Assembly: GCA_022646745.1 (NCBI GenBank)
Contig: CP060262.1
Coordinates: 3,870,001-3,902,000 of the forward strand
From: Planctomycetales bacterium
Lineage (GTDB): Bacteria > 4484-113 > JAFGCY01
Length of the DNA stretch: 32,000 nucleotides
Reading direction: 5' to 3'
Below the pieces are notes generated by a model. It saw only the letters and a list, made by a program, of their open reading frames with translations. It did not search any database and had not been told where the DNA came from. Every line of letters starts with the position of its first letter. Positions within the stretch are counted from its first letter, which is position 1. Shown piece after piece: positions 1 through 32,000 of this stretch. Both the position numbers and the translations under genes were made by a program.

Positions 1-446
1 GCCTGGTTGTTGCCACCGGATTGCATCTGGCGGTTCATCAGCCAGAACAGGAACACGATCGGGATCGTGAACACCGCCACCAGGAGCAGCGTGTTCGGAC
101 TGAGCAATGTGTCCCAGAAGCTGACGGGCACGATGTCGAACTTGACGTTGTTCTCCCGCATCATGCCGATCAGTTCATCCGTGAACTCAGTCTCGATCAC
201 GGCTGTGAAGGCGTCCTTGTTGTCATGGCTCTTGATCGCCTCGGCGCCCGGCTTGAACTTGCCGATCACACGGCCGGAGTTCTTCTCGATGTTGAGCTCC
301 ATCACCTCGCCGTTGTTGATCCGGTCCACGAGTTCACTGAACCCGATCGAGACCGTGTTGGCGGACTTGAGGTACTGCAGCATCATCACCACGATGATGA
401 TCACCCCGAAGGTCAGGAGAATTTGTGAGAAACGATTTGTCTGCAT
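1..446 (-). CDS. ftsH: ATP-dependent zinc metalloprotease FtsH, N-terminal part (gene continues past the window start)
   Basis: My own reverse-strand translation from ATG at 446..444 gives MQTNRFSQILLTFGVIIIVVMMLQYLKSANTVSIGFSELVDRINNGEV...FWDTLLSPNTLLLVAVFTIPIVFLFWLMNRQMQSGGNNQ. This shows TM1, a periplasmic loop, TM2 and the RQMQ-GG motif that precedes the AAA module in FtsH. It is absent from the ORF track because it has no stop in the window. Plus-strand ORFs 7..732 and 21..428 are its antisense shadows. Confidence 0.8.
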   Translation of the reverse strand, partial: MQTNRFSQILLTFGVIIIVVMMLQYLKSANTVSIGFSELVDRINNGEVMELNIEKNSGRVIGKFKPGAEAIKSHDNKDAFTAVIETEFTDELIGMMRENNVKFDIVPVSFWDTLLSPNTLLLVAVFTIPIVFLFWLMNRQMQSGGNNQ

Positions 447-778
447 AAATATATTTAAATGTGTCAGAGTTTCCGCTAGGGGGAAAATCTTAACACATCC
501 TGAGATTGTACCCTTGATGCCAGGACGCTGCCGTCCCGGCCGGCTGGCCACCCGCTTCCTTAGACGAAGCAAAGGGCGGATTGGTTTTATCAATCGCGGG
601 AAACACGCCGATGGCAAACTTCCCGGGAGCTTTTACCTCGTTAAGCGGGGAGCTATTTCAGCTATCCCGCGGCAGGCTCTTTGCAATCAGCCCCCCCCGA
701 TTCGATATCGGTATATGAACCGCCGGACTTAATCACAGTCCTAATGCGGTACTGAAAGTGACCGAAAAGGAGATTTCC

Positions 779-1177
779 ATGATGACCAGCCGAATCAGGA
801 TCCTGTTCCTCGCGGGCCTGCTGTGCTTTGCCACCAGCTGTGGAGCGGCTCTGGCCGTCCTGCTGGTGCGCGAACTGCTCAACGATGAAGCCCCGAAGCG
901 GACATGGACCGGCACGGTGCGTGATGCGGAGGGCAATGGCGTGGGCGGCGTACTCGTGCAGGTGCGCGCCAATGTCAGCGGCGATGATGACACCGTCAGC
1001 TACAGCGACGAGACTGATTTCACCGGTGCCTACCAGATCGGCTACCGCTGGAATGAGAAGGTGGACTACTCGATCCGCGTGGTATTCGAGGAGCAGGTGC
1101 TGTTCGAGGAGCAGGTCGGCAAGATTGAGCTCGGCGACCAGCAGAAAGACATGGTGGTGGCGCTGCCCAGCACCTGA
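779..1177 (+). CDS. Small lipoprotein with carboxypeptidase-regulatory-like beta-sandwich domain
   Basis: ORF track 758..1177. I prefer ATG 779 because AAGGAG lies at 766..771. MMTSRIRILFLAGLLCFATSCG is a signal peptide plus lipobox Cys. GTVRDAEGNGVGGVLVQVRA...TGAYQIGY looks like a CarboxypepD_reg fold. It is a paralog of the N-terminal third of the next gene. Confidence 0.65.
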   Translation: MMTSRIRILFLAGLLCFATSCGAALAVLLVRELLNDEAPKRTWTGTVRDAEGNGVGGVLVQVRANVSGDDDTVSYSDETDFTGAYQIGYRWNEKVDYSIRVVFEEQVLFEEQVGKIELGDQQKDMVVALPST

Positions 1178-1277
1178 TGGGGCGGCGCTTCACTGCAGCC
1201 GGAACTGAACTAGGCTAGAATCTAGTTCAACGGTGCCGGGCACGGGGCAAATTCGAGGGCCCGGCGCTGGAGGGTAT

Positions 1278-2348
1278 ATGAGAGCAATCAGCCTGATGCT
1301 CGTTTCACTTTTCTGTGCGGCCGCACTGGCCACCAGCTGCGAGACCGTCGTGGCCGGCCTGCTGGTGCGTGAGCTGCTCAATGACGAGGCACCGAAGCGT
1401 AAGTGGAACGGACGTGTGGTGGACACCAAGGGTGAGGCCGTCGGTGGTGTGCTGGTGCAGGTGCGGGCCGAGGTGAATGGCGATAACGACCTGCTGACCT
1501 TCAGCGATGAGACGGACAACTCCGGTGAGTATGAAATCGGCTACCGCTGGCACAAGGATGTGAACTACACGATCCGCGTGGTCTATGAGGGCCAGACCCT
1601 TGCCGAGAGCTTCGAAGGCAAGATCGAGCTGAAGGACCAGGAGACTGACTTCGTACTGCAGGCCACGCTCACAAGCGAGGTCAGCGGCGTGGTGACGGAT
1701 GCCGACGGCAACCCGCTGTCCGGCGTGGTGGTGGTGGCAGCCTCCGCCCAGAGCTTGGGCGGCGTGCCGAGCCCCTTCCTCAATGACCTGAGCACGCCGA
1801 AGTACGTCGTGACCGGCGACTCCGGCATCTTCCAGATCGAGGGTGCAATTGCCAAGTACGGCATGGTCTGCGCCTTCCATCCGGACTACGGTTTCGCATA
1901 CGACTACGATGAGGACCACGACGCCAATGGCAGCATCGCACTGAGCCTGAAGATGGGCAGGAGCGGCAACCATGAGGTGAAGGTGCAGGTGCGCGACGGC
2001 AATGATGACCCGATCGTGCTGCAGGTGCTGGACCCTGACCGACGCTTCCGCCTGCGCCTGTATGAGCCCTGGAACCTGTCCGCCACGATCGACCAGGTGG
2101 TGACAAGCAATGACCTGTTCCCTGGCCTGGTGGGCGATCCAAGCGACCAGCATCCGGAGACCGTCACCATCACGGTGCAGTCCACGGACAATGAAGGCTA
2201 TGCCGAGACCAGCGAATTCATCCGCGGCGCGAATTACTACATGCAGCTGCTGCGCATCGAGAATGACCAGCAGGCCACGGCGCTGATCCAGAGCACAAAC
2301 CCGCTGGCGCTGGACGACGACAGCGTGGTGATCGTGCGGGTGAACTGA
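1278..2348 (+). CDS. Lipoprotein with two carboxypeptidase-regulatory-like domains
   Basis: ORF track 1233..2348. I prefer ATG 1278 because GGAGGG lies at 1269..1274. MRAISLMLVSLFCAAALATSCE is a lipoprotein signal. GRVVDTKGEAVGGVLVQVRA and VSGVVTDADGNPLSGVVVVAAS are CarboxypepD_reg-type strands. LLVRELLNDEAPKR is shared with 779..1177. Confidence 0.7.
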   Translation: MRAISLMLVSLFCAAALATSCETVVAGLLVRELLNDEAPKRKWNGRVVDTKGEAVGGVLVQVRAEVNGDNDLLTFSDETDNSGEYEIGYRWHKDVNYTIRVVYEGQTLAESFEGKIELKDQETDFVLQATLTSEVSGVVTDADGNPLSGVVVVAASAQSLGGVPSPFLNDLSTPKYVVTGDSGIFQIEGAIAKYGMVCAFHPDYGFAYDYDEDHDANGSIALSLKMGRSGNHEVKVQVRDGNDDPIVLQVLDPDRRFRLRLYEPWNLSATIDQVVTSNDLFPGLVGDPSDQHPETVTITVQSTDNEGYAETSEFIRGANYYMQLLRIENDQQATALIQSTNPLALDDDSVVIVRVN

Positions 2349-2359
2349 CGAATTTCATG

Positions 2360-2389
2360 GTAGGGCAGCACCTGAGCGTGCTGCCCTAC
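2360..2389. repeat. REP-like palindromic hairpin (left), GTAG-headed
   Basis: GTAGGGCAGCAC-ctgagc-GTGCTGCCCTAC forms a perfect 12-bp stem. It probably also acts as terminator for 1278..2348. The RAYT stop codon lies inside it. Confidence 0.75.
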
Positions 2390-2913
2390 ACTTCTACTCC
2401 GGGATAACCCCCTTCAGGTATCCCGAAGCGGCCGATTCTCCAGGCCAACGGATTCTGCAGTACATATTTTCTGGCTCTGTACAGGTGAGTCTCGTCTCGA
2501 ATCACTGTGTCGTAGAACCTCTTTTGCCAGAGATGGAAATAGCCATTCCCTCCCCTCCTGACAACCAGGATCTCATTCGCCAATTTCTGCGTATGGTTCT
2601 TGAATGACTTGACAAGATTGCAGAGGTTCGTTTGCCGGTCTGCACGATATCCCTCTAGCCATGGAAGATTCAGAAACACTATGCCGTGGAAATGATCAGG
2701 CATAACGGCAAAGTGATCAATCAAGGTATTTGCGTGGTATCTCCCCAGTCCTCGCCAGCATTCAGCGACTTCTCTGCCAACTTCCGTGAGTTCAAGGCAA
2801 CCGCTTCTTTCCACTGCCAGTACTTTTCTCCTTTGCAGTGTGGCAATGGTGATGACGTAAGCGCCGGGTGTCGAGTAATCGAAGTACTTGAGTCTGGGTG
2901 ACTTCCTGTTCAT
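2386..2913 (-). CDS. REP-associated tyrosine transposase-like protein (IS200/IS605 Y1 HUH family)
   Basis: 175 aa. The N-terminus PRLKYFDYSTPGAYVITIAT is typical of the family. The HUH motif is present as MPDHFHGIV. The C-terminal WQKRFYDTVIRDE...YRARKYVLQNP carries the catalytic-Tyr helix. Confidence 0.75.
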   Translation of the reverse strand: MNRKSPRLKYFDYSTPGAYVITIATLQRRKVLAVERSGCLELTEVGREVAECWRGLGRYHANTLIDHFAVMPDHFHGIVFLNLPWLEGYRADRQTNLCNLVKSFKNHTQKLANEILVVRRGGNGYFHLWQKRFYDTVIRDETHLYRARKYVLQNPLAWRIGRFGIPEGGYPGVEV

Positions 2914-2954
2914 AATGTCATTTATTTACCATAAAACAATCATATGTCAAGTCC

Positions 2955-2989
2955 GGTAACCGGGCAGCACACTCAGGTGCTGCCCTACC
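2955..2989. repeat. REP-like palindromic hairpin (right), inverted relative to the left copy
   Basis: GGTAac-c-GGGCAGCAC-actcag-GTGCTGCCC-TACC. The loop is the reverse complement of the left loop apart from one base. Confidence 0.75.
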
Positions 2990-3101
2990 GAGAATATCTA
3001 CGGCGGCGGTTTGCCGCCGTTTTCGTTTTCTGGGATAATCGCGTTTCTATCCAGGCTGCCGGGATAGGTATAAGGAATCCGGCACCGATGTGGAGATGAT
3101 G

Positions 3102-4004
3102 ATGAGAATTGCAATCCTGACACTGATCATGCTGCTTGCCGCCATCCCGGCGCAGGCCTACACCCCGAACGTCGGCGACCGAGCAAATGACATCAGCGGC
3201 CGCGACGTGGTGAACGGGGGCGTGGCCCAGCTGTCCGACTACCTCGGCAAGTGGGTGTTCCTCGATTTCTGGGCCGGCTGGTGCGGGCCCTGCGTCGGTG
3301 AGATGCCGAACATGGTGCGTGAAACCAGCCGCGTGAAGGAGCAGTTTGGCAACTTCCAGGTGTTCGGTGTCAGCCTCGATGCCGACAGCACCACCAACCT
3401 GCTGCACAAGTACATCAAGGAAAACAACGTCGACTACCCGGTGACCTACGATGGCAACGGCTGGTCCACCGTGCAGAGCGTGGAGTGGGACATCCACTCC
3501 ATCCCGGCCACCTTCCTGATCAACCCGCAGGGTGTGATCGTCGCCACCAACCTGCGGGGCGAGGCGCTCGGGCCGGCACTCGACTTCTTCGTCGGCTATG
3601 AAGGCACCTACGCCCCGATCGGCCTGAGCAGCAGCTCGGCAGCCAACGATGACGGCAGCGTCAGCCTGAACGTGGAGCTGTTCAGCCCGGACCACCAGCC
3701 GATGCAGCTTGAGGTGGACTACTACCACGTCAAGTACGAGTACACCGAGACTGAATCCGGCGAGCGCAAGCGCAGCGGCAGCGAGTTCATCGAGCCGGAC
3801 GAGGAGAATTCAGAGTTCAGCGAGACCGTCACGTTCGGCGACTTCGGTGACAGGAGCATGAGCTTCACCATTCCCGCAGTGGAGGGTGCCGAGCTCGTGG
3901 GCTACAGCATCCGCGTGAAGCTGCCCGGCACTGATTCCCTCAACGACGGCGAAGGCCTGTGGGTCAGTGACAGCGGCCGTGTACGCATGGAACTTGATAA
4001 GTAA
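3102..4004 (+). CDS. Exported TlpA/ResA-like thiol:disulfide oxidoreductase (CGPC active site) with a C-terminal ~130-aa domain of unknown function
   Basis: ORF track 3090..4004. The start is probably ATG 3102 (MRIAILTLIMLLAAIPAQA, signal peptide). GKWVFLDFWAGWCGPCVGEMP is the thioredoxin-fold CxxC motif. HSIPATFLINPQG contains the cis-Pro loop. The C-terminal extension is shared with the three paralogs below. Confidence 0.85.
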   Translation: MRIAILTLIMLLAAIPAQAYTPNVGDRANDISGRDVVNGGVAQLSDYLGKWVFLDFWAGWCGPCVGEMPNMVRETSRVKEQFGNFQVFGVSLDADSTTNLLHKYIKENNVDYPVTYDGNGWSTVQSVEWDIHSIPATFLINPQGVIVATNLRGEALGPALDFFVGYEGTYAPIGLSSSSAANDDGSVSLNVELFSPDHQPMQLEVDYYHVKYEYTETESGERKRSGSEFIEPDEENSEFSETVTFGDFGDRSMSFTIPAVEGAELVGYSIRVKLPGTDSLNDGEGLWVSDSGRVRMELDK

Positions 4005-4043
4005 TCCAGAAACAGAATCAGAAGCAGAAACAGGAGTAATGCT

Positions 4044-4946
4044 ATGAGGAACAAGATCCTGGCAATCGCGGCACTGGCAGCCATGCTGCTTCCCGCCGCG
4101 GCACATGCCCAGTTCGAGGCCAAGGCCGGCAACCGTGCACCGGAGCTGTTCGGCACGGATGCGGTGACCGGCGACTGGGTGGACATGGCCGACTTCAACG
4201 GCAAGTGGGTGCTGGCGGAGTTCTGGGCCACCTGGTGAGGACCCTGCATGAGGCAGTTGCCTCAGGTCGTCTCCGGTACCCGCGAACTGATTGACAACGG
4301 CAGGCTGGGGATGATCACCGCCAGCTACGACCGTGACAAGCAGGCCCTGCTCAATGTTATCGATGAGCGGGACATCACCTACCCCGTGATCTGGCAGAAC
4401 CAGGACAGCAATCGTGGCAACACGGAGGACTGGAACATCCGCGGCATCCCGACCACGGTGCTGATCAATCCGCAGGGCACCATCGTGGCTGACCTGCGCG
4501 CCGGTGAGGATTTCCAGCAGGTGCTGGAGTACTTCATCGAGCATGGCGAGGATCTCGGAGTGGTTGACATCAGCGGCAATGCCGTGACCCAGGATGACGG
4601 TTCCGTGAAGGTTGACCTCGAGATGTACTCCAGCCTGCACCGCGCTCTCGACGTGAAGGTCGAGGCCTACCGCGTGGTCTACAAGTGGGACGAGGAGAAT
4701 GACCCGAACCACGAAGGCCGCCCGCTGGACCGTGAATACATCGACCTGGCGGAGGAAGGGCATGACTTCTCCTTCACGCAGGACTTCAAGTGGTTCGCTG
4801 ATGCGGAGCACAGCTTCGTGATTGACAACATCGGAGAGGCTGACGCGGTTTACGTGATGGCCAGTGTGACCTACCCCGGCAGCGAGCACCTCAATGATGG
4901 TGAAGGTGTCGGCGTGTCCTTTGGTCGCAATGTGCCGCTGCCCTAG
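4044..4946 (+). CDS. Exported TlpA-like thiol:disulfide oxidoreductase, predicted selenoprotein (UGPC; in-frame TGA at 4236..4238)
   Basis: Track ORFs 4044..4238 and 4248..4946 are in the same frame. Read-through gives GKWVLAEFWATW-U-GPCMRQLP, with the TGA aligned to the first Cys of WCGPC in 3102..4004. The fold continues downstream with RGIPTTVLINPQG. GGAG lies 7 nt upstream of ATG 4044, and the N-terminus is a signal peptide (MRNKILAIAALAAMLLPAAAHA). Confidence 0.8.
4236..4264 (+). promoter_or_regulatory. Putative bacterial SECIS: UGA + 10 nt + hairpin UGAGG-CAGUUG-CCUCA
   Basis: The stem is 4249..4253 paired with 4260..4264, and the loop CAGUUG is 4254..4259. The same architecture with compensatory stem changes occurs at the other two TGA sites. 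Confidence 0.6.
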
Positions 4947-4973
4947 GGCAGAAATTGGAATCCGGATTGCAAT

Positions 4974-5002
4974 GGGGAGTCCTGCGGGGCTCCCCTTTTT
5001 TT
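4974..5002 (+). terminator. Rho-independent terminator after 4044..4946
   Basis: GGGGAGtcctgcggggCTCCCC is followed by TTTTTTT. Confidence 0.7.
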
Positions 5003-5099
5003 AGCAATGAGCAATGAAGAGTGAGCAATGAGCGTGAATGGCTGCGAGGTGAGCTCCGCCTGAATTTGACTCATTGCTCCTCACTCATTCTTCATTGCT
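5003..5099. repeat. Imperfect 30-nt inverted repeat built from AGCAATG-type heptamers / GAGCAATGAG blocks
   Basis: The left arm 5003..5032 is agcaatgagcaatgaagagtgagcaatgag. The right arm 5070..5099 reverse-complements to agcaatgaagaatgagtgaggagcaatgag. I count 23/30 identical, with perfect 8- and 10-nt ends and a 37-nt spacer. Confidence 0.6.
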
Positions 5100-5235
5100 T
5101 CAATGTTAATTTATTTGACTGATTTTCCCTGGAAAGGATAATACCTAACATCAAGCGCTTGATGTGGTGCGCTGCCTGGCAACAGGCATCGCAGGCCGGA
5201 TGGACTACGACGCCCGGCCGGGGATTCCCAGTCCC

Positions 5236-5317
5236 GGAGGCACTGCGAAGCTGTGCCATTGGAGCTGCGGCGCAAGCCGCACAACCGAGGCCAAGCTGTA
5301 AGCTTGGCTGGAAAGCG
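5236..5317 (+). repeat. Array A: three ~25-nt units of GGAGG/GGAG/GAGG followed by a hairpin, ending in GGAAAG
   Basis: GGAGG(5236)+GCACTGC-gaa-GCTGTGC. GGAG(5261)+TGCGGC-GCAA-GCCGCA (5266..5281). GAGG(5287)+CCAAGC-tgtaa-GCTTGG (5291..5307). Then GGAAAG at 5310..5315. Confidence 0.6.
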
Positions 5318-5412
5318 ATGAGCAATGACGAATGAGCAATGAGCCTGAGAAGAATCGGAGATGACTTCGACCTCCAGGACTCTCATTGCTCACTCTTTAC
5401 AACTCATTGCTC
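5318..5412. repeat. Second inverted repeat of GAGCAATGAG blocks
   Basis: atGAGCAATGAcgaatGAGCAATGAG (5318..5343) faces CTCATTGCTCactctttacaaCTCATTGCTC (5382..5412). The ~38-nt spacer itself contains GGAG...CTCC. Confidence 0.6.
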
Positions 5413-5415
5413 GAC

Positions 5416-5463
5416 GGAGTGCCGGAATTCCGGCATGGCCATGTGGCCTTCGGGCCACACTCC
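5416..5463 (+). other. Compact predicted three-way-junction structure (RNA or ssDNA)
   Basis: The closing stem is GGAGT (5416..5420) paired with ACTCC (5459..5463). Arm 1 is the 14-nt palindrome GCCGGAATTCCGGC (5421..5434). The linker is ATGGCCAT. Arm 2 is GTGGCC-TTCG-GGCCAC (5443..5458), which has a UUCG tetraloop. Confidence 0.45.
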
Positions 5464-5473
5464 GGATTTCTTT

Positions 5474-5587
5474 GGAGGTCTGGCGCAAGCCAGGCTCGGA
5501 GGTCGAGCGCAAGCTCGGCGCGGAGGCCTGACGCAAGCCAGGCTCGGAGGCCAGGTGCAAACCTGGCAGGAAAGTAATGAGCAATGA
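5474..5587 (+). repeat. Array B: four exactly 24-nt phased units of GGAGG + GCAA-tetraloop hairpin, then GGAAAG-TA-ATGAGCAATGA
   Basis: GGAGG starts at 5474, 5498, 5522 and 5546. The hairpins are CTGGC-GCAA-GCCAG, CGAGC-GCAA-GCTCG, CCTGAC-GCAA-GCCAGG (one A/C mismatch) and CCAGGT-GCAA-ACCTGG. GGAAAG is at 5569..5574 and ATGAGCAATGA at 5577..5587. Confidence 0.7.
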
Positions 5588-5747
5588 TCCTCGGGGGACA
5601 CATAAGTAAACACTGAAACATGCTGGCTGGACCGGACAGTGAATCGGGTCTGCCAGTGCCGAAGCTGCATTTAGCCCATCCCTGAACAACATTTCCCGCC
5701 CCGAAGCAGGCCACTGTCCGCTGCGTCAAACAATGCTGCCGGTACAT

Positions 5748-5792
5748 CCTGACTGGCGTCAGGCCCCCTCGCCTGGCTTGTGCCAGACCTCC
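5748..5792 (-). repeat. Array D: two units of the same family on the opposite strand
   Basis: The minus strand reads GGAGGT-CTGGC-ACAA-GCCAG-G-CGAGGGGG-CCTGAC-GCCA-GTCAGG. Confidence 0.5.
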
Positions 5793-5923
5793 ATTTCTTC
5801 GATATTTCGAAATTTCTGAAGTTTTATGTTTATAAATCCCCATGGCGGGGAATTACAAGTGGTTTCGAAAGGAGCAGGAACTTCTGAGAAGCCCCAACAA
5901 CAATATTCTCAGAGGTGAATGTC

Positions 5924-6529
5924 ATGAAAGTCAACGGAATCATCGCTCGTATCGCAGCAGTCGCAGTTCTCTCCATCAGCGCCCTCGTCGCATCCTGCGG
6001 TGGTGGCTCAGTCGCCAGTGACATGGATGCCCAGCTTGACCAGACCAGCCAGGCCAGCAACATCATTGACGAGATCAGCGTGGCGGACGACATCAACGCC
6101 CAGGCTGATATCGACAAGGGCACCAGCGGCTACGACGGCTACTGGGTTGAAAGCGCAGACGCCGCCTATGTGGACGGCCTCGACATCCTCTTCCAGTTCA
6201 AGAAGAACGGCATGGGCCAGTACAAGTTCGTGATCAACATCACCAACAACTCTTCCCATTCCCGCATCGTCGACTTCAAGGACTTCAGCCTGAACTACGA
6301 CTACTTCGTCTACCAGAACGGCGTGAAGAAGTGGCAGGCCAGCCAGGACAGCTTCTGCCTCGTGATCGAGCCGGACTTCTACCTGCCGCCCTACCAGACC
6401 AAGTCCTACGAAGTCCCCTGGGATGGCAAGGACCTCTCCAACCACGTGGTGAGCGGACTGGCCACCGTCAAGGGCAAGCTCTACCTCAACAGCGGTACGG
6501 TGCTCCTTGAAGGCCCCGCCTACATCTAA
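5924..6529 (+). CDS. Lipoprotein, possibly BsuPI-like (proteinase-inhibitor-type beta-sandwich)
   Basis: ORF track 5915..6529. I prefer ATG 5924 because GAGG lies 9 nt upstream. MKVNGIIARIAAVAVLSISALVASCGGG is a lipobox signal. The segment FSLNYDYFVYQNGVKKWQASQDSFCLVIEPDFYLPPYQTKSYEVPWDGKD resembles the BsuPI domain pattern, judged from memory only. Confidence 0.6.
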   Translation: MKVNGIIARIAAVAVLSISALVASCGGGSVASDMDAQLDQTSQASNIIDEISVADDINAQADIDKGTSGYDGYWVESADAAYVDGLDILFQFKKNGMGQYKFVINITNNSSHSRIVDFKDFSLNYDYFVYQNGVKKWQASQDSFCLVIEPDFYLPPYQTKSYEVPWDGKDLSNHVVSGLATVKGKLYLNSGTVLLEGPAYI

Positions 6530-6578
6530 GGCAGTGCCAACCCCAACCAAGCTAACCACTTTCCATACACACAGTCCC

Positions 6579-6614
6579 CGGCCCGGAGCAATCCGGGCCG
6601 CTGTGCTTTCTTGC
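6579..6614 (+). terminator. Probable terminator hairpin with GCAA tetraloop
   Basis: CGGCCCGGA-GCAA-TCCGGGCCG (6579..6600) is followed by a moderately T-rich tail, ctgtgctttcttgc. Confidence 0.5.
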
Positions 6615-6658
6615 TAACCTGCCGGCCTGCCCTGTGCAAAGATTGTTCTGTGATTGCC

Positions 6659-7639
6659 ATGTTGCAATTCAACTGGGTGGGATGGTCCTTTGTACTTCTG
6701 TTTGTCAGCGGCACCGTCGTAATGCTTGCCAGTTACTTCCGGCTGGTCCAAGGAAGCAAAGCTGGCCGCCAACGGCTGATTGACAGCATCGACCTGCCCC
6801 GGACGAGGGAGCTGCGGGCCCGTGCCTTCGCCGCGCGCTACGGACATAAGCGCGATATTGATTTCCCCGAAGCGAAGCGCCTGCTGCGGGAGGCATATTC
6901 AAGAGGCGACAAACTGGCAGGGATGCAGCTGCAGCGCCTGCTGTACTTTGACCAGGGCATGTCTGCAGCACGCGAGTCAGAGCGTATCTTCCATGACTGC
7001 AGGGATGCCCTGTTAGAACTGGTCAAGCTTTCCCATCCTGAAGCGAACTTCCTGTTCTGCAACACCTGCGGCATGCATTCAATGGACGAGATTGCCATGA
7101 TGTACGAGACAGAATCCCTGTTTGAAGCCTGTGATGCAGGGTTCGTGCCAGCCTGGTTGTTGCGCGGGGATATTGAATCGGACCCTGCAGATGGTTGCGA
7201 CCCGGATGAGGCGATGCTTTGGTATCGCAAGGCAGCAGACGAGGGTTGGCTGGCCGGACGGACCGGAGTGGCGAAAGTTCTTTGTGATCCGGCGTACAGT
7301 GGCTTCGACCCAGCAAAGGGGATTGCCATGCTGCGGGAATGCGCGGCGCGTACTGACAGCCATGCGATGCAGCTGCTGGCCCGGATGCTCCTTGATGATG
7401 AACTGGGCCATTACGATCCCGAGGAAGCTCGGCAATGGCTCGCCAGGGCGGTGAAGCTCGGTGAATACTACGCTTGCATCGAACTTGCGATTCTGCACCG
7501 GGATGGAACCGGCGGGCCTGTTGACATAGTGGAAGCACGTCGCCTGCTCAGGATTGCAACGCAGTTCAGCTTTGACAGTGAAGCACGCAAGCTGCTGTCG
7601 GAACTCGATGAGCCTTCCGGGACAGGCACTTCTGAGTAG
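6659..7639 (+). CDS. Membrane-anchored Sel1-like repeat (SLR/TPR) protein
   Basis: ORF track 6611..7639, with the start uncertain (TTG 6611 or ATG 6659). There is an N-terminal TM helix (WVGWSFVLLFVSGTVVMLASYF). Sel1-type repeats include EAMLWYRKAADEGWLAG and EEARQWLARAVKLGEYYACIELAILHRDGTGGPVDIVEARRLLRIA. Confidence 0.7.
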   Translation: MLQFNWVGWSFVLLFVSGTVVMLASYFRLVQGSKAGRQRLIDSIDLPRTRELRARAFAARYGHKRDIDFPEAKRLLREAYSRGDKLAGMQLQRLLYFDQGMSAARESERIFHDCRDALLELVKLSHPEANFLFCNTCGMHSMDEIAMMYETESLFEACDAGFVPAWLLRGDIESDPADGCDPDEAMLWYRKAADEGWLAGRTGVAKVLCDPAYSGFDPAKGIAMLRECAARTDSHAMQLLARMLLDDELGHYDPEEARQWLARAVKLGEYYACIELAILHRDGTGGPVDIVEARRLLRIATQFSFDSEARKLLSELDEPSGTGTSE

Positions 7640-7703
7640 CTACTCAGCTGTGCACCAGGCTGGTTTGTTCTGAAGCATCGCAAGTCTCGTATATACTCTG
7701 CCC

Positions 7704-8162
7704 GTGCCGGACTTCATCCCCCGCAATCCAGACTTTGAGCGCAGCGTGCGCGAATCGTGGACCACACAGAGTTTCCTGCGCCTGCTGGGCGCTGAGATCA
7801 CCGCCGTGGCTCCCGGTGCGGTGGAAACCCGCCTGCCCTGGCGGGCGGACCTCTGCCAGCAACATGGCTACTTCCACGCCGGCGTAATTGCCACGCTGGC
7901 TGATGTGACCGGTGGATACAGTGCGTATTCGATGCTGCCGGCCGGCTGGTCGATGCTGTCAACGGAGTTCAAGGTCAACCTGATCAGCCCCGCGATCGGC
8001 GAATGCCTGGTCGCGCGCGGACAGCTGCTGAAGGCCGGACGCACCCTGTTCCCAGCCCGGGTGGACGTGTTTGCGCTCAAGGATGGCAACGAGAAGCTGG
8101 TGGCTGCGATGCAGATGACCCTGATGGGCCTCGAGGACAGGCCCGAGCTGGAGGCCCGCTGA
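7704..8162 (+). CDS. PaaI-family (hotdog fold) thioesterase
   Basis: 152 aa. The segment LGAEITAVAPGAVETRLPWRADLCQQHGYFHAGVIATLADVTGGYS...STEFKVNLISPA follows the PaaI/4HBT pattern. The start is GTG and is uncertain. Confidence 0.75.
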   Translation: MPDFIPRNPDFERSVRESWTTQSFLRLLGAEITAVAPGAVETRLPWRADLCQQHGYFHAGVIATLADVTGGYSAYSMLPAGWSMLSTEFKVNLISPAIGECLVARGQLLKAGRTLFPARVDVFALKDGNEKLVAAMQMTLMGLEDRPELEAR

Positions 8163-8494
8163 TGCTGGCCCTGGCCGGGATGTACCTGCTGATCCACATG
8201 ACGACTGTCTACTTCGGCTTCAGCCTGACGAAGATGGACCAGACGCGCTCCCGGCGCTTCTTCCCGCTGGCGGCCACAAGCGGCGTGCTGACCGGTGTGC
8301 TGCACTACCTGATTGACAACCACGTTGACTTCCCGGACAGCATCCTTGAAGCGCTTGTGATCGGCGTCGGCAGTGGACTGCTGGTGTTGCTGCTGGCGGT
8401 GTTCTTGCTCCCACGCGTGCTGAACAAGGCCGTGATGGTGGCGGCGGTGGTCTGCTTTGGCGACCTCGTATTCTCCATGCTGCTGCTGCGCTGA
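8162..8494 (+). CDS. Small integral membrane protein (about 110 aa, 3-4 TM segments)
   Basis: This is the in-frame part of track ORF 8003..8494. ATG 8162 overlaps the thioesterase TGA (TGATG), suggesting translational coupling. The sequence MLALAGMYLLIHMTTVYFGF...LLVLLLAVFLLP is hydrophobic. Confidence 0.5.
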   Translation: MLALAGMYLLIHMTTVYFGFSLTKMDQTRSRRFFPLAATSGVLTGVLHYLIDNHVDFPDSILEALVIGVGSGLLVLLLAVFLLPRVLNKAVMVAAVVCFGDLVFSMLLLR

Positions 8495-8517
8495 GCCGCA
8501 GCGGTTAAGATGGGCAG

Positions 8518-9270
8518 ATGCCCCAGCAGCACAATGCCTTCCCGGATGAACGGATCGAACGGATCCGCACACTGCTGCATGAGCATGCGGACCCACAGCA
8601 TGCCCTCTTCCACCGCGAGTACCACAAGTCGCAATTGATGTTCCACGGACTGCGGGCACCAGTGCTGAAGCAGCTCTACCGCAGCGTCTTCCCCTCCCGC
8701 AGCAGGCTGGATGAGGATGGACTGTCCGGCATTGTCAATCAGCTCTGGCACTCCGGTTGCTGGGAGGAGACGATGCTGGCAATCATGCTGCTGGAACGGC
8801 ACCAGCGCCAGCTTCCGCTCGATTACATTGCCAGCATCCTGACAATGACGCGCGAGTGCGAGGGCTGGGCCCAGCTTGACGGCCTGGCATGCGGTGTGTT
8901 GTCGCAGATGGCCCTGCGTTTCGATGCGGCTGAGGAACTCCGCCGGCAGTTTTACGGTGATGTCGCAGCCTGGGCAGAGGACAGCTGCATGTGGACCCGG
9001 CGGGCCAGCATCCTCGTGCATATCCATCCGGCCCGGCAGGCCAGGCTTGCGGAGGATTATTGCTGGGATACATGGGCATCACGCCTGCACGAAAAGGAAT
9101 TCTTCATCCGCAAGGCCATCGGCTGGGTGCTGCGTGAAGCATCGAAGCAGTATCCGCAACAGGTGCACGATTTCCTGCTCCGTGTCGGCGACCGGGCCAG
9201 CGGCCTGACAAGGCGTGAGGGTGCACGCAACCTGCCTTCGCAGCTCAGGATTGGAATACTTGGCAAGTAA
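8518..9270 (+). CDS. DNA alkylation repair protein (AlkD-like HEAT-repeat family)
   Basis: 250 aa. The C-terminal EFFIRKAIGWVLREASKQYPQQVHDFLL is the hallmark segment of the DNA_alkylation family. Confidence 0.75.
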   Translation: MPQQHNAFPDERIERIRTLLHEHADPQHALFHREYHKSQLMFHGLRAPVLKQLYRSVFPSRSRLDEDGLSGIVNQLWHSGCWEETMLAIMLLERHQRQLPLDYIASILTMTRECEGWAQLDGLACGVLSQMALRFDAAEELRRQFYGDVAAWAEDSCMWTRRASILVHIHPARQARLAEDYCWDTWASRLHEKEFFIRKAIGWVLREASKQYPQQVHDFLLRVGDRASGLTRREGARNLPSQLRIGILGK

Positions 9271-9351
9271 GCCGATTGTTCCAATCCGGCTACTCGCCAA
9301 TCACCAGCGCGCCGTATAGAATCAGCGCTCAAGTTTGCAACGGAGAGCGCA

Positions 9352-9795
9352 ATGACTGAATACGTGATGAAGGCCCCGTTTGAAGTGAGTGCCGACGAGC
9401 TGTGGGGCACGGTTGGCAACTGGCATGAGGTTAACCGCTTCCTGCCAATGATCATTTCCTGCACGACCACAGGGGGCGATCCCGGCGCGAAGCGCAGCAT
9501 TAAGATTGAGGGCGACCAGTGGGTGGAGGAGGAGCTGCTGCGCTACGAACCGGAAATCCGCAGTTACACCTATGCAATCACCAGCAGCAGCTTCCCGTTC
9601 AAGGACTATGTCGGCACGATGAAGATCAACGAGGACCCCGAGGGTGGATGTGAGTTCGAGTGGTCCTGCCGCTTCAAGCCTGACGGTGCCAGCGAGGACG
9701 ATGTGCTAGGCATCATGGAGTTCTTCTACGGCACCGGGATGGAAACGCTTGCGAAGCTGCACTCTGGCAAGGCGGCAGGCAATGGCCCGCAATAG
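9352..9795 (+). CDS. SRPBCC (Bet v1/START-like) domain protein
   Basis: 147 aa. GGAGAG lies upstream of the ATG. The W..V..W.....F.P pattern appears as LWGTVGNWHEVNRFLPMI. Size and beta-rich composition fit the SRPBCC fold. Confidence 0.6.
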   Translation: MTEYVMKAPFEVSADELWGTVGNWHEVNRFLPMIISCTTTGGDPGAKRSIKIEGDQWVEEELLRYEPEIRSYTYAITSSSFPFKDYVGTMKINEDPEGGCEFEWSCRFKPDGASEDDVLGIMEFFYGTGMETLAKLHSGKAAGNGPQ

Positions 9796-10363
9796 CGAAC
9801 GGTGCGCCTGGTGCGGCAGTGACCCGCTTTATGTTGCCTACCATGACAAGGAATGGGGCGTGCCCCTGCATGATGACAACGCCCTGTTCGAGTTCCTGGT
9901 GCTGGAGGGTTTCCAGGCCGGGCTGAGCTGGATCACGATCCTGCGCAAGCGCGACAACTTCCGCCGGGCCTTTGACAATTTCGACCCGCTGAAGGTGGTG
10001 CGCTACAGCGAGAAGCGCTTCGAGAAGCTGATGCAGGACAGCGGCATAATCCGCAACCGGATGAAGATCGAGGCTTCAGTTGCCAATGCCCGTGCCTTCC
10101 TCAAGGTGCAGGAGGAGTTCGGCAGCTTCGACGCCTACAACTGGGGCTTCGTGGACGGGCGCCCGCTCGTCAACCAGTGGCAGGAGATGGGGGAGATCCC
10201 GGCCCAGACAGAGCTTGCCGTGAAGTTCTCAAAGGACCTCAAGGCCCGGGACTTCAAGTTCGTCGGTCCGACCATCGTATATGCGCACATGCAGGCCACC
10301 GGGATGGTCAACGACCACGTGACGGGCTGCTTCAGGCATGCCCAGCTGCGCAAACTGAAATGA
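9782..10363 (+). CDS. tag: DNA-3-methyladenine glycosylase I
   Basis: ORF track 9749..10363. The probable start is ATG 9782, which overlaps the end of the SRPBCC gene. RCAWCGSDPLYVAYHDKEWGVPLHDDNALFEFLVLEGFQAGLSWITILRKR is the Tag signature and includes the zinc-binding Cys residues. Confidence 0.9.
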   Translation: MARNSERCAWCGSDPLYVAYHDKEWGVPLHDDNALFEFLVLEGFQAGLSWITILRKRDNFRRAFDNFDPLKVVRYSEKRFEKLMQDSGIIRNRMKIEASVANARAFLKVQEEFGSFDAYNWGFVDGRPLVNQWQEMGEIPAQTELAVKFSKDLKARDFKFVGPTIVYAHMQATGMVNDHVTGCFRHAQLRKLK

Positions 10364-10587
10364 AGTACATGGTTAAATCCCGGTAGCTTTTCATTTCCCT
10401 GTAACTCCGATTTGACGGTCCCGTCCCCTGTTTCTGTGCTCCGGCTGGCACTTCACAGGGCGCACGGGAATGCTCCCTGTGATCAATTCAGTGCATTTCG
10501 CAGATGGCTGTTTACTCATTCGCCAGCGGGGGTAATACAAGCGGTTTCGGCAATGAAACCCCAATTCATCGAATCGGGAAACTGGAA

Positions 10588-10761
10588 ATGTACACAACTG
10601 AGATCAGGGCGCACCGCCAGGAAGAGACCAACCTCCGCGACCAGTTCGAGGCTCGCTGGGATTTCGAGGTGATCCTGTCTGAACTGCGCCGCAACCCCGT
10701 ACTGGAAGTGATCGGTAGCAATGAGAAGGTCTATGCTATAGAATACTTCGCAACCGCCTAG
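10588..10761 (+). CDS. Hypothetical small protein (57 aa from ATG 10588)
   Basis: This is the part of track ORF 10504..10761 starting at MYTTEIRAHRQEETNLRDQFEARWDFEVILSELRRNPVLEVIGSNEKVYAIEYFATA. It is followed by the hairpin ACCGCC..GGCGGT plus a T-rich tail. I recognise no homology and the RBS is weak. Confidence 0.3.
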   Translation: MYTTEIRAHRQEETNLRDQFEARWDFEVILSELRRNPVLEVIGSNEKVYAIEYFATA

Positions 10762-10994
10762 GGCGAAACCCGGCGGTTACTTTTGTGAACTTACTTTTGT
10801 TACTTTGCTTTCTGGAGAAGAACCGATGACTATCATTTCGCGTAATGACAACAATGGCATCCGCAGCATCCTCGATTCCGTGCCCGTTCGTGAGCTCACC
10901 GCTGTGACCAATGACGAGCGCGAGGACGAGCCCACCCAGTAGTCGGGGTAACAGCCTGCCGCAACCGGTGCTAATCTAGCAGTGGAGGTAGGCA

Positions 10995-11933
10995 ATGAAA
11001 ACGATAAAGCTGATGGTCGCCGTGATGGTTCTCCTGTGGACCGCCCCGGCGCTGGCATTTGAAGCGGATGCGGGAAACCGTGCCCTGCCGCTCTACGGCA
11101 TCGACCGTGTCAGCGGAGACTGGGTTGACCTGGCCGATTACCGCGGCAAGTGGGTGCTGCTGGAGAACTGGGCCACCTGGTGAGGACCCTGCATGGGGCA
11201 GTTGCCCTATCTGCTGGACGAGACCAGTGAACTGCGCAAGCGCAGTGACTTCGCCGTGTTCACCGTGGCATTCGACAACCCGGACCGCGAGCAGGAAGTC
11301 GACAAGGTGATCCGCGAGAAGAAGATCCCGCATGTGGTGGTCTGGGACCACCGCGAGGCGACGGACCTTTCCAACAAGGCCGACTGGAACATCAAGGGCT
11401 TCCCGACCACCGTGCTCGTCAACCCCGATGGCATCATCCAGGGCAGCATGGACGTGGACGAGAACCTTGAGGAGAACCTGCTCTACTTCCTCGAGCAGGA
11501 CAGTGTCCCTGCCCCGATCGGACTGAGCTTCAGCAAGCCGACTGATGACGAGGGAAATGTCATGCTGTCGGACGATGGCTCGGTCAGGCTGACGATTGAT
11601 GTGTACAGCCCGACGCATGAGGATCTCGAAGTGATGGTCGACGTGATGGGCACGAAGATCAGCTATGATGACGAGAAGGATCCCGAGCACAAGGAACCGA
11701 ACTACGAGCCCGTCAACTACCGTGACGAGGGCCGTGCCCCGGACTTCACCGCCAGCTTCAGCCAGTACGGCAGTTTCACCAAGGACGTGATGCTGACGCC
11801 GGAGGAAGGCATGGGCTACCTGTTCGTGGTGGTCAGCGTGAAGATCCCCGGCACCGAGGCGCTCAACGGTGGAGAGGGACTGACGACGTCCAGCTTTGAC
11901 TTCATCAGCTTCCCGAAGGAAGATGCTGAGTAA
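10995..11933 (+). CDS. Exported TlpA-like thiol:disulfide oxidoreductase, predicted selenoprotein (UGPC; TGA at 11181..11183)
   Basis: Track ORFs 10995..11183 and 11193..11933 share one frame. Read-through gives GKWVLLENWATW-U-GPCMGQLP. GGAGG lies upstream of the ATG, and the signal peptide is MKTIKLMVAVMVLLWTAPALA. The cis-Pro loop is KGFPTTVLVNPDG. Confidence 0.8.
11181..11210 (+). promoter_or_regulatory. Putative SECIS hairpin A-UGGGG-CAGUUG-CCCUA-U
   Basis: The stem is 11193..11198 paired with 11205..11210 and includes one G:U pair. The loop CAGUUG is 11199..11204. The 5-bp core stem (UGGGG, 11194..11198) is 10 nt from the UGA as at 4236, and the extra A-U closing pair (11193/11210) shortens that gap to 9 nt. 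Confidence 0.55.
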
Positions 11934-11966
11934 GAAGGCCCGACTGATAAATGATTGATCCACAGT

Positions 11967-11997
11967 GGAGCCCGGCTGGGCTCCCCTGTTTGTTTCG
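11967..11997 (+). terminator. Rho-independent terminator between the two tandem Sec paralogs
   Basis: GGAGCCC-ggct-GGGCTCC is followed by cctgtttgtttcg. Confidence 0.6.
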
Positions 11998-12043
11998 TGG
12001 TGCGCTTCCGATATACTTCCCACAGACCTGAGAGGGAGTACAC

Positions 12044-12967
12044 ATGACCCGTACCATTCTGGCAACATGCCTGCTGGCCATCCTGCTGGCAGGCAGCCCC
12101 GCGCTGGCATTTGAACCGCTAAGCGGCACACGCGCCTACCCGATCAGTGGCACCGACATCGTCAGCGGCCAGCATGTGGACCTCGACCAGTACCTCGGCA
12201 AGTGGGTGCTGCTCGAGTTCTGGGCCACCTGGTGAGGACCCTGCGTCGGGCAGTTGCCCGAAGTGCAGGCATTGCATGAGCAGTTCGCGGGTCGCGATGA
12301 CTTTGCGCTCTTGTCAGTGAGTGGCGACTACCCCGACAGCATGGACGAACTGCGTCCGATGATTGAGGAATACGGCATCACCTACCCCGTGCTGCATGGC
12401 CTGGATGGCGATGAGCCTGACCTGCACGACTGGGATATTCTCGGATTTCCATCGGCCTTCCTGATCAATCCACAGGGCGTGGTCCTGCTGGAGACGCATA
12501 TCGGTGAGTACACAGCGGGCTGGCTGGAAACACTGCTCAACCTCGAGCAGGAGATTCCCGTGACCCAGCTTTCCGTGGACAATGAGCTGCTGGACAATGG
12601 CGGGCTGCGCTTCACTGTGCGTTCCGACAGGCAGCTGGATGTGCATGTCAATGTCGGCAAGATCCTCGAGGAGTACTGGGAAGATGTTGACGGAGAATGG
12701 CAGGAAGTGGAGAATCCTCCTGCCGACGCAGAGCCCAACATGAGTGCCTACCATTCACTTGACGACTGGGAGAACAGGATTGTCAGCCTTGAGCCGCTGG
12801 ATGGATCATTCGTCTACAGCTTTGAGATTGAGCCAGTTACGGACGACAACCTGTGGTTGATCCAGTGCAGTGTTTCAGCGCAGATCCCCGGAACCGAGGA
12901 GCTTGAAGCAATGCTTCCGATGCTGATGGCGGGAAGCGAATGGTTCAAGCCGGAATCGGATTCTTAG
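12044..12967 (+). CDS. Exported TlpA-like thiol:disulfide oxidoreductase, predicted selenoprotein (UGPC; TGA at 12233..12235)
   Basis: Track ORFs 12044..12235 and 12254..12967 share one frame. Read-through gives GKWVLLEFWATW-U-GPCVGQLP. AGGGAG lies upstream of the ATG, and the signal peptide is MTRTILATCLLAILLAGSPALA. The cis-Pro loop is LGFPSAFLINPQG. Confidence 0.8.
12233..12261 (+). promoter_or_regulatory. Putative SECIS hairpin UCGGG-CAGUUG-CCCGA
   Basis: The stem is 12246..12250 paired with 12257..12261, and the loop is 12251..12256. The second base pair is C-G here, versus G-C at 4250/4263. Confidence 0.55.
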
Positions 12968-12987
12968 GATATAATTTGCCTCCACGT

Positions 12988-13062
12988 CGGGCGGTAGCGC
13001 AGTCCGGTTAGCGCACTAGTCTGGGGGACTAGGGGTCGCGAGTTCGAATCTCGCCCGCCCGA
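12988..13062 (+). tRNA. tRNA-Pro (anticodon GGG)
   Basis: The hand-folded cloverleaf is 75 nt. Acceptor CGGGCGG/CCGCCCG, D arm GCGC-AGTCCGGTTA-GCGC, anticodon arm CTAGT-CTGGGGG-ACTAG, variable loop GGGTC, T arm GCGAG-TTCGAAT-CTCGC, discriminator A. G37 fits Pro. No CCA is encoded. Confidence 0.9.
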
Positions 13063-13085
13063 TATTCCTTTTCCTTATCGCGTTC

Positions 13086-14069
13086 TCAGTAGCGCGTACC
13101 CGCCGTCTGCTCCGGCAGGCCGGCCGTGATCCCCGCCAGCTGCTCAGCACTGAAGCTGATGCCCGCAGCCGCGATGTTCTCCTGCAGGCGGCTGAGCTTG
13201 CGTGTGCCGGGGATGACCGCCAGGTTCGGCGCCTGGTTGAGCACCCAGGCCAATGCGACCTGCGCCGTGCTCACGTTTTTCTCGGCAGCCACTGAATCGA
13301 TCACCTCTAGGAAGCGGCGGTTCTGCTCGAATGCCTCATCGGCAAAGCGCGGGTTCCGACGGCGGAAGTCCGTCTCATCAAGTGAGTCCTTGTCCTTGAT
13401 CGCGCCCGTGAGGAAACCGCGGCCGAGCGGGCTGTAGGCCACAAATGTGGTGCCCAGCGCTGCGGCGGTGCCAAGCATGCCGTCCAGCGGCTCACGACTC
13501 CACATCGACAGCTCGTTCTGCACGGCCGTGATCGGATGGATCTCATTGGCCTCGCGCAGTTCCTCGGGGCTGACTTCGGAGATGCCGATCCAGCGCACCT
13601 TGCCCTGCTCCACCAGCTCCTTCATGGCGCCGATGCTTTCACTGTAGGGCACCTCGCGGTCGCGGCGGTGCATGTAGTAGAGGTCGAGGTTGTCACGGCC
13701 CAGCCGCCTGAGGCTGGCTTCACAGGCCTGATGGATGTACTCAGGCCGGTTGTTGATGCCGGTGAAGGCTCCATCAGCGCCACGTTCCACCGCGAACTTG
13801 GTGGCGAGCACCAGCTGGTTCCAGCGGCCGGCGAAGGCGCGGCCGATCAGTTCCTCATTGTGTCCACTGCCGTACATGTCAGCGGTGTCGAAGAAGTTCA
13901 CGCCGAGGTCCAGCGCTCCGTGCAGCACCTTGATTGATTCAGCTTCATCACTTGGTCCGTAGAATTCGGACATGCCCATGCAGCCCAGTCCGACGCGGCT
14001 GATTTCAGCATCTGTGTTTCCGAGCCTGATCCGCTTCGGGATCATCTTCCCTGCAGTGTTTGCATCCAT
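13086..14069 (-). CDS. Aldo/keto reductase family oxidoreductase
   Basis: 327 aa. The motifs GLGCMGMSEFYG, NFFDTADMYGSGHNEELIG, RDNLDLYYMHRRD and KVRWIGISEV are canonical AKR motifs. Confidence 0.9.
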   Translation of the reverse strand: MDANTAGKMIPKRIRLGNTDAEISRVGLGCMGMSEFYGPSDEAESIKVLHGALDLGVNFFDTADMYGSGHNEELIGRAFAGRWNQLVLATKFAVERGADGAFTGINNRPEYIHQACEASLRRLGRDNLDLYYMHRRDREVPYSESIGAMKELVEQGKVRWIGISEVSPEELREANEIHPITAVQNELSMWSREPLDGMLGTAAALGTTFVAYSPLGRGFLTGAIKDKDSLDETDFRRRNPRFADEAFEQNRRFLEVIDSVAAEKNVSTAQVALAWVLNQAPNLAVIPGTRKLSRLQENIAAAGISFSAEQLAGITAGLPEQTAGTRY

Positions 14070-14309
14070 GGCTTCCCATCTCCCTGAATTACTGCTATTG
14101 GTACCCTGCCATTGCCTCTTTCCACTTTGAATCGCAAAAAGACGGCAAGACTGGACGAATCATGTAACGTAGGAATGCCCGGCGCGTCCCTAGTTGTAGC
14201 CTGAAGAGATTTTCATGCAGGACCCGGCTGAAACCTGCATCCCTGGGTTAATCTAATCGGCTCTTAAACCTCAGGTTGCGCGCGCTGCGGCATCATCACA
14301 GGTAGAGCT

Positions 14310-15149
14310 ATGAGCATGAAAACTGAACAGACGGCACCTTCCGCGGAAATCCTGGCGGCCTTTGGCCTGCCCAGCGTCACGCCCCGCCTGCTGGCGGACG
14401 GCCGTGGGCGCAGCTGGTCAGTGACCAGCGCGATCCTGCGTCCGGTTGACGACGTAGACGAGGCCCGCTTCGCCGCCGAACTCTATGGCGTACTGGACGG
14501 CGATGGCTTCCGCATCCCACGTCCGATGCGTGCTGGCGATGGCAGCTTCGTGGTGGATGGCTGGAGTGCCTGGCACTACCTGCCGGGCCGCCATGACTGC
14601 CAGGGTGACTGGCAGGGCATGCTGGATGCCAGCGTGGCCTTCCACAAGGCCCTGGCTGGCACCGACCCGCCGGGCTTCCTGGCAACGCCGCGCCACCACT
14701 GGGCCCAGGCGGACCGCATCGCCTGGCAGGAGGAACGCTGCGGTGAGCGCTGGAACCTGCGCGACGCGATCGAGCGCCAGCTTGAGCTGTGCGATCCAGC
14801 GGACAGGCGCCTGCCGAAGCAGCTGGTGCATGGCGACATCGCCGGCAACCTGCTGTTTGAGGAAGGCCTGGCACCGGGAGTGATTGACTTCTCCCCCTTC
14901 TGGCGACCGGTGGCCTATGCGCATGCCGTGCTGGCTGTGGACGCAATCTCCTGGATGGGGGCTGATGCGAATATTCTCAGGATGGTTCGCGCTGAGGGCG
15001 TGACGGATTCGCTGCTGCGCCGTGCAGTGGTGTTCCGCCTGGCTGCGGTCAGCGCTTCACCCGAACATGGCGCCACCGACCAGCAGGCGGAGCTGGCCGC
15101 CTGCAGCAAGGTGCTGTCCCTGATCGAACGCCCGCATCCGCTCGGCTGA
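14310..15149 (+). CDS. Phosphotransferase (APH/choline-kinase-like) family protein
   Basis: 279 aa. The catalytic loop LVHGDIAGNLLF (HxDxxxxN) is followed by VIDFS (DFG-equivalent). Confidence 0.6.
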   Translation: MSMKTEQTAPSAEILAAFGLPSVTPRLLADGRGRSWSVTSAILRPVDDVDEARFAAELYGVLDGDGFRIPRPMRAGDGSFVVDGWSAWHYLPGRHDCQGDWQGMLDASVAFHKALAGTDPPGFLATPRHHWAQADRIAWQEERCGERWNLRDAIERQLELCDPADRRLPKQLVHGDIAGNLLFEEGLAPGVIDFSPFWRPVAYAHAVLAVDAISWMGADANILRMVRAEGVTDSLLRRAVVFRLAAVSASPEHGATDQQAELAACSKVLSLIERPHPLG

Positions 15150-15222
15150 TTTTCAGCATGCTTAGAACAGCAGGGTATATCCTCAGGTAGTACTGAGCTA
15201 TTCAAGCAATGTGGAGGAAGTC

Positions 15223-15660
15223 ATGCCGGTAAGACATGCAACAGCGGAGTGGAAGGGTGATCTCAAGGGTGGCACGGGCCATGTGTCCGTGGAGAGCGGA
15301 GCCTTCTCCACCGCATACAACTTCGTATCCCGATTCGAGACCGGGGACCAGACGAACCCCGAAGAGCTGATCGGCGCGGCGCATGCCGGCTGCTACAGCA
15401 TGGCCCTGAGCGCCGACCTGAGCGGAGCCGGCTACACCGTGAACTCCGTCAAGACCCGTGCCAACGTGCACCTGAACTTCGTGGACGGCAAGCCGACGGT
15501 GGACCTGATCGAGCTGCACTGCGAAGCCGACATTGAAGGCATCGATGCCGACAAGTTCGCGGAGATGGCGGAAGCCACCAAGGGCGGCTGCCCGATCAGC
15601 CGTGCACTGGCCAGTGTGCCGATGAAGCTTGAAGCCAGGCTGGGCAGCAGCGCAGGCTAG
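15223..15660 (+). CDS. osmC: OsmC-family peroxiredoxin
   Basis: ORF track 15211..15660. I prefer ATG 15223 because GGAGGA lies upstream. HATAEWKGDLKGGTG..., NPEELIGAAHAGCYSMAL and GGCPISRAL contain the two conserved OsmC cysteines. Confidence 0.85.
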   Translation: MPVRHATAEWKGDLKGGTGHVSVESGAFSTAYNFVSRFETGDQTNPEELIGAAHAGCYSMALSADLSGAGYTVNSVKTRANVHLNFVDGKPTVDLIELHCEADIEGIDADKFAEMAEATKGGCPISRALASVPMKLEARLGSSAG

Positions 15661-15704
15661 GGCCAAGGCCGTATAATCAAGCTCCCAATTCTGAGGAGCT
15701 GCAA

Positions 15705-16982
15705 TTGTCAAGCCAGGAACACCGTACCGCCTCGACGCGCGGGTCATTTCGCGAAGTGCCCTACATGGGCGTCATCTGGGTCGTGCACGAGGCGGTGCAG
15801 CGTGGCTTCTACAATGGCCATCCCGACTGGTGCAATCTCGGCCAGGGGCAGCCGGAGGTTGGTGAGATGGCCGGTGCTCCGCCGCGCCTGATGCAGGTCG
15901 CACTTGATCCGACTGACCATGCCTACGGGCCGCTCGGTGGCACGGATGAACTGCGCGAAGTGATTGCCGCGCACTACAACCGGCTGTACCGCCAGGGCAA
16001 GTCCAGCCAGTACACGAAGGACAATGTCAGCGTTGCCAGCGGTGGCCGGCTGGCGCTCACGCGCGTGGTGGCGGCACTGGCGGACGGTCCGCTGGCCTAC
16101 CAGGTGCCGGACTACACCGCCTATGAGGACCTGATTGGCTACCATGCGCACCGCCTTGAGCCCGTGCTGCTGGAGGGCCGCGAGGAGAACGGCTTCCAGG
16201 TGCCGGCGGCTGAGCTGGAAGAGGCCGTGCGGGAGCGCGGCGCGCGGGCCTTCATCTACAGCAACCCCTGCAACCCGACTGGCAACGTCGTCAGTGGCGA
16301 CGAGCTGGCGCGCTACTGCGCGATCGGGCGTGACAACGGCTGCACGATGCTGCATGACGAGTTCTACTCGCACTTCATCTACGGCGCTGACGGTGGCCCT
16401 GGGGACGGTCCGGTCTCGGCGGCGGCACATGTTGACGATGTGGAGCGCGACCCGCAGATCATCATTGACGGACTGACCAAGAGCTTCCGCTACCCCGGCT
16501 GGCGCTGCGGCTGGGCCATCGGCCCCAGCGAGATGATCGAGGCCATCAACCGCAGTTCGTCTGCAATCGACGGTGGGCCGAGCCGGATCGTGCAGCGCGC
16601 AGCCCTAGAAGTGCTGCAGCCTAAGCGGGCTGACCAGGAGACCACCGCGCTGCGCGAGGTATTCGCCCGCAAGCGAGGCATCATGCTGAGGATGCTCGGC
16701 GAGATGGGCATCACGACGGCGCGCGACCCGCAGAGCACCTTCTACGTCTGGGCCAGCATTGCCAAGCTGCCGGATGGCTTCAATGATGCCGACGAGTTCT
16801 TCTTCAAGGCAATTGAGCGCAGGGTGATGACGGTGCCGGGCCGCTTCTTCAACGTGGACCCGCGCCACGAGCGTGGCAACGAGCATCCCTACCGGCAGTG
16901 GGTGCGCTTCAGCTTCGGCCCGCCGGAGGACAACATGGTGATGGGCCTGACCCGCCTGCAGGAGATGCTGCGCGAGGGGTGA
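15705..16982 (+). CDS. Class I/II PLP-dependent aminotransferase
   Basis: 425 aa. Family motifs are NLGQGQPE, the YSNPCNPTG turn, and the PLP-lysine motif GLTKSFRYPGWRCGW. The start is TTG and is uncertain. Confidence 0.8.
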   Translation: MSSQEHRTASTRGSFREVPYMGVIWVVHEAVQRGFYNGHPDWCNLGQGQPEVGEMAGAPPRLMQVALDPTDHAYGPLGGTDELREVIAAHYNRLYRQGKSSQYTKDNVSVASGGRLALTRVVAALADGPLAYQVPDYTAYEDLIGYHAHRLEPVLLEGREENGFQVPAAELEEAVRERGARAFIYSNPCNPTGNVVSGDELARYCAIGRDNGCTMLHDEFYSHFIYGADGGPGDGPVSAAAHVDDVERDPQIIIDGLTKSFRYPGWRCGWAIGPSEMIEAINRSSSAIDGGPSRIVQRAALEVLQPKRADQETTALREVFARKRGIMLRMLGEMGITTARDPQSTFYVWASIAKLPDGFNDADEFFFKAIERRVMTVPGRFFNVDPRHERGNEHPYRQWVRFSFGPPEDNMVMGLTRLQEMLREG

Positions 16983-17233
16983 GCGGAGGGGAAGCGGAGT
17001 GTAGCTCTATGAGCTGCAGGGACTTGTCGGTCTTAAAACCGACATTCCGGAAAATGGCAAGCGTGAAAATCTTCTCTGTCTCTCAGAATCTCAGTGGCAA
17101 ATGCACGGATCTGTTGCCACTGAGCCACGGAGTCACTGAGAATACAAAAGAGTCAATCCATAATGAAGCTGTAGCGGTGCGCCCCTGGCGTAATTGAGAG
17201 TGGATGTTGTGAAGTGAGCATGGCACTTGTGAA

Positions 17234-17285
17234 GTAGGGCGGCGGTAATACCGCCGCCTGGGATGGGGTTTTACCCCATCCCTAC
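17234..17285. repeat. GTAG-headed double hairpin closed by GTAGGG/CCCTAC
   Basis: GTAGG-GCGGCGGT-aat-ACCGCCGC-c-tg-GGATGGGG-tttta-CCCCATCC-CTAC. It has the same GTAGGGC head as the hairpins flanking the RAYT gene. Confidence 0.5.
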
Positions 17286-17343
17286 GTCATGTGTTTGGCA
17301 AGATGGACAGGCTGCATCCTGCTTCGCGGGATGCAGCACCCCT

Positions 17344-17494
17344 GGTCAGTCCTGCCTCCGGCGGGACTGACCTCCGCTTCCAATTGTCAGCTTTACAGCT
17401 GACCTCCGTCACTCATCCAAACTCCGCACTCCAACCGCCAAACTCATTGTCAGCTTTACAGCTGACCTCCGCGCCAGGCTTGCGCCAGATCTCC
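17344..17494 (-). repeat. Array C: GGAGG + hairpin units (GTAA/GCAA loops) starting at the hflX stop codon
   Basis: The minus strand reads TAGGAGAT-CTGGCGCAAGCCTGGCG-C-GGAGG-TCAGCT-GTAA-AGCTGA-...-GGAGG-TCAGCT-GTAA-AGCTGA-...-GGAGG-TCAGTCC-loop-GGACTGA. The plus-strand segment attgtcagctttacagctgacctccg occurs twice exactly (17383..17408 and 17446..17471). Confidence 0.6.
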
Positions 17495-18738
17495 TAGTCG
17501 TCCATGATGCGGGCCAGCTGTTCTTTTTCACTCAGTGGCATCACGGGCTCAGGCTGGCTGTCGCGGATGGCAACGAGGCGTGTGAGCAGGCCATCGATCC
17601 CCTCCCCCGTTGCAGCACTGATGAACAGCGCATCGGGGTAGCTGCTGCGCAGCAGCTCCAGTTCCTCCGGGTCGGCGAGGTCCAGCTTGTTGAACACCAG
17701 AAGTTCCGGCATGTTCTCAAGCCCGATCTGCCGAACGATCTGGCGCACCGCTTCGATCTGGTCCAGCACGCGCAGGTGTGAGGCATCGGCCAGGTGCAGG
17801 AGCAGGTGGCTGCCCGCCATTTCATCCAGCGTGGCGCGGAATGCGGTAACCAGCTCCTCCGGCAGGTCGGCAATGAAGCCGACGGTGTCCGTCAGCAGCA
17901 TGCGGCTGCCATCCGGCATGTACAGGGCACGCGCCGTCGGGTCCAGCGTGGCGAAGTACTTGTCCTCGCTCAGCACCCCGCCGCGGGTCAGGCGGTTGAG
18001 CAGGGTGCTCTTGCCGACGTTCGTGTAGCCAACGATGCTGGCGGTGAACACGCCGGAGCGCACACGCTGCTGGCGGCGCAGTTCACGCTGGCCGCGCAGC
18101 TTGTCGAGGCGCTTCTCGATCTGCACGATGCGCTTGCGGTGCTGGTCCTTGACGCGGCGGGTCAGCTGTTCACCGGGGCCGATCGTTGAGGTGCCACCGG
18201 CGCTGCCACCACCGATGCTGTCAAGCTTCTCGTAGCTGCGCATCACGCGCGGCAGCTCATACTTGAGCTGCGCCAGCTCGACCTGCAGCTTGCCGTCGGC
18301 GGTGACGGCGTTGTCCTCGAAGATCGCGAAGATCATGTCGTAGCGGTTGAGCACGACGAGCTTGCTGTCAACTTCCCAGTTGCGCTGGTGCACGGCTGAG
18401 ATCGGCGCGGAAATGGCAATCAGGTCCACCTCACTCGCCTTGGCGCGCTCCACCACCTGCTCCATCTGGCCGCTGCCGAGGTAGTAGCGGCTCTGGCGCT
18501 CCTTCAGGTTGATCTCCATCATGTCGGCGATCTCAAGCCCGGAGGCATTTGCCAGTTCGGTGAAGTCGCCGGTCTCGCTCTCGGCCAGCAGCTCACGGTC
18601 ATAGCGGCGCGCCAGCTCGTCAACGAGGCCTGAATTGTCAACCCTCCCGGGTTCGGCGGGGAATCGCGGCTGCCGTTCATGGACGACAACGAGCAGGGCC
18701 TTCAGTCCGCCCAGCTTTGCCTTGCGTGGATCACTCAA
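17494..18738 (-). CDS. hflX: GTPase HflX
   Basis: 414 aa. G1 is GYTNVGKSTLLNRLT, G3 is LLTDTVGFI and G4 is VFNKLD. An HflX-type N-terminal domain is also present. The start is TTG, 7 nt after the upstream stop. Confidence 0.9.
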   Translation of the reverse strand: MSDPRKAKLGGLKALLVVVHERQPRFPAEPGRVDNSGLVDELARRYDRELLAESETGDFTELANASGLEIADMMEINLKERQSRYYLGSGQMEQVVERAKASEVDLIAISAPISAVHQRNWEVDSKLVVLNRYDMIFAIFEDNAVTADGKLQVELAQLKYELPRVMRSYEKLDSIGGGSAGGTSTIGPGEQLTRRVKDQHRKRIVQIEKRLDKLRGQRELRRQQRVRSGVFTASIVGYTNVGKSTLLNRLTRGGVLSEDKYFATLDPTARALYMPDGSRMLLTDTVGFIADLPEELVTAFRATLDEMAGSHLLLHLADASHLRVLDQIEAVRQIVRQIGLENMPELLVFNKLDLADPEELELLRSSYPDALFISAATGEGIDGLLTRLVAIRDSQPEPVMPLSEKEQLARIMDD

Positions 18739-18745
18739 ATGCTCA

Positions 18746-20536
18746 TCACACTCCAGTCAGGTTGGACAGCACTTCGCCACTGGTGAGGTCCACCAGCACG
18801 AGGTCGCTGCCTGCACTGCCCTTCTCCATTGTAACAAGGCAGCGGTTGTTGGCGCTGACGGGGTCGACCACCGGCTCGCTGAGAGCGGTGTCGAGGAAGG
18901 TCAGCTGGTTCTGCAGGTCACCGGCGGCATCGCCGATCCAGAGGTTGTCAGTGCCATCGAAGTCGCTGATGAACACGAAGAAGGAGGCATCCGGCCCCCA
19001 GGCCGGGCTGTGCTCATCGCTGAGCAGCTGCTGCGTGAGGTTGATGTTGATCGCTTCACCGCTGATCACGCTGACGGTCTTGCGCCAGATGTCGCCATTG
19101 CCGCTGCGGCCGCTCTGGAACAGCAGCTGGCCGTCAATCAGCGGATGGTAGACCGGCTGGTACTGCCCGTTGCCGAATGACTGGTCGAGTTCAGTTTCCA
19201 GCAGGTTGTCAGCGCTCACGCTCCAGATGCCGGTCACGCTCTGGCGGGTGCTGACGAAGACGATGTCATTGCTCGGCGTGCGCGAGAAGTATGGTTCGGT
19301 GTTGTCGTAGCCGGAGCTGGTGAGCTGCACCGGGCTGAGCTGGTCGTCCGCGGTGGACACCAGCATCACCTGCCAGAAGCCGTCGTCATCCCGCTGCTGC
19401 CAGGCCAGCAGGCTGCCATCGTAATTGAGCGTCGGGTGGCGTTCATCACCGGCGAATGCGGTCAGCTGGGTCAGCTCGCTGCCATCCGGGCGGATGCTGT
19501 AGATGTCATAGCTGCCGCCGAGGTTGCTGGCAAACACGATCGTGTCCGTTGTCAGGTTCCAGTCCGCCTCGCGGTTGCGTGCATTGAGCGCCTGGTCACC
19601 GGTGCGGAAGTCGATCTCGGAAAAGGTGTCATTCTCGTTGCCGGCCTTGTCGCGCACGCCGGTAATGCGCACGCGGTAGTCAGTGTTGGGTTGCCAGCCG
19701 CCGACCGGGGAAACCAGCACGCTGCTGCCGCTGACACGCGTCGTGACACTGGTGTCAGGGCTGATGACGACATCGATTGCGGAAGCCTGGCTGTCCAGCG
19801 GCTCATTGAAGTCGAAGCTGACTGACACATTGGGTGGATGCCCGCTGCTGCCGTCCGCCGGCCGGCTGCCGACGAGGCGCGGGGCGTAGCTGTCTGCGCT
19901 GTCCGTGGTGAAGCGCAGGCGCAGCGGCTGGTCCATCACGTTGGCGGCATTGCGGATCTCGCCACTGTATTCAATAAGCATGTTCTGGGAGACGGGCAGC
20001 TGCTCATCCGGCAGGATCGTCAGCGTGGTGCCGCTCAGGTTCAGTTCGAGGTCGCCAACCGGCGGAGTGAATGTGAAGTCCGCTGCGGAAATGCTGGAAG
20101 CAAGCGGCGTCTCGCTGAATTCAAAGGTCAGCAGGCCATCCAGTGGGACACCACTGCTGTTCAGCCCCGGGTCAGCGCTGACAACGCGCAGGCCATCCTT
20201 CGCCGGCAGGCTGAAGCTGAAGTCCACGCTGCTGGCGGACAGGTTCACGCGCCGGCTGTCATAGTTGCCTGACTGGTCCTCGAAGCTGACGGTGTAGCCG
20301 CCGGCCGGCAGGTTGCCATAGCTGAAGCGGCCGGAGGCGTCGGTAGTTGTCGGGTTGAGGCTGAGCAGCACCTGCACCCCGGTAAGCGGGCTGCCAGAGC
20401 CGTCAGTCACGACTCCGCTGAGGGTGAAGCGGTCTGTCGGTGTCGGACCGGGGTTGCCCCCGCCTCCTCCACCACCACAGGATGACAATGCAAGGATGAG
20501 GCCCGCCGAGAGGATGATCTGGTTACGCAGCTTCAC
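18746..20536 (-). CDS. Lipoprotein: CarboxypepD_reg-like + Ig-like (SbsA/Big_5-type) domains + TolB-like (PD40) beta-propeller
   Basis: 596 aa. ILALSSCGGGGGGGNPGP is a lipobox with a Gly linker. LSGVVTDGSGSPLTGVQVLL is a CarboxypepD_reg strand. PRLVGSRPADGSSGHPPNVSVSFDFNEPLD is Ig-like. DIYSIRPDGSELTQLT, repeated with variations, is PD40-like. The GTG start overlaps the upstream stop (GTGA). Confidence 0.7.
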   Translation of the reverse strand: MKLRNQIILSAGLILALSSCGGGGGGGNPGPTPTDRFTLSGVVTDGSGSPLTGVQVLLSLNPTTTDASGRFSYGNLPAGGYTVSFEDQSGNYDSRRVNLSASSVDFSFSLPAKDGLRVVSADPGLNSSGVPLDGLLTFEFSETPLASSISAADFTFTPPVGDLELNLSGTTLTILPDEQLPVSQNMLIEYSGEIRNAANVMDQPLRLRFTTDSADSYAPRLVGSRPADGSSGHPPNVSVSFDFNEPLDSQASAIDVVISPDTSVTTRVSGSSVLVSPVGGWQPNTDYRVRITGVRDKAGNENDTFSEIDFRTGDQALNARNREADWNLTTDTIVFASNLGGSYDIYSIRPDGSELTQLTAFAGDERHPTLNYDGSLLAWQQRDDDGFWQVMLVSTADDQLSPVQLTSSGYDNTEPYFSRTPSNDIVFVSTRQSVTGIWSVSADNLLETELDQSFGNGQYQPVYHPLIDGQLLFQSGRSGNGDIWRKTVSVISGEAININLTQQLLSDEHSPAWGPDASFFVFISDFDGTDNLWIGDAAGDLQNQLTFLDTALSEPVVDPVSANNRCLVTMEKGSAGSDLVLVDLTSGEVLSNLTGV

Positions 20537-21447
20537 TGGCGCACCTCCAGTACGTAGACAAGCTGGCTGTCACGCAGCCAGACGATGAAGCGGCCGTTGC
20601 TGTAGCGGCAGGCCAGCCGGTGCTCACCCTCGGGCAGCTTGAGGTCCACCCGGCGGGCAAGGTAGTCCGTCCCGTTCGGTTCAAGGAAGTACAGCTCGCC
20701 GCCATTGCCGTAGGTGGCCAGCATCACATTGCCGGACTCATCCACGGCGAAGTCCTGCACGCCGGGCACGCTGTCAACCTCGGCCGGGCGGTTGAGGATC
20801 AGGCGGTGGAAGTCTGTCTCCTGGCCGCGGCGGTAAAGCACCGCACCCTGGTGGTAATCCAGCACGAACATCGAGCCGTCTGCCAGGTTGGCGGTGCGTG
20901 CATAGACGGCATCCGGCCAGGGCAGCAGCTTCTGCAGGTAGACCTGGTCCTTCATGTTGCCTTCCTTGTCGAAGGCGGTGATCGTGCCGCGGTCCGGCAG
21001 CAGCACCCACAGCAGGCCGTCCTTGCCGACATCGATATCGCCGACGCGGCTCAGCGCAAGCACCGTTCCGTCGGCATATTCATAGGCGAGGTTGATGCTG
21101 CGCGTGAAGTTGCCGTCGGGGGCGATCTGGAACACGCGGTGCGCGGCCTCATCGAACACCCAGATGCTCAGGTCCGGGCCCTCCGTGCAGGCCGTCGGCT
21201 GGAACTGCAGCTCGGCCCCACCCTCACGGATGATGTGCTGCATCAGCCGGCCTTCCAGCGAGTAGTCGGCGATGCGGCCTTCCGCCGGGTACAGCAGGGC
21301 GATGTGGTCCGTGCCGAGGATCGCGGCATCCGCGATGGAGCCGGCCTCGGGCACGAAGCGGGCGATGATGCGCGCTTCCGCGGCCCGTGCGCTGTCGCAC
21401 AGGAGCATCACTGCGAAGGTTATAAGGAGCAGAAGGCGCATGCTCAT
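20533..21447 (-). CDS. Secreted beta-propeller (NHL-repeat-like) protein
   Basis: 304 aa. The signal peptide is MSMRLLLLITFAVMLLCDSARA. Blade-like repeats recur, such as VFDEAAHRVFQIAPDG, LWVLLPDRGTITAFDKEG and FAVDESGNVMLATYGNG. The family assignment is tentative. Confidence 0.5.
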   Translation of the reverse strand: MSMRLLLLITFAVMLLCDSARAAEARIIARFVPEAGSIADAAILGTDHIALLYPAEGRIADYSLEGRLMQHIIREGGAELQFQPTACTEGPDLSIWVFDEAAHRVFQIAPDGNFTRSINLAYEYADGTVLALSRVGDIDVGKDGLLWVLLPDRGTITAFDKEGNMKDQVYLQKLLPWPDAVYARTANLADGSMFVLDYHQGAVLYRRGQETDFHRLILNRPAEVDSVPGVQDFAVDESGNVMLATYGNGGELYFLEPNGTDYLARRVDLKLPEGEHRLACRYSNGRFIVWLRDSQLVYVLEVRQ

Positions 21448-21448
21448 C

Positions 21449-22561
21449 CTAGATTAACTGACGGAACTGCTCATCACTGCGATGGAGTAATTCGCGCAGT
21501 TCCTTCAATTTGTCCTCGAGGTGCGTGCGTACATGCTCGCGCTCGTTCCACAGGTCCGCGAAGGTGCTGAAGGTGTCCTCGCGGTGCTGGGTGGCGGGGA
21601 AGCACCAGGGGAAGCCCAGTTCAGTGCCGATCTGGCTGATCTTGGGGTCGATCGCGATGCCGAGGCAGGGGACCAGCGCACCGGCGGCGGCGATCAGGCC
21701 GTGCAGGCGGCTGGTGATCACCAGCTGGGCATGGCGCGTGAGCTGCCAGTAGTCCGGTTGCGGCTGGTCCACTCCCGGGGCCAGCTGCGCATCGCCTACG
21801 CATTCAGCCACGATCTCCTGCGCGAAGCCGAGGTCCTCCGGGGCATAGGGCAGCACGAGGCAGTCCATCCCGGTCTGTTCACGCACATGCCGGATCAGGG
21901 TGGCCGCCGCCTGGGCTTCGCTTACGAGGTCATCCGGGGCCGGCAGGTCACCGCTGCGGCGCGGGATGTAGGCGAAGTAGCGGGCCGGCAGCTGCGAGCC
22001 GTCGAAACCGCTCAGCGGCGGCTGGTCATACAGCAGGATCGGGTCACAGGACTGCACAAGCCGGCAGTTGCCGGAGTCGACGCGGTGCTTCTGGGCCCAC
22101 TGCATGCTCTGTTCATCGCGCAGGCTGAGCATGTCCGTATTGCGTAGCACGATCGGCGTGAGTGTGCTGCCCAGCCAGGAGCTGATCGGGCCGATGCCCT
22201 GGTTGAGCAGCAGTACGCGGCAGGTGGACTGGGTGAAGCGACGGATGAACCAGAGGTAATAGAGCAGGCTCTTCACGCTGGAGCTGTCCTGCAGGATGCT
22301 GCCGCCGGGCAGCACCAGCACCTGGTAGTCGCGCGGGTCGAGGCGCAGGGCCTGCTTCTGGGGGACCAGCTGGCTGACACTGTCCAGCAGCTGGCGTGAC
22401 GAAGGAATGCCCGGCAGCAGCTTGTCGCCGCGCACCACTACGTCGATGTCGAAGTTCTGGTCGCGGAAGAAGCGGCCGTGGCGGATCAGCCAGTCGGCCA
22501 ATAGCGCCTCATCGCCGAAGTTTCCCGCACCGAAATAGCCGAGCAGCAGAATCCTTGCCAC
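21449..22561 (-). CDS. csaB: Polysaccharide pyruvyl transferase CsaB
   Basis: 370 aa. The N-terminus ILLLGYFGAGNFGDEALL and the C-terminal TSRLHGLI are typical of the CsaB/pyruvyl transferase family. Confidence 0.75.
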   Translation of the reverse strand: MARILLLGYFGAGNFGDEALLADWLIRHGRFFRDQNFDIDVVVRGDKLLPGIPSSRQLLDSVSQLVPQKQALRLDPRDYQVLVLPGGSILQDSSSVKSLLYYLWFIRRFTQSTCRVLLLNQGIGPISSWLGSTLTPIVLRNTDMLSLRDEQSMQWAQKHRVDSGNCRLVQSCDPILLYDQPPLSGFDGSQLPARYFAYIPRRSGDLPAPDDLVSEAQAAATLIRHVREQTGMDCLVLPYAPEDLGFAQEIVAECVGDAQLAPGVDQPQPDYWQLTRHAQLVITSRLHGLIAAAGALVPCLGIAIDPKISQIGTELGFPWCFPATQHREDTFSTFADLWNEREHVRTHLEDKLKELRELLHRSDEQFRQLI

Positions 22562-22605
22562 GTCTGGATTGTAGCTCAGGCCGGCGGCTGGGCTACAATC
22601 AGCCG

Positions 22606-24789
22606 ATGAAGGGATTGATAGTGGCAGCGCTCGTGGCCTGCCTCGTACTGGCGGGTTGCCCCGGCAGGGACGGCGACAACACGGGCAAGGCGCCCTCCGG
22701 CAAGTACGGGGAATACAGCCTGAAGCTGAGGGATGCGACTGCCTTCGAAGCGGAACTGAAGCGCCTGCAGGAGCATTTCGCGGGTGATGGCAGCGCCAGC
22801 GCGGTGACGAGCGGCAGCGCGCAGCTCAACTACAAGCTCGGACAGCGCGTGCGCGAGGATGGCATCGCGGTTGTGATGCGTGACAACACGACGGATGAGG
22901 AGCTGGTGCTGTGGGTCTGGCGCGACAGCACGGGCCAGCAGGCGGCACCGCAGCTTGTCAACCAGCAGGAGCTGGGCGGCGGCGGGATGAGCCTGCAGTA
23001 CCAGCTGGACGAGGGTGTGTTCCTCGCGCTCAGCCTGCGCTGGGTACAGGACCGCTACCTTGAGGTGAAGCGCAACTACGAGGCCGGCGGGCTGGATGCG
23101 GAGTTGCCAATGGGCAGCGATTACACCGCATGGACACTGGAGCTGCCGCCCCTGCCCTACCGACTGGCCGCCGGGGCCAGCGGGCCATTCGGCGTGCTGG
23201 AGGAAGCGCAGGCCGATGGGGCCTGGCACAGTGCGAACTATCCCGGGGAGCTGATGCTGCCAGCGCTGGCGGCCTACGACCAGAGCCGCGGCGTGCTGCT
23301 GGCGATCTCGGATGAGCATCCGCGACGGATGGACCGGGAGTACCACTGCGGCTGGCGGCTGGCCAACGGGATGGATGGCAATGATGGCAACCGGCAACTC
23401 AGCATCGACTACACGGTCTTCAACACCACGGTGGACGGCTTCACTGAGCCGCTGCTGATCAGCGGCCTGCCGCAGCGTGACAGCGTGGTGCTGGAGCCGT
23501 TCAGCTTGCAGCCGACGACGATGGAGGACAGTTTCGTGGCAGGCACGACCCAGCAGGTGGCTGACCGCATGAGCGACTTCGTGGCGGCCTTCCACGCACG
23601 CTACAGCCCGCGGCTCGTGACGGAGCAGCATACGATGCTGGATGCGCCGGGGATCAGCCCGGATACAAGCGGGGCGGAACTGGCAGCACTGCATGAGGTG
23701 CTGGAACTGAAGACCGGGCTGTGGGACACGGCGGGGATCATCACGGACACACGAACCGGGGCATCCTTCCCGGACGGACTGGCAATAGCCGGCCTGCCTG
23801 AGGATGCGGCGGTGAAGTGTGACGAATTCGGCATCACACAGTGGCAACGGGTCTCGCCCTTCAGCCTGCCGGCGGACAGCCCGGAACTGAAGAGCGACAG
23901 GGAACTGGCACTGCTGGACAAGCCTGGCAATGGCCCGGGCCGGGTGCCACTGAGGATCAGGCGGCCGCAGACCGCTGACAGCCTGCTCAGTGCGTTCGAC
24001 GGCGTAACTGGCAAGGCGCTGCTGCTGGACCTGGACACGCTCGTGACGGGAGGCCAGGACCCCCGCAGCCAGCCGCTGGCCGGCAGCCAGCAGGCGGCGG
24101 CGGCGATGCTGGCAATGAAGATCTGTGAGGACAACTCAGCGAAGGAACAGCCGCTCAGGCTGGCGATTGAGGGACTTCCGAGCCTCGGCATGCCGCCCTG
24201 TGCGGACATCTACCTGCTGCCCCATGCGGCGGACGGGCCGCTGCTGCGCGACCGGATACTGGGCATGCTCACGCTGCGCATCTTCGGCGTGCCGGCCTGG
24301 CCGGGGCACGGGATTGACAACAGCGCCGGGCTTGCGGCAGCCGTGACGGAGAACAGTGCCGGGCTGGTGGTGGACTATGAGCTGGCGCGTGGCAGCGCCG
24401 ACAGGCTGCTGCAGGCCAACCTCGAGCTGTTCCGTGAGGCCGGCAAGCTGGATGACTACGTGATGATGCACTGCGAGCCACGCTACGGCAGCTACACCCT
24501 GACCGGCGAGGCGCCGGCCAGCCCGGATGCCCTGCTGCTCGGCCTGCCGGCCAAGTGGAGCGGGCGCAGCCTGGTGCGGGTCTGCATCTTCGGTACCGGT
24601 GTTGATGCGCTGGTGGACCGCGAAATGATGATGCTCAACCTGCAGCTTGGCAACGGAGGCAGCGTGCTGCAGCCGATGCCATTTGGCAACTATGAGATCC
24701 AGAATGAGCAGCCGGAGGCGATCCCGGCCGGGGATGCGTTGCTGCTGATGCGCAACCTGGCGACGCCGGAGACCCAGGGACGCAGCTAG
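22606..24789 (+). CDS. Large lipoprotein of unknown function (727 aa)
   Basis: This is the in-frame part of track ORF 22396..24789. ATG 22606 gives MKGLIVAALVACLVLAGCPGRDG, a lipobox signal. The upstream part of the track ORF overlaps csaB on the opposite strand and is not credible. I recognise no domain. Confidence 0.6.
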   Translation: MKGLIVAALVACLVLAGCPGRDGDNTGKAPSGKYGEYSLKLRDATAFEAELKRLQEHFAGDGSASAVTSGSAQLNYKLGQRVREDGIAVVMRDNTTDEELVLWVWRDSTGQQAAPQLVNQQELGGGGMSLQYQLDEGVFLALSLRWVQDRYLEVKRNYEAGGLDAELPMGSDYTAWTLELPPLPYRLAAGASGPFGVLEEAQADGAWHSANYPGELMLPALAAYDQSRGVLLAISDEHPRRMDREYHCGWRLANGMDGNDGNRQLSIDYTVFNTTVDGFTEPLLISGLPQRDSVVLEPFSLQPTTMEDSFVAGTTQQVADRMSDFVAAFHARYSPRLVTEQHTMLDAPGISPDTSGAELAALHEVLELKTGLWDTAGIITDTRTGASFPDGLAIAGLPEDAAVKCDEFGITQWQRVSPFSLPADSPELKSDRELALLDKPGNGPGRVPLRIRRPQTADSLLSAFDGVTGKALLLDLDTLVTGGQDPRSQPLAGSQQAAAAMLAMKICEDNSAKEQPLRLAIEGLPSLGMPPCADIYLLPHAADGPLLRDRILGMLTLRIFGVPAWPGHGIDNSAGLAAAVTENSAGLVVDYELARGSADRLLQANLELFREAGKLDDYVMMHCEPRYGSYTLTGEAPASPDALLLGLPAKWSGRSLVRVCIFGTGVDALVDREMMMLNLQLGNGGSVLQPMPFGNYEIQNEQPEAIPAGDALLLMRNLATPETQGRS

Positions 24790-26243
24790 CGGCCCCTGCG
24801 CTCCCTTCGTTTGAGCTTCTTCGCCACTTCCGCAGCGATGTCACCGGGCGAGTCATGCAGCCAGCCCGCAAACGGGTTGAGCATGTCCGGCGTGGCCGGG
24901 ATGCTGCGGCTGCGCGGACTGCCCCAGCCCTCGAACAGGCGCGGCAGCTTCGGCGGCAGGTGCACCTCAGGCTGCGGCTCCACTGCTTCAGCCGGGGCGC
25001 TGCCAACGGCGTCCTGCACCGGGTCAGCGTGGGCCGGTTCCCCATGCTCTTCGGCAACAGCTGGATTAGTTTCCGGGCCGTCATCCAGCCAGCCCTCGAG
25101 CGGATTGACTGGTACACTGCGTGGCGGCAGCGGCTCATCCAGCCAGCCGTCCAGCGGGTTGCGCGGTGTGCTGCGCGCGTTGCCACTGCGCGGGATGTAC
25201 GGCAGGTCGGCCCAGTCCTCTTCCGGTGCCTCCACGAAGCTGCCATCCGGAGTGATCTCCAGCAGGCTCTCACCCTCCGGCAGGCGGTGCACGGGAGCTT
25301 CAGGCAGGGGTGGCATGCTGAGATTGCCACGCGGGGCCGGCTGCTCCAGCAGTTCCGGGAAGTGCGAGGGATGCAGGCCGCTGTCCGGCTGCTCCACGAG
25401 GTCAGCGGTGGATTCGTCGAGCTGGCCCAGCAGCGCGCTGTCAGCGACGGGCCAGTACCATTCGGCAATGTAGGGTTCATACTGCGGCAGGCACATGTCC
25501 GGCTCACAGGCCACGAACTGCTCGAGCACCATGCAGGCGATGTTCTTCGTGAGCGCAATCGCGAAAGGGTAGTCACGCGCCGCGAACTCGACTGTCAGCA
25601 GGTAGTGGCTGCCATCAATCACGCGCAGCACGCGCAGCTCGCCACTGACGGAGCTGTAGACCGGATCGCCTTCGACCGTTGGATGCATGAGCGGGCTCGG
25701 CAGCACTGCGCTGTAGCCAATGTACTCGCGGCTGCAGTTCTCCTTGTCCCGCGGGTCCGTCAGTCCCAGCGGGGAGCGCATCTCCGTCACACTGTAGCCG
25801 CTGTCAGTGCGCTGCTCGCGGGCGATCTGTGACCTGCGGGCCATGTAGGCCGCGCTTTCGTCGAAGCTCAGTCGCAGCGGGTTGGCATCTCCCTTGACCG
25901 GGCTCATGCGCAGGCTGGCAACAGCCTGGAAGCTGCCGCCGGCGGGATCGTGCGACATAAGCTGGATACTGCTCAGGCCATGGCCGGGGTACGGCAGTCC
26001 CTTATGCCAGGCCCCCTGGTTGTAGATGTATGGCTCATCCTCCACCGGGTGCAGCAGCATCCCGGGAGGGGCGATCGTGCTCCATTCCAGGCCGGACAGC
26101 ACCGGTGCCTGCTGGGGCCACTGCATGGTGGAGGCAGGCAACTCGTGGATGTCCGGCAGGCTGCGGCGTTCCTCCACGCGGGCATGCGCGGCAAGCGGCA
26201 GCAGCAGGCAGATCGCAGGCAGCAGTCGTGCAACAGGGTGCAT
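24786..26243 (-). CDS. Secreted protein of unknown function with C-terminal NPxxGWL repeats and a basic tail
   Basis: This is part of track ORF 24786..26345. The internal Met at 26243 gives MHPVARLLPAICLLLPLAAHA, a signal peptide. The track start lies inside a terminator hairpin. The C-terminus carries NPLDGWLDE, NPLEGWLDD, NPFAGWLHD and ends KKLKRRERRGR. Confidence 0.55.
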   Translation of the reverse strand: MHPVARLLPAICLLLPLAAHARVEERRSLPDIHELPASTMQWPQQAPVLSGLEWSTIAPPGMLLHPVEDEPYIYNQGAWHKGLPYPGHGLSSIQLMSHDPAGGSFQAVASLRMSPVKGDANPLRLSFDESAAYMARRSQIAREQRTDSGYSVTEMRSPLGLTDPRDKENCSREYIGYSAVLPSPLMHPTVEGDPVYSSVSGELRVLRVIDGSHYLLTVEFAARDYPFAIALTKNIACMVLEQFVACEPDMCLPQYEPYIAEWYWPVADSALLGQLDESTADLVEQPDSGLHPSHFPELLEQPAPRGNLSMPPLPEAPVHRLPEGESLLEITPDGSFVEAPEEDWADLPYIPRSGNARSTPRNPLDGWLDEPLPPRSVPVNPLEGWLDDGPETNPAVAEEHGEPAHADPVQDAVGSAPAEAVEPQPEVHLPPKLPRLFEGWGSPRSRSIPATPDMLNPFAGWLHDSPGDIAAEVAKKLKRRERRGR

Positions 26244-26313
26244 GTGGGGTATATCGGCAGGGGAAAGAGGTGGTTGAACCCTGGCTGGCAGACCGGCGAG
26301 CCTTCGGGCGAGA

Positions 26314-26373
26314 CGGCAAATCAAAAAGGCTCCACGATTTCTCATGGAGCCCTACCAAGTTAGGGGGGATGGT
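26314..26373. repeat. 60-bp direct repeat, copy 1
   Basis: cggcaaatcaaaaaggctccacgatttctcatggagccctaccaagttaggggggatggt is identical to 27700..27759. The flanks are unrelated on both sides. Confidence 0.9.
26318..26351 (-). terminator. Rho-independent terminator (minus strand) inside repeat copy 1
   Basis: The minus strand reads GGCTCCA-tgagaaatcg-TGGAGCC-TTTTTGATTT. Confidence 0.7.
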
Positions 26374-26391
26374 TCCGTCAATGTCTCCTTT

Positions 26392-26586
26392 CTATTTCAA
26401 AGGTCTCTTGAACCAGAGGAAGTGCATTAGTTCTACATAGTCCAAACTTCCCCCCGGAGAAACCGTTTCAGCATAAGCAGAAACAAGTTCCCATTCTTCG
26501 TTTCCCATCTGGGCCAAACGATTGTTGACATCTCTTTCAGACTGCCGACCCTCAACAAAGGAAATCATACAATGTTCCCATTTCAT
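26392..26586 (-). CDS. DUF4177-like small protein
   Basis: 64 aa. MKWEH...LAQMGNEEWELVSAY...WFKRPL matches my recollection of the DUF4177 pattern (MkwEY..., GeeGWELV, ...fKRp). The coding sequence is low in GC. Confidence 0.55.
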   Translation of the reverse strand: MKWEHCMISFVEGRQSERDVNNRLAQMGNEEWELVSAYAETVSPGGSLDYVELMHFLWFKRPLK

Positions 26587-26596
26587 CCCTGAATCC

Positions 26597-27166
26597 TCAC
26601 TCCTCAGCGCAAAGCAGTGCGAAATACGTTACTGTGTCACGAATAGCCTCTTGGTCAAAGTAAGTCTCTTGGTTGTATAGGCCTTCTATGACCACTTTGG
26701 ACAAGTCAAATTCCTCCAGCGTCCTCACAAAATCCACTTCAGCATTCCCCTCACCCTTATTGGAAATCAGAATCACGCTGGAAAACTCTATGTAGACGTT
26801 AGCCTTTGAAAGCTCCTTTGACACATAGCTTTTGGAGAACTCTTCAGACTTTCCAACTCCAACAGCCTTAGAAAAAGTCTCCCCGTTGTATTCAACGTAG
26901 AACCAGCACTTGCTTGGCAACAACCTTTCTTCCTGAATACTGCCAATGTTAAGAACCAGCCTGTAGCAAGACCTGTCACTTTCAGGCTGTTCTATGGTTA
27001 GGTACACATGAGGGGACTCCGTAGGGATTCCGCTCTTGTGAGTGTGGACAATGACTCCTTCGTCCTCAAAGTAATCAACAGCGAATCTGTCACTAAGTTC
27101 TTCAGCATATGAAAAGGAACTCAGTGAAATGAAAGCCAGAAAACACAGAATAAATATATTTCTCAT
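26597..27166 (-). CDS. Secreted protein of unknown function (189 aa)
   Basis: This is part of track ORF 26597..27298. ATG 27166 has GAGGT 9 nt upstream and gives MRNIFILCFLAFISLSSFSYAEE, a signal peptide. The sequence is low in GC and I recognise no domain. Confidence 0.55.
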   Translation of the reverse strand: MRNIFILCFLAFISLSSFSYAEELSDRFAVDYFEDEGVIVHTHKSGIPTESPHVYLTIEQPESDRSCYRLVLNIGSIQEERLLPSKCWFYVEYNGETFSKAVGVGKSEEFSKSYVSKELSKANVYIEFSSVILISNKGEGNAEVDFVRTLEEFDLSKVVIEGLYNQETYFDQEAIRDTVTYFALLCAEE

Positions 27167-27204
27167 TATAAGTTTACCTCGGGCACTTACTATGGTTGTT
27201 GGAT

Positions 27205-27495
27205 TCATTGTGCCAATGCACTTAACCCCAAACCACCAACCATAGCAACCAAGAAATAGGCCAAGAATGGAAGCACAATGAACACCCATACAATGCAACC
27301 AAGTGATTGAGCAATTGAACTAAGTTTCTTGTGCGTCGTTTCTGTCAACTCTAGAACGTCATTGTGATAATTGCAAAGGTCTTGTCTAAGAGCTCTATTT
27401 TCATTGACCAGCAATGTGAGTCTCTTACATACTCTGTCATTTTCCTTTTCTAATGCTTCAAGAAAGTCCTCTTGGCTTCTACCTGCAGTATCCAT
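27205..27495 (-). CDS. Tail-anchored coiled-coil membrane protein (96 aa; alternative starts up to 27552)
   Basis: ATG 27495 is preceded by AGGTGA 5 nt upstream. MDTAGRSQEDFLEALEKENDRVCKRLTLLVNENRALRQDL is a coiled-coil-like heptad sequence. The C-terminus LGCIVWVFIVLPFLAYFLVAMVGGLGLSAL is hydrophobic. Confidence 0.45.
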   Translation of the reverse strand: MDTAGRSQEDFLEALEKENDRVCKRLTLLVNENRALRQDLCNYHNDVLELTETTHKKLSSIAQSLGCIVWVFIVLPFLAYFLVAMVGGLGLSALAQ

Positions 27496-27699
27496 AACTT
27501 CACCTTCTGGAATTGTTGGGCTCATTGTAACCATAGTGACCCTTTGAATCAAGGATTAGTCAGTCAGTAACTTGTTTCACGAGTCTCAACTCAAGCGCTA
27601 TGGCAACAGCATGGAAGGGAAGTTCAAGGTCATCAGACAAACCACGAGCTGGCGACTTCAAGTCGAAGGAATGGTTCAGCAAGAATTCTGATGATTCCG

Positions 27700-27759
27700 C
27701 GGCAAATCAAAAAGGCTCCACGATTTCTCATGGAGCCCTACCAAGTTAGGGGGGATGGT
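27700..27759. repeat. 60-bp direct repeat, copy 2 (contains the same minus-strand terminator at 27704..27737)
   Basis: 60/60 identity to 26314..26373, offset 1386 bp. Confidence 0.9.
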
Positions 27760-27880
27760 AAGCGCTGTGTCATGGGCGCACACAACGCAATTAAGTCATA
27801 CCCGATCAGGGCAGGCTCTACAAGTGGCAATGCCCGATTTCTGCGGAATTCAGCCCAATTCAGATGTTTTGGGGCTGTTG

Positions 27881-28300
27881 TCAGTCGCGCTGCGAGGCAT
27901 TGTGCTCGCGCAGCACTCGCCTGACAATGCTGCGCAGACGGCGGGCGCGGTTGCCAGACAGGGGCTGCGTGTCAAGACTCGCAAGTACGGGGACAGCAGT
28001 CTCCCGCGCTGGCGGATCCGTTTCCAGGCCCAGCGACAGGCTGGCCTGTGCGTCGTCCCTGTGTGAGGCCAGTTCAGGTTGTCCGGCATGGCCAAGCCTG
28101 AGCGGCAGTTCGAGCCGGGCTGAACTGAGCAGCGCATGCTGGCCCAGCTCATCGCGGATCCGGCTGATGCCGGGCAGAGCATCAGCCAGCGGGATTGCCG
28201 GAGCGCGCAGGATATGCGGCAGGCTGCCGTCGCGGCCGTAGAGACCGAGCACCAGGTCGAGTTGTAATTCGCCGGGATCCTGCATTCTGACTGTCCGCAC
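27881..28300 (-). CDS. Hypothetical protein
   Basis: 139 aa from GTG 28300, or 134 aa from ATG 28285. This frame shows the strong G/C third-position bias seen in the other real genes, unlike the overlapping ORFs. I recognise no motif. Confidence 0.45.
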   Translation of the reverse strand: MRTVRMQDPGELQLDLVLGLYGRDGSLPHILRAPAIPLADALPGISRIRDELGQHALLSSARLELPLRLGHAGQPELASHRDDAQASLSLGLETDPPARETAVPVLASLDTQPLSGNRARRLRSIVRRVLREHNASQRD

Positions 28301-28436
28301 AGTTAATCCGATCTTAACCGCTGCAACTGGACTTGTGGTATCAAACTGACGAATTGCCCGACAAATGTGTTCCCCACAGCAAGGTAAACACTGGAAACAC
28401 CTGGCTGGCCCGGAATACGGTTGCTGTGTTTGCTTT

Positions 28437-28466
28437 TTGGCACCTTTTATTTACCTGAAGTAAAAT
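28437..28466 (+). promoter_or_regulatory. Candidate sigma70-type promoter for the giant lipoprotein gene
   Basis: TTGGCA (28437..28442), an 18-nt spacer, then TAAAAT (28461..28466), about 80 nt upstream of ATG 28548. This is sequence resemblance only. Confidence 0.3.
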
Positions 28467-28547
28467 CTCTTGTCCGGCGGATGCGCCGTTTCACGCACCG
28501 GCCGGGGGAGAGAGTTATCAATTCGCCCGCACAACCGGGAGGTTGCC

Positions 28548-31500
28548 ATGAGAACCGTTATTGTCGGTGCCATTGCACTTGTTATGCTCTGCCTGGGACT
28601 GGCGTCCTGCGGTGGAGGCGGAGGACAGAAGGGACAGTTTGAATTCACCGGGAACCCTGAGCGATTCAGCCTGAACGTGCTTGATGACAGCGCACTGGGC
28701 GGGGAACTGCACGGTGAGTTCGAACTGAAGCGCCACGACGAGGGGGATACCGTGGTGCTTGAGCTGCAGGGTCGCTCAGTGGAGGACCTGCGCGCGCTGT
28801 ACTGCGAAGTCGAATTCAACCCGAACCTGTTCACCCCCGCCAGTGCGGAACGCAGCACGCTCTTGGGACAGGCCGGCGTACTGGAACTGGCGGTGCTGGA
28901 TGTACCGGGCACCGTCACACATGGCCAGCTGCTGATCCACCCGGATGAGCACAGCGGATTCAGTGGCGACGGCGTACTGGCAACGATGCGCTTCACGCGC
29001 CGGCCGATGGAGGAGTTCCGCACGGTATCCACACCACCCTCTGACCCGGCCAGCCAGAGCATGCCGCAGTTCGACAGCGTCAGCGGAGAGCTGAGCTGGC
29101 TGTACCGCAGCACCGGCGACTACGACCAAAACGGCCTGATCACGATCTCCGACCTGACACCGATGGGTGTCAACTTCGGCGAGTCTGACCCTGATGGATT
29201 CGCTGACACCAGCGTGCTGAGCGTGGTGGACGGCGACGGCAACAATGTGATCAACATTTCCGACATCACCCCGATCGGCATCGGCTTCGGCCGCAGCACC
29301 AGTGGCGGCTACAACATCTACCGCAGCGGATCAGCCGATGAATATCCGGCCACTCCCCTGGGAGAGAATGGCAATGGCGCACAGCTGCTGGGCAACCTGC
29401 CGTTCAGTACGGCGGTCGGCAACCCGACGGTGGACCGGCTGGCCTTCAGCTTCGAAGTCAGCGACCCGCAGACCCCCGGCTTCTACTGGATCCGGCCGCA
29501 GGACGGGGCCGGCAACGAGGGTTATGCGTCCACGATGGTCAGCCCGCCGGACGGCAGCCTGCCGGTGCTGAGCGTCCCGCTGCCGCCGGCCGAGGGCAGT
29601 GGCAGCCTGGCGGACCCCTACGTCGTCAAGGCGGATGACAGCGTGCAGTTCATGCTGGTGGACGCGGACTCCAATGACGTGACAACGGATATGCTCAGCA
29701 GCTTCACGGCAACGCCGGCTGAAGCGGCCGGCTTCGGCACGAATGACGGCCTGTTGACGGTCAAGCAGGGCTACGTCGGCGCGTTCAGCGTCAGTGCAAG
29801 CTTCGACGGGCTGTCCGCCGCTCAGGTGATTCGCTTCAGTGTCGGCCCACCGGACGGCAGCCCGGTGGCGATCCTGAATGCCAATAAGCAGTATGGCTCG
29901 ATCCCGCTGAGCGTGAGCTTCGATGCCGGCGACTCGCTCTCCCCCGGTGGCGAGGGATTCATCGTGGACTACGCCTTTGACTGGGAGGATGACGGGGTCT
30001 ATGACGACTTCGGCACCACCACCGTCAAAAGCCACAGCTACGCCGAGACCGGGCAGTACACGGCACGGCTGCGGGTGACTGACAACAAGGATCGAACGGC
30101 TGAAGCAACACTGAACATCCTGGCATACCTGCCAAACGGCCCGAATGCGCAGCTGGTCGCCACGCCGTTCAACGGGCAGGAACCCCTCCCGGTGGACCTC
30201 GACGCCTCAGGCAGCACGCCGAAGCCCGATACGGAGATCGTGGAGTTCCAGTTCGACTTCGACAACGACTTCGCCTTTGACGACGGCACCAACAGCACGG
30301 GACTGCTGTCCACCGTGTTCGAGACCGCGGGGGTGATCCCGGCGCGCGTCAAGGTGATCGATGACAACGGGCTGTTCACGGTGGCCGAGCGCAAGGTCAC
30401 CGTCAGTGCGAATGCGCCGCCGACTGCACTGCTGGCACTCGACCCTGAGGCACCGTACTACCTGCCGGCCACGATTGACATCGATGCATCTGGCAGCTCC
30501 GATATTGACGGCAACATCATCGGCTACAGCTTCGACTTCGACGGTGATGGTGAATTTGACTACGAAGGACTGGATGCGAACCACCAGTACACCTACGACG
30601 TGGCCGGTGACTACACGATCACCCTCAAGGTGACTGACAACGGCCAGAAGACCGGCATGCAGAGCATCCCGATCTCAGTGTTCGAGGATGACCGGCCGGT
30701 GGCTGAGCTGGTGGCGGACGTGACGAGCGGGCTCAACCCGCTGACGGTCAACTTCGATGCGACGGGCAGCACTGACCCGGAGAATATGATCGTGGCCTAC
30801 GAGTGGGACTTCAACGGCGACGGCGACTTCTCCGACCTGAGCGAAACGACAGGCGTGGCGCAGTTCGACTACATCAGCGCCGGCAACTTCGAGGCCGGCG
30901 TACGGGTGCGGGATGCGGATGACAACACATCGATCGCCACGGTCACGATCGCGGTCACCGAGAACAAGGCACCGAATGCGGACGTGCGGGCGGACAAGCT
31001 CAGCGGCTTCACCCCGGTCACGGTCGAGTTCGACGGCAGCAACAGCACGGACCTGGATGGCACGATTGAGCTGTACGAATGGGACGTGGACGGCGATGAC
31101 GACTTCGATGACGGCTATGGCAACGTGGATACGATCAGCATCTTCTACGACAACACCGGCGGAGCCTTCACGATCAAGCTGCGCGTGACGGATGACAAAT
31201 TCAAGAGCAGCACGGACAGCGTGACCGTGAACATCACGAACAACCTCCCGCCGGTGGCTGACATCCAGGCTGATGTGACGAGCGGCTTCAGGCCCCTGCA
31301 TGTGAACTTCGACGCCACGGCTTCGATTGACCCGGACGGCACGATCGCCAACTACCGCTGGGACTTCGATTACGACGGTGTGAGCCCGAGCTTTGAGCTG
31401 GAAGGCGCTGAGGACCAGCCGCAGTGGATTTTCAATGATGCAGGCGGTAGCCCGTTTACAGTGCTGCTGGAAGTGATTGACAATGGCGGCAAGAGCAGCC

Positions 31501-32000
31501 AGGCAACGATCGAGATCACAGTGATGGACAATGATGACCCGGAAGCAAGCCTGACTGCTAATGGCATGGTATTCGACCTTAACACTCCTACGCCAATCGA
31601 ATTCGACGCATCAGGCAGTATGGACGTCAACGGTGATGTCATCACGGCGGACTGGGACTTTGACGGCGATGGGACCTTTGAGATTGAAGATGCTGACAAG
31701 GAAGTTCCACAGCAGTATTCCGGATGGAGCCTACCCGGCATGTACCTGGCGACGGTGATCATCACTGATGAGCATGGCGCGAGCGACTCCGCCATCTGGC
31801 CTGTGACGGTCACCGGCGGACAGCCGCCCCCGACCGTGACGATGAGCTCCCCCTGCGTGCAGGGTGAAGCCCCGCTGGCGGTGTACTTCGATGCCGACGG
31901 TTCCGATTCCAACGGCGTGATTGAGAAGTACGAGTTTGACTACGACGGCCCGGTCGGCGGCTGGAACTGGCAGGAGAGCGGCAAGGCGGACAAGGCCAGT
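28548..32000 (+). CDS. Giant surface lipoprotein: cohesin-like domain + dockerin-type Ca-binding repeats + at least 8 tandem PKD domains (3' end beyond window)
   Basis: It is absent from the ORF track because it has no stop, but I translated the frame by hand and it is open from ATG 28548 (GGGAGG upstream) to 32000. MRTVIVGAIALVMLCLGLASCGGGGG is a lipobox signal. DYDQNGLITISDLTPMGVNFG and DGDGNNVINISDITPIGIGFG are a dockerin repeat pair. The repeated pattern P.A...A....G..PL.V.FDASGS.D.DG.I..Y.WDFDGDG ... VTD is PKD-like. Confidence 0.85.
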   Translation, partial: MRTVIVGAIALVMLCLGLASCGGGGGQKGQFEFTGNPERFSLNVLDDSALGGELHGEFELKRHDEGDTVVLELQGRSVEDLRALYCEVEFNPNLFTPASAERSTLLGQAGVLELAVLDVPGTVTHGQLLIHPDEHSGFSGDGVLATMRFTRRPMEEFRTVSTPPSDPASQSMPQFDSVSGELSWLYRSTGDYDQNGLITISDLTPMGVNFGESDPDGFADTSVLSVVDGDGNNVINISDITPIGIGFGRSTSGGYNIYRSGSADEYPATPLGENGNGAQLLGNLPFSTAVGNPTVDRLAFSFEVSDPQTPGFYWIRPQDGAGNEGYASTMVSPPDGSLPVLSVPLPPAEGSGSLADPYVVKADDSVQFMLVDADSNDVTTDMLSSFTATPAEAAGFGTNDGLLTVKQGYVGAFSVSASFDGLSAAQVIRFSVGPPDGSPVAILNANKQYGSIPLSVSFDAGDSLSPGGEGFIVDYAFDWEDDGVYDDFGTTTVKSHSYAETGQYTARLRVTDNKDRTAEATLNILAYLPNGPNAQLVATPFNGQEPLPVDLDASGSTPKPDTEIVEFQFDFDNDFAFDDGTNSTGLLSTVFETAGVIPARVKVIDDNGLFTVAERKVTVSANAPPTALLALDPEAPYYLPATIDIDASGSSDIDGNIIGYSFDFDGDGEFDYEGLDANHQYTYDVAGDYTITLKVTDNGQKTGMQSIPISVFEDDRPVAELVADVTSGLNPLTVNFDATGSTDPENMIVAYEWDFNGDGDFSDLSETTGVAQFDYISAGNFEAGVRVRDADDNTSIATVTIAVTENKAPNADVRADKLSGFTPVTVEFDGSNSTDLDGTIELYEWDVDGDDDFDDGYGNVDTISIFYDNTGGAFTIKLRVTDDKFKSSTDSVTVNITNNLPPVADIQADVTSGFRPLHVNFDATASIDPDGTIANYRWDFDYDGVSPSFELEGAEDQPQWIFNDAGGSPFTVLLEVIDNGGKSSQATIEITVMDNDDPEASLTANGMVFDLNTPTPIEFDASGSMDVNGDVITADWDFDGDGTFEIEDADKEVPQQYSGWSLPGMYLATVIITDEHGASDSAIWPVTVTGGQPPPTVTMSSPCVQGEAPLAVYFDADGSDSNGVIEKYEFDYDGPVGGWNWQESGKADKAS

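Follow-up and report, generated by a model that had tools for sequence, protein, structure and literature searches.

Our analysis identified a gene that very probably encodes a selenoprotein in a window of 32,000 nucleotides from a Planctomycetales bacterium (the whole stretch of DNA that was analyzed; contig CP060262.1, positions 3,870,001 to 3,902,000). Judged from sequence, the UGA codon at 4236..4238 is predicted to be decoded as selenocysteine (Sec) within a single gene at 4044..4946, whose product would be an exported TlpA/ResA-like oxidoreductase. An earlier note on this DNA had proposed one gene in which UGA stands as Sec for the first Cys of a CxxC motif, and this reading is upheld by the presence of the TGA in five of five orthologs, by a covarying hairpin, by Cys homologs that are free of the hairpin, and by the use of TGA as a normal stop elsewhere in the window.

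A predicted single gene with an in-frame TGA

The features on which the analysis of the reading frame is based are the following:

4044..4946, + strand: predicted complete Sec gene, encoding a 300-residue secreted TlpA/ResA-like thiol:disulfide oxidoreductase with a UGPC site and a C-terminal all-beta domain (from the reading frame, Pfam matches, ortholog layout and an AGGAG motif)
4044..4109, + strand: predicted signal peptide MRNKILAIAALAAMLLPAAAHA, probably cleaved after AHA (inferred from sequence)
4236..4238, + strand: in-frame TGA, predicted Sec codon at the first position of UxxC (opposite a Cys in the paralog and in distant homologs)
3102..4004, + strand: Cys paralog with a CGPC motif, first gene of the same probable operon (from Pfam, BLASTP and an AlphaFold2 model)

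As the earlier note had stated, the ORFs 4044..4238 and 4248..4946 share a reading frame and are separated by nothing but the TGA at 4236..4238 and three sense codons (GGA CCC TGC); the ORF layout and the sequence agree on this point. There is only one in-frame TGA in 4044..4946, within the motif FWATW-TGA-GPC, and reading through it gives a product of 300 residues (...GKWVLAEFWATW-*-GPCMRQLP...) in which the TGA is codon 65. An AGGAG motif is located 9-13 nt 5' of the ATG at 4044. The N-terminus of the product is hydrophobic, ends in AHA and may be taken as a signal peptide; equivalent hydrophobic N-termini ending in A-x-A are found in all four paralogs encoded in the window.

The paralog at 3102..4004, named TlpA family protein disulfide reductase in GenBank, carries ...GKWVFLDFWAGW-C-GPC... 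at the homologous place, and the read-through product is 34% identical to it over 291 aa (BLASTP, E = 9e-56). In the alignment, the TGA faces the first Cys of this paralog's CGPC motif, and in more distant homologs the TGA is likewise aligned with a Cys.

The GenBank entry for the Sec gene comprises the downstream 232 residues only, described as a "hypothetical protein" (UNM08251.1, MCB1188668.1, and MCB1222152.1). Public annotation cuts the gene in two, as it does its two sister genes (see below) and every ortholog that we found. The proteins encoded in the window are identical to GenBank entries UNM08249-UNM08270 and MCB12219xx.

The thioredoxin-like domain spans the TGA codon

With U written as C, the read-through product matches the Pfam families PF00578 (AhpC-TSA; 44.2 bits, cut-off 26), PF08534 (Redoxin; 40.8 bits, cut-off 26.6), and PF13905 (Thioredoxin_8; 39.4 bits, cut-off 27), and the three matches cover residues 27-149, across codon 65. 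The N-terminal beta-hairpin and the strand KWVLAEF, which leads into the active site, are encoded 5' of the TGA in the Sec gene. One argument of the earlier note, that the thioredoxin fold lies entirely downstream of the TGA, has to be withdrawn, since the Pfam match spans codon 65 and strands of the structural model precede the CxxC motif. That the domain spans the TGA strengthens the conclusion that there is one gene.

The structural model is an AlphaFold2 model of the Cys paralog 3102..4004 (pLDDT 89). In this model, strands 32-35 and 41-43 (forming a beta-hairpin) and the central strand 51-57 come before the CxxC motif (residues 61-64), which starts a helix at residues 62-82. The best PDB matches are ResA (1st9/2f9s), a DsbE-like protein (3gl3), and BVU-2223 (4grf), with a target TM-score of about 0.8. 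The model gives the Cys paralog, used here as a proxy, a ResA/TlpA-type fold, and for the Sec protein itself such a fold is a prediction. In the Sec protein, W-U-G-P-C occupies residues 64-68 and the invariant Pro136 is found in a GIPTT motif, within the following region:

4440..4478, + strand: predicted cis-Pro loop region RGIPTTVLINPQG of the thioredoxin fold (P136 invariant in the paralog alignment; within the Pfam match)

The model of the Cys paralog also shows an eight-stranded all-beta C-terminal domain, from about residue 170 to residue 300 (approximately 140 extra residues), for which no Pfam match was found. Judged from this model, neither half of the gene 4044..4946 could fold alone.

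Scores against NCBIfam models were far below the cut-offs for ResA (NF002854; 75 bits, cut-off 170) and TlpA (NF047696; 45 bits, cut-off 230), as well as for StoA and DsbE, and for this reason we do not consider the Sec protein an ortholog of ResA or TlpA; it is TlpA-like by its predicted fold, but an ortholog of no named enzyme.

The TGA and both of its flanks are conserved among orthologs

The gene recurs in identical form, TGA included, in four assemblies that are independent of one another (NCBI GCA_020440665.1, Logan SRR12358676, and two from ENA), which excludes a sequencing error. A search of a collection of 5.8 billion proteins returned as the seven closest proteins fragments of 221-232 aa, all of which start at a Met just past the TGA. 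The ortholog contigs (L001/L002, L003, L004, and L005) have the same layout as the window, with an ORF of 61-64 codons, the TGA, and then an ORF of 221-232 codons, joined in the motif FWATW-TGA-GPC. The five orthologs are at 61-78% amino-acid identity, and the TGA is kept in all five. Among them pS amounts to 0.46-0.69, and the dN/dS values (0.13-0.44 on the upstream side of the TGA, 0.14-0.29 on the downstream side) place both flanks under purifying selection.

These data bear on the alternative that the locus is a pseudogene or an assembly error, that is, a TlpA-like gene with a nonsense change from TGC to TGA or with a base-calling error. A change from TGC to TGA takes a single base, and the annotation of the 232-aa downstream fragment alone, as a hypothetical protein, would be in line with a broken gene. 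However, neither a recent nonsense mutation nor a miscalled base accounts for a TGA that is found in independent assemblies and in five of five orthologs, with low dN/dS on both sides, and that is also present in two further paralogs of the window and their orthologs, followed by a conserved hairpin. The conservation of the TGA and of its flanks effectively refutes the alternative, to which we attach next to no probability.

A candidate SECIS hairpin follows the TGA

Downstream of the TGA we identified a candidate bacterial SECIS hairpin, which is also found in two further Sec paralogs encoded in the window:

4249..4264, + strand: candidate bacterial SECIS hairpin UGAGGC-AGUU-GCCUCA, with a stem of 6 bp and a loop of 4 nt (from energy, published constraints and covariation)
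10995..11933, + strand: second predicted Sec paralog, NWATW-U-GPC, with TGA at 11181..11183 and hairpin AUGGGGC-AGUU-GCCCUAU at 11193..11210
12044..12967, + strand: third predicted Sec paralog, FWATW-U-GPC, with TGA at 12233..12235 and hairpin UCGGGC-AGUU-GCCCGA at 12246..12261

The hairpin at 4249..4264 starts 10 nt after the TGA, with 16 nt from the UGA to the loop, and the second loop position is a G followed by a U. It folds with -9.5 kcal/mol when taken as part of the 18-nt segment 4248..4265 and with -8.7 kcal/mol as the bare 16-nt hairpin. In all three Sec paralogs the stem has 6-7 bp, the loop is AGUU and the spacing is 16 nt, with energies of -9.5, -9.6, and -11.0 kcal/mol for the 18-nt segments and of -8.7, -9.6, and -10.2 kcal/mol for the bare hairpins. 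The published model of the bacterial SECIS comprises a loop of 3-9 nt, a stem of 4-16 bp, a G in the first two loop positions, a spacing of 16-37 nt from the UGA, and a minimum free energy (MFE) of -7.5 kcal/mol or lower (PMC13188914, Figure 2). The hairpin at 4249..4264 is within all of these constraints (PMC13188914), its 16-nt spacing being the lower limit of the model.

Taken by itself, the fold is unimpressive, as a 71-nt segment with the hairpin has a z-score of only -1.25 relative to shuffled sequences; the support for the hairpin comes from comparison, not from the fold of a single sequence. First, the five orthologs have the same codons from +2 to +9 past the TGA, with AGG, UUG, and CCU among them. 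Among the degenerate codons whose amino acid is invariant, 7 of 8 are frozen in the nine codons past the TGA, compared with 36 of 128 elsewhere in the gene (Fisher p = 0.0013).

Second, the stems change by compensation between the paralogs (UGAGGC/GCCUCA, UGGGGC/GCCCUA, and UCGGGC/GCCCGA). An alignment of 11 sequences of the clade has 93.9% of its cells paired, with double changes in two of the six pairs (A-U/G-C and G-C/C-G), and RNAalifold independently predicted the same helix. A wider-family alignment of 30 sequences, which was collected with a covariance model from the clade at E <= 0.005 and, being fitted to the model, leans towards structure, has 96.9% of its cells paired and 19 double-change cells, compared with 2.6 in shuffles. 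The observed double-change value was reached in none of 500 shuffles, and slid registers were all much worse. A search with the covariance model at E <= 10 gave a noisy alignment, which we left out. It should be noted that part of the stem (GGN...CCN) is favored by the encoded G-x-x-P motif. On these comparisons of sequence, the hairpin is conserved, covaries and fits the bacterial SECIS model, and binding of SelB to it is a prediction.

The hairpin goes with UGA and not with the encoded peptide

To compare sites with Sec and sites with Cys, we assembled two sets of genes. The Sec set came from a scan of metagenomes with a 23-nt DNA pattern for W-A-x-x-W-TGA-G-P-C, from which the genes with a thioredoxin context were kept, and comprises at least 68 distinct W-U-G-P-C genes. 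The Cys set comprises 93 distinct W-C-G-P-C homologs from a scan of genome contigs with a Cys codon at the site, in which the Cys homologs found were distant ones only (identity of at most 41%). The two sets compare as follows:

Mean MFE of the 36 nt past the codon: Sec, -11.5 kcal/mol (68 genes among the matches listed); Cys, -5.7 kcal/mol (93 genes)
Uninterrupted stem of at least 6 bp: Sec, 51% (68 genes among the matches listed); Cys, 10% (93 genes)
Difference from other 36-nt windows of the same gene: Sec, 3.3 kcal/mol more stable, p = 8e-11 (68 genes among the matches listed); Cys, 1.0 kcal/mol less stable (93 genes)

The comparison with windows of the same gene controls for G+C content. 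Since Sec sites are more stable than the rest of their genes under this control whereas Cys sites are not, the hairpin goes with the UGA and not with the encoded peptide. In agreement with the comparison, the Cys orthologs of 3102..4004 in L003, L004, and L005 have no hairpin at this place, their best stem being 2 bp long. The scan also indicates that the W-U-G-P-C selenoprotein class is abundant and easily flagged automatically, given that a single 23-nt pattern recovered at least 68 genes.

Three predicted Sec paralogs in the window

A window-wide scan for in-frame TGA codons with coding-like flanks and a SECIS-compliant hairpin identified exactly three sites, at 4236, 11181, and 12233, all of which carry the motif W-A-T-W-TGA-G-P-C. 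Both further Sec paralogs have the same C-terminal region, are preceded by a Shine-Dalgarno sequence, start with a signal-like N-terminus and carry the AGUU hairpin at an equal distance. TGA-bearing orthologs of the paralog 10995..11933 were found in L003 (15137), L004 (6252), and L184, and the paralog 12044..12967 is absent at the syntenic positions of L003 and L004. A neighbor-joining tree with midpoint rooting and no bootstrap separates the three Sec groups from the Cys forms. From these sequence relationships, the three Sec paralogs probably go back to the duplication of a gene in which Sec and its SECIS were already present.

Comparison of the paralogs is also informative about a second alternative, in which translation of 4044..4946 stops at the UGA 4236 and re-initiates at the AUG at 4248, with GAGGA as the Shine-Dalgarno sequence, to yield a 64-aa peptide and a 232-aa protein. 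A GAGGA is indeed located 6 nt 5' of the ATG at 4248 and of the ATG at 11193, and gene callers predict exactly such a split. Nevertheless, the Met is not conserved: the paralog 12044..12967 has GTC at this position, and most of the 68 W-U-G-P-C genes among the matches listed have R, K, V or other residues there. The GGA within the GAGGA is the Gly codon of UGPC and varies elsewhere (GGC, GGG, and GGT). Furthermore, signal peptide, central beta-strand and attacking residue would all be missing from the downstream piece, and re-initiation leaves unexplained both the covarying hairpin and its absence in Cys homologs. We therefore consider this alternative highly improbable and retain the reading of 4044..4946 as one gene with a Sec codon.

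Gene organization around the Sec gene

The Sec gene is located directly downstream of its Cys paralog, and two putative transcription signals flank the pair:

3011..3039, + strand: promoter-like site 5' of the Cys paralog (consensus match only)
4974..5002, + strand: strong intrinsic-terminator-like hairpin followed by a T-run, 28 nt past the stop of the Sec gene (from a sequence scan)

No terminator-like site was found after the TGA 4236. Because a promoter-like site precedes the pair, a terminator-like site follows the Sec gene and none follows the TGA, the Cys gene 3102..4004 and the Sec gene 4044..4946 appear to form an operon of two genes. Genes for cytochrome c maturation were not found near the locus.

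Stop codon usage and Sec machinery

A third alternative is that the UGA is recoded without selenium, being read as Trp, Cys or Gly by a near-cognate or suppressor tRNA or in a code with reassigned UGA. Low-level read-through of UGA with Trp or Cys occurs in bacteria. In addition, neither the window nor the orthologous loci yielded selA, selB, selD or a gene for tRNA-Sec, a result that counts in favor of selenium-free recoding. ARAGORN detected no tRNA-Sec in the orthologous and other retrieved loci. A tblastn search of 2.06 Mb of loci with approximate E. coli SelA, SelB, and SelD queries yielded no SelA or SelD, and its only matches were to GTPase domains at unrelated loci.

Against this, at least nine further likely genes of the window end regularly in TGA, including genes whose products have end-to-end Pfam matches (e.g., Adenine_glyco, 1-177 of 177, and Aldo_ket_red, 2-287 of 291), which rules out a reassigned code. 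The G+C content of the window (about 60%) is, to our knowledge, unlike that of the known lineages with reassigned UGA. Moreover, the site corresponds exactly to the position of the redox Cys, the hairpin fits the SECIS model, and UxxC selenoproteins of the TlpA/Prx-like kind form an established class (PMC1794560; PMC13188914). Selenium-free recoding is accordingly improbable in our assessment, and decoding of the UGA as Sec is the reading that we prefer. For some Planctomycetes, a full set of Sec machinery is on record (PMC4807772). The Sec genes themselves are an indication of Sec decoding in the source Planctomycetales lineage and of the expansion there of a periplasmic selenoenzyme to three copies.

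Proposed mechanism

For the product of 4044..4946, we infer actual insertion of Sec, export and a redox partner. Under the proposed mechanism, the Sec gene would be co-transcribed with the Cys paralog directly upstream, and SelB carrying Sec-tRNA(Sec) would bind the hairpin UGAGGC-AGUU-GCCUCA during translation and deliver Sec to the UGA at codon 65, in competition with release factor 2. The full-length protein would then be exported, and Sec65 and Cys68 may form a selenol/thiol redox center acting on extracytoplasmic substrates, with Sec as the attacking residue.

One could further suppose that the four paralogs (three with Sec, one with Cys), with their common C-terminal beta-sandwich, constitute a distinct secreted selenoprotein subfamily outside all curated models, and that the Cys/Sec operon pair serves as a selenium-dependent back-up, by analogy with the Cys/Sec isoenzyme pairs of methanogens; we regard this as a tentative and rather doubtful suggestion. 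If it were true, an extracytoplasmic selenium-dependent redox pathway in Planctomycetales would be directly testable.

Relation to known systems

Catalogs have listed UxxC selenoproteins of the TlpA/Prx-like type since 2005-2006 (Zhang et al., 2006, PMC1794560, Table 1; 2026 review, PMC13188914, Table 1). The predicted UxxC selenoproteins with a TlpA, AhpC-TSA or Redoxin fold share with the Sec protein described here the same Pfam folds, Sec in place of the N-terminal Cys, a downstream SECIS hairpin, and the existence of Cys homologs. The Sec gene 4044..4946 belongs to an already familiar class, and the understanding of Sec decoding is unchanged by it. What is new is modest: likened to the known UxxC families by family description, the Sec protein differs in its approximately 140 extra all-beta C-terminal residues, and the locus differs in having three Sec copies and one Cys copy within 10 kb of a Planctomycetales MAG. 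In addition, no NCBIfam selenoprotein model recognizes the Sec protein 4044..4946.

Among extracytoplasmic thiol:disulfide oxidoreductases, ResA of Bacillus subtilis, TlpA of Bradyrhizobium, and CcmG/DsbE resemble the Sec protein in the W-C/U-x-P-C motif, in the cis-Pro loop and in an N-terminal export signal, which is a predicted one in the Sec protein, but the Sec protein has Sec in place of Cys and carries the extra C-terminal domain. With the WAxxUGC ResA-like selenoprotein family NF041054, the Sec protein has in common its predicted ResA-like fold, the W-A-x-x-U context and the active-site Sec. However, the motif of the Sec protein is U-G-P-C and not U-G-C, and its score of 35 bits, against a cut-off of 300, indicates that it is not a member of this family.

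Finally, the candidate hairpin may be compared with the SECIS of E. coli fdhF, a hairpin that likewise forms inside the coding sequence just 3' of the UGA and has GU in a small loop at its apex. With the U of UGA numbered 1, the loop G and U of the hairpin at 4249..4264 occupy +21 and +22, and in the fdhF SECIS the corresponding loop nucleotides are G23 and U24, at nearly the same distance. In contrast to the fdhF SECIS, the stem described here is shorter, consists of a perfect helix of 6-7 bp with no bulged U, and is unrelated in sequence.

Further predicted selenoprotein genes of the same family in the window

Our analysis identified two further TlpA-like paralogs in which a same-frame ORF pair is split by an in-frame TGA (read as selenocysteine, U, in the motifs below) and which carry a hairpin with an AGUU loop:

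10995..11933, plus strand: paralog 2, in-frame TGA at 11181, motif NWATW-U-GPC
12044..12967, plus strand: paralog 3, in-frame TGA at 12233, motif FWATW-U-GPC

In both, the hairpin is as far from the TGA as it is in 4044..4946. 4044..4946, 10995..11933 and 12044..12967 make up three predicted selenocysteine (Sec) genes of one family within the window. In the orthologous loci of contigs L003 (15868..16077) and L004 (6953..7144), Sec paralog 2 is directly followed by tRNA-Pro(GGG); in the window, paralog 3 sits between Sec paralog 2 and this tRNA gene, and an aldo/keto reductase gene comes next after it:

12987..13063: tRNA-Pro(GGG)
13086..14069, minus strand: aldo/keto reductase gene

Both paralog 3 and the reductase gene look like lineage-specific insertions adjoining the tRNA gene.

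Public annotation and metagenomic distribution

In GenBank, UNM08251.1, MCB1188668.1 and MCB1222152.1 comprise only the 232 amino acid fragment past the TGA of the Sec gene 4044..4946 (window 4248..4946), labelled as a hypothetical protein, and the closest database entries to the Sec gene product are likewise truncated (fragments in seven of seven cases).

A metagenome scan (loci L086-L205) detected at least 68 distinct TlpA-like genes with the W-U-G-P-C motif, and such genes, with their predicted Sec, are common in metagenomes from soil, freshwater and the sea. Their hairpin loops differ (AGUU, GUG, CGUGCC and others) and the hairpin position is constant. Some contigs carry two Sec copies near each other, for example:

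L181, reverse strand: W-U-G-P-C TGA sites at offsets 2560 and 3725
L172: W-U-G-P-C TGA sites at 1124 and 2381

Hairpin of the Cys paralog and a further split ORF pair

The Cys paralog (3102..4004) has a weak hairpin in the place that corresponds to the candidate SECIS:

3295..3309, plus strand: 5-bp hairpin UCGGU-GAGAU-GCCGA, -5.5 kcal/mol

This is weaker than the SECIS-model cut-off of -7.5 kcal/mol, and the orthologs in L003, L004 and L005 have no hairpin at this position. Either this structure is a remnant that has decayed, or it reflects chance pairing in the GGN...CCN encoding G-x-x-P.

L003 also contains a further TGA-separated same-frame ORF pair (14507..14890, plus strand; EYFATA-*-AETRQ), which has neither a redox motif nor a SECIS-compliant hairpin and probably does not encode a selenoprotein.

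C-terminal domain and downstream region

The four paralogs (3102..4004, 4044..4946, 10995..11933 and 12044..12967) have in common their C-terminal ~130 residues, a region without a match in Pfam or NCBIfam in any of them. For the Cys paralog, AlphaFold2 models residues 174-295 as an eight-stranded all-beta domain (pLDDT about 90). PDB matches to this model covered the thioredoxin domain only; DipZ (2hyx) aligned across both domains, poorly (TM-score about 0.35).

No convincing gene was found at 5000..5900 of the window. Directly 3' of the predicted terminator of the Sec gene 4044..4946, and 5' of a promoter-like site (5115..5142), lies an inverted repeat:

5003-5032 and 5070-5099: imperfect 30-nt inverted repeat made up of AGCAATGAG-like units, its two arms 77% complementary

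Follow-up and report, generated by a model that had tools for sequence, protein, structure and literature searches.

Three neighbouring genes of a Planctomycetales bacterium are each interrupted by a TGA that stands in frame where a fourth, adjoining paralog has a cysteine codon, and each TGA is followed at once by a hairpin. The question that this locus raises is whether these UGAs are read as selenocysteine (Sec), and whether the hairpins are the signals for it. We analysed the locus in the window, by which we mean the whole 32,000-nucleotide stretch of DNA, and followed its genes into related loci, metagenomes and a broad set of species genomes. The answer that we reach is that the hairpins are in all likelihood bacterial SECIS (bSECIS) elements, embedded in the coding region, that would direct SelB-dependent insertion of Sec.

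Results

Three genes with an in-frame TGA beside a Cys paralog

The first of the genes, g1, lies at 4044..4946 on the + strand and is predicted from its translation, its Pfam match and tblastn alignments across the TGA to encode a secreted TlpA/ResA-like selenoprotein. Its putative Sec codon, the in-frame UGA at 4236..4238 (+ strand), aligns with the leading Cys of the CGPC motif of the one paralog that lacks an internal TGA. The same kinds of evidence (translation, Pfam and tblastn) identify two paralogous genes on the + strand as predicted selenoprotein genes, g2 at 10995..11933 with its TGA at 11181-11183, and g3 at 12044..12967 with its TGA at 12233-12235. The fourth member, at 3090..4004 (+ strand) and thus immediately 5' of g1, has a TGC at 3282-3284 within WAGW-C-GPCVGEMP and is referred to here as the Cys paralog.

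In translation, g1, g2 and g3 share the motif FWATW-TGA-GPC, which would place W-U-G-P-C at the redox centre. The UGA of all three aligns with the catalytic Cys codon, which is TGC or TGT in the Cys paralog and its orthologs. After the TGA the frames stay open for 235-249 more codons, and tblastn alignments pass through it unbroken in all three genes, with residues 1-300 of g1 aligned in one piece. The N-termini carry a signal peptide ending in A-x-A, and protein identity among the paralogs is only 30-38%.

UGA is not reassigned throughout this genome, because TGA is the terminator codon of 5 of the 13 well-supported reference genes in the window, and a global reassignment (codes 4 or 25) was ruled out on that ground. 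The window contains 47 in-frame TGAs flanked on both sides by 50 or more open codons, and inspection of these gave no other convincing selenoprotein candidate. A consensus scan found a promoter-like site at 3011-3039, 5' of the Cys paralog, and terminator-like sites after g1 and after g2, the former being a hairpin with a T-run at 4974..4995 (+ strand), 3' of g1. The sites at 3011-3039 and 4974-4995 point to possible co-transcription of the Cys paralog with g1.

A hairpin with an AGUU loop follows each TGA

A 25-nt string, CTGGGCCACCTGGTGAGGACCCTGC, surrounds the three TGAs. As the sequence-only reading of this DNA had stated, its copies are identical; it occurs exactly three times on the + strand, at 4223, 11168 and 12220, where shuffled sequences lead one to expect none. 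GGCAGTTGCC comes 4 nt after each of the three copies, and GGCAAGTGGGTGCTG, which belongs to the upstream coding sequence, is identical among the paralogs.

With the U of UGA numbered 1, the hairpin core pairs nt 14-19 with nt 24-29 and presents the tetraloop A20-G21-U22-U23, closed by C19-G24. It begins 10 nt past each TGA, and its stem has 6 bp in two of the genes, g1 and g3, whereas g2 gains a seventh pair, A13-U30. Minimum free energy (MFE) folding yields the hairpin in all three genes. In g1 it occupies 4249..4264 (+ strand), with the stem formed by 4249-4254/4259-4264 and the AGUU loop at 4255-4258, and its energy is -9.5 kcal/mol. The g2 hairpin spans 11193..11210 (+ strand; stem 11193-11199/11204-11210, AGUU loop 11200-11203, core 11194-11209) and has an energy of -10.2 kcal/mol. 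The g3 element extends over 12240..12269 (+ strand), with a core at 12246-12261 of -11.0 kcal/mol and its AGUU loop at 12252-12255. These are energies of the hairpins only; folds of 50 nt come to -16.2 to -21.0 kcal/mol. Below the core, g1 has an optional lower helix of 4240-4243 with 4265-4268 (nt 5-8 with 30-33), and g3 has one of 12240-12245/12264-12269 (nt 8-13 with 32-37) with a 2-nt bulge. The lower helix differs between the genes and is not conserved across the three.

The sequence-only reading had placed the hairpins at 4249-4264, 11194-11209 and 12246-12261, and folding returns them at precisely these coordinates. It had also described a 6-nt loop, CAGUUG; the sequence is correct, but the loop is smaller, since C19-G24 closes it and leaves the AGUU tetraloop. 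A reading of the hairpins as terminators was dropped because no T-run follows them. No Rfam family was found at any of the three sites, at gathering scores or at E<=10; as far as we know, generic bacterial elements are outside the scope of the Rfam SECIS models.

The consensus for bSECIS elements (Zhang & Gladyshev 2005, bSECISearch) is restated in a 2026 review (PMC13188914). As given there, the loop measures 3-9 nt and the upper stem 4-16 bp, one or both of the first two loop nucleotides are G, as a rule with G or U next, the loop lies 16-37 nt from the UGA, and the free energy is at or below -7.5 kcal/mol. Compared with this model, the hairpins of g1-g3 lie inside the ORF and have a loop of 4 nt (AGUU) on a stem of 6-7 bp, the loop has G and then U in its first positions, and the energies of -9.5 to -11.0 kcal/mol are below the -7.5 kcal/mol limit. 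The spacing is within the range but extreme, being exactly 16 nt (nt 4-19), which is the lower limit. All four of the published constraints thus hold for the three hairpins. They share two further features of bSECIS elements, namely a UGA that aligns with Cys in homologs and compensatory change, which is seen at two pairs in the close family.

The SECIS of E. coli fdhF, reduced to its minimum, is an upper stem-loop of 17 nt that lies 11 nt after the UGA, with G23/U24 in the loop and a bulged U17 (Huttenhofer/Bock; Liu et al. 1998). The hairpins of g1-g3 resemble it in their start 10-11 nt after the UGA and in the GU of the apical loop. They differ from it in that the GU is at nt 21-22, two nt nearer the UGA, and in having a short stem without a bulged U, a loop that reads AGUU and not GGUC, and an unrelated stem sequence.

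Covariation in the close family

Pairing was followed in 13 distinct sequences of the close family, aligned without gaps, which comprise g1-g3 of the window, their orthologs from loci L001-L007 and L128, and the Planctomycetota relative L026. Pairs were counted in ungapped codon-register alignments; a covariance model was not used, because one of 16-18 nt would be underpowered and a longer one would be driven by the coding conservation of UGA-GGN-CCN-TGY. Standard pairs fill 86.8% of the cells, and this falls to 25-65% once the 3' side of the stem is displaced by 1-3 columns. Pair 15:28 is GC in 10 sequences, GU in 2 and CG in 1, and pair 16:27 is AU in 7, GC in 5 and GU in 1, while pairs 17:26, 18:25 and 19:24 are invariant and pair 13:30 is mostly open. 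Among g1, g2 and g3 themselves, the states that the sequence-only reading had listed are the ones we find, G-C, G:U and C-G for pair 15:28 and A-U, G-C and G-C for pair 16:27. The covariation score of 0.231 was not reached in any of 500 column shuffles, which give 0.116. In the loop, G21 is present in 13 of 13 sequences and U22 in 12, the exception being L026 with AGGU. This covariation supports the structure; alone it is not decisive, because it reflects few events, among sequences related as paralogs and orthologs.

The hairpin exceeds what the peptide requires

As a null model, synonymous codons were resampled with the peptide fixed. An equal or better hairpin arose in about 5% of the trials for g1, 1% for g2 and 0.6% for g3. 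In percentiles, the Sec genes lie at 0.006-0.06 and the Cys paralog at 0.22-0.37. A weak UCGG/CCGA hairpin of -5.5 kcal/mol is possible at the same place in the Cys paralog, which, having no significant hairpin there, is the negative control within the locus. When the 47 in-frame TGAs of the window are ordered by hairpin stability, the sites of g1-g3 take ranks 2-4, and rank 1 is an off-frame artefact within g2.

Seven orthologs of g1 from independent assemblies, with 71-84% nucleotide identity over 450 nt, are identical to one another in codons +3 to +9 (TGC ATG AGG CAG TTG CCT CAG). None of the 5 degenerate codons in the hairpin varies among them, whereas in the flanks 15 of the 22 degenerate codons whose amino acid is conserved do vary (hypergeometric p~0.01 for synonymous freezing in the hairpin relative to the flanks).

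A metagenome scan with a 5-sequence alignment returned five loci, consisting of one Sec gene like g2 and four Cys relatives (L129-L132). The peptide of these four is CGPCMRQLP, with Arg encoded by CGC or CGT and Leu by CTG in three of the four, and the hairpin cannot form at this site in any of them. As a natural control, and together with codon resampling, these relatives show that the peptide does not dictate the hairpin.

Hairpins in a wider set of Sec forms

A scan of 185,579 species genomes for the pattern W-A-x-W-TGA-G-P-C gave at least 119 stretches. The matches listed were combined with the earlier loci and filtered, leaving 92 distinct ORF-embedded Sec forms for analysis. The negative controls were 29 chance or off-frame pattern matches, taken from among the matches listed, and 14 Cys forms. 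Among the matches listed, the Sec forms belong mostly to Planctomycetota (MAGs), and also to Acidobacteriota, Armatimonadota, Actinomycetota, Verrucomicrobiota and Bacteroidales.

For each sequence we took the best simple hairpin with a loop start at nt 17-37, with no preselection. Among the matches listed, the 92 Sec forms have a median of -9.5 kcal/mol, with 74% at or below -7.5 kcal/mol, and the 29 chance matches have a median of -4.6 kcal/mol, with 17% at or below this value; for the 14 Cys forms the figures are -2.8 kcal/mol and 7%. The Sec forms differ from each control set with a Mann-Whitney p~1e-6 (matches listed). A loop GU occurs in 72 of the 92 Sec forms and in 12 of the 43 controls among the matches listed, and peptide-preserving resampling gives a mean z of -1.68 for the Sec forms, again among the matches listed, and of -0.02 for the Cys forms.

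The loop starts of the Sec forms among the matches listed gather at nt 20-21 and at nt 34. In the first cluster, made up of other phyla, 95.7% of cells are paired, and in the second 94.7%; as membership of both sets was decided by hairpin register, these percentages are inflated. Each set shows compensatory change at 5 of 7 pairs. The genes of the window are of the proximal type, with the loop at nt 20-23, the shortest spacing that the consensus allows. The conserved hairpin that the sequence-only reading had called for in homologous Sec genes elsewhere is therefore present, since covarying GU-loop hairpins occur at the same place in other phyla and are absent in Cys forms.

These sets also bear on the proposal, made from the sequence of the window, that the RNA constrains the protein. 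Nucleotides 21-22 are GU in 33 of 55 proximal-hairpin Sec forms (among the matches listed) and in 1 of 14 Cys forms, and a GU at this position means that codon 8 starts with U and so encodes L (UUG), F, W or Y. The RNA thus appears to limit the residue class at codon 8, and to this extent the proposal holds. Its stronger form, in which the loop forces Gln-Leu, does not, because the Cys-type relatives L129-L132 also encode CGPCMRQLP without a hairpin.

Protein family and distribution

The products of the three genes match Pfam AhpC-TSA/Redoxin above the gathering score, with 44.2, 50.7 and 58.9 bits for PF00578 against a cut-off of 26. In three articles (PMC9312934, PMC13188914, PMC1794560), Prx-like thiol:disulfide oxidoreductases (PF00578, UxxC/UxxU; Kryukov & Gladyshev 2004) figure as an established predicted selenoprotein family, and the same articles describe Cys-to-Sec conversion as common in thiol oxidoreductases. 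Like members of this family, g1-g3 have PF00578 as their best Pfam match, Sec in place of the N-terminal Cys of CXXC and coexisting Cys homologs. Unlike them, they have a signal peptide and end in an uncharacterised beta-sandwich of ~130 residues. By domain and motif, g1-g3 fit the description of unannotated selenoproteins of the known UxxC Prx-like family, a predicted placement, by PF00578 and the UxxC motif, in the family whose reference protein is WP_010940744.1 (Geobacter). A second family, NF041054 (NCBIfam 'ResA-like WAxxUGC motif-containing protein'), has a TlpA/ResA-like fold and a selenocysteine after W-A-x-x in common with g1-g3. Its motif, however, is U-G-C, whereas theirs is WATW-U-G-P-C (UxxC), and membership was ruled out on this motif and on scores of 30.8-34.7 bits against a cut-off of 300.

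The AlphaFold (AF2) model of the Cys paralog (mean pLDDT 77) has a thioredoxin fold at ~25-167 and an eight-strand beta domain at 176-297. Structures of ResA, DsbE, CcmG and, at a greater distance, TlpA superpose with the modelled N-terminal domain at target TM-scores of 0.57-0.83 (0.69-0.79 for ResA chains, 0.57 for TlpA 1jfu) and 22-34% identity. The proteins of this locus share their predicted fold, export and a CXXC-type centre with ResA/TlpA/CcmG/DsbE (PDB 1st9, 4nmu, 1jfu, 1kng), and are set apart from them by Sec at the first Cys, predicted in three of the four paralogs, and by the extra C-terminal beta domain. The C-terminal region of DipZ has a loosely similar two-domain layout but superposes badly, at an rmsd of about 15 A. 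Pfam gives no match for the C-terminal domain of the present proteins, in which a PGTE-LNDGEG motif is conserved. Database proteins similar to the C-terminal part of g1 number only 8 and, bar one distant Cys form, are truncated calls of 221-232 aa that start just past the UGA. The clade is rare and lineage-specific.

The tandem of Cys paralog and g1 is kept in L001-L007 and L102. Orthologs of g2 were found in L003, L004 and L128, and no ortholog of g3 in the related loci, so that g3 was seen in the window alone. L102 comes from a MAG labelled "UBP7 HKST-UBA01"; its g1 has no differences outside the recoded codon and its Cys paralog is 97% identical. Other members of the clade are labelled Planctomycetales or 4484-113. 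MAGs with these genes include JAGRNR01 ("UBP7 HKST-UBA01"), GCA_024645305.1 and JGI Ga0498930. Gene calls from ENA, NCBI, JGI and Logan all split the genes at the UGA, into 'hypothetical proteins' of 61-64 aa and 221-239 aa.

Discussion

The SECIS-like reading with which this locus was first described has gained from several lines of analysis, namely the Cys-aligned UGA, the fit to the bSECIS model, the compensatory stem changes, the frozen codons and the hairpins in Sec forms of other phyla. We therefore consider it very probable that the hairpins of g1-g3 are bSECIS elements within the coding region. On this interpretation, the C-terminal winged-helix domains of SelB, in its complex with GTP and Sec-tRNASec, would bind the AGUU loop (G21, U22) and the upper stem on the mRNA. 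With the UGA in the A site, nt 4-13 would lie in the mRNA channel and the hairpin, from nt 14, at the channel entrance, and SelB would deliver Sec-tRNASec instead of release factor 2. The hairpin would then be unwound and translated as (M/V)(R/G)QLP. The products would be three exported thiol:disulfide oxidoreductases of the TlpA/ResA type, combining a U-G-P-C redox centre with a beta-sandwich domain at the C-terminus. From the fit to this well-established mechanism we infer that SelB binds the hairpins, that Sec is inserted and that selA/B/C/D are encoded elsewhere in the genome; a search of the 32-kb window and the related loci showed none of selA, selB, selD and tRNA-Sec.

Other explanations were weighed against this one. 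The hairpin might be a by-product of the peptide, whose GGN and CCN codons can pair, and of codon bias, with the TGAs being mutations or assembly errors and the genes pseudogenes. The weak hairpin of the Cys paralog (UCGG/CCGA, -5.5 kcal/mol, at the same place) speaks for such an origin, and the identity of GGCAAGTGGGTGCTG among the paralogs indicates that coding conservation alone accounts for some nucleotide identity. Yet the TGA stands at the same codon in three paralogs and in the orthologs of at least 8 independent assemblies, with 224-249 intact codons after it, and these conserved open frames largely refute the explanation. It also conflicts with the same peptide being encoded without a hairpin in the Cys relatives L129-L132, with synonymous freezing that is confined to the hairpin and with a stability beyond the peptide-preserving nulls, and we give it next to no chance. 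That the UGA stops translation and a separate downstream gene starts from an ATG 10 nt later, with the hairpin acting in initiation or coupling, is how the gene callers of ENA, NCBI, JGI and Logan divide the locus, and g1 and g2 do have ATG at codon +4. In g3, however, codon +4 is GTC, and the division would cut the thioredoxin fold in the middle of CXXC, where the Cys paralog, like its orthologs, is one full-length protein of predicted ResA-like fold; the hairpin would, moreover, occlude the supposed start codon. This makes two separate genes highly improbable.

Another possibility is that the UGA is read through without SelB or Sec, the hairpin stimulating near-cognate or suppressor decoding, for example as Trp or Cys. 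Downstream hairpins can stimulate read-through in other systems, and the Sec machinery ascribed to this genome is a predicted one; we nevertheless regard such decoding as very unlikely. The UGA replaces the catalytic Cys codon of CXXC, as in the classic Sec/Cys pair, and Trp as the CXXC nucleophile would inactivate the enzyme. The loop GU and the spacing also agree with the SelB-type consensus, and the same architecture is found across phyla in the 92 predicted Sec-form genes among the matches listed.

Recoding through bSECIS elements adds nothing new to the mechanism itself, since both SelB/SECIS recoding and UxxC thiol oxidoreductase selenoproteins are well established. We advance only tentatively, as a proposal that may well prove wrong, that TlpA-like UGPC selenoproteins have two mutually exclusive SECIS positions, with the loop at nt 20-23 or at nt 34-36, and that the short-spacing type has been retained here through an old gene triplication beside the Cys paralog. 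If true, this would imply either that SECIS elements arose repeatedly and independently after Cys-to-Sec conversion or that the element migrated within the ORF, and perhaps also that there are SelB variants adapted to short spacing. It would also mean that the residue class beside the active site is fixed through the U-initial codon 8.

For this organism, reading the UGA as Sec would restore three full-length exported oxidoreductases that public annotations have missed, and the same correction is probably due for many of the Sec-form relatives, mostly in Planctomycetota MAGs. With a Cys paralog adjoining one to three Sec paralogs, and Cys relatives of identical peptide elsewhere, the family offers a natural experiment on how an RNA signal is laid over a coding sequence.

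Gene calls and genomic context

In every public gene call found (ENA, NCBI, JGI and Logan), the TGA is the point at which g1 (4044-4946), g2 (10995-11933), g3 (12044-12967) and their counterparts in the related loci L001-L008 are split, leaving pieces of 61-64 and 221-239 aa labelled "hypothetical protein". The predicted selenoproteins encoded by g1-g3, TlpA/ResA-like paralogs of the Cys-form gene at 3090-4004, are therefore without database annotation. Common to the four paralogs is a ~130-residue C-terminal domain (3600-4001, 4560-4943, 11500-11930 and 12560-12964) with a conserved PGTE-LNDGEG motif. This domain has no Pfam match and is predicted by modelling to be an eight-strand beta sandwich, and the two-domain layout of the paralogs is loosely similar to that of the DipZ C-terminal region.

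In two related loci, L003 (14951-16077) and L004 (6066-7144), the g2 ortholog is followed by a tRNA-Pro(GGG) gene, and in the window g3 is placed between g2 and the tRNA-Pro gene (12044-13063). No related locus has a g3 ortholog, so g3 is either a lineage-specific gain or has been lost elsewhere. In both loci, the interval separating the adenine glycosylase gene from the g2 ortholog contains short called ORFs (62 and 56 aa at L003 14507-14890; 57 and 42 aa at L004 5661-6020). They are probably not decayed paralogs, because tblastn with the four paralogs as queries gave no match to them. The related contigs L003 and L102 also carry a tmRNA gene (tag GNTNFELAAA; 3887-4236 and 307-659, respectively) a few kb upstream of the pair formed by the Cys paralog and g1; the window has no tmRNA gene. 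Elsewhere in the window, overlapping long ORFs occupy both strands of 22396-26345 (797 aa on the plus strand, 423 and 519 aa on the minus strand), with no Pfam match. The stretch at 26001-28000, which has a G+C content of 0.49 versus 0.57-0.67 elsewhere and whose ORFs likewise have no Pfam match, may be foreign or intergenic DNA.

The hairpin in the wider family

TlpA-like Sec-form genes with the W-A-x-W-U-G-P-C motif are common in Planctomycetota MAGs among the matches listed, which include 92 Sec-form loci (within L009-L127) encoding putative selenoproteins. The hairpins of these listed Sec-form genes fall into two positional classes by loop site, counted from the U of the UGA: one has its loop at nt 20-23 (for example the RGAWPH, REEFPH and MGQLP types), and the other, comprising PHLVEV types, has a GUU triloop at nt 34-36. 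Covariation is present within each class, the member sets having been picked by hairpin register.

In g1 (4236-4264), the 3' arm CCUCA can alternatively pair with the UGAGG that holds the Sec codon. For several orthologs and many RGAWPH-type genes (L001, L005, L016, L042 and others), MFE computation gives this fold, which sequesters the UGA. It is impossible in g2 and g3, and for this reason it is probably incidental.

A second tandem of a Sec form and a Cys paralog, the same arrangement as in the window, occurs on the minus strand of L026 (Planctomycetota HKST-UBA88; 1383 and 2499). Its Sec form has an AGGU loop on a 7-bp stem, and its Cys paralog (WATWCGPCMANIPH) has no hairpin. Four metagenome contigs (L129-L132) encode Cys-type TlpA-like proteins with exactly the peptide CGPCMRQLP, written with CGC/CGT and mostly CTG codons and without the hairpin. 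These genes are a natural control, in which the peptide is matched and the hairpin is absent.

Follow-up and report, generated by a model that had tools for sequence, protein, structure and literature searches.

REPs are divided into two super-families according to their tag, GTAG and CGTC (Di Nocera et al. 2013, PMC3733652). They are found less than 20 bp from the 3' ends of ORFs, in many cases provide the TAG stop codon themselves, and are proposed to be transcribed and to work as RNA hairpins (PMC3733652). The repeats analysed here resemble REPs in being short GC-rich stem-loops whose tag, at one end, is left unpaired; REPs measure 20-40 nt, and the units here 24-27 nt, of which the stem makes up 7 bp and the loop 4 nt. 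In addition, the repeats here have several stem sub-types per genome, and they are clustered, strain-variable and extragenic, lying between convergent or co-directional genes near 3' ends and abutting or supplying a TAG. However, 21 of 29 hairpins carry GGAG(G) as their tag, and no GTAG or CGTC was seen. Furthermore, these arrays run head-to-tail with a fixed pitch of 24-27 nt; among known REPs most dimers are head-head or tail-tail, and a head-tail order is uncommon. The fixed GYAA tetraloops and the uncultured host lineage also differ from REPs.

In a REPIN, two REPs in inverted orientation pair up as a single larger hairpin, and the element is tied to a single-copy RAYT gene (Bertels & Rainey, PMC3116915, PMC3337134). 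RAYT is a Y1/HUH transposase, and the repeats usually flank its gene. As in the REPIN-RAYT system, the units here are non-autonomous hairpin repeats, vertically inherited and lineage-restricted, that form evolving populations within genomes. However, they are direct tandem copies, with only one possible inverted pair (5474 with 5792).

The cyanobacterial STRRs are heptamer intergenic repeats. Similarly, the arrays here are flanked by runs of AGCAATG, CAGAAAC and GGTTTCC-type heptamers, which are tandem, intergenic and often arranged as inverted pairs. However, the heptamer sequences and the phylum are different, and the runs are physically coupled to the arrays: an array comes first, then GGAA(A)G, then the heptamers. 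Meanwhile, Csr/Rsm sponges carry most of their GGA motifs in hairpin loops. The likeness to CsrB/RsmZ lies in the many GGA motifs at roughly regular spacing, the highly structured non-coding segment and a possible own promoter at two loci; the differences are the dispersal behind many genes, the rapid turnover of units and the lack of conserved gene-like boundaries. MIRUs are intergenic tandem repeats that are oriented with transcription, abut or overlap the upstream stop codon and vary in copy number between strains. The mycobacterial MIRUs were reportedly described by Supply et al. in 1997 as 40-100 bp long, not simple hairpins, located in operons and carrying small ORFs that serve to couple translation. 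The units here are likewise tandem, transcription-oriented, stop-codon abutting and variable between strains, but they are hairpins of 24-27 nt and lie mostly at the ends of transcription units. MIRUs are also mentioned in a review (PMC3184786).

Arrays and flanking elements in the window

The window (the whole stretch of 32,000 nucleotides that was analysed) has a GC content of 60.7%. A gap of about 970 nt separates two + strand genes. The first, 4248..4946, is the 3' part of a thioredoxin-fold gene; the second, 5915..6529, encodes a BsuPI-like secreted protein (Pfam). The following elements were found in and around this gap and behind the hflX gene:

4974..5000, + strand: canonical intrinsic terminator of gene 4248..4946, with a 9-bp stem and a T run; outside the repeat family
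5003..5105, no strand assigned: twin heptamer inverted repeat, directly 3' of that terminator
5115..5142, + strand: predicted sigma-70-like promoter (TTGACT-16-GATAAT, 10/12) upstream of the structured segment
5236..5309, + strand: second array, made of GGAGG-CACTGCGAAGCTGTGCC, GGAG-CTGCGGC-GCAA-GCCGCAC and GAGG-CCAAGCT-GTAA-GCTTGGC
5314..5415, no strand assigned: long inverted repeat of AGCAATG/GAGCAATGA heptamers after the second array, with 30-nt arms that are 77% complementary
5416..5470, + strand: compound hairpins between the arrays, including GTGGCC-TTCG-GGCCAC with a cUUCGg-type tetraloop at 5443-5458
5474..5569, + strand: main array of four head-to-tail 24-nt units, each with a GGAG tag, a 7-bp stem (G-YCNNNN / NNNNGG-C) and a GCAA loop
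5569..5587, + strand: array end motif (GGAAAG, TA, ATGAGCAATGA), consisting of a degenerate tag and then copies of the heptamer repeat; its twin is at 5310-5328
5748..5794, - strand: two inverted units, GGAGG-TCTGGC-ACAA-GCCAGG-C and GGGGG-CCTGAC-GCCA-GTCAGG, scoring 32.1 bits
6579..6600, + strand: solitary untagged hairpin, CGGCCCGGA-GCAA-TCCGGGCCG, scoring 18.5 bits, 50 nt behind gene 5915..6529
17308..17342, - strand: hairpin module GGTGCTGCATCC-CGCGAAGC-AGGATGCAGCC, with an identical copy in the trx-locus of the sister strain
17343..17496, - strand: hflX array, made of TAG-GAG-ATCTGGC-GCAA-GCCTGGC, two copies of GGAGG-TCAGCT-GTAA-AGCTGAC and one GGAGG-TCAGTCC...GGACTGA

A preliminary description of this DNA had placed GGAGG at 5474, 5498, 5522 and 5546, each with a GCAA-capped hairpin. 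This was confirmed, and each GGAGG is followed by 6 nt, GCAA and 6 nt. TRF reported a period of 24 with 3.9 copies at 5474-5567 (score 104). The stem has 7 bp if a U·G pair and the final G of GGAGG are included. The pairing is perfect in units 1, 2 and 4 (G-UCUGGC/GCCAGG-C, G-UCGAGC/GCUCGG-C and GCCAGGU/ACCUGGC); the second stem pair of units 1 and 2 is U·G. The stems had been called complementary throughout, but unit 3 (5522-5545, CCTGAC/GCCAGG) contains one A·C mismatch that had gone unmentioned. The linear pattern GGAGG-N6-GCAA occurs four times in the window, all in the main array, against 0.54 expected, and one of 100 shuffles also reached four. This count is poor support by itself; the main evidence is the exact 24-nt phasing together with the complementarity. 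In the fold of 5410-5600, the + strand reached -95.8 kcal/mol (z -4.45) with all four hairpins intact, and the - strand -79.8 (z -3.05), a difference of 16 kcal/mol. In addition, the GGAG linkers are unpaired in the centroid fold of the main-array region.

A second array with the same layout had also been proposed, and it is real and has the same ending: GGAAAG-CG-ATGAGCAATGA at 5310 and GGAAAG-TA-ATGAGCAATGA at 5569, as previously given. However, it is looser, with tags GGAGG, GGAG and GAGG, a period of about 25 nt and a mixture of loops (GCGAAGC-type, GCAA and GTAA). Its three unit types recur in another order behind hflX of the sister strain. More generally, the wording "exactly 24 nt" and "invariant GGAGG" holds for the main array only, but elsewhere the period is 24-27 nt and the tags include GGAG, GGGAGG, GGAAG and GGTGG.

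The first of the two inverted units at 5748-5794 is identical to main-array unit 1 at 21 of 22 positions, and the two could pair over a long range. The pairing at 5443-5458 survives a C-to-T change in the sister strain as a G·U pair, which can form on the + strand but not on the - strand. Eight copies of GAGCAATGA lie in 5009-5587, against 0.44 expected over the whole window, and they build the two 100-nt inverted repeats. In the sister strain, another inverted-repeat element (about 100 nt) takes the place of the one at 5003..5105, of which a homologous copy exists in locus L042. The predicted promoter at 5115-5142 is kept in the sister strain, and L042 has an analogue (TTGACA-16-GACAAT) upstream of its own array. 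The solitary hairpin at 6579..6600 shares its stem type with one of the tagged units of L033.

Because the terminator of gene 4248..4946 is at 4974..5000, the arrays at 5236-5569 lie beyond the gene's own terminator, and these arrays are not simply its 3' end. Meanwhile, the hflX array begins on the stop codon of hflX (the HflX GTPase gene, 17494..18738, - strand), and all of its units are co-oriented with hflX. A type III antitoxin (ToxI-like) was considered and rejected, since the downstream gene 5915..6529 is BsuPI-like and not ToxN-type, and other arrays lie behind hflX, pyk and aminotransferase genes.

A dispersed family of modular units

The units can be summarised as NN-GGAG-[G-YC-NNNN]-GYAA-[NNNN-GR-C]. 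Three or four inner base pairs set the type of a unit, and the number of types is limited. For instance, the GGAGGTCGAGCGCAAGCTCGGC type, present in three species, was found in the window, L001, L033, L042 and L143, and the GGAGGTCTGGCGCAAGCCAGGC type in the window, L042 and L194. The CCAAGCTGTAAGCTTGGC type was found in the window, L001 and L033, with a GTTA-loop form in L192/L194. A 70-nt block of three units has 94% identity between the window and L042, whose genomic contexts are unrelated. The period is 24 nt in the main array, L042 and L033, and 26-27 nt in L187. An array typically ends in GGAA(A)G followed by heptamer repeats (GAGCAATGA, GTGGAAGAAGTGGGG or GGTTTCC/GGTTTCG). The linkers between units are only 2-5 nt long. 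A CRISPR array was ruled out, because the units are contiguous and have no unique spacers of similar length.

U·G is found at stem position 2 in 13 of 30 units, an unbiased scan counted 11 T·G against 1 C·A, and the cUUCGg hairpin is kept through a G·U pair. Thus, one of the two strands is the folded strand. The GGAG(G) tag is a perfect Shine-Dalgarno sequence, and this identity leaves room for a ribosome- or protein-binding role.

To describe the family, a unit covariance model (R1) was trained on 16 unit copies. In this training set 95.5% of cells are paired, both sides have changed in five of the seven stem pairs, and the covariation score was matched by no shuffle. Paired cells range from 95.5% to 97.6% across unit sets, although percentages taken from model-selected matches are inflated, since degenerate or chimeric units score low. 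The covariation claimed earlier therefore needs to be divided: the compensatory changes are real and pairing is maintained (five of seven pairs), but the differences lie between recurring module types that are reshuffled among loci. The units are also non-coding, as expected for selection on structure and not on coding, but their covariation did not arise by a single RNA gene drifting freely.

Run over 105.8 kb from the window and close relatives, R1 gave 23 matches of at least 30 bits, at least 11 of which were not in the training set. Altogether there are about 11 arrays and 23 strong units in 106 kb of five or six genomes, all of it partial sequence with no complete genome. In contrast, no match reached 30 bits in 769.5 kb of unrelated DNA (top score 26.6), even though these genomes had been chosen for containing the linear motif. 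In 121 kb of the next-closest relatives no match scored above 18.2 bits; these relatives are a clade at about 60% identity and species whose HflX is 79% or whose pyruvate kinase is 80-84% identical. A model-free scan for GYAA hairpins with at least five Watson-Crick pairs found a GGAG-type tag at most 8 nt upstream in 21 of the 29 hairpins, against none of the six GYAA hairpins found by the same scan in relatives without the family.

We also scanned 185,579 species genomes for GGAGG-N6-GCAA-N9-GGAGG-N6-GCAA and obtained at least 136 matches. True hairpins were present in two of the 136 matches listed, JAGRNT010000007.1 and JAGRNR010000041.1 (MAGs titled "UBP7 HKST-UBA03/01"); the rest of those listed were chance or coding matches, mostly from Streptomyces. 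Tagged units were also found in a JGI contig and a sister strain, and the taxonomic range of the family is a lower bound. The scan of metagenome contigs used the exact unit GGAGGTCGAGCGCAAGCTCGG, a poorly discriminating pattern: 50 of 51 loci were coding sequence ("EVERKLG") of high-GC soil organisms, and the only true relative was L143. There was no match to exact GGAGGTCGAGCGCAAGCTCGG in the viral contigs scanned. Exact look-ups of the proteins P0002 and P0121 gave no match. The pyk-based loci L196 and L197 come from genomes without the family and added no arrays to the orientation count.

The Rfam scan called for in the preliminary description gave no match in the whole window at the gathering score, nor in 4900-5950 at E<=10 apart from chance miRNA- and sRNA-type matches, all far under their family thresholds. 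No Rfam family explains the arrays. The suggestion of a new interspersed repeat family was borne out, since units recur at 17343-17496, at 5748-5794 and in related genomes. The unit is present at other loci of the window and in relatives, which runs against any view of it as absent elsewhere. The units are a dispersed repeat family and not a one-off structured RNA gene.

Comparison between strains showed how quickly the arrays change. The sister strain has 98.4% DNA identity over the upstream gene, and its second array is swapped for other modules, including two that sit behind hflX in the window. Its unit 3 (GGTGG-CCCGGT-GCAA-ACCGGG) is perfectly paired, and in its unit 4 the 3' half comes from another type, so one pair is broken. 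On the 3' side of hflX, strains whose HflX proteins are 99% identical have wholly different arrays, and even their stop codons differ. In L188 (79% HflX identity) there is no array and only an 18-nt gap; at the corresponding position, another species with this level of HflX identity carries an array of six or seven different units (L187). Window positions 4201-5920 are 100% identical to JAGRNS010000055.1 (MAG GCA_020440665.1), and the contig ends there. Furthermore, short-read contigs from many samples end inside arrays, and six of seven end at or just before the hairpin 17308..17342. The arrays behave as a multi-copy, recombining or mobile repeat, unlike a conserved cis-regulator.

Position and orientation of the arrays

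The gene-end arrays and their distances from the stop codons are as follows:

window, hflX: TAGGAG junction, co-oriented array
L187, hflX: TAGGAGG junction, co-oriented array
L192/L194, hflX: TGA-C-GGAGG junction, co-oriented array
L033, 573-aa gene: TAGGAGG junction, co-oriented array
L033, pyk (pyruvate kinase): array 8 nt past the stop, co-oriented
L143: units about 14 nt past the stop, co-oriented
L187, aminotransferase gene: units about 30 nt past the stop, co-oriented

In six of these seven arrays, the first unit begins 0-14 nt past the stop codon. There are two convergent gene pairs (pyk and the 573-aa gene in L033; hflX and the aminotransferase gene in L187), and in both each gene has its own array, in opposite orientations. 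Thus, the folded strand is tied to transcription and not to replication. The antisense exceptions are the units at 5748-5794 and the L042 array, which is antisense to both flanking ORFs; like the window arrays, the L042 array lies 3' of a 10/12 promoter match on its own strand. The tally is about nine sense arrays and two antisense, and three of the sense cases are one orthologous hflX site. Co-orientation with the upstream gene is therefore suggestive in this small sample. We also considered whether the L042 array is an insertion that splits argS, and found no proof of this: the 135-aa upstream ORF has no Pfam match and its PDB match is marginal and unrelated (E 0.085).

Origin and possible roles of the arrays

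The above results are probably best explained by a lineage-specific extragenic family of tagged stem-loops, REP/BIME-like, that belongs to a small clade of uncultured activated-sludge bacteria, apparently of candidate phylum UBP7, and is transcribed into the 3' ends of mRNAs. Modules of a few stem types are strung head-to-tail, mostly 0-30 nt from a stop codon. Judging from position and orientation, the arrays would be transcribed as the 3' end of the upstream mRNA; at the window locus and L042, transcription may instead start from a predicted promoter of their own. The transcripts would fold into rows of very stable hairpins, and these may block 3'-to-5' exonucleases and/or aid the end of transcription, by analogy with REPs in enterobacteria. 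The GGAG tag and the GCAA loop may be constant because the spreading mechanism needs both. Spread could depend on a structure-specific enzyme or on template switching at microhomologies of tag and loop, and the chimeric units favour template switching or gene conversion. The tag need not then be a ribosome- or protein-binding site. Three explanations had been offered before. The "REP/BIME-like 3'-UTR element" and the "new interspersed repeat family" both fit and amount to the same thing, but an sRNA sponge is not supported.

It is possible, though we doubt it, that the units are selfish elements at the DNA level with no RNA role: single-stranded hairpins moved by a structure-specific enzyme (RAYT/HUH-type or other) that reads GGAG plus hairpin, with insertions tolerated at gene ends. 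Single units are shuffled between loci and strains, assemblies break within arrays, and close relatives lack the family. Some units are chimeric with apparent break points in the conserved loop; in L001 unit 4, a 5' half and a 3' half of different types are joined, and window unit 3 resembles it. Furthermore, a tag plus a hairpin is what Y1 transposases read in GTAG REPs (PMC3733652, PMC3337134), and DNA hairpins also tolerate G·T pairs. However, the arrays of convergent pairs each match their own gene, which is unexpected from the replication-strand bias of single-strand transposition but expected from a link to transcription, and GNRA and UUCG are stabilising loops of the RNA type. In addition, no RAYT or other transposase gene was found among the ORFs of the window (Pfam) or in the gene tables of related loci, a small fraction of the genomes.

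Less probable still is that GGAG(G) itself functions as RNA, as a multivalent landing pad for 30S subunits or a GGA-binding protein that serves 3'-end protection or global titration. Each unit would then offer a perfect Shine-Dalgarno sequence set against a GNRA-capped hairpin, and the pad would be formed by rows of units at mRNA 3' ends or in the predicted promoter-driven transcripts of 5148-5590 and L042. If this were true, the family would be an RNA module that is transcription-oriented and self-propagating, beyond a REP look-alike.

A stand-alone sRNA of about 440 nt (5148-5590, with a counterpart in L042), in which single-stranded GGAG between clamp hairpins titrates 30S (anti-SD CCUCC) or a CsrA-like protein, appears slightly less likely again. 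It would agree with the 10/12 promoter matches at 5115-5142 and at 5334-5361 in L042, each just past a heptamer hairpin with a T run, and the promoter context in L042 is like that of a real gene in L143. The linkers are unpaired in the centroid fold, 5148-5420 is very strongly structured (z -7.05), and GGAGG serves as a Shine-Dalgarno sequence in this lineage (e.g., GGGAGGcagtcATG in L143). However, the sponge for CsrA/RsmA or anti-SD sequences proposed in the preliminary description does not hold up well: no Rfam family matches, CsrB/RsmZ-type families included; GGA lies in the linkers, the last G of GGAGG is paired, and the loops are GCAA or GTAA; and most arrays sit directly behind stop codons with no dedicated gene. 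Furthermore, their content turns over at 98-99% protein identity, unlike a conserved regulator, and no + strand terminator was found downstream.

A coding repeat, either an octapeptide (GGLAQARL...) in ORF 5339..5587 or a C-terminal extension by TAG read-through, is hardly credible. In its favour, the 24-nt period is divisible by 3, the 82-aa ORF covers the array, and the 21-mer GGAGGTCGAGCGCAAGCTCGG codes for EVERKLG in ordinary genes of many high-GC soil bacteria. However, this ORF has no Pfam match even at E<=1, like the other ORFs across the region, and, as previously noted, is only the repeat translated, the frame relative to GGAGG varies among loci, periods of 25-27 nt elsewhere disrupt any frame, the read-through peptides at three hflX-type sites are unrelated, the stems covary while the implied peptides do not, and units occur on both strands.

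If the arrays are a REP/BIME-like family, then what is new is GGAG as a third tag type and a head-to-tail architecture for REP-like repeats, in a lineage without a cultured member. The novelty is modest, because they are REP-like with a new tag and layout and not a new kind of RNA gene. In practice, the arrays break short-read assemblies of the host genomes and create spurious ORFs (e.g., 5339..5587 and 5397..5843). Meanwhile, the co-orientation, the abutment on stop codons and the shuffling of modules make a clean natural system for asking whether selection maintains REP-like repeats for an RNA role or simply tolerates them, a question of long standing.

Intergenic elements around the hairpin arrays

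Compared with the window, the sister strain (L001) lacks the AGCAATG inverted repeat of 5003-5105 and instead carries, at L001 7607-7704, another inverted-repeat element, about 100 nt long and unrelated in sequence (GGCCACTGGGC...GCCCAGTGGCC). Both occupy the same site, with the terminator on one side and the promoter-like element on the other, and further copies of the GGCCACTGGGC...GCCCAGTGGCC motif were found downstream in L001. In addition, the 30-nt terminator hairpin GGGGAGTCCTGCGGGGCTCCCC with its T run is 100% identical between the window (4973-5002) and L188 (4978-5007), a locus of another species without the GGAG-hairpin family, where it lies at an unrelated site. This hairpin may be a member of a distinct conserved family, either of terminators or of repeats.

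Tandem heptamer repeats (AGCAATG, CAGAAAC, CACTGAG, GTGGAAG/GTGGGGG, GGTTTCC/GGTTTCG, and GTGAACC) are abundant between the genes of this lineage and recall the cyanobacterial STRR repeats. They were found at the following positions:

window 4007-4033, tandem heptamer repeats
window 5003-5105, tandem heptamer repeats
window 5314-5415, tandem heptamer repeats
window 17072-17142, tandem heptamer repeats
L033 (related array locus) 1710-1830, tandem heptamer repeats
L192 (related array locus) 11297-11335, tandem heptamer repeats

Their usual place is immediately 3′ of a hairpin array, and they are often paired in inverted orientation, which yields hairpins about 100 nt long.

Inverted units and apparent changes in gene structure

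Unit 1 of the main array (5474-5495) and one of the inverted units (5771-5792) are complementary at 21 of 22 positions on one strand. The two could pair with each other over a long range and so enclose about 275 nt, and this is the only REPIN-like configuration seen for the GGAG-tagged hairpin family.

On the minus strand of the related locus L042 (3639-6387), a 511-aa ORF encodes the core of arginyl-tRNA synthetase; it begins just ahead of the HVGH motif and lacks the N-terminal domain. An ORF of 135 aa, ending ...GAYLNFYYD...FGGE, is located 800 nt upstream; it had no Pfam match, and its single match in PDB was marginal and to an unrelated protein. Between these two ORFs, there is a repeat-rich segment including a heptamer hairpin, a promoter-like site, and a hairpin array on the opposite strand. 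From this layout, argS may have been split by the repeats.

In one strain (L194, 1555-2160), the hflX array is followed by a different gene than in the window (16983-17493), with a 552-aa ORF in the place of the aminotransferase. Therefore, a rearrangement break point coincides with the hflX array.

Putative selenocysteine genes

Two genes of the TlpA/thioredoxin fold in the window include an in-frame TGA:

4044-4946, TlpA/thioredoxin-fold gene, TGA at 4236-4238
about 12045-12967, TlpA/thioredoxin-fold gene, TGA at 12234-12236

Both read FWATW-TGA-GPC, and sequence comparison within the window placed each TGA exactly at the first Cys of WCGPC in the paralogue at 3090..4004. Gene callers cut such genes, in the window and in close relatives, into ORFs of 62-64 aa and 229-246 aa. 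Furthermore, a small hairpin follows about 10 nt 3′ of each TGA; its core, GGCAGTTGCC, is common to both genes, and these hairpins look like a SECIS element. Both genes probably encode selenocysteine (UxxC) proteins.

Follow-up and report, generated by a model that had tools for sequence, protein, structure and literature searches.

Within the window, i.e., the whole stretch of 32,000 nucleotides that was analyzed here, four paralogous genes encode members of one oxidoreductase family. Three of them (P2, P3 and P4) very probably encode intact, putatively exported two-domain oxidoreductases of the TlpA/ResA type, in which selenocysteine (Sec) takes the place of the attacking residue of the CxxC motif. 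The fourth gene, P1, encodes the corresponding enzyme with sulfur in place of selenium. P2 to P4 appear to form a new subfamily of selenoproteins whose general kind is already known from bacteria.

Gene arrangement and domain architecture

A six-frame motif scan of the window for W-[C/*]-GPC revealed exactly four sites, starting at positions 3282 (TGC), 4236 (TGA), 11181 (TGA) and 12233 (TGA). The respective genes span 9.9 kb and are arranged in two adjacent pairs, P1-P2 and P3-P4, with 6 kb between them. The preliminary description had proposed a family of three Sec genes and one Cys gene within 10 kb, with a retained Cys version beside the Sec genes, and both statements hold: P1, carrying TGC, is located directly upstream of P2. 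The genes and associated elements are as follows:

3096..4004, forward strand: P1, Cys paralogue (TGC 3282-3284), two-domain architecture as in P2 to P4, no hairpin
4044..4946, forward strand: P2, putative selenoprotein paralogue of 300 codons (TGA 4236-4238)
4974-4995: terminator-like site after P2
10995..11933, forward strand: P3, putative selenoprotein gene of 312 codons; predicted signal peptide, TlpA/ResA-like domain with U-GPC, C-terminal beta-sandwich
11181..11183, forward strand: predicted Sec codon (UGA) of P3, aligned with the first Cys of the CxxC motif in P1 and the Cys homologues
11967..11984, forward strand: terminator-like hairpin after P3, kept in L009
12044..12967, forward strand: P4, putative selenoprotein gene of 307 codons, same architecture as P3
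12233..12235, forward strand: predicted Sec codon (UGA) of P4, the sole in-frame stop, at W-[C/*]-GPC

The reading frames of P3 and P4 with a lone TGA at the catalytic codon, as described previously, were reproduced by translation. P3 extends from ATG 10995 to TAA 11933 with TGA 11181-11183 as the sole in-frame stop (...LLENWATW*GPCMGQLP), which gives the predicted active-site peptide ...NWATW-U-GPCMGQLPYLLDETSELR, and P4 extends from ATG 12044 to TAG 12967 with the single TGA in the context ...LLEFWATW*GPCVGQLP. P2 starts 39 nt downstream of P1 and the two genes are probably part of one operon. When the whole window was searched for frames of high GC3 that are interrupted by TGA, P2 and P3 were the only ones returned; P4, with a whole-ORF GC3 of 0.72, lies under the cut-off and was hence not returned.

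The paralogues clearly group with thioredoxin-fold proteins of the ResA/TlpA type, as judged from sequence profiles and a structural model. The Pfam families AhpC-TSA, Redoxin and Thioredoxin_8 matched them at 1e-7 to 1e-17, and the matches to PF00578 and PF08534 exceeded the gathering scores. The AlphaFold model of P1 (pLDDT 80) was compared with known structures using Foldseek and matched ResA, TlpA and DsbE at E-values of about 1e-10. The target-normalized TM-scores amounted to 0.74-0.80 for ResA and DsbE, 0.53-0.61 for TlpA and 0.74-0.84 for the top matches. The alignment of the four paralogues shows W-[C/U]-G-P-C and the proline of (I/F)-P-(T/A/S) without variation, and the helix comprising residues 64-68 of the P1 model begins at the active-site motif. 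Each paralogue has a basic N-terminus followed by a hydrophobic stretch and an A-x-A site, e.g., ...APALA|FE, as judged by eye. The C-terminal beta-sandwich of about 130 amino acids is not covered by any Pfam or NCBIfam model. When this domain was searched alone with Foldseek (model pLDDT 92), only generic Ig-like or ApaG/BsuPI-like sandwiches were found (E about 1e-3, TM ≤0.5).

No NCBIfam model was passed by these proteins. The equivalogs TlpA (NF047696), ResA (NF002854), DsbE/CcmG (TIGR00385) and StoA (NF041202) reached 43-77 bits at cut-offs of 123-230, and the ResA-like WAxxUGC selenoprotein (NF041054) reached 26-35 bits at a cut-off of 300, the motif of the present proteins being U-G-P-C and not U-G-C.

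Conservation of the in-frame UGA

In alignments with P1 and with hundreds of TlpA-like homologues, the TGA is found in the column of the first Cys of W-C-G-P-C, in agreement with its earlier assignment to the nucleophilic Cys position. In four related genomes (L004, L005, L007/L008, L010) the orthologues of P2 and P3 keep TGA and those of P1 keep TGC, and further P3 orthologues in L001-L003, L009 and L015 all retain TGA. Orthologues with conserved TGA are recorded for P3 in L001, L004, L005, L007, L009, L010 and L015 and for P2 in L004, L005, L007 and L010. The contig scan for relatives returned three species representatives. The P1 orthologues carry TGC in five of five cases and vary at synonymous sites across the region of the hairpin described below. 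Sense codons other than those for Cys at this column in close relatives had been named as evidence against Sec; the orthologues show TGA (P2, P3) or TGC (P1). The occurrence of the TGA at the same position in every orthologue examined is far beyond chance.

The preliminary description had argued that the genes are not pseudogenes, and this was confirmed because the TGA is kept in all orthologues, the frames are open and dN/dS stays well under 1 both before and after the TGA. The dN/dS values range from 0.05 to 0.42 upstream as well as downstream of the TGA (dS about 1, with extremes of 0.4 and 2.9), a range that matches the one of the Cys paralogue. Purifying selection acts on both halves of the Sec genes. 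A reading as pseudogenes, or as premature stops caused by sequencing or assembly errors, could refer to the downstream part being a "hypothetical protein" in GenBank. However, assemblies made independently from many samples share the same TGA, as do orthologues with as little as 48% identity, and neither other stops nor frameshifts interrupt the frames. This reading is effectively refuted.

The same holds for a reassigned genetic code with UGA as a general sense codon (Trp or Gly), for which nothing speaks beyond the in-frame TGAs themselves. Nine of the 18 well-supported genes of the window end in TGA at positions matching the lengths of their orthologues. These include 779-1177, 1278-2348 and 7704-8162 (orthologues of 131-132, 356 and 152 amino acids), which had already been cited as examples of regular TGA stops. 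Within the 18 genes the only in-frame TGAs are the three at the active sites, and the whole-window scan for frames of high GC3 did not show any TGA-interrupted frame besides those of the family. Terminal stops are exchanged between TGA, TAA and TAG among orthologues, the internal TGA never is, and P3 of L007 and P2 of L005 each carry the internal TGA plus a terminal TGA. The earlier conclusion that the code is not reassigned is therefore upheld, since TGA ends many genes and alternates with TAA and TAG.

Gene callers read the locus differently. For all seven P3 orthologues from databases (48-77% identity), the annotated protein is truncated and begins with MGQLP directly after U-GPC. This annotation corresponds to split genes, in which translation stops at the UGA after a peptide of 62-63 amino acids and restarts at an ATG 9 nt downstream, with GAGGA in UGAGGACCCUGCAUG as Shine-Dalgarno sequence. 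GAGG(A/T/C)-N6-ATG is indeed kept in all P2 and P3 orthologues, and every database entry is called in that way. In P4, L012, L016, L017 and L018, however, the restart codon is replaced by GTC, CTC or CGC, which are not start codons, and a product made from the restart would be missing the signal peptide as well as the first beta-strands and the nucleophile of the active site. Moreover, the 62 codons ahead of the UGA experience the same purifying selection as the remainder, and both parts jointly align end-to-end with single-chain Cys homologues. We consider a split of the genes very improbable.

The SECIS-like hairpin and proposed decoding of the UGA

Immediately downstream of each UGA a short hairpin can be formed:

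4249..4264, forward strand: SECIS-like hairpin of P2, UGAGGC-AGUU-GCCUCA, -9.5 kcal/mol
11194..11209, forward strand: SECIS-like hairpin of P3, UGGGGC-AGUU-GCCCUA, 6 bp and a loop of 4 nt with its G at 11201; minimum free energy (MFE) of the enclosing 18-nt segment 11193-11210, -9.6 kcal/mol
12246..12261, forward strand: SECIS-like hairpin of P4, UCGGGC-AGUU-GCCCGA, -11.0 kcal/mol

The element consists of the invariant core GGCAGUUGCC with a stem of 5-6 bp and an AGUU loop that begins 16 nt after the UGA; its coding sequence corresponds to the peptide x-(G/R)-Q-L-P. It is absent from P1. Compensatory pairs occur among the paralogues: at alignment columns 15/28 P4 has C-G where P2 and P3 have G-C, and at columns 16/27 P2 has A-U where P3 and P4 have G-C. 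In 16 Sec genes, standard pairs make up 94.8% of the pair cells and the five core pairs are paired to 100%, with GC, CG and GU observed at pair 15/28 and GC, AU, CG and GU at pair 16/27. Covariation was thus detected at two of six pairs, and the observed score was reached by none of 500 shuffles. Four of the 16 sequences derived from a DNA pattern fixing columns 18-26, so that their invariance there follows from the pattern itself, which imposed nothing on the covarying columns. Sliding the pairing register along the alignment yielded at most 66% pairing, and the Cys genes (n = 7) showed 54.8% pairing at the hairpin columns.

Bacterial SECIS elements (bSECIS) are defined by a loop of 3-9 nt, a stem of 4-16 bp, a G in the first two loop positions, a distance of 16-37 nt from the UGA and an MFE of -7.5 kcal/mol or lower (PMC13188914, Fig. 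2 legend). The hairpin agrees with all four bSECIS criteria: it has a loop of 4 nt, a stem of 5-6 bp and a G at loop position 2 followed by U, and its spacing of 16 nt and MFE of -8.0 to -11.6 kcal/mol are within the limits. The hairpin is short, and its spacing is the minimum that the consensus allows.

All 19 Sec genes examined use TTG for the Leu within the hairpin, although TTG represents only 3% (16/536) of the Leu codons in 18 genes of the window. The Cys relative P0245 encodes the same MRQLP peptide with CAA CTG, and its hairpin is gone. From these sequences we conclude that the segment is constrained at the RNA level and not by the peptide alone, because Leu is always encoded by TTG in the Sec genes and P0245 keeps MRQLP without the hairpin. 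The z-scores of 60-nt folds were unremarkable (-0.2 to -1.5), which is uninformative for an element of only about 16 nt. Rfam gave no SECIS match, neither for the whole window at the gathering score nor when the surroundings of the P3 and P4 UGAs were scanned permissively; to our knowledge, no Rfam match is to be expected for bacterial SECIS elements.

Based on these findings, the following mechanism is proposed. At the UGA, the short mRNA hairpin would recruit SelB with Sec-tRNA(Sec), so that Sec is inserted and termination does not take place; Sec insertion itself, together with the presence of the Sec machinery, is what we infer here. The product is predicted to be placed outside the cytoplasm because of its putative cleavable N-terminal signal peptide. 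The selenolate of U-G-P-C would then attack disulfides of the substrates, and the resolving Cys would release the substrate. The reductase direction, the substrates and the electron donor are presumed likewise, and the oxidized enzyme would presumably be re-reduced by a membrane electron carrier of the CcdA/DsbD type encoded elsewhere. The C-terminal beta-sandwich probably serves in the binding of a partner or substrate.

Natural recoding may also proceed via a tRNA-Sec-like tRNA charged with Cys, an idea known from the literature. A dedicated mechanism of this kind, decoding the UGA as Cys or another residue, would equally account for the conserved UGA, the hairpin and the purifying selection, which prove recoding but not the identity of the residue. 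Neither the window nor the related loci examined showed selA, selB, selC or selD, and scanning the window and seven loci for tRNAs yielded tRNA-Pro(GGG) alone and never tRNA-Sec. Pfam annotation of 20 neighboring ORFs revealed neither Sec machinery nor CcdA, DsbD or a ccm partner. Against such a decoding, Sec and Cys are classically exchanged at this position in UxxC thioredoxin-fold selenoproteins (PMC13188914, Table 1) and the hairpin fits the SelB-type bSECIS model. In addition, a costly signal just for Cys would bring no obvious benefit with a TGC paralogue next door. We therefore regard a residue other than Sec as unlikely and retain Sec as the amino acid encoded by the UGA.

Distribution of the family and relation to known selenoproteins

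P2 and P3 are sister paralogues (95% bootstrap). The preliminary description had counted three independent genes, which cannot be maintained in the sense of independent events: all Sec genes share one hairpin type and Sec was therefore probably inherited and not acquired three times. P4 is the most divergent of the four paralogues; its closest Sec relative is encoded on L018 (42% identity). P3 and P4 share 76% DNA identity around the active site. A recent duplication or gene conversion of P3 as the origin of P4 was set aside, as P4 groups with P4-like Sec genes from elsewhere, i.e., those of L018 and L016 and the short L012 gene, and with P0122. P4 is absent from strain L009, whose aligned blocks are 94-97% identical in DNA, and a protein fragment identical to P4 (P0121) was found in two sequencing runs. 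P4 may be dispensable, because its C-terminal domain is without several motifs, its GC3 is lower (0.72) and a near-identical strain does not have it.

A profile search of public data suggests that about half of the two-domain family is Sec-type and mis-called as truncated. The family comprises about 55 clusters. Three truncated members picked by the protein profile without use of the hairpin all have the TGA and the GGCAGUUGCC core. Every Sec-form member found in the searched public collections is recorded as an N-terminally truncated "hypothetical protein," and the annotation gap exposed in this way affects, as the profile search suggests, about 30 clusters at 50% identity. Tandems of Cys and Sec genes, like P1-P2 here, recur in other lineages (L012, L016, L019, L021).

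Several Cys members point to an exchange in the direction from Sec to Cys. P0122 (TGC) and P0270 (TGT) still carry the SECIS core, which suggests apparently recent reversions. P0245 looks like an older reversion because the RQLP peptide is retained and the hairpin has decayed, and the P1 clade, with the Sec member L017 at its base, may be a still older one. That the whole two-domain family contained Sec ancestrally and reverted to Cys repeatedly is conceivable, though we consider it rather doubtful. According to a recent review, Sec-to-Cys replacement is rare in bacteria. If the ancestral state was Sec, this replacement would be common in the present oxidoreductase family, the Cys-Sec tandem would represent a back-up pair for changing selenium availability outside the cytoplasm, and the strain-level gain or loss of P4 would indicate that the Sec/Cys process is still at work.

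The locus offers a natural test set, as an enzyme with predicted export is encoded here once with Cys and, putatively, three times with Sec, and close relatives that apparently returned to Cys with the hairpin kept are available for comparison. The set could be used to measure the benefit of selenium for a periplasmic thiol-disulfide reductase and to date Sec/Cys switches. With its invariant core, the minimal hairpin of 14-16 nt lends itself to reporter work as a simple SECIS candidate. The knowledge of Sec decoding and the list of protein classes using Sec are unchanged by the finding.

The designation of the expansion as unusual was overstated. Predictions of UxxC TlpA-like selenoproteins (cd02966, "thiol-disulfide isomerase-like") go back to 2005 and to the Sargasso Sea metagenome (PMC1088965), five such genes were described in a single metagenomic dataset of a gutless-worm symbiont community (PMC1976440), and the "thiol-disulfide isomerase-like protein" is part of current selenoproteome tables (PMC13188914, Table 1). 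Literature on "UBP7" in combination with selenocysteine yielded nothing relevant. The present proteins resemble the published ones in the TlpA-like fold, in Sec replacing the N-terminal Cys of CxxC, in widespread Cys homologues and in a SECIS presumed just downstream of the UGA. They differ, in a comparison by description only, in the additional C-terminal beta-sandwich of about 130 amino acids, and furthermore in the family-specific hairpin core, the Cys-Sec tandem pairs and the candidate-phylum lineage (UBP7, 4484_113). The ResA-like WAxxUGC selenoprotein (NF041054) is likewise ResA/TlpA-like with Sec after a W-A-x-x context, but its motif is U-G-C.

The hairpin shares with the SECIS of the E. 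coli fdhF type its location immediately 3' of the UGA inside the coding sequence and, as in the bSECISearch consensus, the G-U of a small apical loop; spacing, loop size, stem length and energy are all within the range of that consensus. In contrast to fdhF, it is much shorter (5-6 bp), lacks a bulged U and has no sequence similarity, and the loop GU is located at +18/+19 after the UGA, compared with +20/+21 in fdhF.

ResA, TlpA and CcmG (DsbE) are extracytoplasmic thiol-disulfide reductases involved in the maturation of cytochrome c and CuA/Sco. The proteins described here correspond to them in fold, in W-C/U-G-P-C at the start of helix 1 and in the conserved cis-Pro loop (I/F-P-T/A-T); an N-terminal export signal, as those enzymes have it, is predicted for the present proteins. 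Those enzymes, however, use Cys and not Sec, whereas the proteins of this family add a C-terminal domain, stay at 60-77 bits where the NCBIfam cut-offs demand 170-230, and are encoded in a window without ccm, ccdA or sco neighbors.

Reading frames and active-site codons

Four TlpA/ResA-like thiol-disulfide redox paralogues are encoded in the window, P1 with Cys and P2 to P4 with an in-frame TGA at the active site:

P1: 3096-4004, + strand, TGC 3282 at W-[C/*]-G-x-C
P2: 4044-4946, + strand, TGA 4236 at W-[C/*]-G-x-C
P3: 10995-11933, + strand, 312 codons, TGA 11181-11183
P4: 12044-12967, + strand, 307 codons, TGA 12233-12235

P1 and P2 are neighbours with a 39-nt spacer, P3 and P4 are neighbours with a 110-nt spacer, and 6 kb lie between the pairs. 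Translation of P3 and P4 revealed a single interruption each, the TGA within ...WATW*GPC(M/V)GQLP. A six-frame search of the whole window for W-[C/*]-G-x-C returned four sites, one per paralogue, and the preliminary description of three Sec genes and one Cys gene within 10 kb is therefore accurate (TGC 3282; TGA 4236, 11181 and 12233). A window scan for high-GC3 frames broken by one TGA recovered P2 and P3 and no further candidate; P4, with a whole-ORF GC3 of 0.72, lies below the cut-off of that scan. Elsewhere, the segment 26001-28000 has a G+C content of 0.49 versus 0.57-0.67 in the rest of the window. The ORF 26597-27298 (- strand, GC3 0.46) and the large ORFs 22396-24789 and 24786-26345 have no Pfam match.

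Conservation of the locus and stop-codon behaviour

A protein search with P3 identified seven close relatives (48-77% identity), all of which are annotated with 229-244 aa and start with MGQLP straight after U-GPC. The neighbourhood is conserved on their contigs:

Gene order on the contigs of the P3 relatives
Part 1: FtsH, 131-aa gene, Big_1 protein, P1, P2
Part 2 (after P2): 4HBT, DNA-alkylation repair gene, polyketide-cyclase-like gene, Tag
Part 3 (after Tag): P3, tRNA-Pro, OsmC, aminotransferase, HflX

All of these genomes show both P2 and P3 "split" at the identical TGA, and in all of them P1 carries TGC. On both sides of the TGA dN/dS amounts to 0.05-0.42 at a dS of around 1, which is not distinguishable from the Cys paralogue. 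The terminal stops of the orthologues interchange freely between TGA, TAA and TAG while the internal TGA is invariant, and some genes possess both an internal and a terminal TGA. Of the 18 solid genes in the window, nine terminate with TGA; inside the 18, TGA occurs in frame at the three active-site codons and nowhere else. This excludes both pseudogenes and a reassigned code, and the earlier statements that the genes are not pseudogenes and that TGA is a genuine stop elsewhere are borne out.

The UGA context at 4236-4251 and 11181-11196 is UGAGGACCCUGCAUG. It holds a Shine-Dalgarno-like GAGGA six nt 5' of an in-frame ATG, which is why gene callers uniformly begin the "truncated" protein there. 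Two small ORFs 5' of P3 (about 10590-10763, + strand, ~57 aa, MYTTEIRAH...EYFATA; about 10827-10943, + strand, 38 aa, MTIISRNDNNGIRSILDSVPVRELTAV...) recur at the same position and with conserved sequence in the database loci L001, L004, L005 and L007; neither has a family assignment.

The MAG contig JAGRNR010000054.1 (L009, "UBP7 HKST-UBA01"), with 94-97% DNA identity across the aligned blocks, lacks P4: from the P3 terminator to tRNA-Pro(GGG), about 35 nt (5893-5928) stand in place of window positions 12000-12967. P4 is also missing from the other relatives, and the whole gene is a presence/absence polymorphism. Since P4-like Sec genes occur in L016, where the gene again precedes tRNA-Pro(GGG), and in L018 (42% identity to P4, with TGA), P4 is a long-standing member of the family whose retention varies. 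In the window it is flanked by an imperfect short repeat (left GATATAcTTcCC..CAC, right GATATAATTTGCCTCCAC).

The SECIS-like hairpin

All Sec genes have in common the pattern UGA-GG(N)-CC(N)-UG(Y)-NNN-N-GGCAGUUGCC-N, a SECIS-like hairpin with a core of a 5-6 bp stem and an AGUU loop. In 16 Sec sequences, four of which came via a DNA pattern fixing part of the core, the five core pairs were formed in every case, with GC, CG or GU at pair 15/28 and GC, AU, CG or GU at pair 16/27. This covariation was matched by none of 500 column shuffles, and pairing dropped from 95% in register to 31-66% when the register was slid. Seven Cys genes reached 55% pairing, with variable synonymous sites. Three more genes picked by protein profile alone all carried TGA and the same core. 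The published bSECIS criteria comprise a loop of 3-9 nt, a stem of 4-16 bp, a distance of 16-37 nt from the UGA, a G at loop position 1 or 2 with G/U next to it on the 3' side, and an MFE of ≤ -7.5 kcal/mol (PMC13188914). The hairpin agrees with all of them (MFE -8.0 to -11.6 kcal/mol), its spacing of 16 nt being at the bottom of the range. All 19 Sec genes examined use TTG for the Leu in the stem, though TTG makes up 3% of the Leu codons in the window, and the Cys relative P0245 (L022) keeps the same MRQLP peptide with the codons CAA-CTG and a decayed hairpin; the constraint acts on the RNA and not on the peptide only. The observation in the preliminary description is confirmed, and its Sec reading is supported by comparative, selection, stop-codon and hairpin evidence; we regard recoding of the UGA as Sec as very likely.

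Architecture, distribution and relation to known selenoproteins

P2 to P4 share about 31-33% identity with P1, and all four paralogues have one architecture. By inspection the N-termini are signal-peptide-like (basic and hydrophobic, closing with A-x-A). A domain of ~140 aa matches Pfam AhpC-TSA, Redoxin and Thioredoxin_8 above gathering scores, and the C-terminal region of ~130 aa has no Pfam or NCBIfam match. In the AlphaFold model of P1 (pLDDT 80) the first domain groups with ResA, DsbE and TlpA structures (Foldseek, E about 1e-10; target-normalised TM-scores of the top matches 0.74-0.84). A separate model of the C-terminal domain (pLDDT 92) shows an eight-stranded beta-sandwich, for which the structure search gave weak, generic Ig-like matches only. 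None of the four reached the NCBIfam cut-offs for TlpA, ResA, DsbE or StoA. From fold and motif we infer that P2 to P4 may be exported selenol-based disulfide reductases, which would be re-reduced by a CcdA/DsbD-type carrier; a gene for such a partner is absent within the window. An ORF between the two pairs (5915-6529, + strand) shows a weak match to BsuPI (PF12690), which is of the beta-sandwich type.

An exhaustive profile search yielded 31 representatives at E < 1e-30 and 310 at E < 1e-10. By hand count of the matches covering both domains, ~30 clusters start exactly after U-GPC (MRQLP, VRQLP, LPxL and similar) and ~24 are full-length with Cys. Cys-Sec tandem pairs are also found on the unrelated contigs L012, L016, L019 and L021. 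In L020 (1-3672) a Sec gene (WAST-U-GAC, 9-bp hairpin) lies directly 3' of a Rieske/cytochrome b/multihaem cytochrome c cluster, a location that may point to a function in maturing respiratory complexes. Active-site variants are U-G-G-C in L021 and U-G-A-C in L020, versus U-G-P-C. At 1565-2065, L012 has a Sec-type TlpA-like gene, short (166 codons) and without the beta-sandwich domain, which is located between a P1-like Cys gene and the gene of the Cys protein P0122 and has the same hairpin core.

Neighbour-joining trees place the P2 and P3 clades, both wholly Sec, as sisters (95% bootstrap). A clade with 100% support unites P2, P3, P4, L018, the L016 Sec gene and the short L012 Sec gene, with P0122 nested inside; the P1 orthologues form a Cys clade to which the Sec gene L017 is basal. 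P0122 (L012 2208-3086, TGC) has an intact hairpin (CAGGC-UGUU-GCCUG, -12 kcal/mol), its core 3' of the active-site codon being CAGGCUGUUGCCUG, and P0270 (L023 3001-4104, TGT) keeps the core CGGCAGUUGCCG. These two Cys genes are candidates for recent Sec-to-Cys reversions, which the pattern suggests; with trees built from distances and support low at several nodes, this stays a lead and not a result. Such reversion is described as rare in bacteria (PMC13188914).

UxxC TlpA-like selenoproteins are listed in a 2026 review together with Prx-like thiol:disulfide oxidoreductases and UGC-type TlpA proteins (PMC13188914), and five such genes were reported from a symbiont-community dataset (PMC1976440). 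The present genes are of the same kind and work alike; the cut-off of the known "WAxxUGC" ResA-like selenoprotein model (NCBIfam) is reached by none of the four paralogues. New here are the two-domain subfamily, the invariant hairpin core, the recurrent Cys-Sec tandem, the lineage (titles "UBP7 HKST-UBA01", "Bacteria_4484_113" and "Planctomycetales bacterium") and the mis-calling as truncated of all Sec-form entries that these searches recovered.

Follow-up and report, generated by a model that had tools for sequence, protein, structure and literature searches.

A three-gene cassette between perfect repeats

The window analysed here, a stretch of 32,000 nucleotides, contains a short cassette enclosed by two copies of a 60-bp repeat and situated between two host genes. 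From upstream to downstream, the features of the locus are the following.

27881..28285, minus strand: host gene of 134 aa upstream of the small RNA (ORF calling)
27795..27823, minus strand: promoter candidate of the small RNA, TTGTAG-17-TATGAC (inferred from sequence and alignments)
27709..27788, minus strand: conserved predicted small RNA of ~80 nt with three hairpins (alignment, covariation, covariance model)
27700..27759, minus strand: upstream 60-bp repeat copy, attL-like (60/60 identity; terminator scan)
26374..27699, minus strand: foreign cassette, 1326 bp (composition; absent from loci L017 and L028)
27524..27552, minus strand: sigma-70-like promoter candidate in the cassette, TTGATT-17-TACAAT (consensus scan only)
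27205..27534, minus strand: orfA, 109 aa (96 aa from the ATG at 27495; ORF calling)
26597..27166, minus strand: orfB, 189 aa, a near-orphan (ORF calling)
26392..26586, minus strand: orfC, 64 aa (ORF calling)
26314..26373, minus strand: downstream 60-bp repeat copy, attR-like (60/60 identity; terminator scan)
24786..26243, minus strand: downstream host gene of 485 aa with a signal peptide (ORF calling)

The perfect direct repeat described in an earlier note on this DNA is present, the two copies matching at 60 of 60 positions with a start-to-start spacing of 1386; no match was obtained in 100 shuffles, and a third copy was not found in the window with up to three mismatches allowed. As that note had also claimed, the repeat includes a terminator, consisting on the minus strand of the stem GGCTCCATGA/TCGTGGAGCC followed by TTTTT, and a second small inverted repeat, CCCTA..TAGGG. 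Folded as a single strand, the 60-mer forms two local hairpins only, and its ends do not pair. The downstream copy provides a terminator for the cassette operon and lies 70 nt upstream of the 485-aa gene.

The low GC content attributed to the interior was confirmed, being 0.432 against 0.615 in the remaining window (z = -5.6 relative to 279 windows of equal size, none of them below 0.545), while the 57-62% given for the DNA outside proved slightly low for the immediate flanks, where GC is 0.62-0.70. Codon usage and tetranucleotide composition, proposed earlier as checks, also deviate: GC3 is 0.34-0.49 in the cassette genes vs 0.71-0.88, and the tetranucleotide L1 distance is 0.758 against 0.264 ± 0.038 (maximum 0.392). 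The cassette is compositionally foreign, probably horizontally acquired DNA. Searched with blastn as a whole, the unit had no nucleotide match in collections of phages and plasmids.

Within the cassette, a non-coding leader of 165-204 nt, its length depending on the start of orfA, precedes three ORFs that are co-oriented on the minus strand, as previously noted, and essentially without homologues. orfA, annotated as H7A35_15710 / MCB1221981.1, has a predicted coiled coil and a C-terminal transmembrane helix, and its start would be at 27495 if the promoter candidate in the cassette is used. orfB begins with a segment resembling a signal peptide; only orfB itself was returned from 5.8e9 clusters, and among 1.84e9 representatives it had one distant homologue (P0004; 25% identity, E 2e-6), whose locus (L031) is without flanking repeats and without orfA or orfC. 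Homology searches with orfC returned essentially only orfC itself, which is annotated in JAGRNS (KDL30_15065) and unannotated in the H7A35 genome. The AF2 models of both, a single-sequence model with pLDDT 36 for orfB and an all-helical, low-confidence one with pLDDT 67 for orfC, were too poor for a structure search. Against Pfam, PHROG, PADLOC and NCBIfam, the three proteins scored nothing beyond coiled-coil noise below threshold, and orfA and orfB had no relatives in viral contigs. The three cassette proteins are orphans. Besides, orfC was considered as a DUF4177-like protein and rejected, Pfam giving no DUF4177 match. The leader contains CTTGA four times, which is marginal (61/2000 shuffles).

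The small RNA at the insertion point

What the earlier note overlooked is the nature of the repeat. As judged from alignment and covariation, the 60-mer belongs to a conserved gene for a structured small RNA, of which it makes up the 3' two-thirds, with the invariant C-rich hairpin and the terminator; the final 51 nt of the RNA fall within the repeat. The upstream copy corresponds to hairpin 2, the terminator and a 9-nt tail of the intact gene, and the downstream one is a partial copy without promoter and hairpin 1. This identity accounts for the length of the duplicated block and for the terminator in it.

Hairpin 1 of the small RNA is variable and covarying, hairpin 2 is invariant and C-rich (UACCA-UCCCCCCUAACU-UGGUA, within which CCCTA-ccaagt-TAGGG sits), and hairpin 3 is the terminator. 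An alignment of ten lineages contains 8 compensatory pairs, and 100% of its structure cells are paired, a value equalled by none of 500 shuffles and to be compared with 35-46% in slid controls. Covariance-model matches range from 78 to 105 bits, and in the window the model finds the RNA in full at 27694-27791, with 86.3 bits, and in part at 26308-26382, with 42.9 bits. The 27-nt core does not vary between lineages in which the flanking protein shares only 33-50% identity, and the exact 27-mer occurs in 5 unrelated JGI contigs.

An Rfam scan of the window gave no match at E <= 10, and the small RNA is without an Rfam family. The best score of RF02353 (BjrC68) was 22.5 bits, below its gathering threshold of 39, with the terminator alone aligned; BjrC68 and ctRNA_p42d were both rejected as families, these weak matches being terminator-driven. 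Regulatory sRNAs with C-rich loops include sX13 of Xanthomonas and CcsR and the 'cuckoo' RNAs of Rhodobacter. Like sX13, CcsR and BjrC68, the predicted RNA is short and multi-hairpin, exposes a C-rich loop and has an intrinsic terminator, and several of its lineages have a stress-type promoter motif (ECF-like GAAC-N17-CGTC), found in non-UBP7 lineages at the position of the promoter candidate given above; unlike them, it matches no Rfam model significantly. Its conserved promoter motif and gene neighbour would make this previously uncatalogued small RNA, which has an invariant 27-nt core and would act as the attachment site, a candidate new Rfam family even if no recombinase is found.

In all lineages examined, the small RNA is followed by a homologue of the 485-aa gene, and in at least 8 further lineages the RNA stands directly before such a homologue, uninterrupted. 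None of 8 other lineages has an insertion there, so the small RNA is not a visible integration hotspot. The suggestion that recombination occurred at a REP-like repeated terminator was not borne out: further full or partial copies of the 60-mer were absent from about 36 kb of the host genome, where a REP-like or dispersed repeat would be present many times per genome, and from 19.6 kb of the related genome UBA01, and an exact scan for the 24-nt hairpin core found it absent from 185,579 GTDB species representatives, JGI metagenomes and IMG/VR. The 60-mer of UBA01 is only 90% identical to the one here, with the differences in the terminator loop and tail; the sequence of loop and tail is lineage-specific and is identical between the two repeat copies.

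Occupied and empty alleles

Both junctions of the cassette are spanned by at least four contigs (L001-L004) from different samples and assemblers, MEGAHIT contigs at k=141, greater than the repeat length of 60 bp, among them; about 12 additional contigs span a single junction, and an NCBI contig of 4.11 Mb (H7A35) has the cassette genes in its annotation as well. Inside the repeat, many SPAdes-type contigs end in 55-nt overlaps, k=55 being shorter than 60, and Logan contigs do so with overlaps of 30 nt, so that some contig ends are graph effects, and a chimeric join at a shared k-mer would be conceivable on this ground; nevertheless, given the contigs that span both junctions and the annotated 4.11-Mb contig, an assembly artefact can practically be dismissed. 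The idea that the H7A35 genome is without the cassette, orfC lacking an accession there, was rejected, as orfA and orfB have H7A35 locus tags. One Logan contig (L006) measures 1416, that is 1386 + 30, and its first 30 nt equal its last 30; it was not counted as a circle, the k=31 graph of a linear occupied allele with the exit edge missing giving the same. Likewise, the end of L019 ('TCT') was discounted as a second empty allele, a de Bruijn graph effect at k < 60 being sufficient.

A search of relatives for an empty site with a single 60-mer, recommended in the earlier note, was successful. At locus L017, where the strain background is identical (0 mismatches over 1716 nt), the site is precisely empty and holds one 60-mer; L028, from a relative of ~94% identity (MAG UBP7 HKST-UBA01), likewise has an empty site with a single 60-mer. 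The simple layout expected upon deletion of 1386 bp exists in nature at both, and the foreign composition together with the empty site upholds the earlier reading of an insertion with att-type duplication. Present and absent alleles of the cassette coexist in the same strain background, providing a clean natural example of a gene cassette in both states within one strain, here of an uncultured lineage (UBP7, labelled Planctomycetales). Since some cells of the same strain are without the cassette, the insertion is recent and possibly reversible; it is not brand new, given 4 SNP sites across samples in the cassette vs 2 in the longer flank (about 4 kb).

The converse history, in which the cassette is ancestral and the empty alleles of L017, UBA01 and the other lineages are independent deletions, is close to refuted. 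Deletion between perfect 60-bp repeats would be easy, and the 4 SNP sites against 2 are in its favour, but the GC, GC3 and tetranucleotides are grossly foreign, the small RNA is uninterrupted in eight divergent lineages, and none of the eight has relatives of the cassette proteins.

Proposed recombination at the small-RNA 3' end

The insertion is of a familiar kind, with three genes placed in the tail of a small RNA, and the cassette is bounded by an attL/attR-type duplication of the 3' end of an RNA gene, as islands make at tRNA, tmRNA and sRNA genes. Integrases commonly target and duplicate the 3' ends of tRNA, tmRNA and some sRNA genes, the ryeB and ryeE sRNA loci being cited as integration sites of islands or prophages (PMC3603311). 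As in such islands, the repeat covers the 3' portion of a gene for a structured RNA, from a symmetric hairpin to the gene end, so the gene is reconstituted after insertion, foreign DNA lies between the repeats, and a precise attB-type empty site exists in relatives (L017, L028). Unlike them, the cassette is only 1.3 kb long, its target is a previously uncatalogued small RNA, the repeat identity extends into the lineage-specific terminator, and no integrase gene lies within the element, adjoining the att site or within 32 kb.

In agreement with the earlier note, neither integrase nor transposase was found inside the cassette: Pfam, PHROG, NCBIfam and PADLOC identified no recombinase in orfA-C, and Pfam no transposase. 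The larger ORFs of the 32-kb window and the 4.5 kb beyond it were likewise without a recombinase Pfam domain, and no larger parent element flanked by the 60-mer was present among the contigs examined. CIMEs (cis-mobilizable elements) keep attL and attR without integration genes (PMC6323972), and the cassette likewise has intact, identical flanking repeats, carries cargo only, and is without integration or transfer genes; it differs in that no cognate ICE/IME or accretion partner is known for it, and described CIMEs are mostly from Firmicutes and larger.

We tentatively favour the reading of a cargo-only, CIME-like islet in the small-RNA 3' part, moved by a recombinase acting in trans. A 1326-bp cargo-only operon, with its own promoter candidate and three orphan genes, would have integrated in the 3' part of the small-RNA gene, the incoming DNA having carried or acquired the last ~60 bp of that gene (C-rich hairpin, terminator and short tail). 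Recombination within this ~60-bp block would then leave one copy per side, like attL and attR, such that the small-RNA gene remains intact upstream and the second copy terminates the cassette operon before the 485-aa gene. The reaction would be conservative and site-specific, with a tyrosine or serine recombinase from another locus as its catalyst; as no recombinase was identified, this enzymatic step is pure inference. The cassette might be a CIME-like hitchhiker or the remnant of a larger integrative element, and its excision would yield a 1386-bp circle. Together with a trans-acting recombinase, should one be found, the cassette would amount to a minimal att-flanked cargo module.

Against a recombinase in trans counts the fact that an attP evolved elsewhere should not match the lineage-specific terminator loop and tail; the lineage-specific identity favours an element long resident in the lineage, or duplication from the host's own DNA. 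Also adverse to it are the lack of an insertion at the small RNA in the 8 other lineages and of a parent element.

The main rival, which we consider possible but rather unlikely, is RecA homologous recombination on the 60-bp block, driving gain and loss without a dedicated recombinase, through Campbell-type integration of circular or transformed DNA already bearing the host 60-mer, precise deletion between the perfect repeats, and spread among cells via flanking homology. That the perfect repeats share the lineage-specific terminator and tail is expected if both come from the lineage's own DNA, no recombinase lies nearby, and the empty allele is in an identical background; moreover, 60 bp exceeds the minimal length for RecA recombination in E. 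coli. Nonetheless, homology leaves unexplained how foreign 43%-GC DNA first joined a copy of the host 60-mer, and the edges of the duplicated block, at the start of the invariant hairpin on the left and the end of the RNA gene on the right, follow the integrase pattern at RNA genes, which would be a coincidence under pure homology.

Far less probable is a long target-site duplication, in which a 60-nt staggered cut at the ends of the hairpin-2-to-terminator block was followed by joining of a linear 1326-bp fragment and filling of the gaps, the agent being an enzyme akin to a transposase or casposase, or end joining that captured the fragment at a staggered break. It would account for two host-type copies that are identical even at lineage-specific positions, for a block bounded by structured DNA (two hairpins), and for the failure to find an attP-bearing parent element. 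However, the cassette has neither a transposase nor terminal inverted repeats, its ends CGGAATCATC... and ...CATTGACGGA not being inverted repeats of each other, and these features together with the 60-bp duplication set it apart from insertion sequences, transposons and MITEs. Known prokaryotic target-site duplications measure 2-15 bp, which counts against this explanation, as do its single occurrence and the precise empty allele in an identical background, which fits reversible recombination more easily.

The cassette resembles integron cassettes and CALINs in being small, potentially circularising and without a recombinase, with a structured site of ~60 bp 3' of its ORFs. It differs from them in that the 60-mer is a host RNA-gene segment and not attC, having no R''/R' inverse core sites: its sole GTT, in GTTAGGG, does not conform to GTTRRRY, and the inverse CCCTA is about 6 nt off. 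Furthermore, the three genes have their own promoter candidate, and the window contains no IntI and no array of at least two cassettes, the site occurring in two copies only. It is improbable that the cassette and one repeat together form a mobile circle of 1386 bp, autonomous-looking but without a recombinase gene, which uses the invariant hairpin and the terminator of the widely conserved small RNA as its attachment site. Such a circle would insert via a host recombinase co-opted in trans or by a mechanism that duplicates 60 bp of target. If this were so, the cassette mRNA would be a second source of the regulatory hairpin via its 3' copy of the RNA core, and the locus would represent a minimal 'RNA-gene-tail cassette' system, an analogue of integron cassettes on an sRNA gene.

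The repeat and its cassette

The 60-mers at 26314-26373 and 27700-27759 are identical at 60 of 60 positions with a spacing of 1386 bp, a repeat match that none of 100 shuffles yielded, and a third copy with up to three mismatches is absent from the window. On the minus strand, an intrinsic terminator closes each copy. The intervening 1326 bp have a GC content of 43.2% versus 61.5% elsewhere in the window (z = -5.6 relative to 279 windows of equal size, the lowest at 54.5%), a tetranucleotide L1 distance of 0.758 versus 0.264 +/- 0.038 (maximum 0.392) for other windows, and a GC3 of 0.34-0.49 in the three ORFs versus 0.71-0.88 in nine host genes. The terminator-containing perfect repeat, low-GC interior and three co-oriented genes described in an earlier note are thus borne out, as is the atypical composition that it proposed to check by codon usage and tetranucleotides. 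The cassette carries the following features:

27205-27534, minus strand: orfA, 109 aa, or 96 aa from 27495; predicted coiled coil and C-terminal transmembrane helix
26597-27166, minus strand: orfB, 189 aa; signal-peptide-like N-terminus
26392-26586, minus strand: orfC, 64 aa
27552-27524, minus strand: sigma-70-like promoter candidate inside the cassette

The promoter candidate and the good ribosome-binding sites of the ORFs suggest, at the sequence level, a self-contained expression unit, for which the second RNA-terminator copy would be the end. Among 1.84 billion representatives, orfB has a single distant relative (P0004, 25% identity); orfA, searched against family libraries and viral contigs only, gave nothing significant, a homology search with orfC returned no relative, and structure predictions of the cassette proteins were too poor for use. 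The P0004 gene (L031 1706-2305) lies on an unrelated contig in a mild local GC dip (0.50-0.52 versus 0.60-0.67), adjoining an ornithine carbamoyltransferase gene, and orfA, orfC and flanking direct repeats were not found at that locus. Annotation of the 64-aa orfC is inconsistent: MAG JAGRNS includes it as KDL30_15065, whereas the 4.11-Mb H7A35 genome gives protein accessions to orfA and orfB and none to orfC. The non-coding leader (27553-27699, minus strand) holds four CTTGA copies at 33-42-nt spacing and a near-palindrome, CGACTTGAAGTCG; the CTTGA enrichment is marginal (61/2000 shuffles), and these elements may be due to chance or may serve as arm-type sites for protein binding.

A small RNA containing the repeat

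The non-coding sequence that runs from the 134-aa gene's stop codon through the upstream 60-mer folds much more stably than its shuffles (z = -5.15) and is 98% identical to MAG UBP7 HKST-UBA01 (L028, hereafter UBA01), compared with 79-85% for adjacent coding sequence. A 27-mer common to both, CCATCCCCCCTAACTTGGTAGGGCTCC, has exact matches in five JGI metagenome contigs that could not otherwise be aligned (L032-L036), and it also stands upstream of independently fetched homologues of the 485-aa protein (L037-L042), with one C fewer in L040. Alignment of ten lineages gives a three-hairpin RNA, in which hairpin 1 is variable with compensatory changes in five pairs, hairpin 2 (UACCA-UCCCCCCUAACU-UGGUA) is invariant except for the one-C deletion in the L040 loop, and hairpin 3 is the terminator, with three compensatory pairs. 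Pairing under this structure extends to 100% of cells, versus only 35-46% in slid controls, and the observed covariation was reached by 0/500 shuffles. With a covariance model, each locus yields a single copy (78-105 bits) and the window yields a full copy at 27694-27791 (86.3 bits) and a partial one at 26308-26382 (42.9 bits). The RNA is followed, after 70-330 nt, by a same-strand homologue of the 485-aa protein (33-93% identity) in eight loci (L028, L032, L033, L034, L036, L037, L040 and L041).

The 60-mer therefore consists of the 3'-terminal 51 nt of a small RNA of ~80 nt (27709-27788, minus strand) and a 9-nt tail. The earlier suggestion of a repeated REP-like terminator is not supported: about 36 kb of this genome contain no further full or partial copy of the 60-mer, and it is the 3' end of this RNA. 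No Rfam 15 family matches it; the best match, BjrC68, was rejected at 22.5 bits versus a gathering score of 39, the terminator alone being aligned.

At a fixed distance upstream of the RNA, six non-UBP7 lineages carry GAAC-N17-CGTC, a candidate promoter that we take to resemble those of ECF sigma factors, and UBP7 lineages carry TTGnAn-N17-TATGAn (TTGTAG, TTGTAA, TTGCAA) at the same place. A separate motif, GCCGAT(A/C)TA..CCC(AC)ATG, is conserved just upstream of the 485-aa family (window 26236-26313, minus strand; L037, L040, L041, L032) and resembles a -10 element whose distance to the start codon is just 5-7 nt. This suggests a leaderless mRNA with its own putative promoter, in which case the 485-aa gene would not simply be read-through from the small RNA.

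Occupied and empty alleles

The locus was retrieved from many independent assemblies through exact-protein look-ups. Both junctions are spanned in NCBI MAG JAGRNS010000041.1, ENA scaffold SAMN08389186 and the MEGAHIT k141 contigs of ERZ27309115 and ERZ27309238, and about 12 more contigs cross one junction; all junction-spanning contigs are 99.8-100% identical to the window. SPAdes-type contig ends (exactly 55 nt of repeat) and Logan ends (30 nt) were set aside as k-mer effects. With k = 141 longer than the repeat itself, the MEGAHIT junctions are read-supported, which argues against an artefactual arrangement, an explanation of negligible probability. The cassette genes are annotated in the 4.11-Mb NCBI contig (H7A35_15695 to 15715). 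Nucleotides 1-113 of ENA scaffold L022, joined to the rest at a point within the 134-aa gene (window 27952), match neither the window nor related loci and are probably a chimeric scaffold end.

The empty site with a single 60-mer, which the earlier note had proposed to look for, is present twice. In a 1716-nt k141 contig (L017, ERZ27309125), a single 60-mer joins the upstream to the downstream host flank, and the contig shows zero mismatches to the window. The neighbouring 727-aa gene occurs, among GTDB representatives, only in UBA01, which is 94.4% identical to the window over 9.5 kb and has the site in single copy, with the cassette absent. Together, the two show that one strain background harbours both the occupied and the empty allele and that the sister lineage is empty; an ancestral cassette at the site is very improbable. 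Across samples, four SNP sites fall in the cassette versus two in the longer flank (about 4 kb), so that the cassette is recent, yet not brand new. The insertion is real, recent, foreign and cargo-only, and of a generally known kind; added here are the nature of the attachment site, which is the tail of a small RNA that is conserved but uncatalogued, and the segregation of both alleles within one strain.

Immediately beside the site, a second large indel separates the window from UBA01: the adjoining 1529-aa PKD-domain gene (28548-32000, plus strand) is absent from this ~94%-identical genome, where ABC-transporter genes follow directly (L028 14423-14745).

Gain and loss of the cassette

The layout matches integration at the 3' portion of a gene for a structured RNA: duplication extends from the symmetric hairpin as far as the RNA-gene end, the gene is regenerated, and there is a precise attB. 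At tRNA, tmRNA and some sRNA genes, islands and prophages follow the same pattern (PMC3603311), sharing the 3'-end duplication, regenerated gene, foreign DNA between the copies and attB; the difference here is the missing recombinase. None was found in the cassette, the remaining window genes or 4.5 kb beyond the window. The earlier observation that the cassette contains no integrase or transposase is borne out, and the earlier reading of an attL/attR-type duplication is supported by the anatomy. CIMEs are elements that keep attL and attR and have lost their integration genes (PMC6323972); the cassette would work like one by analogy, a helper element being needed to establish membership. It lacks the attC-type palindrome and IntI of integron cassettes, and the inverted ends and transposase of an IS or MITE, and its duplication is 60 bp.

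We tentatively favour, at slightly less than an even chance, gain and loss by site-specific recombination with an enzyme that would act in trans. The 60/60 identity includes the lineage-specific terminator loop and tail (UBA01 GAGGTGAAAGCCTT versus window ATGAGAAATCGT), whereas an attP evolved in another host should match in the invariant hairpin only. The identity thus implies one of three histories: the element cycled within this lineage, both 60-mers were copied from host DNA as a long target duplication, or RecA acted on the 60-bp homology. RecA-based gain and loss is the less likely but serious competitor to trans-acting recombination, and the long target duplication, which the shared loop and tail would also fit, is improbable.

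Logan contig L006 is 1416 nt long (1386 + 30), with its first 30 nt equal to its last 30, which would fit a circle. As proof of a circle it was rejected, since a linear occupied allele gives the same contig in a k = 31 graph, provided that the graph lacks the edge leading from the repeat into the downstream host flank or that this edge was clipped; its start exactly at the repeat boundary implies a branch there. A recombinase-less mobile circle built on the small-RNA gene tail is a long shot.

Elsewhere in the window, the tRNA-Pro(GGG) gene (12987-13063, plus strand), a classical integration target, has an aldo/keto reductase gene after it rather than an integrase, and no island signature was seen there. 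A 33-nt element occurs in two inverted copies (2354-2386 and 2962-2994; 91% complementary), each with a hairpin, GGGCAGCAC..GTGCTGCCC. The two copies bracket a 175-aa ORF (2386-2913, minus strand) with no Pfam match in a patch of lower GC (~0.54); they may delimit a further small insertion or form a bidirectional terminator pair. A palindromic unit, GGAGGTCTGGCGCAAGCCAGGCTC, recurs in intergenic tandem and dispersed inverted copies:

5474-5567, 5753-5793, 17453-17494; L028 4433-4803: ~24-nt palindromic repeat, a REP-like family unrelated to the 60-mer

In place of window 17027-17496, UBA01 has a different stretch with the same repeat type. Finally, four diverged paralogous thioredoxin-like/AhpC-TSA segments (61-75% identity; 3146-4289 and 11045-12484) form two pairs about 7 kb apart.
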